From NCBI GenBank assembly GCA_038496445.1, contig JALMLS010000332.1, forward strand, positions 124,001-188,000: a stretch of 64,000 nucleotides of DNA, read 5' to 3'. The notes below the pieces were generated by a model, which saw nothing but the letters and a program-made list of their open reading frames with translations, did not search any database and was not told where the DNA came from. Positions 1 to 64,000 of the stretch are shown one piece after another (position 1 is the first letter of the stretch; each line of letters begins with the position of its first letter). This stretch comes from Trichosphaerium sp. ATCC 40318 (taxonomy: Eukaryota > Protista > Tubulinea). A program made the translations under genes and the position numbers.

Positions 1-3000
1 AAGTATAAACCTGTAAAAGGCTCGCAAAGAAAGGAAGGGGTTTTTTTGAATCAAAAAACAAAAAAAATAGTTTAATACTCACGCTGGTTCTTTATCATAT
101 ATAGGAGCCTTGTTCGCTGTTGAAGGAAACCACATAGATTCCTGAATTTCAACAAGAACTAAGAAATGTAAGCACTTGAATAAACGCGAAACTAAAATGA
201 TAAAGTTGTAAACAAAAAAGCATACCATATTTATATTGCCACTGGACTATTGACTTATCTCGTGACCCTGTTAATACACACCCTCTTCCACAATCTAAAA
301 TACATCTACAATCGTCCTCGTGGACTTTAATTTGCTTCAAGCAATCAAAGGTCTAAACAAAGGGTAATAAGCAAACACAACCGACATTGAACAAAAAACT
401 TATAATTTTTAAACGTACTCTAGGGCTATATATGCGCACTGTACCGTGTCGTGATCCTGCCCATACGTACGATACACCAAACATAATTAAGGACAGGGTT
501 AAAACCCTGTCATCTGTTTTAATTTCGTGTACATACTCACGACGCTAAGAAAAAAATCAGAAAGTTTTGATAAGGAAACCAAAAAAAAAACACAGTACCC
601 AACGATCCCAAATTACAATTTTATGATTGCCACAAATCCACACGTGATTTCCAACTAATAAAATAGAATTTACTAAACCAACATCACAACGCCATGATTT
701 AAGGCATTGTCCGCTTTCATACTCAATAACATGAATACCAGAGGCAGTACCAACCCAAACATGCCTATTTGAAAAAAAAAGTTAGACCTGGACTAAAAAC
801 CGCGTACATACCTTTGACCCTCCAATCCATTATCTATAAAATACATACAACCAATAGGATCAGATACAGTCAAAGTCCCAGCAGGTTGATTATCCTTCCA
901 AATATGAATGTGACCATTAACATCACCAGTCCATATTTCACCGGTGGATACCTCTTCAGGAACGAGCATCATTGCCTAAAAGCAAGCTATGTTAGAAATT
1001 TGGCTCTATCTATAGTTCTCTTATTTAAACAAACCTTAACTATACTTCTATGTTTTTGAAAACGTGTTATAAGCTCACAAGTCTACAAACGAAGTCAGAA
1101 CCAAACAATGTCAAAAAAAAAAACCAAAAAAAAATTAGTTGATATTATACCATGGAGTCCCACACTGATACTGTAAAGTCCTCGGATGCAGCCCACACAA
1201 GACTACCGTTTGTTTCAATCATATATATTTGCTTATCATGAGCAACAACATTTTTGACTGGTGCATCGGGGTCAATACCAATAGGTGTTTTTGCAGTTGA
1301 TCGTAGTTTATAAATAAAAATACTTCCTCGTGATGAACCACACCATACTTTATCACGGACCTTTGTCATACATATAATACCCTGATTACCATCAGGTGAT
1401 GTATGTCTAGAGTCCATAACCAAACGATCGACTTCTAAGTCTAAGACACGATCGAGATTTTCGGCATACTCCGCAGGAGCCTAAAACGCAATCAGAAGTT
1501 TTTCATTTTCCAAAAATAATTTGTCCTGGATACAGATTTCCACGTGCGAGCTTTGAAATATAAAGAACGCAATGATGACGTATTTTTCATTGTAATAAAA
1601 AATAACTAATGATGTTTTAAAGATTTTTACCTTCTCTTCAATTAATTGCTTTTCAAGTTTGTTTTTTATCAATTTTATATTTTTCTGAATAAGTTCAAGT
1701 CCTTTCTCATAATCCTCATGGGTTATCTTTAACATATCAGTCGATATTTCTTTTGTAGGCGGACGCTTTGCCTAAGACATTAACAGTGAGATTATATAAC
1801 CTAGTAACGGTAGTTTAAACATACACCAATCTGACCCAAAAAATGTCCAATCTTTTTACGATAATTTGTAATTAACGGTCCAAAAGGCTTCATGTAAACT
1901 TCACCTTCCTTATGAGACATATTCGCTATAGATTGTACAATTTTTGATGCAAGAATAAGACCACGACGTGCACGTGGTGTAATACCTAATACCAACATAA
2001 ATGCTTTAAAACAGCCAATAGATTTCTTTTGTTTTTACCTGTACTAACTACTTTTAAATTATCAGGTGCAACCATGCCAGGACACAAGTAACGTAAAAAG
2101 AAGAACCCACCAACAACTGTATATTTACTCTCAGGAAACCTATCTTCAACAACAGTCTGTAAATACTGTGCAATCCCACGCAAATGCCTAAACATTTTCA
2201 ATTAAACAAATTTCAAAGTGAAGAAAAAAAAAAAACATTGTTTCTTTGTTCACCAGTCAACACATTGATGTTACGTTTCAGAGTATTCAAATTACGTACG
2301 ATGGGATCTTATCAGCAGAATTAAGCACACTTCTCATGAATCTATTGACCATTTGGGTCAAATTCGTTATATTTGCTTGAAGATTGTCATTTCCGTTTTC
2401 GAACTTAGATGAATCTACTTCATATGATAAACCGCTCATACATGCCTCTCGTACAAGAGGTGATAGTATGTATACTAAATACGACCTCCCAACAATTTTG
2501 GTATAAGCAGAAATAAATCGCGTTGCAAAGCTGTTATTTCGGAATAGAGTGCCCGCAGAAGCTGCATTCAAGTGTTAATACATGCACGTAGTATAATTGT
2601 ACAGTTATGAGTACTATGAGTCGGTTTGATAAAGGTGTAGCGTAAAAAGAAAAGATTTTTTGAGTACATAAATAATAAAGCTCTTTGCGGACACGTGCTT
2701 ACTTTGAGACGCGATTTCATCATCAATTGCGATATGAATGACTCTGGACATATCGTTTCTGTAGTAACTAATGTTTGCAAGAGCGCTGGCACATTTAGTC
2801 GCTTCGATAACCCCAGCGACGCGGCCTAGTGTCATTACATAGCATAGGTCGCCGTAGAAGAGCGCCTAATGCATAATCAAAAATAATAGTGTGAAGTGCG
2901 TTTAATATTGATTTTAAAACGTTTGGAAGTTTTCTGCAACATAGATTATAGACGCAAGCAACGAAATTAAGTATTTTGAGTCAACACAAAATGATCGTAA

Positions 3001-6000
3001 CAGATTTTGAGAACGTACCTCTGCAAAGCTTTTACACGCGCTCAAATGCGCAGACATTGAAAGATACTGTATGAACTGAAATTAGAGCACGACAGATCGT
3101 GCATTAAACGCTCTGCGAGCAAGAGTGTACAGGCAAGCCGTTGTTATAAATACTACTCACCGCAGCAGAATACCACACTTTGTTTTATGTTTGTGTACCG
3201 TATTTGACCAGACTTTTTCATTGTCTTCAAAACGCTTTAAGCATGGCATGTGTAACACATACACGATGCAAAGAAACGTCTACAAGGAAGCACGACACAA
3301 ACGTGCATTGACACTGTCAATACTCCTTCTTTCGTCAAGAAACAGCTCTAAGAGCGTTACTATGTTAATGTTTCTTTGCCGAGCGTTGAAAACACTGCAA
3401 ATTTTTCGAAAACTGTACAAAAGGACTAATTCCACTATCTTTATTATTTTTTGTTTTAGTACAACGGGTTTGGGGAGCAACAATGTCAAACTTGAAGTTT
3501 TTTTCGCCTCGAGAATTTGCAAGTTTCGTGTGTAGTATTACATGGCGTTTTCTCGGTCTATAGGTCCGTCAGATACAGCCTTTGGTAACCTCTTCTTACG
3601 ACGAGAACGTGAGTGATGGTTTGAACGTTTTTCTGACTTAACAAGCATCCCTTTTGTTCAAAATTAGTCAAAGAAAGAAAAGGAAGTCAAAAAAAGTCAA
3701 ATCCACTCTACCTGTTTTTTTATGTTGTCTCTGCTTTTTACTAACAGTTAAATCATCCGCAATAGCTCCATTACCTTGCTTTTCTGCAGCAATCTTATTT
3801 CTATACCAAACACGTGTTAAATAGTACTGCTAGGTGATAAAAATCTCAAAAAAATAGTTTTACCTTTTGGTTGCAAGAAGCGCATAAAAAGGGTTCCTGT
3901 GAACACTCCTATTAAGAGATGCCAACCAAGAATCCAATTCGTATTTTGATGGCGCTTGTATTATATACTCTGTATGATGACCTTGTACAAGTGTACCTCC
4001 TAGAAGAGAAATGGTGAGCAGATCATGTCACAAAAAAAATTGTGAAAAAATCGAACCTGAAAATTTAGATGCTTTGATTTCAGTGTCATGAGGGTTAGAG
4101 AGAATAAAAACGTTTTTACGCTTGCTCTCTGTGTATTTCTTAACCTCTAAACTCTCAAGTGGTATTATACCACAAGGGTCAGGGTCTGTAGGATCCTTAA
4201 AATACAAGAGATTGAACCCAGATAGCACAAACCTAAAAAACAGTAAATTGACCGCTCTTTAACTACCTTCAAGTACCAGCGCTTCTTCCAAGTTTTAATA
4301 CGTCCTCCCTGTTTAGTAAGCCATCCCTACATATAAGTCAATATCATTAAAAACAGTCAACGGTCCATCCAGGACTAATGTAACAAAAAATAAAAGTCCA
4401 AAGTGCACTTACCTTTTTATCAGCGTTACTGACAATTTCGCTTTGATAATTAAGTTTAATCTCGTCCATAATGATACTATCGTAAATAGCTTCCAAAAAT
4501 TCTTGGTTAAAGTCACCTCCGGAGTTCACACCTACAAGAACACGTGAGTCATAAGTTAAATATTTTCTTCTCTTCGGTCGTCACTAAAAACTGAACCTGC
4601 TTACCTCTGTTGGTGTTAATAAATTGTTCCTTGGTCATTTTATCACGAGGTCGAATAGCGTCATTGTGAGCATCAGTGTTGAGCATAATTGTAGAAAAAG
4701 CTAAAGTGTAAACAGCGTCTTCATGTCTGAATAACTCCAACGCTAAGTTCTGGTTGTAGTATACTGTAGCAAATGTTTCCATAATTCTATCAATCTTCTG
4801 GGCTTCTCCAGGTAGTCTGAAAGTAAGCAAATAACGTCTCAAAGCAGTAACGAATTCAGTCTCTAAGACAAAAGCTGTTATTTCTTTGAAAACAAGAAAG
4901 TTTCAAGAAAATATTGATCGAAACTCCATGTGCTTACCTTTGAAGTCAAAATGTTTTACATAAGCTTGTAGTATTGATAGATTCTCTGCTTCTCCGAAAT
5001 AGTCTCCCAAAACAGCAGGTTTACATGACTTGCTATTTTGGAACAAAAACAAACCAAGAGAATCAGGATTTTTAACATCAACGAGTTCGGCGAGATGTAA
5101 CATTGCAAGGCCCTTTAGAATAGTTAGACTGGTGTAAGGGTATACCTTTATGTGTATGTATGTAAATTACCTGTTTTGGATCCTTATTAAATTCAGCAAG
5201 ACCTTTAGTAAGAGCCATCATATCCTCTTCAGTTTTAGATTTACCTTTCGCTTTTCTATCAAAATTGAGAGATCTTGCTCTTCTCTGTACTTTAGGTGGT
5301 ATAACAGAGTCCTTCTTATCATCAGGATGCTTTTCGGGAGAAGTTAATCTTACATCCGTTATAGCAGTCAAACGTCTGTTGTTTGTATTTGTAGGCAAGC
5401 AAGGAATCTGGAGCTAAAAATAATAAAAAAATTAGAACGAAGAAGAAGTAAGTTTCCTGAGATTTCTCGCTCCGACGTACAGATTCAGAGTCTAGCGAAC
5501 TCATACTAGCATCCATAACAGCACGGACACGTGTTCCTTTTGAATTAGTAGGTAATGAACGACCGTTACGTCTCTTTGAAGAACGTGAGTTCTGTTTCTT
5601 TCGTTTTCTTGAAGAGGAACGCAAATACGAGTCATGTGCGGACATGATAGACCTAACAATAAATTAGCAAGGTAACACAACACTCATCGCTTGTAATTAG
5701 TACGTACTTGAAAGCTGAGCGATCTAATTTAGAGAGTTGTGTAGCAATATTCTTTTTTTGAATATCTGCTCCAAATCTCGCCAATAGCTTGGCAACTCGA
5801 GGATGGCCTCGCTGCAAGGAGTAGTATAAAGGTGATTTACCATGCTTTGATCTAAGTGATTGTCAGATATCTATTGTGCTGTTTGGTACTTGCGACGTAC
5901 AGTGCATTCACATTGGCCTTGCGAGCAAGAAGTAGTTTGCAAGAACTTAAAGCGCCAACAGCAGCTGCCACATGAAGTGGTGTGAGTTCTCTGTCATCAA

Positions 6001-7895
6001 CTTCAGTCACTTTACTTCCTTGTTCTAAGAGGGACTTTATACAGCCAACATGGTCGTTGTAGCAAGCGTTGAATAATGGTGTGCCGCCTAAAGAGCAACA
6101 TGTAAACAAAGAGCTTTGAAGAAAAAAAACTATCAAAAAACCAAAAACAATGATGTCAATGATGCTAAACTGAAACGTGCCTTGAAGATCTCTAGTGAGC
6201 AGGCTTGCGCCAGCTTCAATAAGCACGTGTATACAGTCCACATGACCATTGAATGCAGCCTAGATAAGATGAGTTACTATGATAACTAAGTCAATACCTA
6301 ATGTCTAAAGGTGCCTTGTGTAAAGGTGATGCACCGCCTTCCTCATCACAAAGGTTGACGTCTGCGCCTGCTTTTATGAGTAACTCTGCTACCTTCTTTG
6401 ATCCTGTGAAAACAGCCTGAACATAAACTTATCAGTAAAAAGATAACAAATAATCACGTGGTGAACGTACTTTATGTATAGGTGTAGCACCTTCTTTATC
6501 TGTTGCGTTAACGTTTGCTTGTTTTTTCAACAAGAATCTTACACATCGATACTGGTCATTATAAGCTGCCAAATGAAGTGGCGTAGCATCCGTATGGTCT
6601 TTACAATGAATATCAACCTATCAGAATACATAAGTACTTCTGTTGTTCCGCGGAAAGGGGAAGAGTAATTTACAATACCAAAGCATAAAAAAGTGAGTAC
6701 GTGCCTTTTTGTGTACTAATACTCGTGCGCACTCAGTATGCCCATTATAAGCAGCTTTGTGTAAAGGCTTTTCTCCTGCGGTATCAGATGCCATCAACTT
6801 TGCTCCTCTTGAGAAAGTCATCACATTTTAGAAAAACGAACAGGAAAAACTAAAAAACCGATTTGTAATCAAGAAAAATACCGTACCTATTCGCTAGCAA
6901 AGAAACAATATCAGGATGACCATTAAAGCAAGCTTGATGAAGTGGTGTCATATTATCTTCATCTTTTACATTTATATCGGCTTTATTAGCCAAAAGAACC
7001 TCACAGCATCTCACGTGACCTAAAGTTTCAAAATTACTAAATCGCAGCGATAATTAACTAAAAATCAAAAAATCTTGAAGAAATTACGTACCACCATAAC
7101 TTGCGTAGTGTAACGCTGTGTTCCCTTCAAAGTCTCCAATATTAACCTTTGCATGGTACCGTATAAGAATCTCTATACTTTCAACATCTCCTTTGAAAGC
7201 TGAATGATGAAGAGCGGTCTGAAAACAATATACAAATTAGTGTGATGGTAAAAAATACAAATAACATAATTTGTCACGTGATCAAACAAAATAACGCAAA
7301 AACAGGCAATAAACAACTTATACTGCGAAAAGAGCTTGAAAAGAGCGTTAAAAAAAATTATTGATGAAACAAAAAAAATTCTCGACTGACAATCGTTTCT
7401 CACCTGTCCTTCTTTATCTGCTGCCTGTGTATTTGCATCGTATATGAGGAGTTTCTCCACTACACTAGAAAAGCAGTTCTCCGCCGCATAGTGTAGAGGC
7501 GTACAAGAATCAGTATCCGGCACATTTGGATTTGCGTTTGCTCGTAACAGCTGAGAAACAATCTCAAGGTTACCTCGGAGGGAGGCTTTGTGTAATGCAG
7601 TACTTTCTTCACAGTCTCGCATGTCGACTTTGGCACCATGTTTTAATAGTAAACGGACTATGCGCACGTGATTTTGGTAGCTAGCGTTCTGTAAAGGTGT
7701 CGCGCCCAACTTGTCTGTACAATTAACGTCTGCGCCTTTCGAAAGCAATAATCTGACACAATTATATGCCCCTGAGTATGCTGCACAATGTAGGGCAGTT
7801 CTGGAGCTATCATCACTGTCATTAGGATCAATGGTGCGCAATAATTCTTCCAAGTGCTCTGCGTTCTTGGATAACGCAGCTTCTTGTAAGGACAT
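1..7895 (-). CDS. Large multi-exon signalling protein: ankyrin repeats - Sec7 (Arf-GEF) - PH - RasGAP - beta-propeller; 3' end runs off the window
   Basis: Ankyrin repeats (TALHCAA, TPLHYAA, TPLHVAA) at 5700-7895. Sec7 motif FRLPGEAQKIDRIME plus IMLNTDAHN at 4600-4840. Cytohesin-type PH ending LDSWLASLNRSVHRNPFY at 3863-4330. RasGAP arginine finger TLFRNNSFATR (about 2520-2550) and FFFLRYLCPGMVAP (about 2065-2105). VW(C/V)G propeller-type repeats below 1480. Exons between PH and RasGAP join in consistent phase. Confidence 0.85.
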
Positions 7896-8655
7896 GATGC
7901 TTCACCCAAAGAATACCATAAATTGAAAAATCAACGTAAAACGAAATGTACACCATTATATTCTATAATACCTACTGTTAGTGTGAGGCGTAAAAAACCT
8001 AATTAAGCCTGAAGGGTGGTAGTGACATGAGAAATGAGGCGTCAAACGCTATTAATTATTTTTTGTTTTGTGGTTTCATTGTACTGGCTGTTGTTTTGGC
8101 CAACTGCGCTTTGGTGACGTAATGTTGCGCGCAGACTGTTCGTAGGTCGTGATTCATTTTCTATTGCACGCTAGGAAGCGAAATAAACTTACGTAAGCAA
8201 CTGTTGTTGCGCTGTTAAGATAAACAGAAAATTATGGAAACGAGAACTGTTTCCGCAAATTACGTTAATAAGAGATTCATTCAACCATAAATTCCGTGTG
8301 ACAGCATAATTATATAAATTGTAATGCGATATAAGCGCGATTTGATTATTCAGAAGCAAAATAACCAATGTCCCTTCTACGTAACGTACTAGGTACTACT
8401 AACGCGCACAGATGCATTACTGAATCATTTTTTTGTAAAACCATGAGAATAACCCTTGTTCAACGCACTACACTATGCTCAAACATGATAATTTTGGCCG
8501 GAAGACGCAAAGTAACAGTTTTACGAAGCTAGAAAAGTTGGGAAAGTTTCTGTTATCCGAGCTTTTTTGGTGGAGTTTGCCAAAATTTAACCGATTTTCT
8601 GTTGGATTTTCATTATTTACAGTTTGGTTTAACGAAGCAACATCTCTCGTTTATT

Positions 8656-10262
8656 ATGACTACAACACAGAGTTCTATCAACAATTTCCTTCCACCTTCA
8701 ACTGACAATAGTTGCATGTTGGCTCTTTGCGAACAAACCTCGCTTGCAACCGAAAAATATTGCCACTCGCGTAGTACAGGGTCTTGCTATGGGGATAGAC
8801 TCCCTTGGAGCCCAAATACACATGTGGTGGTGCGCAATGCGACTTTTTTTTTTGCAAACTTAAGAGGATGACTTAAATGTTGGTTGTCGTTTCAGTTTGC
8901 AAATGATATCTGTTAGGTTAAAAACCAGCCCTTCTCGATCGTTGTAGGAGTGACACCGGCGAACACGTTCTTTACGTTTAAGACAGTAAGGCTTGAGGCC
9001 TGTCTGTGCTATGACGTGCAACACAAAAGTGGTCACGTGACGGAAACTGAATTGAAAGAAGTTCATTACGTCAAGCAAAAGCCCGTCGTCTACACAGCTA
9101 TAGTATCGAACAAGGGAACAAAAATCACTCTTGATCTCAAGATAAAGGTAGTGTGGCGTGCACGCTTACTTTTTTATCACACGTGTGATCGAACAAAAGC
9201 TTTTGTTTTCTTTTCTTTTTCTCATTTTTTTCGGCTTTTTTTTTTTGGAAGATAGAATGTTGTTTCTTGTTGCTATGGAACAACTTCTAACATTTCTCTT
9301 CTTAAGGTGTTAACGTCTCAACACGAAGACACTTTATTCCGCGTACGCCTTAGAGCACTAGATCCGGCGTCAAACACTTTGGTTCATCCTGGCGCTGAAA
9401 TCTTTTCAAGCCAGATACGAGTGATAAGTAAACCAGATCAAATTCACAAAAAAAAAACGCAAAAAAAGCGAAAGTCTCCTCATCAACGTTTAATTGAGAT
9501 CATGACTAACGTCGTTGAGACTCAAAAAAAGCAAGGCGAAGCTATTGAGGCTCTATCAAAGAAGTTGGACAGCTTAGACTATCATTCTTCTAATTATGCG
9601 CAAACACCTCTTCCTTTGCCTGATCAGCAAAGACCTTTGAGCCCTCTGAGGCCATTGAGTCCAATACGTGGATACAATCAACCTCCTACGTACGAACATC
9701 ACAGACCTCTTAGCCCTTTGAGACCTATGAGTCCTGCACGTGGTTACAATCCTTCTCCACTTCGTGATTCTGCAGAATTAGTGTTTGGATTCAACACTTT
9801 TGGTAATGCTTCTCCAATACGGCGTCCGGTTCGTGTTTTTTGATTTGTTTGTTTTTTTTCGTTTCACCTAGTGCATTGTGTAACGTGTAGTGTAGTACTC
9901 TCCAGTTCGTGCAGCTGATTCGACAAATAACGATGTTGAGCTAGAAAATGCTTTTTCTCACTTCGTTAATACGTATCTATGCACAGAAGAGTCTGAGCGT
10001 CCGTTTAAACTTAGAAAGGTTATTCATGACACGGAAGGCATGTATTTTTCGTTATTTTGTTGTTTGTTAACATCTAGAAGGTAAATCTAAAGGTGTCGTG
10101 GCGTCTGTAGTTAAAGCAGTTCAAAAGGAGATGTCTGGCTTTAACGGTCATAAAGCTACTTGCGATTGTGCAGATTGCCCTCATAAGCGTGAATTGGAGG
10201 CTATAATAGATTCGTACATGGAAAAATAAGAGTCAAAAAGGTTTGAGGAAGCTACAATGTAA
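8656..10262 (+). CDS. CudA-like transcription factor (amoebozoan family)
   Basis: Spliced translation contains LKIKVLTSQHEDTLFRVRL...SSQIRVISKPDQIHKKK, a short coiled coil, ERPFKLRKV and C-terminal CDCADCPHKREL. I recall these motifs from CudA-family proteins of Amoebozoa. Confidence 0.7.
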
Positions 10263-10438
10263 AAAAGAGAAATAGTAGTTGGTGTATTGTAAATAAAAGA
10301 GCGTTTGTAATGTTTTTGTAGAGTTGTTTTTGTAAATCGGTTAAGTGATGAGCAAATTAGTCAAGACCGTCCAGCGACCACATTGCGTGACCATCAATAA
10401 CACAAGCCAACCCTGTATGGAAATATAGAGAAAGAGAA

Positions 10439-12521
10439 ATGTCAAACAGTTTTTTATTGCTTGCCATTGCACTGTTGTTTTATGTTCCGACAAGCTGTTG
10501 GAGGGTTAGTAATGGAGAAGTACAAGTTGATGTACTTTTACACCAAAAGCGCCCAGTAACTCATAAACACGCGAAATTGAGTCTAAAACAGGCGTACAAG
10601 AGCCTTAATAACCCTCATTTAATTACTGTAGAAAACTGTACGCTAACCGCACAATACGCTTCCAGTCGTCATTAACAGCCTAAATAGTACCGGACATACA
10701 ATCAAAATGGATGTTCGATTCGGTTACGCCTGCTCCTCGCCAAACACGTACATATTAACGGGTGGTGTTTTGTGTAGCTCCAGTAAATGCACTCAAGCCT
10801 CCAGAGTCCCTCAAATCCTTGACTTGTCAAATAACATGGTACGCTTCAGTTTTTCCGTGAGCAACTCTAAAACTCTAAATTACGCTTATTTTCGTAGCCG
10901 TAATCTCTAGAAACCTTTTTGAGTGAAAACCAAGTGGATTTAAGTGTGTAATTAACGAATTTTGTTTTTACTTTAGGAATCAAACCCTCTCATTAATAGC
11001 TCCTATCTACTCCCTCCTATGTATGGACACTCAAGTATTGTTTTGCGGAACGAGATATGGATATTCCCTGGTTTAATTGATGACTCTGAGAGCTCATATA
11101 CAAAGGTTCTTCGGGTAGACTTAACAACTGGATTTCAAGTTTGGCATGACATTCCATTTTCAGGTTCGTATGGCATATCGTTATTTCCTTACTCATGTCA
11201 GAGCGTACATAGGTCGATTTGGAATGACTGTAGTCCATCATCCCTCTAAAGAGAATCATTTAATTATCGCTGGTGGATTACCATTAGACACTGAAAATTC
11301 CTTCAAATATGAGTTGTTAGAGTTTGATACTACAACTAATAACGTCAATACTTATGATAGTCGGCAACCTTCGAATGTTCTATACCCTCGTGTTTATATA
11401 ACAGATAGCGTTGTGAGTATAATGGGTGAGTACACAATCGACAGTGTGGATGGAGAAAATAGCATAATATCTACAACTGAAGAATTAGTTGATATCCAAA
11501 CTTCCCTTGTACGTTGATTATTGTATTTATTAATTGCTTACGTATATACACTAGCAATCATCGATTAGTGTTATAAAAAGGAAATTATTAGATGATCCTC
11601 ATTCACATGCTAACTGTAGCACAGCAACAAACTGTTGGAGCTGTACAAACATAGATAAAAGTTGTGTTTGGTGTTTATCTGAAGGAAAATGTACAACAAG
11701 ATCTGACTGTGTATGGACGCCTTATACAGATTGTTGCGTGACTATAAATTCGTGTAAAGATTGTACTGAGCGTGATGGGTGTGGGTATTGCTCTACTGAT
11801 AATTTTGTCGGGTGTCTAGCTGGAAATTCGCAAGGAACAAACGCGACGGTACTTTTTTTTTTGAAAGAATTTTTTCTTTCAGAAACACTTGACTTCTCTC
11901 TTTGTTGATTATTTCGTTTATACTATTTTAGTGGATTAAATGTTCATCTTGGTTATTTCACGAAGATCTAGAATCTGGTGATATATGTCCTAAAGGACCT
12001 GATGATAATTTTTCAGAATCTTTTTTGATTGGTGTTGTTTTATCTGTTGGCTTGTTTTTTGTTGTTCTAAGTATAACTCTGCTTGTTGCATTTATATATT
12101 ACTCCTTCAAAAAACAGAACGCACGTGATATGTTGATCAAGGTATGACGACAAAACAATCACAAAAGCCAAACTATTTCCCAAATTTTAAGGTTTTTTTC
12201 AACTCTTTTTAACTCTTTTCTCCATTTCATAAAACCACCACGTGGTCATTATTACAATTTTATGTTCTGCTCTAGAAACAGTTGCATAAAAATATCAAAT
12301 CTTTTTTGCTGTGGCTTAGTATACTTGAACAATTTGAACTCATTAGATTTTTTGTTTAGAGAAAACGAGAATTGCATGAAACAACATACTCACCTCATAG
12401 TGATGAGAATGGTGATACCCAAGGAGTAACAGGGACTAATGTACAGGTTACACAGAAAGGAGGGTACACAACTTTAGCACCACTCATTCGTAGAGGGCGA
12501 AAATCAACTATCATAAAATAA
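10439..12521 (+). CDS. Type I membrane protein with Kelch-like repeats and PSI-like Cys-rich repeats (attractin-like architecture)
   Basis: Signal peptide MSNSFLLLAIALLFY. Kelch-like RFGYAC..YILTGG, MYGHSS..IWIFPG and RFGMTV..LIIAGG. PSI-like CWSCT..CVWC and CKDCTERDGCGYC (11600-11830). TM helix at about 12020-12100. Cytoplasmic tail with YTTL. Confidence 0.65.
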
Positions 12522-12766
12522 GTGTAAAATAAACAGAAAATTCCGAGTTTGCCAGTGCTTTTCTGATACGGATACCGGTATCTACTTGCAACTGACGCTT
12601 TTCTTATCTTGCATTCTTGTCTTAGTGGATGTGGCAGTTTTTTTAAGGGACTGTCTACTATGCGTGCAGTGTATTCATAGAATTACCGTGAACGCTTTTT
12701 TCGGAGAATTTCTGCTGTGTTTCGTTCGGCAAGAAAAAAAACCATAAATTACGTTGTTAGTACAAC

Positions 12767-13430
12767 ATGAAGATTATCTTTTTAGACGTTGATGGCGTTT
12801 TGGTGCTTTTCACTAACAGAGGAGAGTTCAATGATGGCTGTTTAGCACAATTGAAGAGAATAATTGGTATGCAGCAATTAAAACAGCATATTAGTATTTC
12901 CTAACGCTCGTAGATGCTACTGGTGCGTCTATTGTTGTTACATCGTCGTGGAAGTACGCTAAATATACTTACAAACACAACTGTACGTTTAACAGCTTAA
13001 TAGGCGCGATGAAGCTCTGTTGAGCAAGCTTAACGCAGAATTAACAAAAAATGGCATTCCGAAGGTAATAGCTTGTATTACGCATAATAACTTACTCCAC
13101 GCGCGTAGGCAATCGACGCTACAACGGAAGCACCAACTTCTGAAAACCCAGCATTATCCAGATCAACAGAAATCAAAGATTGGGTTTCGAAACACTCTGA
13201 CTTAGAAGCTTGGGTTAGCTTACAACTAGCAGTATTATTGATAACTGACACATAGTATTAGGTTGCTGTTGATGATATGGGACTCACGCTGGATGAGGGA
13301 CACTTTGTAAGGATGCATAGAGAAAGGGGTATAACAGAGTACGTGGTTGTAATTGTTTTTGACATGTCAAATGATTTTGTCTTTTAGAGAACAAGCTGAT
13401 AAGGTAATTGGGTTCTTAAATGTAGTCTAA
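12767..13430 (+). CDS. HAD-superfamily phosphatase, 'Swiss Army Knife RNA repair'-like HAD domain
   Basis: Spliced protein MKIIFLDVDGVL...LKRIIDATGASIVVTSSWK...RSTEIKDWV...WVAVDDM...GITEEQADKVI shows HAD motifs I (DxDG), II (SS) and IV (DD). Missed by the ORF track because of five small introns. Confidence 0.8.
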
Positions 13431-13620
13431 GATAATGTCATATTACTGAATAAATCACATTAACAAACAATTAAGCCCAAGGGTAGTCTTCACACGTAAA
13501 ACTTTACTCGAATTTCCTTAATTAAGGACATGTTGAAACGGCACAATCGAAATGTTAAGTTCATGTGTTTGCAATAGAAATACGTTTGTTGTCATTTGTT
13601 TTATTTGTTTTATTTACATT

Positions 13621-14067
13621 CTAAGGCACGCAATACGGTTGATTATACGTGATATCTTTTCCTTTATAACCAAAACTTCTCAAATCAGCAAAACCCAATT
13701 CAACAAATTTTGCTTTTTTAACTTTATGTTTCTTTGTATCGTTATTTTTAACGATATGTTTTGGTATTACACTCATAGATTGTGAGCGATAATGAGGTGT
13801 AGACGTTCCTCTCTGTCTTGTGTGTCTATTGTCCTTTGTTTTAGGGCTTACTTTTCGCTTTATCTTCTCTAATTCCACTCTGTATTTTTGAAGTGCTTTT
13901 TGTGTTTTTATCCGTTTCAGCTTCGGTTCTTCTGTTTCGTTTTCGTTTTTTTGTATTTCTTCATTACTACCTCTCTTAAATTCTACCGTAGGTGCTGGAT
14001 ATGATGCTGTTCTATGTTTTTTAGCTCCTCGTAATGATAAATGCAAGGAAGAAGCTGATTTTGCCAT
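13621..14067 (-). CDS. Hypothetical basic (Lys/Arg-rich) protein
   Basis: 148-aa ATG-initiated ORF with NLS-like clusters; no recognisable domain. Confidence 0.45.
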   Translation of the reverse strand: MAKSASSLHLSLRGAKKHRTASYPAPTVEFKRGSNEEIQKNENETEEPKLKRIKTQKALQKYRVELEKIKRKVSPKTKDNRHTRQRGTSTPHYRSQSMSVIPKHIVKNNDTKKHKVKKAKFVELGFADLRSFGYKGKDITYNQPYCVP

Positions 14068-15825
14068 GAACGCGACGTTTCAAGTTTACAAAACAAAACT
14101 TAAAAATGCAAATTAAGTAACTACTTTTTCTTTACCAATCTATGATTCTAGTACCTTTACAGTAATCCTCGTACACATGATGATAAAATACAGTTAAAAA
14201 AAGCACTATGTTTCTAAAAATGGAGTCAACTTGATTAACGGAATTGCACACGCCACAATATTCGAACTAAAATTTCTGACAATCTTAAGATTGTACGTAC
14301 TATACTAGTATCGTGAGGTATTTTTAATATACTGTAGATACACTACAGCTTGCTAGCCAACGTCAAAACAGTCAATTGTTTCAAACAAAAAATAAACAAA
14401 AAAAAGTACCAAAAACATTTGTATCACGTTTAATTAAAAGTGACAAGGCCGTTTATAGTTCTACAATTGCGTACACCGTTGAGTTGAGTACTTCACTGAC
14501 GAAAGTAGTACGTTTGTTGAGATCAAGTCTCGCAAACAACTATCTAGTACGTTTAGATCACTACGGCAGCGTTTCAGCTCACGTGGTAAAAGCAAACCTG
14601 TTTGAGGTCTACAGCACTATTTACATACATATCCAGCGGTTCCATACTCAATGTAATACGTACGACTGCTCACTGCAATTAGTCTTCCGCAAGCTGTTTG
14701 CTTACACCGCCATCGCCATTGATCACATCCCATGAACCTCTACGCTGCTTATTCTCGTGAGGTATGACTGTTGTTTAATTATAGGACAGTACTCCTAAAA
14801 CTTCAAAGTGTGACCTAGCCACACGCCAAACAGTGTTGAAAAAGTGATGTCAAACGTGCTGAGTCGTATATTTACGATAAATGACGCATTCGGAGCTAAA
14901 GTTCTTGATGCAGTACTGGCTGCCATCAAAATCGTCATTTAGCGATAAATTCTAGCAATAATTTCTAGCAATATTCAATAGAATATTCTTCAAGCGATAA
15001 AAACCACTTTAACGGAGGGGTACTAAAAAGTTGTTTGAGGTATAATTTCTTATGACGTTTCATACCGTTTTTTGGGAACGTCACACCAGTTGACGTACGC
15101 AAAATTAGTACTCGACCATGCTGAGCAATGGTAGTACAGAATATATTAGAGACATTTGTAACAAATGGGATACCAATACATTTTTTTTTTTTTTTTGTGT
15201 AAATTAAATGTCAGCTTCGTTTTGATTTAAAAAGCCCCAAGCAATGGTTTTTTACGGAAAAACGGAACAACACTATTATCAACTATTTTATGAACCACAA
15301 AAGAAAAGGGGTACCCCTAGTCTGATTTGTGTTTAGTATTTTAGTCTTTAGATAAGGACCTGTGTTTCTTATAACCCCCAAAAGACCAAAAAACAAAAAA
15401 ATGGGCAAAAAATTAACCCGAGTTTTCGGTTGTTCTCTTTGCGGGTTTCGTAACCCGATAAGTTCGATTATTAGAAAATAAGTAGTATCATGCGATAAAA
15501 GAAGATAGCAGCGAGATTATAAAGTTGAGAAGTTACAGTTTTATCAAAAATAATATCACGTGTGTGAATTTTTGCTTTTTCTGCGTTTCTTGGGCGAATA
15601 TGTTATTATCTCAGAATGACCATAAATTAAACCGTTTATTACGTCATCTCCGTGGTATTGCGTGAATTGCGGCAAAACTACAAGTTGCCCGCAAAAAGCG
15701 GCCTCACGTGTGATTCAAAAACAATCCCAACATTGAGTCATTTTGCGATCACAAACACTGCCGTTACTGTCGGTCGTTGACATAATAAGCACTACTAAAA
15801 GCGATATAAACTTAAACGTCTAGCC

Positions 15826-16203
15826 ATGAACTGCACAACAGTACAAACGAAAGCAAATGCAGGATACAAACACTTTATTTTTAAATTCAAGTGTACTCCT
15901 TTCAAACGCTCCAAGACAGCGAATGGTGCTGGCCTGTTTCTTCATCACTCTTTCCTATTGGAATCTAAACACCCTATACGAAGAAGAATGACAAGGCGCA
16001 GGTATCAATTACACCGTGCCAGACCACAATACAGACAGAACGCAGAGCGGAACGAATTTAGATTTGACCGAAAAGCCATACCACCAACATACAGAATACA
16101 AGATCAGACGCCGAGAGAAGACACTGTGGTTGTTTCAACACAAGTTACAACGCCCAAACGGAATATAGAAAGGCACATGGACATAGACTATCTATTAAAC
16201 TAG
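15826..16203 (+). CDS. Small hypothetical protein ending in MDIDYLLN
   Basis: 125-aa single-exon ATG ORF in an otherwise long intergenic region. C-terminal MxIxxLLN short motif. Confidence 0.55.
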   Translation: MNCTTVQTKANAGYKHFIFKFKCTPFKRSKTANGAGLFLHHSFLLESKHPIRRRMTRRRYQLHRARPQYRQNAERNEFRFDRKAIPPTYRIQDQTPREDTVVVSTQVTTPKRNIERHMDIDYLLN

Positions 16204-16825
16204 TCCAGAACAGAGTTCTGGCGATGTACATAAGAGAAACTTGTAGATTAAAAAAAAAAAAATAACAGAATATCGAATCTCAACATTTAGTACGTTACTT
16301 TTTTGAGTGCCATTCGCTTGGATTCCACTAGATATAGCTTTAACATTGATAACCGACGCTCTGTATGAACACACCTCAAAAGACTTTTGGCTCTTGTTAA
16401 CATTAACTCCAGAGCACGTGGTACAAGAACAACTCCGTTTGAAGTCAAGTTAAAAATTACTTTCCAATGTACCACTTTGCTTTATGTTCGTTATCACTAC
16501 CAATCGCATTAGATCGTTTTACACTTTAGCTAGAGATATTCGGAGCAACAAATACTAAAAAAAGGTAAACAATGACGTCACACGACTACGACAAGCAGAG
16601 AGACTAACAATCGACTTGTTGGCGCATAAAATTGGTGATAAATATTGTTACGAAATGGCGTGCTGAAACGCTGTGTGGTACACCTTATTTATCGCTCGTA
16701 CGGAGTTCGAATTCAACAGAAGACTGTCTACCAAAAAAAAAAGGGTTTACAAATGGTACATGAAGGTAAAAAGGGTTGCTAAGCAATAAAATCTTGTGCG
16801 CTTTAGTCCGCCACGAAATGGGTAA

Positions 16826-18174
16826 TTAAACCAATTCAAGAATATTCGCTCTATTTAGTATGGAAGCGTTACTACCACCGCCAATAATCTTTACATCACC
16901 AGCTGGTATTCTAAATAGAAAAAAAATCAGCAAAAATGTTGAACGAAGCGAAAAAAGGGAAAATGCTTGTGGAGTTTGTGGTTAGTTATGGTTTTAAAAC
17001 GCAAGTAAAGTAGTATTGAGAGTGAGGGTAGGCTAAAAGGTATAATATTGTACGTTGTGCGTTGTGGAGCTTGGGGTGTGTCTTGTTCTGTTAGAGCAAC
17101 AAAATAAACTTTTGAGTCGTCATGTGTTACTTCTATAGCACGGTAGGTACCAGTCTTATGTTTAATAAGAAAAGGGAACTTCATGTTACGTTTGAGGTAT
17201 CGCACAGAGCAGAATAATTTAGCAACAGGATCACTGCAATAGCATTAGAAGAAATCATCGAAATCACGTGACAATCTTAGTGAAAAAAAAAAAAAAATTC
17301 TTGAATTAATGAGGTACTTGTAGATATCAAAGTCCTTCTCATAGTCGAACTTCTTTTGCTTTGCTATCTCACCACAATTGCGGTGATAAACTTTACGCAA
17401 AGCCCTACACAATAGTTGGTAACAAACAACAATTCTCACTATTTTTTTTTTCCCAATAAAAAAATATAAAAAACGCACTTGAACGCTGTCCTGCTATCCG
17501 CACTTTTTATTATCTCATCCTTACGCTTTTTCCTAGCATGGTGGCACTCCTAATTTTCATAATGAACATGGTTGTACATCACAAAAGAAAAAACTTTCTT
17601 CTTTGTGTTAACGTACTTCTAGTTTACAAATGTCAATAAAAACTGCATTTTGTGCATCTCCGTCTAATTGAGATACATTTGAAGCTGCTACCTTGCGATA
17701 AAATTCTAGTTTTAAACTGTCAGTTAAAAACACGTATAAAAGTTACATAAACGCTAAAATAACGAGTTTGGAGCTCTATCCACGCGATTTATATGATTTT
17801 TGTGGCTTTGTGGTTAAATAAATTGCAAAAAGCGCTAGTTATGGTTTTATGTTGTTCTCGTGCACTATGCGATACCTTTAAGCAGCCCAGGGCAGTTTAG
17901 ATTTTCTTCTGGCTCCCATGTTGCGCTCGATTTATCGTATCCCTTAAACATGTAAGTATGATGCTATTTAACGCGTGTAATACCTTCCACGATACTTGGT
18001 AGTACTTCTTGACTGTTCCATCGTCAGTGTCAACTTTTTTCCACCGTAGTATCTGTTCTACCTCATAATCTACTATTTTGGTTAGTAATAGAGCTAATGT
18101 CACAATTTTGAACCTTGTTCTTTTGGTTTTTCCTCTTTAACGTTGGAATAGCTACGTTTACGCTTCTTAGACAT
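16826..18174 (-). CDS. Chromodomain protein with a possible PHD-like Cys/His region
   Basis: Spliced N-terminus MSKKRKR...VDYEVEQILRWKK...YYQVSWKGYDKSSATWEPEENLNC is a canonical chromodomain. Downstream KVYHRNC and YC motifs are only suggestive. Confidence 0.75.
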
Positions 18175-18431
18175 GTAGTTTAGGTTGCTTGAATATTAGG
18201 CGCCAAAAAGTGAGCGTAGACGTGACTTAATATCCACAAACAAACCAGCTTCACAGAAAACAGCTTCGTAAAACTATTTAACAATTGATTGCGCTTTCCG
18301 AAAAAAGGCAATGTGCGGTTGTCTCTACTGCCATTAGTGACCACGCGTGTTTAGAAGTAGTCATTTATTCCTTACAAAGCTTGTGACACGTGCTAGTTAG
18401 AATACGATCAATCGTGCTATTCAAGTACGTC

Positions 18432-19347
18432 TCATGAGCTACATTTGGTATCTTCTCCTTTTGCGCTACTGGTCTCACAGTTTGATTCATCTTCAACAAC
18501 GGCTTCGACAGCGTCATCACCGTAGACTGCGTGATTTAGTAGAATGCCATCTTTATCCCATTCACGCCATTCTCCGTGCTTCTTACCTTTACGGTAATGG
18601 CCATGAGTCTGTATGTTTCCATTTTCCCAGTATGTCTTAAAATCTCCGTACAGTCTACCTTCTAAGTAGTTCCCTTCGAATTCCCTTATAAATCCTGGAT
18701 AGAACTTGCGGCAAGATCCATTCTTTTTGCCTCTTTTGTACTGAATGACTTCCTTTGTTGTTCCTTCTGGGTACCATAATACTCTTGTACCGTTTAGAAC
18801 TCCATCTTCATACCTACATTGTACAATAGGTGTTCCATCTGGATGCCATGAATTGTAGAGTCCATGATAAACTCCGGAATACATAGTTGTCTGTGAAGCC
18901 ATCTGACCATTTGTATACCATCTTATATACTTTCCTAAGGCTTTAAAGCATGATTAATAAGTAAACAAGCTATCAAGTATCGTTACCTCTTCCGTCTCTG
19001 TACTGTATTTGAGATGACTTTTTGCCATTTTTACCCCATCGTAGCCACGTGCCTTGCTTCTGGAAACGAGCGTTGTAAGACACCCTTGCCGTCCTCTTAG
19101 ATAACACGGGTATTTTTGAACCGGTGGGGTGTAGGAGAATCATACGTTGTAATACATCTATTGGAAGAGATTCAAGACTTGAAGATGAAAATTAGATTGA
19201 GTTGTTGATTGATTTTTTTTGCTATTACCCTTTCGGCTTTCTCTTTACTTCTTTACGCTTTGTTTTCTTCGATTCAGGAGGTGTAGTAGTAGAACACATA
19301 CTACAACAAATTTTTCTAATTGTATCGAGGGTGTTGCAGCTTGCCAT
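18432..19347 (-). CDS. MORN-variant (MORN_2/YwqK-like) repeat protein with an F-box-like N-terminal motif
   Basis: Repeats GKYIRWYTNGQ, HGLYNSWHPDG, NGTRVLWYPEG, YGDFKTYWENG and HGEWREWDKDG. LESLPIDVLQRMIL at about 19140-19180. Two introns. Confidence 0.7.
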
Positions 19348-19615
19348 GAGTTGAGTGAGTGAAAATGTTTTTTTAATTTGAACAAGGTTGACTTCTATTC
19401 TACTGTTTTGTGAGGTTGACAGACTTGTACGTTTTTTATCGAATGTGATTAAACACGAAGTACTAAAAAGGATAGTGTTATGGTAAAATATCTACAGTGT
19501 TCATGCGTACCTCAAAGTTAAAAGAAGCAATCTTTTCAGAAAAGGTGGAATTGCTGATTGAAAAAACGTGACTTTGCTTTAAAAAACTCAACGGTTAACT
19601 ACACCACAGCATCTT

Positions 19616-20850
19616 ATGGAATATGGCAAAGGAATTTTCAATGATATTCTTAGTGCCCTCGGTTTTAGATCAGATTTTAAAGAAATAACTCTAGGAGAGT
19701 TTAGAGTAGGCGAGAAACTAGGAAAAGGCGGTTTTGGTTCATGCTATAAATCCGTAGATGGCAGCAATCACACTATTTGCCTCAAGGCACGTTTTATACT
19801 TTATTTAGGCGTATTTACATTATTTTCACGCAAATCACGTGGTCGCAATCGTCAATTTTTGGAACACTTTGAAAAAAAACCAAAACATAAATTTAGTCAC
19901 TCGTATTTGACATTAGATGTCTAGGTATCAACAAATCAAAGGTCTGTAGAGCGAGAATTTACAATGGGTCAACTATTGCAGGATGATGCCAATCAATATA
20001 CAGTTACCCCTTCAAAGATACAAAAACTATACTACACTGCTTTTTGGATGATTCCAAGGCCTGTATGGGTCGGTGCAAGCACGTTGTGTAAAGGTAAGGG
20101 ACTCCGAAAAGATTGTTTATTTTCGTTTTCTTTCTAATGTTTTTTTGTACACCTCACGCTGATTGCGGCAATGTCTCTAACTTCCTATCTTTACAGGTAG
20201 TTTATCCGATATGCTTGATCCTGAAAACCCTATTAAAGTGGATCATAAAGAGCTTGACGATATGTGTAGGCAACTTGCTAGAGCTGTTGCTTTTGTACAT
20301 TCTAAAGGAGTACTTCATCGAGATATTGCACCTGATAATATTCTTTGGACTACAGGATCAACACCAAGTGGTAAAAAGTTCTTGATTGGTGATTTTGGTA
20401 TTTCTAAGAGAGTAGGTGTACAAGACGTACTAAGTAATAAGATGGAAATACGTACACTTGTAGGTAAAGAGACTTACATCGCTCCTGAAATGCGTAAACA
20501 AGTTGAAAGAAACAATCGAATAATGGCTGTATATGGGTCGGCTGCTGATTGGTGGGCGTTTGCTACTACTATTGCAGCAATGGCAATGCATTCACTTGAA
20601 GTACCTAATATGCGAGAAGTGGTTGCTCATACTGATTGTCCACCAATAGTTAAACAAGCTATTTTGCACGTGATTTTATTTGGTTATTTTTTTTACATAT
20701 TTTTTTGCTTTTTGCTAAAACGACTGACGTTCCTGTAGAGGTTGTCGAATGAAGAATCCTACTAAACGTGCAAACAATGCTACTGCTTTATTACATACAA
20801 TCAGTGAAGAGGATGGCGTTGGTGACTTGATTCTCAAAGAGAAACAATAA
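19616..20850 (+). CDS. Ser/Thr protein kinase
   Basis: GKGGFG, ICLK, alphaC E (SVEREF), HRDIAPDN, DFG, YIAPE, DWWAF and NPTKR. The model uses two GC-AG introns (19787-19924, 20666-20738). Confidence 0.9.
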
Positions 20851-21218
20851 AACTAAGGACATGTATAAAAGGCACAAATCTCAAAAAGAACGACATCAAA
20901 GAAAGCTTAAAAGCAGTACTTGCTTTCTCCCAAGATGTAGAGAGAATTGTCACATGGTGTACAGCGCGGGCGCAAGGCCACGCGTATAAAGCAAAGTCAT
21001 AAATAAAATCTGTGTTTTAAAGCTGTTCTAGCCGATAGTAGGTACAAGAAAACATGGATTCAATGCTACCCTAAGTAATACGTAACCACACAGGAACATA
21101 TAACCGAAGTTCTGGAAGTAGCAAGTGTTGTTGTAAGAAGAAATCGTCAATTTCTTTGCGCTTTTTTTTTCCAATTTGGTCTTTTCTTGTTAGTGAGCTA
21201 TTCAAAGCAATACCTGCC

Positions 21219-23612
21219 ATGAAGGGCTCTCAGAAAGTTATAGGCAAGCTTACATCACCTTACAATCAAAAAGACGTATGTAACGGCTTTTTTAATCAAC
21301 AATATTAAAAGAACATAGCTTGATAAAGGTATTGCGCAATCCAAAGTGTTCGCGCAGCTTGTAGCTGCTGAAAAGAAAATTGATGCTTTTTTTCGTTTGC
21401 GCCAATTACACATACAAGAGGCGCTTCCCAAAGACCGAAACCAGCGAAATACGGTAATTACAGCAATTTTGAATAGTTTATTTGGTTTTTTGTATAATAC
21501 GCGCTATGCTTTCTATATACGCGTCCAAACTCATTTTTACTTGTTAGATAGCAAGACATTTACGTGTATGCTTGTCGAATACGCATTCTGATCAAGGGCG
21601 GTTTTATCATACAACAGACCATGAATTGGATGTATCAACACGCAAACCAAGTTGGTCTTTTCGCGTTGAAGGAAAATTGATTGACGACGAGGTACGATTC
21701 GTCTAAACGAACGAAGCTATGCCAGGGCATTATCGCGGTAGATTAACAGCCTGTTTTTAATGTTTACAGCTTCACATTCTTAACGAGCATAGAATCTCAC
21801 TGGATTACCTAAAAGGAAGTTCTCATCATTCTTTACGCGTATATACGTACAATTAGATAGAAAAGAGTTTCCAAACAATTGGCACACAGAAGTACGCCTT
21901 CTTTTTTTTTGACATTTAGCGCAAAAGGTGTTATCCTCCAAGCGCACGCCTCTATTTGACGTGCAAAGAAGGACTACGTACTGATCTTGTCCCAAACAAT
22001 TTCTTTACAACTTCTACACCCTATATCTTTACGGTGCTGTGAGTCCTCAGTCTCTACAGACATGGCAAACTTTAACAAAAAATTTGCTTGACATTTTGAA
22101 ATGTTAATGTTAATTTTGCTTTTTTTTGTGTGTAGTGGACTAAAAACTCTGGTTGTGGTGACTGGGATGGATTTGAGATTGAGAGATTCTCTTGCGAGGA
22201 ATCTCTAGTACATGTATTTTTACAGTTGGATTACAAGGTAAGAGAGCAGAAGTTGATTTAACTGTGTAACACGATAGAAAAAAAAAAGCTGTCAAAAGAA
22301 AATATTACTAATTTTACTTTACAGCCAGCGCGTTATAAACCATCTCCTGGTCTTAAGCAATTGCTTAGCCTACAAGCACCATATACTAAGACATATATTA
22401 TCCTATGTTTATGGCAATACGTCAAGGTTAGACAGACCAATGTAGTAAATTTTGATTGACTCGTTTGCTAGAAACACAATTTAAAGGATCCTAAAAGCCC
22501 TTCTACTATTGTACTAGGCCCGAAAATGAAAGAAGTGTTTGGTATAGATACAATGGAGTATTCTGAAGTACCTAAAATAATAGAACAACACCTTGGACCT
22601 CCAGATCCTATACAACTTACTTACCAAATCAAGTACGTTTTTTTTTTGTTAAATGTATTCTGGTTTTGTTATTAAAGTTTTGTTGTTGCTGTCACTCGGT
22701 TCTTCCTTCTTATGCTTTTTGTTTATTTTAGATTGCATGGCACTGTAGATCAAAGTGAGAATTGGTATGATATTAAAGTAGAAGTAGATAACCCATTGGC
22801 TTCATTTAACTTCAATGCGAAACTAAATGAATCGAAAGAGTTGGATAAAAAGGTAAACCAAAAAATTTTTTACATGAAAAAAAATGGCACTAGAAACATT
22901 TTATTTTACTTGTCACAACGTGACTCCACTCACTTAACATTGTGCTACATCTTCCCGTATTTACAGTGTTTTTCCGAACATCCGAAAGTACGGGATGCAT
23001 TTAGAAAGTCAAATCTTTTGGTTTTCCTTTAAATTTGTACTTCGGAAATAAATTGAACGTAAAGATCTTGCGCACACCAAATCTTTATGTAGAATACTTT
23101 TTTTTTTATTTCTGTAATGACATTTTCGTTAAAATAGATTGCCGAAAAACTTGGTGCTCTTTCCAAGCTTAAAGACAATAGAGACTTCCTACGTAACTTC
23201 TCACTTTCTCCTGTTACTGTACTTGATGATTTAGTGCTAGAACAATTGCATTTAGAGCGTGTACGGAATAACTATTTTTCGATTTTTTTCTTCTCAACTC
23301 TTCCAAAAAAGATTACCAATACATGACGTAATATTTTGTTCTTTTTTTTATCGCTGGCGCAGTGGTGAAACTGGGACACGATAGTTTTTTTCTCAATTTG
23401 TAAGAAAGTCCGTCGCATACACACATGTACAGAAATCTTGCTTATTACTCCTTGTTTTCTAGCTTGAGAAGTCAAAGAATCAGAGAGATACTGAAGAGGA
23501 GCGTAGAACTCAGTTTTATTATGATGGACTTGCTGTTACTGCTATGGAGGATGTACTAAAACTACAAGATGATAAAAAAACAAGGAATAACTTCTTTCAA
23601 TCGACAGATTGA
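21219..23612 (+). CDS. SMARCD: SWI/SNF complex subunit BAF60/SMARCD/SWP73 (SWIB domain)
   Basis: FAQLVAAEKKIDAFF..LHIQEAL, PSWSFRVEGKLID, KRKFSSFFTRIYVQLD, WDGFEIER, SWIB region (LWQYVKKHNLKDP..LGPPDPIQLTY), RDFLRNFSLSP and EEERRTQFY. Confidence 0.85.
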
Positions 23613-24042
23613 GAAACGAATAAACAGAAAAAAAACACATCACCAAATGAATATTTTCCTTTTTCTTTTTTTTTTTTGCTTATTTCCGGGTTAATTATGT
23701 TTATGCGTCTTCGAATTTACTACCATAATATTGGAGATTTACGTAAAGGGATTTTGTGTATATATAGAACCTAAAATAAATCATCCACGTATCCAGAAAA
23801 ACAAAAAAAGCTTTTTATGGGTTTTTTTTTACTTCAATTCCTATTGCGCCATCTAGCATCATACACCTTAGAATTCCTTTATATCTCACGTGCATATACA
23901 CACGGGAAACTTCAGCTGAACCGGAGCATTTTATTTGCCTGTTAAGGGAACTCATGCCTTAACAACTCCTAATTTGGACGTTTATTTTAGTGTGAAAAGC
24001 GTTTTAGCGCTTTGTAAGAAAAAACTTGAATATAGTTACAAC

Positions 24043-24758
24043 ATGTCATCTACATCAACAGAATGCCCTAGACGCAAGCATATATATGTTATATGGTGTT
24101 ATAAGCCAAATAGCTGTTCTATTGCTGTAGATAACGCAGCAAGAGCTGATCATTTTTTATCAAGTGTGAAGCTAGGTAAGGGTTTTGAAAAGAATTGCGC
24201 GATCAGTTTTGCTGAAGCTGAAAGAGAAAACAAAGAAAGAGATATCCAACAACAACAATACATCGGTACGTACTAGTAATACCTTTTGATCTTAGCTATA
24301 ATTGGCATAAAATCAATCAAACACGAGAGAAAAAAAAAAAAAACAAACAAAAAAAAAACTAACCGTTGGCTATAGAATATTGCGCTAAAAACGCACCTAC
24401 TAGTCATAAAATGAATATAGAATACATCACAACGGGAGATAAAATCAGAAAACTAATAACAGCACAACGAGAGTACACTTTTACGAATAGCACTTATAGT
24501 AGTATCAAACAGGGTCTATACTAGATATCCATTACTGTAACATCAAAAAATTTCGACGTCAAAGGAAGGAAGAAGAAAAAACATGTATCATAGCCTTTAA
24601 ACACACTGCAACGCACCTTGTATACTTTAAAATCAACACTAAACACAACTTTATCACACTCAACGTACACATTTTTCTGATGAGCTTTTTGAGAAGAAAT
24701 CGAATTTCGTTCATTTCATTTCTTTTACTGCCTTTATTACTATCCATAGAACGTTTAA
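24043..24758 (+). CDS. Hypothetical multi-exon protein (boundaries uncertain)
   Basis: ATG exon at about 24043-24265 followed by a GTACGT donor and a phase-compatible second exon at about 24376. Later exons are ambiguous. No domain recognised. Confidence 0.35.
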
Positions 24759-25055
24759 TGATTATCAGGATTCGGGTATTATTATTATAAAGGTAAACAA
24801 TAAGTTATTTTTGACGTTGGATATCAGCAGGGAAGGCGTCAGCGTTGTCTGCGTTGTCTGTCTAGGTTTTTTTGCCTATGGCAAATAATTACTGCGCTCC
24901 TCCTCATGAACAAGAATTCTTTTGTCAATAATGGTTCCGCTACCAATACGACGTAAATGGGGTTTGTTAATGGTGATCAACACGGTACAAGGCTTCGCGT
25001 TATAAGATACGAAGAGCTATTTTTTTTTTTGATGATTTTTTTTTTTTTTGTTGGT

Positions 25056-27064
25056 TTATTTTAAGAACATGCTATACACTTCGTTGTCGTTCTCACACGT
25101 ACTCGGGAAACCCTTTTCTTTCATGTTATGTAAGAACTCTTTGAATTGAGTAACATCATCTTTTGGTACTTGTATACCAGCTAGAACACGACCAACATCA
25201 ACGCCATGATTTCTGTAATGAAACAAGGAAACATTCCAACTAGAACTCAATGATGTTAAGAAAAGCTTAAGTGCTCCAGGTCTATCTGGAAAACTGAAGC
25301 TGTACAGGTGCTCGTCAGTTACCTATGGTACAATTAAGATAATCAGAAAAGTAGAGGTAAAGGTCGTACTGTTGCAGAACGGCCTCCAACAAGATATCTG
25401 GCATGACTTTTTGCCATTTCATTTTGAGTGACGTTAACTACTTTGAAATTCTCAGCTTTGATTTTCTCTATTACTTCCTCAGACTCTTTATCGTAATCGG
25501 TACACTGGAACGCTAAGAATATACTTGCTTCTTTTGTATCTCCATATCGATAGCTGAACTCGGTGACATTTTTTGGATAAAGACAATTGTACAATCTTAA
25601 AAAGCTTCCAACTTCTTCGGATATTTTTACCGCTAATAGACACTCACGACGTTCTCCAATTTCAGCACGTTCAGCTACAAATCTTAGCCTATCAAAATCC
25701 ATGTTTGCTCCTGAAGAGATTGCTACAAATCGAGAACCAACGATTTGATTGTCTATGAAAGAAACCATCAGAAAAAAAAATAAAGAAAATCTTTGCACGT
25801 TACCTTGTATGAATTTCTTCACACCTGCCACGGCTAAAGCCCCGGCAGGTTCTAATATACTTCTAGTATCTTGAAATACATCTTTGATGGCAGCACATAG
25901 CTCGTCATTCGAAACAACTTGAGTATTCAAGTAAGCAAGGTATAAAACCAGAGCTAGAGATATTACCTATGATATCTTCAACGTATTTTTGTACGAGTTG
26001 GAACGTCTGTTGTCCTGCCAAACGCACAGCGGCACCATCAGCGAAAGTAGAAACTTGTGAAAGTGCTTCTCTTTTACCAGCTTGTACTGCATGGCGCATA
26101 CTGTCTGCTCCTTTCGCTTCGACACCGTAAACTGAAAAAAGAAAGAGTTATAAAAAAACTCTTGGTTCTTGTTTGTTGGTACCCTTCACCGATGGTGATA
26201 TACGCTTTATGTAAGCTGATACTCCAGCTATCAATCCACCGCCACCTATGCAACAAAAGACGTAATCAGGCGGATTTGATCCAAGTTGTCTCAAAATTTC
26301 CATTCCAATTGTTGCTTGTCCCAAAATAACATATGGATCATCGTATGGATGCACAAGAACTCTGTTTTCTTCCTTCATTATACGCATAGACTCATCTTTT
26401 GATTCATCAAAATCGTTGCCTTTCTATTAAAGCCATAAATATTAGTACAATAACATCACGTGATTCTTTTTCAGTTAACTTACAAGCACAACTGTTCCGC
26501 CGAGAGCCAGAACTGCTGACGTCTTTATTGATGGCGTAAAAACAGGCATAACAATTTTTGCATCGACACCTAACTCTGCGGCAGCAAGAGCTACGCCTAT
26601 AATTCGACTATAAGCAAAAAACATTGAACACTTTTGCCAAAAAAAAAGAAATACAAAAAATGTTAAGTACCTTGAGCGTGATTACCAGCTGAACATGCTA
26701 CTACACCTCTTTTTTTTTCTTCTTCTGTAAGTGTTGACATTTTATAGTAAGCTCCTCTCAGCTTAAATGAGAATACAGGTTGCAAGTCTTCACGCTTTAG
26801 AAAAATGTCATTTTTTGTTCTTTTTGACAGAATCTTTGCAAAGCTAAGAGGCGTTTCTTTAGCGACTTTATAGGCGTAAGAGGGTATTAATACTGTTTTT
26901 TAATAAATACTAACCTTTGTACACTGGAGCGCTAAGCACGTGGCGTAAAAATGTAAGATCATCGGAGAGTAATGGATGGAGATCGTTTTCTGATTCAGTA
27001 GCTGCTGATTTTGTTGCCTAAAGTTTGTAAATACGTTTAAACGTACAAATAATGACCGTGCCAT
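25056..27064 (-). CDS. ilvA: Biosynthetic threonine dehydratase (deaminase) with two C-terminal regulatory domains
   Basis: [17 protein letters not shown] (PLP lysine), [69 protein letters not shown] and SLFHYRNHG. Confidence 0.95.
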
Positions 27065-27620
27065 AATGTTTCAGAGTAGTATTCACCTTGGGAACGTTAA
27101 GTATTGGCAAACGGAGACCATTTTACGCTCTCGTCAAGCGCAGTCTCCTAACGTTTTTTTCTTTGGAATCACTGCTCGCGAGCGAAAACGCCAACCTCCA
27201 ATGTAGCAAACCGTCCTTCATCGCGGGTGATACCGCATTTCGTCGTCTAACCATGAAATTCTTGCTGAAGCGACTTTTGGCGTATTTTGTGGAATTGGTA
27301 TGCCTCATGATCGTAAAAAGACCTTTAGTTTCATAGTCTTGCTTGTCCGCGTCAACACTAATTACTAATTGCAGCTTCTTCTGCGTGTGTTGAACCTTCC
27401 TCACAGACTCTACTTTTGTGGTATTAGCGTTGATGGATGTTGTTATGCTTCCTACGCCAAAATTAGGTTTCACAAAAACCCGTCAAAAACTTTTCTGCTA
27501 TGTGAAGGGTTTTTATTATTATATTACTTACCACACTGAACCTTTACAGTACAGTGTAGCGTTTAGAGAGCTAATTTTACAAAAAAGAAAATGATAAATA
27601 CTCAAAAATCTTTCATAGTT

Positions 27621-28431
27621 TTAATTCGCTTGTTCCTTTACTTGCTTTTTATCCGACGACCATGCTTCTAATACTGGAGTATAATCGAATAAAACCTGTA
27701 CTTTTGCAGATTGCCAATTTACAACTGTATGCACGTGAACTTCTTCAACTACAAGAGAACGTCAATACAAAACAAAAAAAACCGTTTCAAAATGTCAAAA
27801 AAAAATAGTATCCAAAAATTAATCTTTTATGCCATTAAACGCTGTCTGTACCTTTATACTTTGCCCCTGTGGCTTTTATTGTATATTCACAATCAAGGAA
27901 AACTGTCACTTTGTTTCCATTCTTTACGCCACCCTCCTGTACGACATACTCTCTGCGATGCCATTTATCGACCGTAAGTATCTTTCCTTTTAATGTCAAG
28001 AAATCTATTATGCCTTGGCGTCCGTTAAAGGTTCCAGCAAGTGGAAACGTCTGAAAGCAAAAACAGTCAGTTTAACTATTTCTCATCTTAAAATGAGCGA
28101 ATTTGGGAAAAAATACTGTGATGATACGTTACTACGCCTAGACGTTTGTTGTAGCGCCAATATGGGGAAATCCAGTGCAAGTTTTATAAAACTTGATTAG
28201 AACTCATGAAAATGGGCGTACCTTGTTCTTTTCGCGACCGCCGAAGATCCAAACACAATCAGGCGTGTAGTGAGCAACAATGCAAGGTAGAGGAATATCT
28301 TGCTTATACTCGTCGTATAGATACCTCACGAACGTTTCGTGATCCTCAAAAAACTCTGCGGCTTGTTCTATACGTTCTTTCTCTTCTTCTTTAGTGAGAA
28401 GCTCTGGTAGTTGATTTTCTTCTCCTGACAT
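27621..28431 (-). CDS. SnoaL-like / NTF2-fold protein
   Basis: Three exons give AHYTPDCVWIFGG..|TFPLAGTFNGRQGIIDFL...KVTVFLDCEYTIKATGAKYKVEEVHVHTV..., the typical SnoaL_2 pattern. Confidence 0.7.
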
Positions 28432-28616
28432 GCTTCTCTTGTTGTTTGGGTATTATTTATAAACGTTGACGACAGAAATCGAATTTGTCATTTCGTTGAA
28501 GAACACCATGCGTCAATACGCGTAATCAATTACTAGAACTAGTAAAATACCAGTTTCGGTGTTGAGACAGTGTCAACACAGATTGCGTGAACGCATGTGT
28601 AGCAGACTTGTCAAAA

Positions 28617-30731
28617 ATGAACCAGCACCATGTAGTTACCTCCATCTAATTTTCTAAAGCCAGAAACGGCGTGTCCGTCGTTTTTCGTCTGCATTTGCTG
28701 TAATACAAACAACAAGCGTTTTTTGATTAGGAAGCGCGACAACAGGTGGTAGTCTGTTTTATGAAACGTTTTGTGGACCGAAAGAATAAGACTATTCTTG
28801 TAAAGTAAATTTCTGAAAAGGCGGGAAGCCTAAATGCACGCTCAATCGCCTGCGCCGTTGAGGCGTAAACCAAAGTCGCGTGGTAAGCGAAAAAGACTGG
28901 ACCCATCACAAAGTACAAAAGAGCGCTTGAAAATACGTACAGAGTATAGGGACCTTATAGAAGATACAAAGAGTACATAATTAAACAAAAACAAGCAGAA
29001 TAGGAATAACTCATTGTTTACGTTAGTTAACAGACACCTTTATGTCCAACCAACTTCTAATGGATTAGTTGATGCTTTGAACCAAGGCGAAGCTCTTTTT
29101 GATAAAGGTGAGAGAATTGATGTTCAGAACCTACCACCGCCTCGTGTATGCCTTTAAAACGCGTATAGCCGAAGCTACTGCATTTTATACGATATGCTGA
29201 ATTTTTTTTAGTTAAAAACGTCCGAGAAGCGTCTTTGGACAGTGAATTTCTTAGTTTAGCATCTCAGATTGGTGCTGATCAGGTGCGTGCTTCAATTTGT
29301 TTTTCTCGGAGACAACAAAAACGAGCACAACGCCGATGCTTACAGTTGGACGTAGGTTCAACGCCTTAACACCGGATTTAAAAGCTATGAGCCAGGCGAA
29401 ATAATAAGCAAATTGAAGACAAAGGTAGTAGGCAGAAGGCGCCTAGGCGATTACGACGAAGACGAGGAAGAATCAGGTATGTCACAATGAAAGGAATTAA
29501 AAAAATATCCGCAAGGAGAAAGTATTGTTTGTTTGTCGTAACTCTCGCTTACATGCTCTGTTTTTTAGATGATGATCAAGTATCTAACGGATGGAACCAA
29601 GATTTCATAGATTCTTGGGTTTTAAAGTATTTTGATTGCACACCAACCTGCGGATTCATGTGCGTTTTGTTGGTGTTTTTTTTTTCTTTTTTTTTTATTT
29701 TTATGATTCGTCTTTTTGTTGATCTTGTAGTTGTTCTTTTTGTTTGTTGACATTGTTATTAATTAGGTATGGTCCTATTGGGTTTCAAGCAGAACAAAAG
29801 AAACCAAGAAAACAGCGTGCAAAGGATATTAATGAGAAAAAGCAAACAGCTGAACAAGTTAAAAAAACAGAAACTGATGATCAGAATGGTGAAACAACAG
29901 CCCGTGTTGAGCAGATACATAGCAAACTACTTGAATCTGATAATGAAATGAATATATGGAAGGTTGTCCTGGACCCTGAGTCGTTCTCTAGAACAATCGA
30001 GAATATTTTCCATTTCGCATTTTTGATTAAAGACGGACACGCAAAGTTGGACACATCCTCTGGTCGCCCTATTATAGGTATGTTGATTTATAGTATTTTT
30101 TTTCTCTTTCTTTGGATGTTTGGTGTTATATGTGAACTAAAAGTCACGTGTTTCACGACACGAGCTAGAAAATGATTGATTGATTTTTTTCTTTCTCATT
30201 TGATTTTGTTTTAATAAATTGTAGGTACTACAACTCCACCAAAAAATGAAGATTATGTTAGTGGATTGGCCGTATATAAACAATGTATTGTTAAATTCGA
30301 TATGTTCATGTACAAAGTACGTACTATATTAACTCCAGAAAAGAGGCATAAACGTGGTAGAACTGTAATAGAATTTAACCTTGTGAACTTGGACATTTTT
30401 CTTGTTTTATGACTTGATGCTAACGTAGACGCTGTAGGCTCTCTTGGAGAAATACAACATTCGAAAGGCCTATATTCCACCACTATCAAAAGGAAATACA
30501 ATGGAAGCACGTCTTGCAAACGGTTTCACACGTGATGATGATGAAAGAGTCGAAAGTGAATCTGATATGGAAATCCAACTTGATTTAAGTGCTGACAGAG
30601 ATTCTGATGAAGAAGAAGAAGATCAGACACGTCGTATGTCTTTGAAACGTAAAGGCAAGGAAGAAGCAAGTGAAGAGGATAGTGAAGAGGAGGAACATCT
30701 TATCAGGAGAAAGCGGCGGAGACGTGTGTAA
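28617..30731 (+). CDS. NSE4: Smc5/6 kleisin Nse4 (NSMCE4A/EID3 family); start approximate
   Basis: VREASLDSEFL, PTCGFMYGPI, ETTARVEQI, VLDPESFSRTIENIFHFAFLIKDG, QCIVKFDM and EKYNIRKAYIP, followed by an acidic tail. Confidence 0.85.
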
Positions 30732-31882
30732 TGTATTCACAAGTAATGTAAAATAGAAAAGTGAAAACCCTTATATATCACTTGGTGCACGTAGAAGTTA
30801 ACTTTGTGTGCACTGGCTTCTCGTTTTATTGCGAACTTAGTAATTCATGTGACAAATCAAATAGAAACCAACATTTTCGTAAAATTCTCAACAGTTTATT
30901 TTCGAGTATTTTGGTTTAAAATCTAGATCACAAGGTATAGTATTGACGGAAACAAACAAGTTCAAAGGGTCAGAATGTTTACTTGTGGAGAACAGATACT
31001 CGTAGATCGTCCAACTTTGGACATACAACTATACTAAATACAAATCACGTGTCACAAAAAATTTTGGATGTAAAGTAGTTGCTGAGATTAAATGCAGTCC
31101 TAGCCCATTGAAATCATCCTCAACAACTCAACTTTCACAAGAGCTCGAGTGCTTGAATCCATTGATATCTAGACGCGTCCCCTGTAGAAAATATCAAATA
31201 AGCGAAAACTTTGACAAAGGACACGTTCATTGGCTTGTTACCGCCAATTGAATATCATAACGCGGGCATAGTTCGACTTAACTTGTGGCACAAGAGTCCT
31301 ACTAAACGCAGATTCTCTGCGTTGAAATTTTATAATACTTCTACTTACAATATGACATGGCCAACAAACGGGAGGTAAAATTTTGTTTCGTGTTTCACAA
31401 GATACAATGTGACTTGTTTTAATATTGTCCTTACAGGTCTGCAGATATGCGAGTTACAGTGTAGAGTGATTTGTTTTACATATACTGAGCAGCTAAACTT
31501 GTCAATCGTCTACAGTGGGTCAGTGTTAGCCCAAATCATATGTGTTCGCAGTAGTGGGCTAGCGAACCTGAAAATTGCATAGTACATTGACAAGAAGGGT
31601 GGCGGAGGCCGGAAAAAATGTTGGACTGTTTGTGCTTCTCACAATCATCGCTCTTGCTACAATTTTCTTTTTAAGCTGTTTAGGCACCAAACCAAGTATT
31701 AACAACAGTCGCCCACTGTTGGTACAAAAAGGTAAGTGTACTGAAATACATTCTGCGCGCCTATGAACAAACGTTCTGACCACTATATTGCAAAGTAGAC
31801 TTTACGTTCACAAATAACATTCACGTGATACAAATACCATAGCCCTTTTTGAACAAAATACTTATCGCATATTGTAGTAAGC

Positions 31883-34800
31883 ATGTCTTCTTCATTTTAT
31901 AGCAGTGTTATTGTTACTCTAGCTCTTTTTGTATCGACTTCGCTTTCTGCGTCAAGCGCTAGCCCCATTACTATATTCTCTTGCGATGCAACCTCTACGG
32001 AGTGGGGTTGCCCACCTGGTGATTGGCTAAACAGGACTTTTTCCGTTGATGGTGTGGTAATGACAGTACCGAACCGCTTTAAGTGTACTACAAAACCTGA
32101 ACCTCGTATGAGTTGGGCAACAAAAGCTACCCGAACTGATACGTATATGGTCTTTGTTGGCGAGCAAGATAATCCACAGACAGAGTACATCCCTGGGAGT
32201 ATTATAGAAGTGACTGTGTTAACCACAAAGTATAGATCAAAGTACAGAGGATTGATGATGTACGTCCACGTGCATTGTCTTTTTTCCGCTTTTCAATCAT
32301 TTACAACTAATAATGTTCAGGTATGCCGAAAATCAGGACAACAATCACGTGGGTGAATGGAAGCTACCAAATGATTTTCCACGTGAGTAAAACGTTATTC
32401 GATTGCTTGCTTTAAGTAGCCGGTTTCATTCGTTGGTCACTCTCAAGTGAACTTACGTTATGTTTAGCTATATTCAAATTACCATGGAGCTCCAATCACA
32501 GTACCTGTGGTAACACATTGATGCATGCAAGTGCTCAACTTAAACCGCTGAGGTCTACCATTTCGTTTATCGCTCCTCCAAAGGGTACAGGGAAAATTAC
32601 ATTCAGGGCACTCATAAAGAGCGGCGATGCTAACACTGGCGATTTTTGGTGGCCGAATAGTGGCGGTGACTTTACAATGACGGAATCAAGCCAGTCTCTT
32701 CCAACAAACACAGGATGGTTCCAAACGGAGGTAAAGTCATTACCATCTCTACGAACTACTTATTTTGTTGTAACAAGGTTGGACAATCTTGTACTGAGCG
32801 ATGTGCGACGGAGAATCTTCAATGTGACTTGGTATCACTGGAGCGCATCAATAGTATAGATAGGATTAACTCTGAACTAAAAACTTCCGGATTTCTTTGT
32901 AAGAAGCCATTCCTAAGCGGATGCAGCGCTCTTGGTACAACACAGAGTACAGCTGGATTTTGTTACTATGACGATACAAGATGTGAAAATCAAGGTCGTA
33001 CTATAGATAGAGTAACTTGTGACTCAAAGACAACAAGCAATGAGAACGGGTACAATTCACCTCGCTTTTGTGTTTCTTCTGACCTTTGTTTACAGAATGC
33101 GTTTCTGTAGATGCCTAGCGGTCACCCAAGCACCAGTTATACCAGATAATACCACCGTGCCTTCAAGTGACAACACTGAAAAACCAAGCTACGCTCCAAG
33201 CGAGCTATCTCCATCATCAAGACCGACTATGTCTATTTTGTTACTTGCCTTATGCGCGTTTGGTGTTGCTTTCTTTACGTCAACAAATTATCGCGCTTCA
33301 TCACCACTTATCCTCGGTCTTTTGCTCATTGCACTCATCGCGTTGCCGCCAACTCAGGGACACAACTGGGTCCAAAGTGTTAGTCGTTCACCTCATGCAA
33401 GCACTGAAACACCATGCCCGCCTGTTGTTCAACAAGGTCCTCATGTTCAAGTTGGCCCTAATCAATATTTCGAAGTAGAGTATGTCCAAGGTCATGAGGG
33501 TATGTCGTACTTTGCTTTTGTTCATTCAAAATACGAAGACAAGCTGAAATTACACTCTGAAGAGATGTTTCAAAAATACTTTGATGAAGCACCTGTTATC
33601 AAAACACTTAGAGTTGTGCACAGACGTTACAAGAAACGTGATCCAATACCTGAAGACTCTTACTTCGGACCTGAGATTTTGATGAACGACCCTGGCTTTA
33701 TTCCTCGTCCAGAAGCTTTTGGAGAATGGCTAGATGACGCAAAGTTGTTTTCGTACAAACCACAGTATCATCAAGAAAATTACGCGGAATACGAACACCC
33801 AGATATGCCTTGGATTGAAGCTGTTTTCAGAGGCGAGCACTTGGTTAAGAGAGGGCTAGATTCTGATGTTGTCAAATTGAAGATACCTGGTCGTTCTGGA
33901 AAAGGAAGGTATATTGTACATTGGTACTGGAAAGGATATCGCGATTGTACAGATGTTGATTATGTTGATCATCAAGTTCAGAATATTTACGGAATTAAAG
34001 AAAACGTAACTTCTTACACGTGCGTTAGTTTTAGAGCATTTGTTTTCCTAGTATTTGCACCAATTGACTCTTATAAATGTATACAGGCGCGTCGATCATT
34101 GCTACTTCCCAGATTACAGAGCCTCCGGAAGTACGTCGAAATACTTTTTTACTGATGGATTGTTTTTAATACTACCTTGTTAGAATGCTCTCGAATCTAC
34201 AATGACTTCTCATATTGTGCTCGGAACTGTGGCCCTAGGTGTACTGGTATAGCAGTTATGCCTCTATCTGTATCATCCAAATACAAAGAAGAAGCATCCC
34301 TTGTAGATGATGATTGTTTTGAACACTTTGAGAACTACACTGCTCTTGAGAACAAAGAGGATATCTATGTTTGCTTCAACGTATTTGCAAGACTACCTTC
34401 AGATACTTTTGGTGAAACAGAAATAGTATATGAAGACGATCCTGCCTACCATGCCACGTGTTTTATGAGAAGCACTGGTCTTACTTTCCCTGGATATGTA
34501 GCACCAACAGAGAAGGAAATACCTTGGAGACACGGAGATAAATGCATTGATTGCAAGACCAGAGAAGTCAATAAGTATTTATCAATCACAAACACACCAA
34601 GGTGGCCTCTTTCAGATGATTGCATCAACTGTGATCTTGAGCCTGTGCCAGTACATAAGCCAAAACTTCCTACTCTAATAAACAAAGAGAGTGGAATGGC
34701 TTGTAATGGAGCAAGATATATGTGGAGCGGGCAGAAGCATCATTCATGTAATGGAACTAATTCTGATGTTTCTAAACTTTGTCATAAACAGCTTACATTT

Positions 34801-35031
34801 GATGGTAGAAAGGAAAAAACTGACCATTTCTTCCCTTCCGAGTGTGCAATGGCCGCAAGCTTAGACCCTGATTGCACGGATAAGATTACAATGTACGATC
34901 GCACTCTTCCTTATGGCGGTGTTCGTGCAGGGCAATGCTATTGTCAGACAAAGGTTGAGTGCTGTAACGGATGTTTGAAAGTTGCGGCAGATAGACCTGA
35001 GTTTGCCTACTACGAGCTTGTTATGGCTTAA
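31883..35031 (+). CDS. Secretory polyprotein-like protein, paralog A: signal peptide - Reeler - Cys-rich - hydrophobic segment - internal signal peptide - His-brace (LPMO-like) domain - Cys-rich tail
   Basis: Seven exons in consistent phase. Reeler-like KYRGLMMYAE..VGEW..C..LMH..K..F.APPKGTGKITFRALI. The internal ..LIALPPTQG|HNWVQSVSRS has His at 33361. Second His in YVQGHEG (33493). YIVHWYWKGYRDCTDVD. Confidence 0.8.
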
Positions 35032-35233
35032 AGTTTATTTCGCCTATCTCATTGCAAATAAAGCATATTCATTTAAAACATGTTGTTTCGTGTCACGATG
35101 TATCTCGACAATCTAATGTTACGTTTACACTTCTTAAGAAGTCTCAGTTTTGTGGTAACGCCAGGTATTGAGCTTGTAATATATAAAAATAAATGATAAG
35201 ACTGTAGAGTAAAGACATAAAGCGTGTTTTGCT

Positions 35234-36358
35234 TTATTCGATGTCACAAAAATACTGTTCTGGAATATTTCGCTTAGCTGCTTCTTCTACGTTTAGGATA
35301 TCTTGTGGAGAAAGGGTAACCTTCTTACCGGTTTGAGGAGTATGACTTGCGCCATGGAAAGAAGAGGCCATTACAGGTGCTAAAGTGTATGGTTTGAGAA
35401 TCCATAGAGGCCTTAAATGCCATGACTTAATGAGATGAGATACTTGTTCATGTCCTCTATCTGAAGCTATTTCAGCTGCTGTTTTTTCAGAACCTATATT
35501 CTTTTCTTGGTGGTCTTGTTTATATCTATACCATCTCTTTGTGTCTTCAACAATATTAAACGCCTTGTATTCAGTATTCGCTCCATAAAAAAGAAGAAGT
35601 TGTACAATCTTTATATTACCCAAAAAAGAAGCAATATGAAGAGGTGTCCAAGTTAAACTATTGGCACCATAACCATCAGCATCGATTGTTGCAATATTAG
35701 GAGAAGCACCTTAAGAAAGATATAGTCAGAATACAAGTTGATCGAAAAAAAAACCATCACGTGATTGTTTACCTTGCGAAAGAAGAAGCTTAACAATATC
35801 GTAATTTTCTAGAAGTACGGCGTAGTGTAGAGGTGAAAGATCATTTGACGCAAGGAAATACAGCTCACTGCTTCCTTCTATGGTTGAACTGCCGTTAAAT
35901 GAGTCCATATTCCTCATATTTATAAGGAAAGGGTTGAAACGTTCTTTGATTAGAACATTCCAAACATCTTTACATTCCGATTTTTTTCTTCTAACAACTT
36001 TTTCTAACTTAGCAAGTTTTTTCAATTGGTTACTGAAGAGTGGCTGCCCTGAAGGCATTGTCTTCCAGGTTGAATATACGCTAACAAGTAGTTCTGATGC
36101 AGGATTATCTATGACTGGAGATGACTTTGACGTGATGTTTAGAACCAACCAAGGAGATGGACGGTATTTTTTGAAGAATGCTGATGAAAGTGTTGTGTAG
36201 GTCCTTGTTGATTTTTTTTGCTTTAAAAGAGACAAAGCATTCCATAACGAGCATGTACGGCGTGCAGAGAGTAAATCAGATAAGTTAAGGTATTTTAGTA
36301 TTTCAGCGGTTATTTCGTTCGCAAGAATGGCGTTTATAGAATATCTGGTATCACTCAT
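35234..36358 (-). CDS. F-box and ankyrin-repeat protein
   Basis: LANEITAEILKYLNLSDLLSARRTCSLWN (F-box). SPLHYAV, WTPLHIAS and TAAEIASDRGH (ankyrin). One intron at about 35711-35773. Confidence 0.85.
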
Positions 36359-37162
36359 AGCGTTTTAGCCCTAAATAATAAAGATTAAGAGACAACTTAT
36401 TAACTGTTCGTTTTCATTTGGTGTTTTACCTTTTAGAATATTTTAGAGCGTGGGTGTTGCTGTTTTATGTACTTTAAGTATGATAGGTGTGCGTTCTACA
36501 ATAGAAAACTGCTGAATTTTAAATCAAGAAGAATTTTTAGTTTTATTCCGAAGTCCAACTTAAGTCAATATAATTTTCTAGTTGACTAAGATTGCGGTCG
36601 TGTTTAGGACTGTAGAACTTGGGCTCATTACCTAATGGGACCGTGTAAAAATGTTTAATTATCTGTATAAAAACAGGTCATTTTTCTTCGAGCTGTAACA
36701 CCTTGTTCATATTATTGTATAGCGCAGAACTATTGCTACTTGTAGCAGGTTTTAAATGTGTTTTGAAAGTTTCTTTTTGTATTTTTGAATGACTAAGCAC
36801 TCTTTTTATGTCATACATAGCATCTGAACCCTATTTACCAATAACGATAAAATATGTTATAGCGTGATGACATGAGGTATGAAAACGCGAGATTACAGAC
36901 TATTTCAAAGACTGGGCTCGTCAGAATTATTGTTTTGTGTGGCAGTTGAACTTCTTTCAAAAATTGTCCCCTCAGCCTTTTTAATTTTTTAAGGTTAGAG
37001 TAAGGTGACCCTCTAAATTACATCATACCGTACATATTCCTATGGTAGGAGTTACACGAATTTAGTGATTGCGAACACATGTGTGCGAAGTGCACCTCAA
37101 GATGACTATTTCTGTCTTTTTTACATTTATTACTAAATAAGCAAGTGATCAAAGATCGCGTT

Positions 37163-39073
37163 ATGATCATCTTAATATTGTTATCTCTATTCTCTGTATT
37201 TGTACTAGCAACGATAGTAAAAAACTGGAGAAACAGGGCAAGAAATTACCCACCTTCACCAATAGCTTTACCACTCATTGGACATCTTCATCTTTGGTCT
37301 GATCCAAAACAGATGGTCGCGTAAGTACTTTTTGTCTTGTTTACGTTTGAAGCGCTCATACCGCCACCAAGCACTGCTATGGAGTTCAAGAAGACGTTAG
37401 GAGGTATTTTCAGCATGAACTTTGGTTCTAAAACAGTACATATGGTTTACAGACGCTTATACGCTACTAACACGTGTTCAGCTTGTTTTTATTGCCGATC
37501 CTGACCTTATTCAGCAAGCGCTAGTGAAACGACGCGTACAGCTTTCTGACCGGTACCATTGTTTTAGTTTCGCTTTCTTACTCGTCTAAGGCCTAGAGAA
37601 GGGCTAGTGGGCATGCAATCAATCATTTTACCGGCTCCAGAAGGATGTACGTCATAAAGCGATTTCATTTTGTTTCGCCTGATAAGTTTCTTAAGGTATC
37701 TCTTTCTCGGATTATTCGCCTTATCACAAAGGATTCAAAGCAATCATGATAAATAATTTGACAGTAGGCAAGGGCTTGGAGGTGCACATTCGCATAAAAC
37801 GTTAGCTAATAAGATTTGTAAAAGCGTGTCAACAGTATTATTTCAAGAGAGCTTCGTGCTGTTTTGAAGTCAATCAAAGAGTGCGCAGCGACGAAATCTG
37901 TTACTCGTGGCCAAGATGTTTCTACAGGACTTACATTCAACATGATCACAGGCGTAATGTTTAATGTCCGTGGATACGAACATCCTGACAAAGATTATTC
38001 TGATTTGCTTCCGATTATTGCACGTATCACTAATGCTATTGTTGTGCCGTATCTCCAAGACTTGATGCCTTTTTTGGCCCCATTTGACGAAAAAAGAGTA
38101 AGCATAGTCTATTTAGTATGTACTCATAAGCCTAATAATTCTACAGCTTGCCAGTTTGAGGGCTACATTAAAACAGCGAGATGAGAATTTAATGAGAATC
38201 ATAAAAAGAATGAGAGAATCGTTTGATGAAACAAAGCCACGTCATTATATGGATGAGGTTATGATCGCAAAGCCCGATATCACAGATGGAGAATTAATTT
38301 TACATATAATGGAAATAGTTGGTGCAGGCTTTGATACCAGCGCCAACACGATTCAATCGTGAGCATCACTTATCATTAGAGTGACTAACTTAACTTAGAG
38401 CTTTGACTTGGTTTGCCAAAAATCCTGACGTGCAGGAAAAACTTAGAACTGCTCTCGGTGGTATAGACACGCTGAACATGCCAATCAAGGCGCGTCTTGT
38501 TTCTACTGTATAGGCTAATACTATTTCACAGGACTTGCAAAATATTCCTTACCTCAAGAATGTAGTTCAGGAAGTATTTCGCATTATTCCAATTGTTCCT
38601 CTTTTAATTGCTCATACTACTAACGAAGATGTTGAAGTGGGTGGATATACTGTACCTAAAGATGTACGTTCTGATTACACTCAAATTTATTTACATGACT
38701 ATAGGCTCTTGTGTTCTTTATGCATCATAATGAATGCCAAAATGACAAGTGGGAGAACCCAAAAGAATTCAATCCTGACAGATGGGACAAGCCTATGCCA
38801 AACAAAATTAACCCTTTTTCGTACGCTACTTGCCTTCTACTCCTTGAGAGCTTATATCCTTCTAGCCAAGGTTGGAGGCGTTGCCCTGGAGAGCGTATAG
38901 CTACTTCTCTTGTCTATAGAGCCATTGCGTCTTATGTTCAGCATTTTGAATGGACTGAAACAAGCACTCCTAACTCTGTTGAAGTTGAGTTTGTTAGTAT
39001 TCACAAGTTTGTCACAGAACCGAAGTTTTACGCACGTGATTTATTGTTTAGCCCAACAACTTCAGATGTTTGA
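37163..39073 (+). CDS. Cytochrome P450 (microsomal)
   Basis: N-terminal TM plus PPSPIALPLIGHL, I-helix AGFDTSA, ExxR (EVFR), PDRW, and heme motif PFSQGWRRCPG after removing the small intron at 38821-38865. Confidence 0.95.
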
Positions 39074-41246
39074 TCTGAAAATCACAATAAATAAGTTTGG
39101 TTTTTGCCGTTGTTTATCATGTTCTCAACTACCTGCCGAGACCTATTACACTCACTAGAGCCAGATTACGTAAGCATTCCACACATGCTTATCGGCTTTA
39201 AAAGATGCTGTTAAACAAGGTAGTGGAGTGCGAGAGCATAAAATTACGTTGTAAGCACGGAAAAAAGTACTTACAAAAAAGCAAAAACTTTTTGCCTTAA
39301 AAGGAAAGTAGCAACATAAACTCCTTGAACACGGTTTCATGATGCCTGCACATTACACAGACTTTTAATTGTTCCAAATATGTAGGAACTGAAGTTATAA
39401 GTGTTTTACAGCGTTTAGTGGCTAAAAAAGTTAATTGCTCTTTAAAATCAAAGAACAATACTATACAAGCGTTATTCGTGATTAGAATATGCGTTTCCAA
39501 GCATAAAACGCTGTTTAAAACAAAAAGGCAAGAAAAAGGTATAATGCCAGGCAATGCCATCGATATTCTCTAAACTATATAAACAGATCATATACTTCTG
39601 TTTCTACATAGTCACGGTTTGGACCGTTTTGGCCCTAGCCTTTAATATTGGTTTTACGAAAAATTCCAGCTGTAGAAAACTGGGCCATTTTTAACAACAC
39701 ATAAATGTGCAGCTAAAATACATCACTTGCAACGCATGTGAGTATACCGGTGGCAATAACTGAGATGTAAAATTGATTGTGATAACTTTGGGAAAAAAAA
39801 AAAGTAAGTGAGTACTTTTGGTGCAAACGCTATTGGCATGTGTATTTTTACAATTGATCATAGTGGCACCACTATGCCATATACTCATTTTCTAATGAAG
39901 AAAAGTGTAGAACATAACATATAACATCAGTGTAGAATAGTAAACCTTTTGTTTCATCAAATATCATTCAACAAACTCCCACATTTGACGCACTTTATAG
40001 TGTGTTTACTTTTCAATAACATGCTTTGAGGCTATTAAATACTACCATTGACACCTACTTAAAGTGATAAAAACATAATTGATAATGTGTGCAATAAGTA
40101 TAACTTAGCTAAACAATGCTTAAAAAGTCACAAAATTAAACTATTTTTTAGAGTCATTGTAGGCTACATCACTGTTTGTGAATGTTTCATACTCTCTATA
40201 TATTATTCACAGTATGTATGGCTACTATTTACTCAAGCGTCAATCATAAAAAACTATTTTCAACATCAAAATAATTTTGTTTTAAAAGTGGAGTGCTTAC
40301 ATAATCTGGCTCTACCATATTAAAGTATTACGCAAGTAAGCGCAAAGTGTCACATCTTTCTACAATCCGACCAGAAAGTACTTTGAAGGAAAATTTGGAG
40401 AGAAACGGAAAATTAAGGGATATTTGTTTATCTTCTATTCTGTGATGTTCGAAACCTCTGTCAGAAATGTCAAAAACCTTACAAAAGGCTATAATTCAGT
40501 ATCCGTCTATGTGACAAGTAAATCTCTTTACAGGCTGTTTCCTTTTTTGTCTTTCTATCTAACTGCTTCAAAATGTTAAGTTTGAGTTCTCCTTTCGTCA
40601 CCTTTTGTAATGCTTTATGGTTTAGATTGCATTTGTGGACAGTCATTTTAGGCCGAAAGTTATATATAGTTATTCACTATTAGTCCACTGTTGTTTTGGT
40701 GATTTCTTTACTTTCCTTTTTCGAAAAGTTTTACACGGAGAATTAGAAGTACCGGGCCCGTTCTGTTTTTTTACCCTTCCACTAACTTAAAATACTAGTT
40801 GGACGGAGTAAGCGGAATATTAAAACGTCATGTCAATGTTGTTTGTTTCCTTTATTTCTTTCAAACCTAGATACACGGCATTTAGCAGATCATATAAATA
40901 GGTTACGAATGCGAGTTTAAAAGGCAAAAATATGTTCACATGACATGTCGTTTGAAACTCTTTCTTAGCAAAGTACAAAGCACTACATGCATCCATTGAT
41001 CACACTTCTGCTAAAAATACATTGACTTAGTAACTATTGTGTATGTGTCTATTGTCTGAAGTACTAAAAAGTGTACTCGTACTTTGGAATAACATACATG
41101 AAATGAGCGTATATTATTGTTGACATAGTATGGGAAGGTTAATGCCACGCGCCTTTTTTACGTTATAGTGGACCACTATTGGTTTTCGATGATATCGCGT
41201 TATTAGTCATTATCATTAAACATACAAGTACACAGCAACTGCACTT

Positions 41247-44234
41247 ATGAGGCTTCTCAAGGTGTTATTCATTGTAGTGTTCTTTGCCTACACCCAAGCT
41301 GTATCAAACGCGAACCCGAATGTTATATTTCATTGTGACGCCCTCTCTGATAAATGGGGCTGTCCACCTTCTCAGTGGGAACCAGGAAGATGGGGTCCTA
41401 ATAGATTAAACTGTTTAACTCCTGGACGTTTGATGTCATGGGCTTCTGAAACTGTAAGAACGAACGATTACAAATTATCGGCAAAAATTGGTTTCAATGA
41501 TATCACTTTCTACGTTCCAGGCCACATTTTAAACATTGTGTTGGAAGTTAAAGAATATTCTATGAAATATAGGGGACTGCTGCTATACGCTGAAACAGAC
41601 GCAGGAACACGTGTTGGCGAGTGGAAGCTTTTCGACGACAGCCCTGGTAATGATCTTTTTCTTTTTCTTTTCTTCATCTTCGAACTTACGTTTGTTTTAG
41701 CTGTATGGCAGCTACCTTGGCCTTCAGAACATCACTGCGGCAATTCTGTTATGCACAAGACAGCTGCTATAAAGCCATTGAAGACGACCTTCAAGTTTGT
41801 ATCTCCTCCTGCCGGCACCGGAACAATTCACTTTAGAGCTCTTATCAAGCAAGGAGATGCTAATCTTGGTGGGTTCTATACCCCAAATCTTTCCGGAGAC
41901 ATAACGCTTACCGAATCAGACTACTACCTTGAACCACAGCTTTTCTTTAGAACGCAGTTGGGGCAATCTTGTTACTCCAGATGTAAAGAGGAAGGCAAAA
42001 TTGTTGATCAGAAGTTTCTTGATGATATCAGAACACAACATGATTTTGAGTCGTACCTTGGTCACAGACACGTCTGTAAACTACCGTTCTTGAGCGGTTG
42101 TAATAGTCTTGGTATTACATCCAGTAAGGACGGCCTTTGCTACTATGATGATGAAACTTGTGAAGCACAAGGAAGAAGTAAAGCTCGTGTAACTCAATGG
42201 TCCGCTTCAATGAACGAACAAAATGGGCACGTGATAACTTACTTAGTTTTCCGTTTTAACATTTGCTTCCAGTTATCGCTATTGCCCTTGTATATTTAGT
42301 ATAGCTGAGACATATGGAAAGAGGAGTGTATTAGAAGCAACGATTCAAAAGAACAGTGCCTCAACATCTAGGTACTATCCAACCATGAAACAGTTTTCGT
42401 ACTATTTTCTTACTGTATTTGTTTAGGATACCCGTTTTATTCTTAATTTCTTTGTTGCTTTTGTCATTCAATCATGGGTCAAAGAGATTGTCTTCATTAT
42501 CTCTATTTTTGGCAGTATTGGCCGTGTCGCTGTGTGTCTTGCCGACTGGAACACGCGCTCATAATTGGATTAAAACACCAAGTAGAGCTGTGCATGCGAG
42601 CACAGAGCAACCTTGCCCATCAAGGCTACAAAACGCTCCTCACGTGCAAGTACAAACAAATCAATTTTTCGAAATTGAATGGACACAAGGACATCACAAC
42701 TCGTTCACATACTTTGCTGTTGTAGCGGATGAAGACAAAGAGAACCTCGTCAAGCACTCTGCAGCTCTATTTGAACAGGTAATAACTTGTTTTGTCTACT
42801 AGTATGTATCTAACACGTTTTTCGTTTAGTATATTAGCGAAGCCCCTGCCGAGTCTACTTACGAAACAAAGAGTTTGCATAGACGCTATACAACCAGGCC
42901 TGAAGACAAGAGCTACTTGTATAAACGCGAAATCCTCCCAAACGATAGAGATTTTTGGCCACGACATGAAGCTTTTGGCGATTGGACAGATAGGTCTGCT
43001 TTATTCGAATACAAAGATATATTCGTAGAAGACAATATACACGTTGCCTACGACAACCCAGAAATACCTTGGATAAAGGCAATATACAGATACAAACACG
43101 TGGATTCTCGACCTTTCGATTCAGATGTTGCAAGATTTACTATTCCTACAACTGGTCAATACGTCGTTCATTACGTATGGAATGGTTACAGCGATTGCAT
43201 AGATATTGATGTATTAGATACGCATGTTGAGAATATTTATGGAGTTGAGGCGACTTCTACAGAATACACGTAAGTCAGAATTCTTATATTTTTGTTTGTT
43301 TTTTTTTTGTGTATCAAGCGTTCTGGCTTACGTTTTTTTTTGTAGGCGTATAGATCATTGTCATGCTCCTGACTATCTCTCCACGTTATTAGACTGCGCT
43401 AGGGTTGTACGAGGGCTTGATTATTGTAAGTCACTATGTAGTAGAGGCGAGCAATGTTCGGCTATTATCGTTGCTCCTCTTGTAGAAGAAGGCTCTTTTA
43501 ACGTTGGTATTCTTCCTGACGATTGCTACAACAATATAAACGACACAACTTTACTTGTTGATAGAAGGGACGTATGCATGTGCTTTCTTGTTAAGCCTCG
43601 AGTTCCAGGAGAAACATTCGGTCCTTGGGAGATGACAGATGATCCTCTCGACCCTGTTTACCAATCAACTTGCTTCCTTCGAAACAGAGGAAGACAGTTC
43701 CCAGGGTTCGTTTCTCCTACGAGAGATGAGTCTATAAGCTGGAAGCACGGAGAAAAATGCATATCTTGCAAGGCACAAGAAGCAAACAAAGACTTATCTA
43801 TCGTACCAAGATGGAAGTTTGAAGAGACTTGCATAAACTGCGACTTGGAGCCTCCACCAACCCTCGATACACTTGCTGTTGCCCCTAAAACACATGACAG
43901 CCATGCTTGCGATGGTTTCGACAATGGATGGCTGAACAGAACCTATACCACGTGCGACAACGTTGAGGAGAGAAACAGTTGTGTGATACGGTTATACCAA
44001 GAAAGGAACACTGGTATCGTTTCAAGGCAGAACATTTTCCCAGAAGAGTGCATCCAATTTGCTGCAGAAAATCCTGATTGCTCCGAACACTTGTTCATGT
44101 TCCACATTCCTCACCTTCCTGGATTGGTAAAGTGTTCTTGTATCAGCCAAAATCCGTGCTGCAATGGGTGTAATGTAATACCTCGAGACAACTTTTCTAT
44201 TCATAGACTTACACGTGGTACAAGCGTGTACTAG
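41247..44234 (+). CDS. Secretory polyprotein-like protein, paralog B (same architecture as 31883-35031)
   Basis: Six exons. Reeler-like KYRGLLLYAE..VGEW..VMH..SPPAGTGTIHFRALI. NSASTSRIPVLFLISLLLLSF, then ..LAVSLCVLPTGTRA|HNWIKTPSRA with His at 42560. WTQGHH (42692). YVVHYVWNGYSDCIDID. Cys-rich tail collinear with paralog A. Confidence 0.8.
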
Positions 44235-44377
44235 ATAGTCGTAAATAAACATCATCAAATACAGGACCCTCAACTAGTTACTCTTTTTGAAACGCTATTA
44301 ATACGAATGCAGCACATAAGGCGACAATCAGGACCAAGAATGTTCAATTTTTTTTTTTTTTTCACCGATTTATTTAT

Positions 44378-46225
44378 TCAAAGCTCAACACGTTTTGGTT
44401 CTGGTAGTGAAAAGTTTTCGTAGTCCATCTTTACAATTGAATGCAAAAGAACATTCGCGCCATTAGCAATATCTTTTTGATTGGAATACTCACCTTTTTA
44501 GACGATACGTAAGCAAAGTTGGGTGTTTTTTAATTAAACTATGATATTGTTAAGTACCTGGTGCATGACTTATACCCTCAATACTTGGTACGAATACCAT
44601 TCCCATAGGTGCTATCTGAGCCATTATTTGAGCATCATGACTCTAAGTTAAATGTAAGAATCATAACGCTTGAAAAACTCTTTTTTTTTAAAGGTAGTAC
44701 TGCGTGACTAGCAAGTAACATTGAAGTGTATCCTAACTCGGTTGCTGCTTCCCATACATGTGTCACAATACGCTAATGGTAATTAATATATGTTTTAAAG
44801 TATTTAAGGGTAAGCTTACATTGTCACTATGTACTGCTGGGATGTGGTGCATAAGTTCTTTGAATTCGATTGTTGTTGATGTAAGTTGTTCGATTTCCTT
44901 TGTTTTTGCTTTTATCCTCTTGAATACATCATCTAGAATATCATCTTCTTCATCACGTAATTCCAAAGTCATTGTGACCTTTCCAGGTATTACATTAGGT
45001 GCCCCTGGTTCAGCATCTATATAACCAACAGTGCCAACCTAAAAAATACATTAGAACTCTCTTCATTCAACACCAAAAATCATCGTGCGTACACCGCCTT
45101 GAACGCTTTTAATAATTTTATTAGATTCTATTATGAAATGAGCGGCACTAATGAGAGCGTCTTGACGATCATCCATTCGCGTTGTCCCAGCGTGATTCTC
45201 AAAACCATTGACAATAACTTGCCACCATTGAATACAAGCAACACCTTTAACAACACCGATATCGAGGTTACCCCTATGAAGCTGAGCACCTAGTAACATA
45301 CCTCTTTAGCATGCTATAATATTACGTGAAATTTAATACATACCTTGTTCCACGTGCAATTCGATAAACGCCGAGTAATCTCCTACAAAAAAGTGTTATT
45401 TTTACTGAGAAAAAAAGTTAAAACCTTTTTTCTTCTTCGCTGCTGCTAGATTATTCGGGTCACCACCAATATCTACTATTCCTTGTCGTATTGTCTTGCC
45501 ACTAGCTGTTACCAAATCAAGCTTTTCTTCCTCAAAAGTACCAGTCATACTAAGACTGCCAACCATACCGCCCTTAATCAATTAAAATTTTGACATTACA
45601 TTTTGATTTAACGAACCTTCTCGTTTGAGAAAACAATAACTTCAAGCGGATGTCTTGTTTTTCGGTTGTTTTCATTCAGTATCTTAAAAATCACGTGAAT
45701 ACTATGTTAATTATTGTGATGTATACCTCTATAACCTCTATAGCGCCAATAACACCGACAGGACCATCGTAGTTACCGCCATTCGGTACTGAGTCAACAT
45801 GACTTCCGAAACCGATTGGAGGCAAATCCTCTGTACCAGGACGCGTTCCTATGCTACCAATTAGTGGTAGACAGAGTTTTCAAGAGGTACCGTGAATATT
45901 TCCAGCCGTATCAACAGTAACAGTGAGTTGAGCTTCAGATTTTAGTATTTAAAGATGGGCAGAAAAACTTTTTAAGCACACCTTGATTCATTAGCTCTAT
46001 GACGTATCTTCTGGCCTTAATATCCGCTTCAGAGTACGCAACACGGTCTACACCACCCTTATCATTTAATCCGATCTTTTTAATCCTTTCTAAGCGTCTA
46101 TGAATGCGGTTCTGGTCAACACGAAGTTGTGCAGCTGTGAAGCTGTATTGGTGTTAGAATTAGGCTTAAATCGACGCGTACCAAATAAAAACAAGTACAA
46201 TCACGACGAGATGTATCTTTCCCAT
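44378..46225 (-). CDS. M20-family amidohydrolase (allantoate amidohydrolase / N-carbamoylase type) with signal peptide and KDEL-like end
   Basis: GSHVDSVPNGGNYDGPVGV, IELHVEQG, NHAGTT, PGAPNVIPG, HDAQ and GISHAP. N-terminus MGKIHLVVIVLVFICFTAA; C-terminus RVEL*. Confidence 0.9.
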
Positions 46226-46332
46226 GGCTGAACACTCTGGCGAAACGATACTTAACACGTGATAAGTTAAGTGAGCATTCGGCCAGGAATAAGCCTAAGG
46301 CACTTTTTTTTAAATTTGGCGCGGTTTTTGCA

Positions 46333-48692
46333 ATGGCAGAAGTAGTTGTAGATAGTAGAGCTCCTAAACAGGATTTATCTAGGTAATTTAAAAGATTCAG
46401 AGTGTTCTTTTCAATAAAATGCTCAAATACGCTGTATCTTACGTATTTAAGCGTTAAAGCGCCAAAAGAGAGCTTGGCAGCGCGAATAGTCGATAACGAC
46501 CAAATCATATCTCCAAGCAAGCTAAACACTGCGTTATCGCCGAAAAAGATTAATAGCGTACGTATAGAGTCCCAAAAAAGTATTTTTAAGCAAAAATACC
46601 AATCTTGGTCTAACTCAGCTTCAAAAGAGATATACAGGCATAGAAATAGATGTATTAACAGTACAATCTGCTTCTGAGTTTCTAAGCCTTCTCGATAAAT
46701 CCTGTACAAAGCATAAAACGTCTCTCAAAGAAGAGGAAATAGATTTAAAGCACGAAGTACGTGCACGACTTGTTACTGTTTTGGGTTCTTCTTCACAAGA
46801 CTTTCGTTTTGCTAACTTTTCGTTTTAAAGTCACTGCTGGCTCAACACATATGTGCGGAGACATTAAAGTATACACCTGGAGAAGAGTCAGATGGTACGT
46901 TATTAAAGTTTTTTTTGAAGAACACGTGATGAAACCTGAACTAATTTTTTCCTGTTTTTTTCTTCTAGATTCTTTTACGCAACTTGACGGAAGTACTTGT
47001 ATTACTTTTACTGATATTATCAGTGGTGAAGAAGAGTTTGATGTTATATTGTTTGTATACAGTGAATCTGGTATATTAAAGCTCGTGGTACCATGTAACA
47101 AAGAGAGACTATCTTGTGACTGTGATTACTTCAAAGTTGCGTTCAATGGTGGGATGAGAGAGTCAAATGAAGAGTCTTTTCATATCGTATTGGGTCCAAA
47201 AGAAACAGTATCATCAAGTGTAATCTTTTTAAAAGTCATGATGTCCAAAGAAAGAAAAAAATCGATAAGACTTAGTACTGAACTATTGCTTAATGGGGAA
47301 AGGATTAATAGGTGTCTATTTGATGGCCTTTCTAGTAAATTTAACCAGGCACGTGTGTAAATTCTATTTATAAAAAATCGCAAGATACTACTCAATCCTC
47401 TGGTTGCTACTGAAACTTCAAGTTACCTTTCAAAACGCCATGATTAGTCGGGTTTTTTTTCGTAAAGTTTTTGTGTTTCCTTTTTTTTTCTTGTTTCGCA
47501 ATTTGCTCATGTTTTTTTAGATGGTTGCTGGTGATCTTCAACTTGAACTTGTTAAGCATTGTGTTTGTGCTACTAATGTTTGGGGAGATGTTACTGATTT
47601 ATTATCAGTTGATCTTCTTATTAATACTGATTCTATTCGTTCTGAACTTGCTTCTGTTGCTACGAATAAGTTTGAAGTTCTTTGTGTTTCTCATTTTAAA
47701 CAAACAACTCATTTTCTTTGTTTACATAAAATATCACCAAAGATGGCTAATCTATTCCGATTGATTGTTGAAAACCTATGGAAGTTGTACCAAAAAGAAC
47801 GTACAAATCGTATAATAGGTTCTTTGGCTGATATTTGGCTTATGGCATGTACGTACAATCGAACGTTATGAGACTGGTTTTCTGGTTTTTTAACAAAAAA
47901 GTTTAGTTATCGCTGGTAAAACAAAACTTTGCTATGAAATGGCATCTCAACTACCTCCTGCTTTCGCACAGTACGTTTTTATTAATACCCATAGAACTAT
48001 AGAGTTTATAGTTTTATACTAGGTACATGTACTCCACTCCTGAATCTGAACTATGGTGGCTAAACAAAGACTTTTATGCTCCTTCAGTTTTCAAATCACT
48101 TCCGTGTCTTGCTGATATTGGTATTTATCCTTACACTGTTTGCTTCTCAATGTTCGGTTTTATGCGTAGTCAACAAATTAAGGAGGTTTTCGGGCCAACT
48201 ACATCAGCACAACGATATACAGAAAAGCATAAAATACAGTTAAAAACACATCCTCCAATTTTTTGGGTAAAACTTCAGATTTCAGAACCTTGTCATAATG
48301 CTGAATACTGGGGTGCTCAAGTGTGCTCTAATAATATTTACTTTGGTGGTGTAATATGGTACGTAGTTTTATAAACAAACTAAAGGAATAAACAAGGTTA
48401 ACTGACACGTGTTAGGGGATTGTTTTCAATGTCAAGCAATAAAGATCGTGCTGATGTTTTCTTAGCACCTATGCCCTTAGGAAAGGTCTTCCGTCCTTGT
48501 CTTAGATACCATGTATCTTCAGAGCCTATGGAACCTGAAACAGTCAATGCATCTATGATAGCATTAGAGCTACCTTTGCATCAAACATCCTCTGGGAATT
48601 CAGTTGTACCACTTCCTCAAACTGTTAATGTACAAACTGGAAAAGGCTCTTATTTATGGCTATATATCCGTGAGTCTGGATCATGCAGGTGA
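46333..48692 (+). CDS. BTB/POZ-domain protein with possible MATH-like C-terminus; start approximate
   Basis: FDVILFV..VPCNKERLSCDCDYFKVAFNGGMRESNE (BTB). Later SNNIYFGGVIW..VFL resembles a MATH strand pattern. Confidence 0.6.
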
Positions 48693-49050
48693 TGATAAAA
48701 TTTTAAGATTACACGTAAACTTGTATATAAGGTAGTAGTTTATGTATGTATGTTGTAATAGTGTACTTACATAAAGTTGAACAGTAATTTTAGTTGTTTT
48801 GTATTTAAGGTAAGGTTCCTTTTCAAGTACAACTGGTTAGTTTGCTGTCACTGTGTAAAGCAACTGTAGATCGAGTTCTATCTTTCCACGTATTGCCTTG
48901 CCACACTTCTCATTGTAGATTACGCAGTCAGTTTATCCGGTTTAGCTATTTAACAAAAAAGAGCTAAAACTGTCGACTTAAATAAGCTAATGATAGGATT
49001 TACGTTGACTGGTTACTGTCTCAAGCGATACTTGAGTACTACCACTAATC

Positions 49051-52000
49051 ATGAATTTTGGTGCCGTATCACTAGATAACGCTTTCGAACACTATCGCAA
49101 ACACCACGGAGAAGCGTTTAGTAGAATTATGGCAAAACAAGATAAAACGTTCATAAAACAGGTTGAAAGTATTGTTAATGCCATAAATACGAGCTTTGTA
49201 AAGCAACTCGATGAAATACTGTTAAAACAACCGGATACGATTGTTAATACAAACAAGCGCTCATCAGAATCAAACGATTATGAGTCACTTGAGTGGTGGT
49301 ATAGGTTTCTCATTTGTTACAGAAATGTCCAAGGCTTTTAAGGCAGCATTGTGGGAACGTGGTATACTTGATGTAGCCCAGTACTCAGACCTATGGGCGT
49401 CTGAGGTCACACCCTTATCACTGAGGTGCCAGTTAGCATGGAGCAGTTATGGCGCTCCTGCATTAGGTTCTGAACCCAAACGTGTTTGTAGTTTTATCAG
49501 TCTCGGCATGAAAAGGGGTGATGTGTTGCCCAAGCCGTCTTTTGTTATTGAGTCATCCTGTTATGATACTAGTGCTACACTCAAGTGGTTAATGAAAGTT
49601 CAGTGTTTTAACTACCCAAGGGATGTCATGTGGCGGTATATGCTTAGAGTACTACCTGTCACCCATAAGAAGAATGCATATCCACCCGAGAAACATGAGG
49701 ACATCATGTGGAAATGGTTCTTGGCTAGGAGCATATTTGATACCATCATGGACTTGGTACGATTTGGCAACATCACTCAATGGGTGCCTTCAGTGTTGGA
49801 CGAATGCAACAACCCAATCACCACTGTTTGTGTGGCAGTTACCATGGCTTGCATATGGAATATCAGGAATTTTGTTAAACACAGCCAGAAGCTTCCTTCA
49901 TCTACAGAGCTACGTTTCCTCGTTAAAAAGTGGATTCTTTTAGCTATAAATTATAACCCCAAATTGATAGATGTTCACCCCAACTGGGCAGTATGGAACA
50001 GTGAGCTTGGATTTTGGAACTTCAACAAAGACTATGAAACACCAGCATATATTGACTATAGAGATTTGATACACCCACAACACACCTTGTTTGTTGCCCA
50101 GCGCAATGAGCCGGCCTTTGCTATGGGACACGAAGTGGCTCGCATCACACGTAATGGAGATGTCATCCATAAACAGCGATGCTCCACCAAAAATATTAAA
50201 CGTATCAGCAAACGACCCAAACACCTAAATGACTACCTTTTGTAATATCGTGTAAATAAGTGACCCTACTCTCTAGCGTTCCTAGAGAGGAGGTTTTTCT
50301 AGTAAATAGCTTACCTCCAAAAAAAAAAAAAAACGATTATGAGTCACATAAACGCAAACGAAAAGCGAGGTATGTTCAATGAAAGTTCGAAAAAATAGCA
50401 GACTGACCAGCAGGGCGGTTTGCTTTCTGCAAACAGCTGGACGCCCTCAAGAAGCCAGTGTTTGCTCACCAACTGTCAGCTATTGGTGGGCGAAAATGAA
50501 GTTTTTCCAAACTTTATTTCTTTGAACTTTTGAATTTTACTGGAATCATGATTCCCTTTTTCAATCTTTTTTTTACAGCAATACATTGTCTTATAGTCAA
50601 AGTCCTTTTAATAGTTCTTGTATTTCACATGTATTATTAACGTTTAAAAGGACACTGATGGCACTACAAAAAGAAGAAGAAGAGAAGAAGAATATCATTT
50701 GGTACCCTCCTGAAATCATTTCAAACATTCTTGATCACGTGGACGCCAAAGATTTATTTCCTGTTGCTCAATCATGTCGCCACATGGCTGATATTATTCA
50801 TGATATTGTTGGATACAAATATGTTTATCTCAAACGATACACCGATATTCTAAAGATACAACAGTACAAGGGTATCATGAACAATAGTATAGTTCAACTA
50901 GACCACATGAGGGATATTACACTATTTTCATTACTTGCTGGATGTCGTAAACTCAAAAGATCGCCAAAGAATAAGCTTGTGAATGATGGTGATCTGAAAG
51001 CAATAGTAAATGTTAGACAGCCTACCTTTGTTGATCTTAGTGAATGCAACAATGTGACAGATGAAGGTATTAGAGCACTTAAAGGCGCTCGTACTGTTAA
51101 CCTGTATGGCTGCAATGAGGTGACAGATGAAGGCATAAAAGCGCTTTCTGGAGTACATGAAATTGACCTTTCCGGATGTCATAAAGTGACAGATGAAGGT
51201 ATTAAATCGCTTGCTGGAGTTCATACCTTAACAATCAATTATTGTGGAGCGACAGATGAAGCCATTAAAGTACTTGCTGGAGTGCATACTATTAATTTAA
51301 GAGGATGTTATAAGGTCACAGATGAAGGCATAAAAGCGCTTGCTGGAGTACATGAAATTGACCTTTCCGGATGTCCTAAAGTGACAGATGAAGGTATTAG
51401 AGCACTTGCTGGAGTTCATACTATATACATTAGAAATTCGCCTAATATTACAGATGAAGGCGTCAAATCATTGGCTGGCGTTTATGCCATAATGTTGAAT
51501 GGTTGCACATCAATAACAGACGATGGTATAAAAGCATTAGCGGGAGTACACAATATTCGGTTGTTTGGCATGCCTGCAGTCACAGATGAAAGTATTAAAG
51601 CACTTGCTGGAGCTCATACAGTTGCCCTTGATGGCTTTGAAAGTATTACAGATGAAGGTTTTAAAGCGCTTAAAGGAGTACATACAATTAGCATTCGACA
51701 AACTAATATCACAGATGAAGGCATTAAAGCGCTTGCTGGAGTTCATGAAATTGACCTTTTTGGATGTACTAAAGTGACAGATGAAGGTATTAAAGCACTC
51801 GCTGGAGTCCACAAAATTAACCTTTTTGCATGTGGAGATGTTACTGATGAAGGTATAAAAGCACTTGCTGGAGTACATACTATTAATTTAAGTGAATCCT
51901 ATTATGTTACAGATGAAGGCATTAAAGGACTTGTTGGAGTACATACTATTAATTTACGTGAATGTTTTAAGGTTACTGATGAAGGTATAAAAGCGCTTGC

Positions 52001-52322
52001 TGGAGCTCATACAGTCAATCTCAGCAAATGCAATAATGTGTCAGAGAAAGGTATTAAAGCACTTGCAGGGGTACATGAAATTGACCTTACCGACTTCCAT
52101 ATTACCCAGGCAGGCTGCAAAGCGCTCAAAGGTGTACATACAATTACTATTGACTATTGGTGTGTTAATGATAAAGTTGTAGACATGCTTGTACAAGGAG
52201 GTCTTCAGTACATTCAGATCAATAATAATGTGGATAATGGTGGAGAAACAGTGTCAGGTGACATTAAACTGCAATTAAGAGAAGCAGGAGTGGAGATGGT
52301 AGAGGTGTATACTGGCTGCTAA
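49051..52322 (+). CDS. F-box / leucine-rich-repeat protein gene; exon 1 interrupted by a retroelement
   Basis: Long exon 50651-52322: YPPEIISNILDHVDAKDLFPVAQSCR (F-box) followed by about 17 LRRs of about 22 aa (VTDEGIKALAGVHxIxL). After removing the insertion, the ORF from 49051 continues HKRKRKAR to a GTATGT donor at 50370 that splices in phase to the AG at 50649-50650. An internal ATG at 50658 remains. Confidence 0.8.
49289..50330 (+). mobile_element. 5'-truncated non-LTR retrotransposon copy (L1/Tx1-like ORF2 C-terminus) with poly(A) tail
   Basis: 17-bp TSD AAACGATTATGAGTCAC at 49272-49288 and 50331-50347. Poly(A) at 50319-50330. Intronless ORF with RDVMWRYMLRVLP and CIWNIRN, resembling zf-RVT-region motifs. 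3' UTR hairpin at 50269-50289. Confidence 0.85.
51040..52170 (+). repeat. Tandem coding repeat, unit about 66 bp (LRR)
   Basis: Recurrent acagatgaaggtat(t/a)aaagc(a/g)cttgctggagt(a/t)cat at nucleotide level. Confidence 0.9.
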
Positions 52323-52656
52323 TTTGTCAACTTTTATATCAATGGCTGGTAACCAATCCTGATCAGATCCCAGTTATTCGTTGTTGAAGCTCATAAGATG
52401 TACCAACCAACACCATAGCAACATCTATCTTCATACAAGATAGGCCGCTATTGTACAATAAAAACAATAATAAACAGCTATAATTTTTAATTGGCACCAA
52501 TGTTCATCCTGCCATTTTGAGTTCATACGCATTTCTAATCTGCACATGCTTTTGAACAAATACAGAAGAAAAATGAACTGAATTCTCCCAGTATGCGGAT
52601 ATTGTTTAATACGGAGTGCATTTGTAGCTAAACCATTTTTTCTTTGAAGATTAAAG

Positions 52657-52815
52657 TATTGTCCGTTTCAGTCAAGTTAGTCAACTAGTTATTTCGTCAG
52701 TTATTTTTCTCGTAAAAAGTGCTCCAATGGATACTACAACACAAATAAAATGCTTCCAGAGCGAAAAATAACTGGCGAAATAACTAGTTGACTAACTTGA
52801 CTGAAACGGACAATA
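52657..52815. mobile_element. MITE-like element / long inverted repeat
   Basis: 55-bp arms 52657-52711 and 52761-52815 are reverse complements with 2 mismatches, separated by a 49-bp spacer. TA at both outer ends is a possible Tc1/mariner-type TSD. Confidence 0.7.
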
Positions 52816-53279
52816 TCTCATCATAGGCTGTAAGACTTGATGTTGTCTGGCTTGGGTTGGTGCGAAAGCTCCAGAATGGAACAATATTCTGACCATGTGG
52901 CACAAGCATTTTTAACCACGTGATTATGGTGATTATTTTGATGATGTTTTGTTGTTGTTACTTCCTTTTAACTTTCTGAATGCTAAAAAATGACTACCAC
53001 TGACCGCTGTATGCATTGGAGCACTGTTGGCAAAAAAAATACATGGTAAACGGAATACACCAGCCAACAACTCTTATTATGTCAAATACAATGAAAGCTT
53101 AACGCTACAACAAACCAGAAAAACAAATATCTAGTACGTGACATTCTATTTAGTACAAATTTGGGCTTGATCAAAGTTCGGAGTTTTCTGACTTTTTTGG
53201 ACTTTGTACTCGTAATATTCCTTTTCGCAATGATACACCGCTTGGAGCACGTAATGAAATAACCAGTGATTACACTAGC

Positions 53280-54081
53280 ATGGCTGAATTGCGGATAAAA
53301 GGTATTAGTACACTAGCTTAGTCTAAATTGCTTTACACTAAAATCAAAGCAGTGAAACGAGCGTCACACCTTCCAATAGACAAGAAAACATTTATTGAGG
53401 TACTAAACGCTATCTCAGACTTTTTTTTTCCTTATCTTCGCTTAACTCACGCAAGAGCGCTTTCAACAGGTAACAGTAATATATGGACAATCTAAGGATG
53501 ACTTCAAGTTTATCAAGAAAAGAACGGAGTATAGTAACGGTAGATGACTGCTTAGTGTTCTAATGTACTTAACTTATACGTTGCAGGCTCTAATTGTCCT
53601 GTATGGAATGAACAGTTTGTATTGTACGTACTTACTATAAAAGGGAAAATCTAGTCTTTTGTATTTATTGATTCTCTAGCGATGAAGCGACAGGTTTTAC
53701 TGGTATCATTGTTCGATGCTACGCTAAGCGCATGCGTTTAAAGAGTAAAAAGCTTCTTGGACTTGTTACAATAGAAGTAAACAAGAAACTCTTATTAGAA
53801 CACGAGCAAGGCATGGAACAGCATGTGCGTACAATCTAAAGACTATACTCCGCATTTCTAATTGTTTTAAAGTGGTTTCCGCTGTCAGTACCCCAAAAAA
53901 CGAAGACGCAAAAGGAAGGGACGCCGTCAGGCGAAATAATGCTTGATATTACCATGACAGGTACGGACAAAACAACAGCAGCAATTTCCTGACTTTTTTA
54001 CTTTAAGAAGATTCCAAGAGAGATAGCTGTGACGTCGCTTTACTTCAGACTGAGCCTATAAGCGACGAAGAACCCAGATAA
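53280..54081 (+). CDS. Small C2-domain protein
   Basis: Spliced: MAELRIKAVKRASHLP..TFIEVTV..NCPVWNEQFVF..IIVRCY..KLLGLVTI..HWFPL..SGEIMLDI. Absent from the ORF track (six introns). Confidence 0.8.
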
Positions 54082-54482
54082 AGTGAAGAAAAAAAAACCA
54101 TCCTAGCATTACATTGTACAACAAATTCAGCTTAGAAAGGCTCACTTTGTAGTGCAGCTCGGTGGAAATGTGAAAGCTTAGATGTATTATAGTTAACATA
54201 GTGGTAACACATCAAAAAACAGAAAGCTACCCACATGCACGCTTATGAGATATTGTTGTGTTACTTTATCACAAGTTTTTTAAGTTTCATTCCCTCAATG
54301 TATCATTCTGTAAAGTAATAAAGAAAATAGCGACATGAAGCAGTGAGTGGTTATAGCGTACAGAGAAACAGAACTTGAGATTAACCAAAAAAGCCATGGT
54401 CAAAAAAACTTTTCTGTTGACAAGCTGGTTTTTTTTTTGTGAGTTTTCTGTCCTTATTGTTTTAGTTTATCCGGTATTTACA

Positions 54483-55507
54483 ATGGCTGCCTCTATCAAG
54501 TTTTATTATGATGTAGTGAGCCCTTGGGCATGGTTAGGATACGAAATACTAAATCGTTACGCTCAAAAATATCCAAACAAGTTTAAAATAGTCTTAAAAC
54601 CATGTTTTCTTGGTGGTACGTCGTATTACGCGTTTTAAACTTGATATAAAAAATATTTGACACGCTTGAAACCGTTGTAATTAACAAATACGCATCTAGG
54701 AGTTATGCAAGCCTCTGGGAACAAACCACCAGCAACAGTACCAGCAAAAGGAATGTATATGGGCAAAGATCTACGCAGATCATATGATTGGGCAGGGCTA
54801 CAGGGAGGTAGTATCCCATCTAAATTTCCTATCCTTACTATTCTGGCAATGAGGTAAATCAAGTTTTCCCATAACAAAAAACTTTCTAAAAAGGCACAAA
54901 CAACGCTCTTTTTGGCTTGCAAGTTTGTCTGCTGCAATTCTCTTCCTCATGTCGTTTTAGGGTGCTAGTCGCTATGACCCTTGACAGGGCACATGCTAGT
55001 AAAGTTGGTCCTGCTAGCCAAGAATTATGGAAGTTATACTGGCGTGAAGATGTTGATACTTCAACTCCTGAAGCAGTTGCAACTGCATTGACACGTGTTG
55101 GTATGTTTGGTTATTGTTCTTTGACCACTCGATTTGCTTATTATATCTAAAGGAATGTCTACAAGCGAAGCCAAATATTTCTTGGGACAAGCAAAGGCAC
55201 CTGAAATTAAAGCAAAACTCAAGTACGTTAGTCTAAACTTATTTCAATGAAAATTGAAAAAACTTTTTCACGTTTTAACCGTTTTTTAGAGAGCTCACTC
55301 AGGAAGCAGTTAGTACAGGTGCTTTTGGAGCACCTTGGATGATAGTCGAAAGACAGGGAAAACGTGATGAAGTGTTCTTTGGTAGTGACAGGTAGGACTT
55401 TCTTTAGGAAACTTTATTGCTGAAACAATTGTTTTAGGTTCCACTTGCTATTTCCACTAATTGATGTTCCTTGGGTGGGTCCACAACCAAACAAATCAAA
55501 GTTATAA
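54483..55507 (+). CDS. GSTK1: Glutathione S-transferase kappa (DsbA-like), peroxisomal
   Basis: FYYDVVSPWAWLGYE, PCFLGGVMQASGNKPPATVPAKGMYMGKDL, GAFGAPW and FFGSDRFHLL. C-terminal SKL (PTS1). Confidence 0.92.
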
Positions 55508-55774
55508 GCAGAAACTCACAAGTAGCTTACATACCTATAAGTAAGGTTGACGTAATTATAGTATTAGCTTAGATTGTAAACAATAAACTTAAAAAAACAA
55601 TCTGGTGTTCTGGACCAGCGTGATGGCTATGAGTTTGAGGCTCACAATGTAAACTAATGCGTATCTGCCTCCAGCTGGTTTTGGAAGCAGATATACAAGA
55701 TATATCGGTTTGGACAGAGTGATAAACGAATTTTAAACAATTTTTTTTACATTTCCTTTTTTCTTAATTTATTA

Positions 55775-57180
55775 CTATTGTACATTAATGCATGAAGGTA
55801 GAATATCACACAAAGCGTCCTTCATAACTTGCCACTCCAAGGCAACAAAACAGTCAGAACATTGATTGCTATCATCGAACGCCACTTTTATATCTTTCTC
55901 ATTCACTGAAATAATGAAATGATCAGAAGCTTTTTTACTCACTTTGAATGGTTTTCCATCAAATTCTATAATAACATCTGGGTCTTCAGAGTCTATAGGC
56001 GTTATCTGAACGCGCTTATGAGTAACAATAACATCACCTAGAGGAGAAATTAGACACAAATCAAAAAATCCTTTGTTTTGGTCGTACACATTGGAGGCTT
56101 CCAAAATAGTTTATGCCATGCGGGTTTGCTATCAGGCATTGTAGCTTTGCCCTTAAAAGTCATATGTGGGCAGTAATTGAGAAGTTGGTGATCTGAAATT
56201 GCATTATAATTACGCTCCAACTCAGCTCTCGGCATGGACGCTAGTGATGTTGCAGAAGTTGTGCGAATGAATTGATCAAGTGTCATTGATGATATTATTC
56301 TCTCTGAATGCCTAGAGAGTAAAATAAGCACAAGTCAGAGACAAAAAAAACGAAGAATGTTAGAAACTCTGGAAGTTTCATTCAAATTTTTTTGAGTTTT
56401 CCTTTTTTTCTTGAACGTACTTATCAACGTTTAACATGATAAGGGAATAGGACAGTAGGTACATATCATCATGAACTGTTTTATCCAAGCCGTTTTGCTC
56501 ACAGTATGCTATAGAAAATTCTTCAATGATTCTATCAATATAAGATCCTTCTCCTGGGAACTCCATCAACGACAACATTGCCCTGAAGGTAACCAGTCAG
56601 ATTTTTGTAGAGACATCATTCGCCGTGAGAAAACGTACCGTAGGCATAGGTCAATAGAATGGCCCTTGAAGTTAAACTGAGACAAGAAGTACGAAAATAG
56701 CTTGCGATCCTCTTTGGCAAACAAATAACCTGGAATAAAGTGAGCTAACGATGTACAGCGTTGTTGGCGACGTTACCAAGCTGCTTTAGTGGGATTTTGT
56801 CAATGTTTCGTAATAGGCATGTAATAATGCTCTCAGGGGTATCTAGAACTCCCTCATCTTTCCACAACCTTTATTATGTTACTTTGGGCGGTTATAAGTG
56901 ATACGTACAGAATCGCATTAACAGGTTTGTGCATATTCTTGAAAAGCGTGTAGAACTTCTCCAGACGCTTATATTTTGCTTTCCAAGTGTCAGGAGGAGT
57001 GATTGGTGGTATAATGGCTATTTTGTAATAACGTCGTGAAAGCTGTATCCAGACGCTGTTACTTGACGCAATAGACTGTAAACGTTTACATGTTGCAGAA
57101 ATAGAAGCAATCGCATCTAGAGATAAATAATCTAGAGCAAGCGTATACCATATATCATTTGGAAGAGAGTCGGCGCTCAT
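55775..57180 (-). CDS. F-box + Sec7 domain protein (FBXO8-like) with PH-like tail
   Basis: DSLPNDIWYTLALDYLSLDAIASISATCKRL (F-box). EFPGEGSYIDRIIEEFS..YLLSYSLIMLNVD..MTLDQFIR (Sec7). Confidence 0.8.
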
Positions 57181-57501
57181 TGTTTGTATTGTGGAGTTTA
57201 ATAATAAATACTTCACGAGGTGAACTTTTATTTGAAACATCGACGTTGTCATTCGGCTAAAATTGTTTTTGGTTTTTCTTACTTTGACTTAACATTACAA
57301 CCCTTTAAGCTTTGTGAACAGTCAAAACAGTAAAAATTAATGGCTTGTTTTGTGTAATAAGGAAATAATGGCTTGTCCCAGAGAATCGTTTTTTGACACG
57401 TGACACATTGTCATTTTGAAATTCAAAAAATTTGCAACTTTTTATTTATTTATTTTCTTTCAGTCTTGGTTGTACACAGCTTGGTTTGCGTATAAATTTT
57501 G

Positions 57502-58696
57502 CTAAGCTAAGGCTTTATTTACAGTCATATGATATTCTTTAAGCTCAGTAATCCATGAATCATCAAGTTTGAAGTTTCCACCAAACTAAAAGTTTAATAA
57601 ATGTCAAATGTTTGACAAGGTTCGGAGCTGACGTACTTCAGTAGGAATTTTATCAACATTTACGTATTTATTTATACCCTTTTTATCAGCAAGAACAAGC
57701 TTTCATAAAGTTAGTGACTGTTTTACTTTTTTATCGAACCAAAAAAACCGCGTACTCTTTTCTGCATTTTGACAGGCGTGAACAACTTTGCAATAGCCCA
57801 AATAGCTTTGAATATTAGTCCTGGGTTATGACACATCATATTCTTTACCCTCATAGGTATAGTATCCTGTAAAAGCACTTGAGTAACTCCAAAAATGTAC
57901 TTCTTTCAAAGAAATCCTTACCTGAATATTTGTAAAGACTTTTTCTGTTTCTGCATCAAAATTTGCCCATTGCAAGCCTTTACATTGAAAGTAATACGAG
58001 AATCCAATTCTCTGTTCTTCAATACTTTAACAGATGTTAGTTTAAATACTAAATGATAATAACTCACGGAGTTATGTGGAGTATGTATTCCATCAAAAAC
58101 ATCATTACAGCTATTATTTTTTCGCGTCCAATTTTAACAGGATAGTAGCCCTTGACGCCCATAAAGATGACTGTACTTCCTTTTTTCTCACATCTAGTAT
58201 TATTTAACGGCTTTAAAAGCAAGTTTCGGGGTACTTTGGCGCTGGTATTGGTTGACAAATGTAGCCAGTGCGAAATTCTTTCTCCATTTCCTCCCAGGAG
58301 TACGTGTGCCACTTGACTTTTGTCCATAGCTCCTAATGAAGAAATAAGCGTCCGGATTTTACGCAAAAGCCGCAGGAGTACTTACAATAAAGTTTGTGAG
58401 CGCTTCGAATGCTCTAGGTACGTCTTTTTTTGAAATAATAAAGCTTGTAAGGAATTTTTCTTTAACTACTTTTTTCAACCACGCGTCGAATACAGGGTTC
58501 TTTGGGGCTAGTTCCTCATTGTATTTCTGTACAAGAGTCGCAATACGCTACAAAACTCCAATTACTTTACTACATTGTCAAATTTCGCGTCCATACGCCC
58601 ACATAGGCCACACGCCGTGAAATAAAGGTAAAAAAATGAACTTACTTCATTTTCGGGTGGTAATTGGTCTGCTGGTATTTTTGGAAGTGTGGACAT
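57502..58696 (-). CDS. CRAL-TRIO / Sec14-like lipid-binding protein
   Basis: KKDVPRAFEALTNF, QDTIPMRVKNMMCHNPGLIFKAIWAIAKLF and DKIPTEFGG. Confidence 0.85.
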
Positions 58697-59209
58697 GTGT
58701 ATTGTATGCTGTGTGGTAAAGTGTAAGCTTTTACAGTTCCGTGAGTTTAAATAAGGAAGGAATGAATAACAATTCAAAGCAAGTCGGGTAAATTAAAAAT
58801 ACGACTTCGTATCTTTTAATTGTCTTCAGATACAATACTATGCAAAGCACTGGTAGCTATCAAAATGGCAGAGTTTGAGTTTTGTGGGGCTGTGGTTCAG
58901 TGACACGTGGACAAAAAAGCGTTCATAGAAATAGCCAACATTCTAAATGTTGAACTCAGTTTGCTTTCGATTGTCTTCTGCACAACGTAAGTAATACTTA
59001 GCATAATTAACAAACCTAGCGGTAGAACAAGGGTGATATATTCGTTGTAAATACTCTCGCGGTGATCCAGAAAACATAGAAAACTTTCCCTTTGATATTT
59101 TTTGTAAACTTAGATGTAATTTAAACTACCAATACAGTAGTCTTTTTATTGTTTCTGCAGTACAAGTACTACAGATATGTACATGATAGATACTTAAAAA
59201 AGCCTATTC

Positions 59210-60379
59210 TTAACAGCTCACTGTATCTTTGTTTTGTTCGATGAAGTCAACAACCCCTTCAACCAAAAACTTGCCTTCACGCAGTTTTGTGTATTCACAT
59301 GTAGACATGAGTTTACGTATAAAAGTAGAACTAAGGGATTGCTCTGATGTTGTTTGAACTAAGTTCAGGTTTTCTATAGCATCAGGAAACTCCTGCATTG
59401 CTTCAAAAACAGTTAACAATAAAACAAGATGAAGCATAAAATGAACTAAGTTGTACCTTCTTTAACTTTCTCTGTTTCTTCACTTCTTCCAATACATATA
59501 CAAGGTTCACTGCACCTTTTCCACAGACTTACTCTTAGTACATGGTCTGCACCACATATTAACATTACACTAAGTGATGAGGTACCAACACATTTTCTAC
59601 TTTAAACATCAGAAAATTGAAACTATGATAAACCGACATTTCGTCAACTTGAACTTTTCTTTGCCTTACCCGATTTCTTCCTGCATTTTAGTTTGTGTTT
59701 TAGTTGTACTTGCTTCTCCCCAAGAACATACATCTATCCAATCTTGATAATAATTCAGTATAAACTCGTAAAATAAACAAGAAGCACTCACCAGAATTAC
59801 TCGTTGATATTTCGCACATTTTAACACGATTTTCCAAAGTGATAGCTTCTGAGTTAATTATAAGCACAAGTAGGAGATCATGATTATACTGGGTACCTTT
59901 CTTTAGCTTCCATTTAACTTTCATGTCCGAAGAAGGTGATATAAATCCACCAACAACGACTTTATTTTCGTTTTTCTCCATAGCTTCGCGTGCAATATCA
60001 AAGGCTTTTTTGCGAAAGTTTTCCGTCAGTACAAAAAAAATCCAAAAAAAAAAAAGCTTTTCGGCCTTTAAAGCTGTGGGTAGTACGTACTCTTTATATG
60101 CATAACGTGAACTGGATTAAATGACCCGCAAAGTAGCAGTATAACCAACTGCTTTTCAGGATCATTTTGTTGAGCTTTTTCGATGTTTTTACGCAGTTTT
60201 AGAGTTGGTAGAGATACCTCACTCCAAAGCGAGTCGTTTTTAGCACTCTTTTCGTTTTCGGCCTCTAAAGTTGTTATAAACACGATTAATACATAATTGA
60301 GGTAATTAGTTGAGTACGAACTGCATAAATACTCTTTAGTATCATACTTACGTCAGGACGTACCTGCTATATTTGCCAT
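59210..60379 (-). CDS. NMN/NaMN adenylyltransferase-like cytidylyltransferase-family protein
   Basis: LLLCGSFNPVHVMH, VVGGFISPSSD, RVKMCEI..SDWIDV..W, LICGADH and LSSTFIRK. Confidence 0.8.
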
Positions 60380-60656
60380 GCGGTTATACAGTCTACAGGA
60401 TGTTTTGCGCCTTATACGCGTCAAAAAACGTAATACTCTGGCCTTTCACTGAACTTTTGTTTTAGCATCTGCACTCTTCAAGGGATATGTAAGGGTGGGT
60501 CTGCTACAAAGCAATTGGAAGGTTACGTAAAATATAGATTTCGTACTGCTCTAGGCAATGATGGTTGCGCTGAAATGCCGAAAAAAGTCTTATGAACAAA
60601 CGTTTAAAAATCGACTTTGCCACCCAAATCCTGATTGTACGTTTTCGTATAGCCTA

Positions 60657-63184
60657 ATGCTACAAAGAATAAGCTTCGCATCATCTACTGCTAGTGGTAG
60701 AAGCGTCAGAACTCGACTTCAGAAGAGGGATGTATCTAGACGCTCAAAGTTATTCATTCCTCTAGTAAATCAAGCCCCACGCGATGCGCGTGCTAATAGC
60801 CATAAAATTCTCGTTCAGGGTGGATATATTCGCCAAGTACGCCAAATTCTTACCAAAACGTATTATACGCATATTATACGCGTACTTAATTGATATCTAG
60901 ACTGCTGCTGGTATATACCAGGTACAAATAAACGTCAAACACTAATTTAACCAAAAAGAGCCATAGTACCTTCCCCTCGGGCTCAGGGTACTAGAAAAAA
61001 TATCAAAAATTGTTTCAGACGAGATGACGAGCATTGGTGGTCAAAAAATGCAAATGCCTAAATTACTACGTGCAGGTACCTTTTGAGATACTATTTTGTG
61101 ATTCATATGTATTTTAACGAACGTGTAAAGACGCCTGGAAAGAAACTGGTAGATGGGAGAGCAGTGGGGCCGAGGTAGACAGCCAAAATCGTTGTATCAA
61201 TTTAAACACTTTTCTAGCTTATTCGGCTTAAAGATCGAAAATCTGAGGACTACTGTCTTGGTCCTACTCATGAAGAAGTGTTCACACAGCTAGCAGCGCA
61301 AGAGGTTACATCAGTGAATAGCTTACCATTGAGGTTGTACCAGATAGGTAGGAGAGATATCAACAATGTACTTTGGCTAATTTTTTTCAAAAAAGGAGAA
61401 AAATATAGGGATGAAATGAGGCCACGTTTTGGCATTTTGAGGGCACGTGAGTTCATCATGAAAGATATGTACACATTCGATGTTGATATAGAAGCAGCAA
61501 AATCAACATATAATGGTACTTAGTATACACCTGTCACGTGCTTAATGTAATACATCTTAGATGTTAGAGAAAGTTATAAAAAAGTTCTATCAAGACTGAA
61601 ACTACCGTTTGTTATTGCTGCAGCAGATTCTGGTAATATAGGCGGTAATCTATCAGAAGAATTTCATGTACTTAACACGGATATTGGTGAAGACGTAATA
61701 TTACATTGCTCCTGTGGCAATTTTTCTTCAAATGTTGAAAAATCGGTACAAACTCCTCTTTTTCTGTGATTTTGTTTCAGGTCACTACTATCACTTACTT
61801 ATATGTATTAGTTAACGATATCTTCAAGTTTAATACCTCCATTACCAGAAAATATGACAATGCAGAATCTCATAGAGGGCTTGAATAGTTTGGATAAGAC
61901 TTTTCCTTTAAAGCAATACATGTTTACTGTACGATTTTTTGTATTCTATTTTAGGACGGTTCCTGGTGTCACTTTTTTGCTTACATCTTTGTTGGAATAG
62001 GTCGAAGGCAAAAAGTACGTATTATTGATGCCAAGGAAACGTAAAGTAAATTGGATTGGTGTACAAAGGCACTTAAAAGCAGAGAAACTAGATCCGTATA
62101 AAAGTATGCTTTTAAATCAACAAAAAAATGACAAACAACCAACCCTTATCTAATTGTTTTTAAATAGCTGAACCTATTGAAAATCTATCTGATTACAACG
62201 TACTTGTTGACGTTCATATACAAAAATCAGGTACATTTTGAAATAAGGTTTTGTCATCAGATCTTTCTTTATTCTCAACAAATTATGAGATTGGGCGTCG
62301 ATTCTCGGTTTACCTGAAGAACAGTATGCAAATCTTGGAGAATCTAAAGCTGGTGAGAACCCAGAGAGTTGTGAAAAGAAAGATTGTATAGGCACACAAG
62401 AAGTTAAAGGTGTAGAGGTAACGTGTAGTGAATCCTTTTTATTCGTTCATTGAATATAACTTGACTCAAATGTTTTGTTTTAAAAAGGTTGGTCACGTAT
62501 TCTTATTGGGACAAAAGTATTCCAAAATTTTTGATTGTAGTTATTCAGACAAAGGAGAAAAACGTGCTGTAGAAATGGGGTACGTTGAACTGATTTATCA
62601 CAAAGAGAAGAGGAAACTTCTTCTTATTTTTTTCTTATTTTGTTTTTTAGATGTTATGGACTTGGAGTGTCTAGATTGCTTGCTGCCCTAGTGGAAGTCA
62701 ATTCAGAAGTAAAAAATAATAAAAGCATTACAAAGTGGCCACTTTCAGTAGCACCTTATGCTTTGGCTATCCTTACACTTCCAGAGACAGGTACATGTTT
62801 TTTTATCACTAGTGATAGTAATTTATTCATTATTGTTCTCACTCACCCTGAAAATAAGAATCACGTGGCTCTGATATTGCGAATCTCTTGGATACAAAGT
62901 ATCCTATACTCTCTCAACACGCATTCATAGATGATAGAGAGCTCAAAATTGGCCGTAAAATGAAGGAAGCACTTCAATTCGTCCCACATGTTGTACGACA
63001 AAATAGTTTGTTTTTCTTTTTAAATTTTACCTTGATGACAGCAGTATTAACCTGTGTTTAGATAATTATTGGTACTAAAGCAAAAGACGGTGAATATGAA
63101 ATGGAAGATCAAAATGGTAACAAAACAATACGATCCCAACAAGAATTCGAAGTATTTTGTAATGAACTTCAATCTCAATTGTAA
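60657..63184 (+). CDS. proS: Prolyl-tRNA synthetase, bacterial/mitochondrial type
   Basis: Arg/Ser-rich transit-like N-terminus. [87 protein letters not shown] and [12 protein letters not shown]. Confidence 0.93.
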
Positions 63185-63372
63185 CAAATCAAACACGAAT
63201 TTGCAACTACAACTTTGTAATGCCACCTAACTTTCGCTCCAACAAAGACCATTCTTTAGTCATCACGAAACATGAGCAATTGTTTGCAAAGCGGTTCGTG
63301 CATAGATTCTACAGTGGTACAAAGCAAACCATTTTTTTTTTGGAATTGAAGATTTATTGGATATTAAAGAAA

Positions 63373-64000
63373 TTACTTGTATCCTCCTTGATTTCCGAAT
63401 TTTTTGATAATATCATCATTATGAGGATTAATAGGATTCATCAAATAAGGGTACTTTTGTACAGCAAGTTTCCATTGATACTCTGCAGTCAAGTAATTCG
63501 CAACCTGACTCCTAAATGGAGAAAAAAAAAGTCAAACAAAATCTTCCTTAGTCTGAGTTTTTAACGCACGGATGGAAGCCATCAACAGGTTCAATCAAGT
63601 CAATTAAATCTCCACCTTGTTCTTTATACTCGGCGAATATAGCTAAAGTAGGTTTTTTCGATAAGTAAACAGTATATAAACAGTTATAGTTGGTACCTTG
63701 TAGAGGGTTATCAAAGTATGTCATATCGAAATTCTTGAAAGTGTTGTTCGCCATTATTTTACTGTAAACAGCAGAAAGTTCTATAGCACGTTGTGTAGTC
63801 AATTCACGCCATGTTGCATTTGAATTCATCCATCCAAAGCAAGGAGATATTTCCTAAGAGAACAAACAATATTAGTTAACCAAAAAAAGTTTTTTAGGTT
63901 AACCATCCATTCGTACCAGGCAGTTAAAGTAGTCGTAGTAGTGCGAATACGTAACATCTTTCCTGTATGAACCAAGTGGATGTATCTTGTTCGCTAGAAG
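63373..64000 (-). CDS. AOAH: Acyloxyacyl hydrolase (C-terminal part; gene starts outside the window)
   Basis: VTYSHYYDYFNCLEISPCFGWMNSNATWRELTTQRA, LIEPVDGFHPSQ and NPHNDDIIKKFGNQGGY. Confidence 0.88.

Follow-up and report, generated by a model that had tools for sequence, protein, structure and literature searches.

Positions 124,001–188,000 of the forward strand of contig JALMLS010000332.1 (Trichosphaerium sp. ATCC 40318, assembly GCA_038496445.1) were studied as a single stretch of 64,000 nt, the window, to which all coordinates refer. It holds two neighbouring full-length paralogs, genes A and B, whose spliced translations can be aligned end to end with approximately 40% identity, and which are sisters in the tree of the H-N-W domain described below (SH-aLRT support 99). 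In both, a signal peptide opens the N-terminal half and is followed by a Reeler-like domain, the Cys module, a linker and a pair of short hydrophobic segments; the C-terminal half comprises a signal-peptidase-type site (TQG/H in A, TRA/H in B), the H-N-W domain of 219 residues and, last, a tail rich in Cys (Table 1). An earlier sequence-only reading of this DNA had taken each paralog to be a single ORF, and uninterrupted spliced ORFs could be assembled for A and B alike. Every intron of A is GT-AG and 46–85 nt long, and three intron positions are common to the two genes. A conserved G-x-R-[FY]-C-x-C motif is reconstituted when the intron at 33050–33095 in A, or at 42227–42272 in B, is removed; in B it reads G-Y-R-Y-C-P-C.

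Table 1. Features of genes A and B in window coordinates.
Feature	Position	Strand	Basis and remarks
A, coding region	31883..35031	+	Manual splice model; 7 exons, single ORF, 929 aa
A, exons	31883-32259, 32321-32382, 32468-32730, 32778-33049, 33096-34019, 34087-34130, 34184-35031	+	Manual splice model
A, N-terminal signal peptide	31883..31960 (end approximate)	+	Hydrophobic N-terminus of translation; cleavage position inferred
A, Reeler-like domain	31961..32730	+	Two introns within; homology to N-terminal domains of relatives (alignment A2)
A, Cys-rich module ending R-F-C-R-C	32778..33117	+	Spans 46-nt intron 33050-33095; conserved Cys columns, alignment A3
A, Ser/Thr/Pro-rich linker	33118..33222	+	From translation; A-B conservation lowest here
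A, first hydrophobic segment	33223..33285	+	Residues 368-388; interpreted as a stop-transfer or GPI-like signal
A, basic loop N-Y-R	33286..33294	+	Translation; n-region of putative internal signal
A, putative internal signal peptide	33295..33360	+	Second hydrophobic run, residues 392-413, c-region PPTQG; predicted cut 33360/33361
A, H-N-W domain	33361..34019	+	219 aa; predicted LPMO-like beta-sandwich; His1, His45, Tyr193, Cys19-Cys196
A, C-terminal Cys-rich region	34087..35031	+	~300 aa, one intron; no Pfam match, no hydrophobic tail
B, coding region	41247..44234	+	6 exons, single ORF, 901 aa
B, exons	41247-41646, 41701-42226, 42273-42371, 42427-42778, 42830-43269, 43346-44234	+	Splice model
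B, Reeler-like domain core, exon 1	41310..41645	+	PF02014 17.4 bits, E 0.0065, below 21-bit cut-off
B, GC-AG intron, 46 nt	42227..42272	+	Position and phase of A intron 33050-33095
B, first hydrophobic segment	42428..42469	+	Residues 343-356; translation
B, basic loop N-H-G-S-K-R	42470..42487	+	Translation
B, putative internal signal peptide	42488..42559	+	Second hydrophobic run, residues 363-386; predicted cut after T-R-A, 42559/42560
B, H-N-W domain	42560..43269	+	Intron 42779-42829 within; alignment to A, domain tree
B, C-terminal Cys-rich region	43346..44234	+	No Pfam match

The N-terminal half had already been called a Reeler from its sequence. In an alignment of this region comprising 44 relatives and exon 1 of B (alignment A2, n = 45), PF02014 is matched at E<=0.01 in 30 of the 45 sequences (best 1e-11), with B exon 1 falling short of the gathering score of 21 bits; a Pfam scan of the exon pieces of A returned no match, Reeler included. 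In separate scans, the Reeler domains of relatives scored 24–40 bits. In relatives, the Cys module that follows weakly resembles the ~85 C-terminal residues of PF15024, with scores below threshold. Other modules can occupy the N-terminal half: in relative P0178 it is a cupredoxin (PF02298, 24 bits, above the cut-off), and some relatives carry a DOMON-like module, with weak matches below the Pfam cut-off. In A and B this half contains the Reeler and Cys module only. Neither a haem nor a b561 domain was seen. At the other end of the protein, the Cys-rich region of A is common to 72 of 129 relatives, and its ESM Atlas features weakly point to a PAN/apple-like region, a lead only. The copper domain carries no C-terminal GPI-anchor signal, as A ends in YYELVMA and B in TRGTSVY with no hydrophobic tail.

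The H-N-W domain and its predicted copper site

An exhaustive HMMER search identified 336 relatives of the H-N-W domain, a family that is widespread in protist transcriptomes. H1, N2, H45, Y73, Y193 and G211 are invariant in the family alignment. The second His, in QGH, lies at domain residue 45 in both paralogs, as the sequence-only reading had it, and is unchanged in 63/63 sequences; the terminal Y(I/V)VH(W/Y)xWxGYxDCxD(V/I)D pair that it had described is present in both and coincides with strands 182–190 and 193–201 of the structural model. Y193 opens the last of these strands, three residues from Cys196. C19 and C196 are both present in 54 sequences and both absent in 9, a perfect covariation that implies a disulfide joining the N-terminal segment to the last strand.

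The AF2 model of the domain is a confident beta-sandwich (pLDDT 93.5, pTM 0.90) that can be superposed from residue 1 on LPMO-like copper proteins, the outcome that the sequence-only reading had anticipated. Its best structural neighbours are LPMO or LPMO-like proteins from seven families, each aligned from its own His1, with X325 at the top. A Foldseek search gave no significant match. Language-model features lead to the same group: of the 60 named ESM Atlas clusters that lie nearest, 44 carry LPMO_10. Sequence models, by comparison, hardly register the family: none of 63 members matches PF03067 (LPMO_10, AA10/AA15) at E<=1, and the other LPMO Pfam models at that threshold yield a single AA9 match (PF03443, E 0.0057), which is not to the domain from the window. 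Membership in AA10/AA15 or AA9 by HMM was rejected on these counts (0/63 and 1/63 members matching), and no PDB sequence matches the family profile at E<=10. As part of the overall explanation given below, it is probable that the H-N-W domain constitutes a new LPMO-like beta-sandwich family that escapes Pfam, NCBIfam and PDB sequence models.

Could the domain instead be a generic immunoglobulin-like beta-sandwich, for example an adhesion or binding module, released by cleavage but with its His conserved for another reason? We regard this as improbable. It would not account for the LPMO and LPMO-like structures heading the list in register with His1, nor for the independent language-model search pointing to LPMO_10, nor for the invariance of H1, H45 and Y193, which are the residues of the predicted brace and its axial ligand. 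The Y193 strand, Y-x-D-C-x-D-V, also resembles the C-terminal motif of AA10.

Given cleavage, copper binding at the His brace is likely, with almost the confidence that we place in the explanation as a whole. True polysaccharide oxidation, as opposed to copper handling or electron transfer of the X325/Bim1 kind, is a good deal more doubtful. X325 binds copper and has, to our knowledge, no known LPMO activity; since it is the closest structural neighbour, "copper enzyme" is a less certain description than "copper protein".

The internal hydrophobic pair

Two hydrophobic stretches followed by a signal-peptidase-like T-Q-G/H (33361) or T-R-A/H (42560) had been noted from sequence, and these positions were confirmed in both paralogs. 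The junction reads ALPPTQG/HNWVQSVSRS in A, where His is residue 414, and LPTGTRA/HNWIKTPSRA in B, where it is residue 387. Features of type I signal-peptidase substrates are present in A (NYR, a 14-residue h-region and PPTQG) and in B (NHGSKR, a 15-residue h-region and PTGTRA). Across 91 internal sequences (89 relatives together with A and B), the -1 residue is A, G or S in 91/91 and the -3 residue A, V, T, C, S or G in 91/91; Pro, Ser, Thr and Gly are enriched at -5/-4, the h-region is strongly hydrophobic in 87, and the loop between the segments averages 1.95 K+R against 0.35 D+E. As a pattern of residues before His, this conservation is far beyond chance.

Among 131 sequences aligned from residue 1 of the domain (129 relatives, A and B), His1 directly follows a signal-peptide-like segment in all 131, and the residues ahead of it conform to the -3/-1 rule in every one; the segment opens the protein in 40 of them and lies inside it in 91. 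Proteins of the two forms are intermixed across the domain tree, and the 5–7 switches between them indicate that the N-terminal and internal contexts are interchangeable.

An uncut precursor, in which the two segments form a permanent membrane hairpin displaying both halves on the surface and His has a role that needs no free amino terminus, is about as improbable as the generic sandwich. Its topology is self-consistent, with both ectodomains outside and the basic loop inside. Moreover, a crude cleavage matrix, home-made, weak and trained on 29 N-terminal signal peptides of the H-N-W family, does not pick out the junction in either paralog, ranking it 7th in A and 28th in B; of 87 internal sequences, 25 had the junction in first place. 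However, a permanent hairpin leaves unexplained the small residues at -3 and -1, the helix breakers at -5/-4 and the invariant His at +1. It is also at odds with the 40 clusters in which the domain lies right behind an ordinary N-terminal signal peptide and cleavage before His is expected, and in both segments the uncharged run, whose median length across relatives is ~16 residues (the second run including the c-region), is short for a stable membrane helix.

The layout, for which the sequence-only reading had proposed a search of protist transcriptomes, occurs as full-length fused ORFs on single assembled transcripts of cultured protists (Flabellula baltica, Cavostelium apophysatum, MMETSP). 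These Trinity/MMETSP ORFs include one flagged 'ORF type: complete', and a further fused relative occupies an mRNA-sized JGI contig (2994 nt, 976-aa ORF). Still less probable than an uncut chain is that the halves are normally made separately, with an internal promoter or alternative transcript starting near the hairpin (compare Igsf1 isoform 4), or with the fused ORFs being read-through of adjacent genes. In its favour, A has an in-frame ATG where its first hydrophobic segment begins (M370, 33229–33231), stand-alone signal-peptide plus H-N-W genes exist in other organisms, and the 5 kb downstream of one stand-alone Reeler plus Cys-module gene contain no H-N-W domain. Against it, this Met is not conserved in relatives, and B has no ATG in frame from residue ~303 to His387, in keeping with the earlier reading of its sequence. 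In addition, 89 diverged relatives keep the frame open all the way through the linker and the hairpin, and the shared 46-nt intron needs to be spliced for the frame to continue.

Proposed processing of the precursor

On the basis of sequence and structural models, we consider it probable that one mRNA encodes one secretory precursor that is cut twice by ER signal peptidase, releasing a His-brace copper domain and leaving a membrane Reeler half. The N-terminal signal peptide would set the Reeler domain and Cys module moving across the membrane, and the first hydrophobic segment would stop this transfer; the basic loop would remain cytosolic, and the second hydrophobic segment would resume translocation as an internal signal peptide. 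Cleavage behind the small -3/-1 residues would then leave a downstream chain that begins with His, in which His1, His45 and the axial Tyr193 may form a copper histidine brace. According to a recent review, a His brace is unable to bind Cu before removal of the signal peptide (PMC10952591). The H-N-W chain would exit as a soluble secreted protein, its Cys-rich tail probably binding something, while the Reeler half would stay on the membrane; as both products are proposed to come from one precursor, they would be made in a fixed 1:1 ratio. The idea of an internal cleavage that exposes His, as first proposed from sequence, is supported, and cleavage, copper binding and activity are the steps that we infer.

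A more elaborate version, which we put forward tentatively and think rather unlikely in full, is that the precursor is two pro-proteins head to tail, [signal peptide-Reeler-GPI signal] and [signal peptide-His-brace-binding tail]. Signal peptidase would free the copper domain, GPI transamidase would swap the hairpin for a lipid anchor, and the Reeler half would be a surface redox or copper-delivery partner in 1:1 ratio. Such a role is hinted at by the cupredoxin and DOMON-like modules found at the same position in some relatives. Small residues precede the uncharged run of the first segment, with K or R at -1 in 64% of relatives, and an omega-like triplet lies 3–11 residues before the segment in 65/75 internal relatives, a count made without a proper null model. 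An internal GPI signal can function (PMC2288913).

Comparison with known systems

A free histidine at the N-terminus is the defining feature of histidine-brace copper proteins. X325/Bim1 (LaX325, PDB 6ibh) lacks sequence similarity to the H-N-W domain (12% identity, no HMM match); X325 comes immediately after an N-terminal signal peptide and itself bears a GPI anchor, whereas the H-N-W domain of A and B is internal and carries a ~300-residue Cys-rich extension. AA10 and AA15 LPMOs (ScLPMO10C, 4oy7; TdAA15A, 5msz; LPMO_10) have Gly at position 2, while in the H-N-W family N2 and W3 are invariant and the second His is at 45. Reeler domains are known to accompany redox modules, as in the Reeler-DOMON-cytochrome b561 proteins (FRRS1/SDR2), and the cytochrome domain of CDH reduces LPMOs; the cupredoxin and DOMON-like modules of some relatives fit the role of an electron-donor partner.

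According to the same review, an N-terminal signal peptide is present in every known LPMO sequence (PMC10952591), in contrast to the internal signal peptide that would precede His in A and B. If our explanation is correct, little-studied eukaryotes hold a new LPMO-like family, and searches limited to His right behind an N-terminal signal peptide overlook members of it. It also suggests an obligatory 1:1 pairing of a Reeler surface protein with a copper protein, which would give a handle on Reeler function.

Viral glycoprotein polyproteins (flavivirus, pestivirus and bunyavirus GPC) alternate stop-transfer and internal signals that are cut by host signal peptidase, with fixed stoichiometry (PMC7926653); A and B differ from these in being cellular, intron-containing and tandemly duplicated. 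The sequence-only reading knew of no description of this architecture, which stands in that we did not find the layout described for LPMO-like proteins, but an internal signal-peptide cut does have a cellular precedent. In the closest such case, the mammalian type-I precursor IGSF1, ER signal peptidase cuts an internal signal peptide after a hydrophobic linker to give N- and C-terminal proteins, and its authors were aware of no other cellular protein so processed (PMC9162367). The halves of IGSF1 are duplicated Ig-domain proteins, and its new N-terminus has no catalytic role, whereas the cut in A and B would make a metal-binding N-terminus, in a layout that spans many protist lineages and is known here from sequence. 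If confirmed, the H-N-W family would be a large natural collection of cellular proteins processed at internal signal peptides, for which IGSF1 had so far been the sole example cited (PMC9162367).

Gene structure and the single reading frame

Genes A and B are paralogs, each encoding a signal peptide, a Reeler-like half, a Cys module, a linker, a hairpin of two hydrophobic segments and a 219-residue LPMO-like domain (the H-N-W domain, numbered from its His1), followed by a Cys-rich tail. Their splice models were assembled by hand in a window that is AT-rich (35–42% GC), as eukaryotic DNA with short introns. The two proteins can be aligned over their full length, with an identity of about 40%, three intron positions are common to both genes, and tblastn finds no copy within the window besides this tandem pair. 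The neighbors of A and B are ordinary eukaryotic genes, and across the window no Rfam family reached its gathering score.

Genes, domains and introns located in the window
Feature	Position	Strand	Remarks
Gene A	31883-35031	+	7 exons; 6 introns, all GT-AG, 46-85 nt; ORF of 929 residues
Gene B	41247-44234	+	6 exons; ORF of 901 residues
46-nt intron, A	33050-33095	+	just upstream of linker
46-nt intron, B	42227-42272	+	just upstream of linker; GC-AG
F-box/ankyrin gene	35234-36358	-	between A and B
Cytochrome P450 gene	37864-39073	+	between A and B
F-box/LRR gene	50586-52322	+	neighbor
Ankyrin-repeat gene	7173-7895	-	neighbor
Threonine-dehydratase C-terminal domain	25343-25930	-	neighbor

Splicing of the 46-nt intron restores a conserved G-x-R-[FY]-C-x-C motif in both A and B, which supports the splice model and an unbroken frame. 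We rejected a mis-assembly, or a stop overlooked between the two halves, because both paralogs keep an open frame, one that in B hinges on two introns, both of which splice cleanly. The length of this intron is not divisible by three, and its retention leads to a stop after some 20–24 codons (33110 in A, 42299 in B); a retained intron would yield a soluble, Reeler-only product without the hairpin or the copper domain.

The fused architecture is present on single assembled transcripts of relatives, that is, homologues of the H-N-W domain of A. It is found in Flabellula baltica (P0006, 1019 aa), in Cavostelium apophysatum (P0028, flagged 'ORF type: complete'), on two MMETSP transcripts and on many mRNA-sized metatranscriptome contigs, for example one of 2994 nt with a 976-residue ORF at 46–2976. 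The proposal that A and B are each read from a single mRNA rests on gene structure and on these transcripts of relatives. A separate downstream gene would need its own start, and in B there is no in-frame ATG upstream of the hydrophobic segments, as the sequence-only reading had noted. Gene A does have one, at 33229–33231, exactly where the first hydrophobic segment begins; it is absent from B and from most relatives, and a start there would make an unusual signal of 44 residues containing two hydrophobic cores.

The putative internal signal peptide

The sequence-only reading placed a signal-peptidase-like site before a histidine in the middle of each precursor, and this observation holds in every particular: the His codons at 33361 and 42560 correspond to residue 414 of A and residue 387 of B, the junctions read TQG↓H and TRA↓H, and each is preceded by two hydrophobic runs with a short basic loop in between. 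With the domain of A (219 residues) as query, an exhaustive HMMER scan over 1.84 billion cluster representatives returned 336 proteins at E≤0.001 and 158 at E≤1e-10, with a best identity of 43%; the closest relatives with names are amoebozoans. In 129 of the best 150 of these 336 proteins the match begins at query residue 1, and among the matches listed H-N-W stands directly after a signal-peptide-like stretch in 129 of 129.

When A and B are added to these 129 relatives, the domain lies within the first 60 residues, after an ordinary N-terminal signal peptide, in 40 of the 131 sequences, and is internal, at positions from about 90 to 920, in the other 91. At the internal sites the −1 residue is Ala in 75 sequences, Gly in 9 and Ser in 7, the −3 residue is always one of A, V, T, C, S or G (91/91), and Pro, Ser, Thr and Gly are enriched at −5/−4. 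The h-region is strongly hydrophobic in 87 of the 91, and the loop upstream carries on average 1.95 Lys plus Arg versus 0.35 Asp plus Glu. Judged by these patterns, the internal segments are predicted to be type I signal-peptidase substrates with textbook n-, h- and c-regions, of the same appearance as the 40 N-terminal cases. A position weight matrix covering only positions −13 to −1, and trained on 29 N-terminal signal peptides of the family, was applied to 87 internal sequences; it gave the true junction the top rank in 25 and a place among the top three in 46. By this 29-peptide matrix the junction ranked 7th in A and 28th in B, the best competitors lying within the same hairpin.

When 63 domains are placed on a maximum-likelihood tree, the internal and N-terminal architectures are interleaved, with seven changes of architecture, at least five of them forced by well-supported branches. 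This implies that N-terminal and internal signals have repeatedly been swapped before the same histidine in the course of evolution. The possibility that the N-terminal forms are artefacts of gene calling was rejected for several clusters, where contigs are transcript-sized and the ORF starts with Met; examples are transcripts of Phyllostaurus siculus and Logan contigs of 2.1 kb for proteins of 690–703 aa.

The H-N-W domain and the Cys-rich tail

Searches by sequence give the domain no annotated family. Nine pieces of A and B, cut at the level of exons, gave nothing meaningful in Pfam; Pfam, NCBIfam (noise only) and PDB sequence searches with the window domain and 63 family members found nothing, and the family profile had no match among PDB sequences at E≤10. 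A word-indexed protein search returned four matches each for the domain alignment and for the alignment of N-terminal halves, and gave no link between the family and annotated LPMOs.

The conservation within the family is pronounced. In the 63-sequence alignment H1, N2, H45, Y73, Y193 and G211 are invariant, and W3, R9, P18, H28, Q30, D139, W190, D195 and D198 nearly so. The second histidine had been placed at position 45, and it is indeed found within Q-G-H in both paralogs, as is the claimed Y(I/V)VH(W/Y)xWxGYxDCxD(V/I)D hairpin close to the end of the domain. Cys19 and Cys196 occur together in 54 sequences, are both missing from 9, and never occur singly; this covariation implies a putative disulfide, which would tie the N-terminal segment to the last strand at a point three residues away from Tyr193.

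With the 63-sequence alignment, AlphaFold2 predicts a beta-sandwich with two short helices (pLDDT 93.5, pTM 0.90), in agreement with the fold that had been expected; the single sequence gives a pLDDT of 33, and the model is usable only with the alignment. Foldseek against the PDB found no match at E≤0.001; fusolin and one AA10 reached E~0.05 only. Further structural neighbors of the model include AA13, several AA10, AA9, AA11, AA16 and fusolin, and in every structural alignment residue 1 of the model pairs with the mature His1 of the chain. In an independent comparison by protein-language-model features, the domain falls closest to eukaryotic clusters that carry LPMO_10: of its 60 nearest named clusters 44 do so, and the highest scores are 0.91 and 0.90. 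We conclude that the H-N-W domain represents a new LPMO-like family, which by sequence lies outside AA9, AA10 and AA15. The earlier observation is confirmed and its interpretation supported within the limits of computation, with cleavage, copper binding and activity as predictions.

The last ~300 residues of A and B are Cys-rich, lack a hydrophobic tail and have no Pfam match. Their language-model features are weakly PAN/apple (0.86–0.88 for PAN-annotated clusters, with few features in common), and a binding function for this region is a lead only.

The upstream half, the hairpin and known systems

No piece of A matches the Reeler family (PF02014) in Pfam, and the first exon of B scores 17.4 bits, below the 21-bit cut-off. 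In the alignment of N-terminal domains, 30 of 45 sequences, B exon 1 included, match PF02014 (best E 1e-11), so the Reeler label given by the sequence-only reading stands by homology. A direct phmmer comparison with A or B finds this domain in 72 of the 89 internal relatives, and the Cys module that follows it has a weak, below-threshold likeness to the C-terminal ~85 residues of the GnT-V model. The Reeler-like domain also has nearly invariant polar residues of its own, an M-x-W motif and a later Cys...His...Lys pattern (two alignments of relatives' N-terminal halves), which might form a metal or ligand site.

Some relatives carry further domains in this half. P0178, from a Logan contig, has a plastocyanin-like cupredoxin (residues ~351–415; PF02298, 24 bits, above cut-off) as an insert that separates the Cys module from the hairpin, and another relative matches PF00127 (E 1e-7). 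DOMON-like stretches, below cut-off, occur in P0060 and P0071, and thrombospondin repeats in P0143. Both cupredoxin and DOMON belong to the electron-transfer folds, which hints that the membrane-bound half may act as redox partner to the copper domain.

We take the first hydrophobic segment of the hairpin to resemble a GPI-attachment signal. In 75 internal relatives it is short (median 16 uncharged residues) and follows a run of small residues, with Lys/Arg immediately before it in 64% versus Asp/Glu in 3%; an omega-like small triplet lies 3–11 residues upstream in 65 of the 75. In an old experiment, an internally placed GPI signal was still processed, even with another protein after it (PMC2288913). 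We hypothesize that two targeting signals may have fossilized in the hairpin, with an upstream gene as the source of the GPI signal and a downstream gene as that of the signal peptide. A stand-alone Reeler-plus-Cys-module gene is found on a genomic contig of another, GC-rich organism (L002:2068-3490), with no H-N-W domain in the 5 kb downstream. A neighboring frame there (ORF 2802–3488) ends in an Ala/Ser-rich stretch and a hydrophobic tail, like a GPI signal; an indel in the assembly, or an intron, could account for the change between the two frames.

In full-text literature searches, 'Reeler' never appeared alongside 'histidine brace', nor 'internal signal peptide' alongside LPMO, and 'histidine brace' and 'polyprotein' co-occurred only in a single, unrelated paper. 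According to a 2023 review, N-terminal signal peptides are present in every LPMO sequence known and in the other His-brace classes that it shows, and copper binding is impossible before the signal peptide is cut (PMC10952591). The closest cellular precedent for the layout of A and B is mammalian IGSF1, which signal peptidase cuts at an internal signal peptide and whose authors knew of no further cellular protein so processed (PMC9162367); in A and B the cut is predicted from sequence. Viral glycoprotein polyproteins follow the same logic as that proposed here for A and B (PMC7926653).
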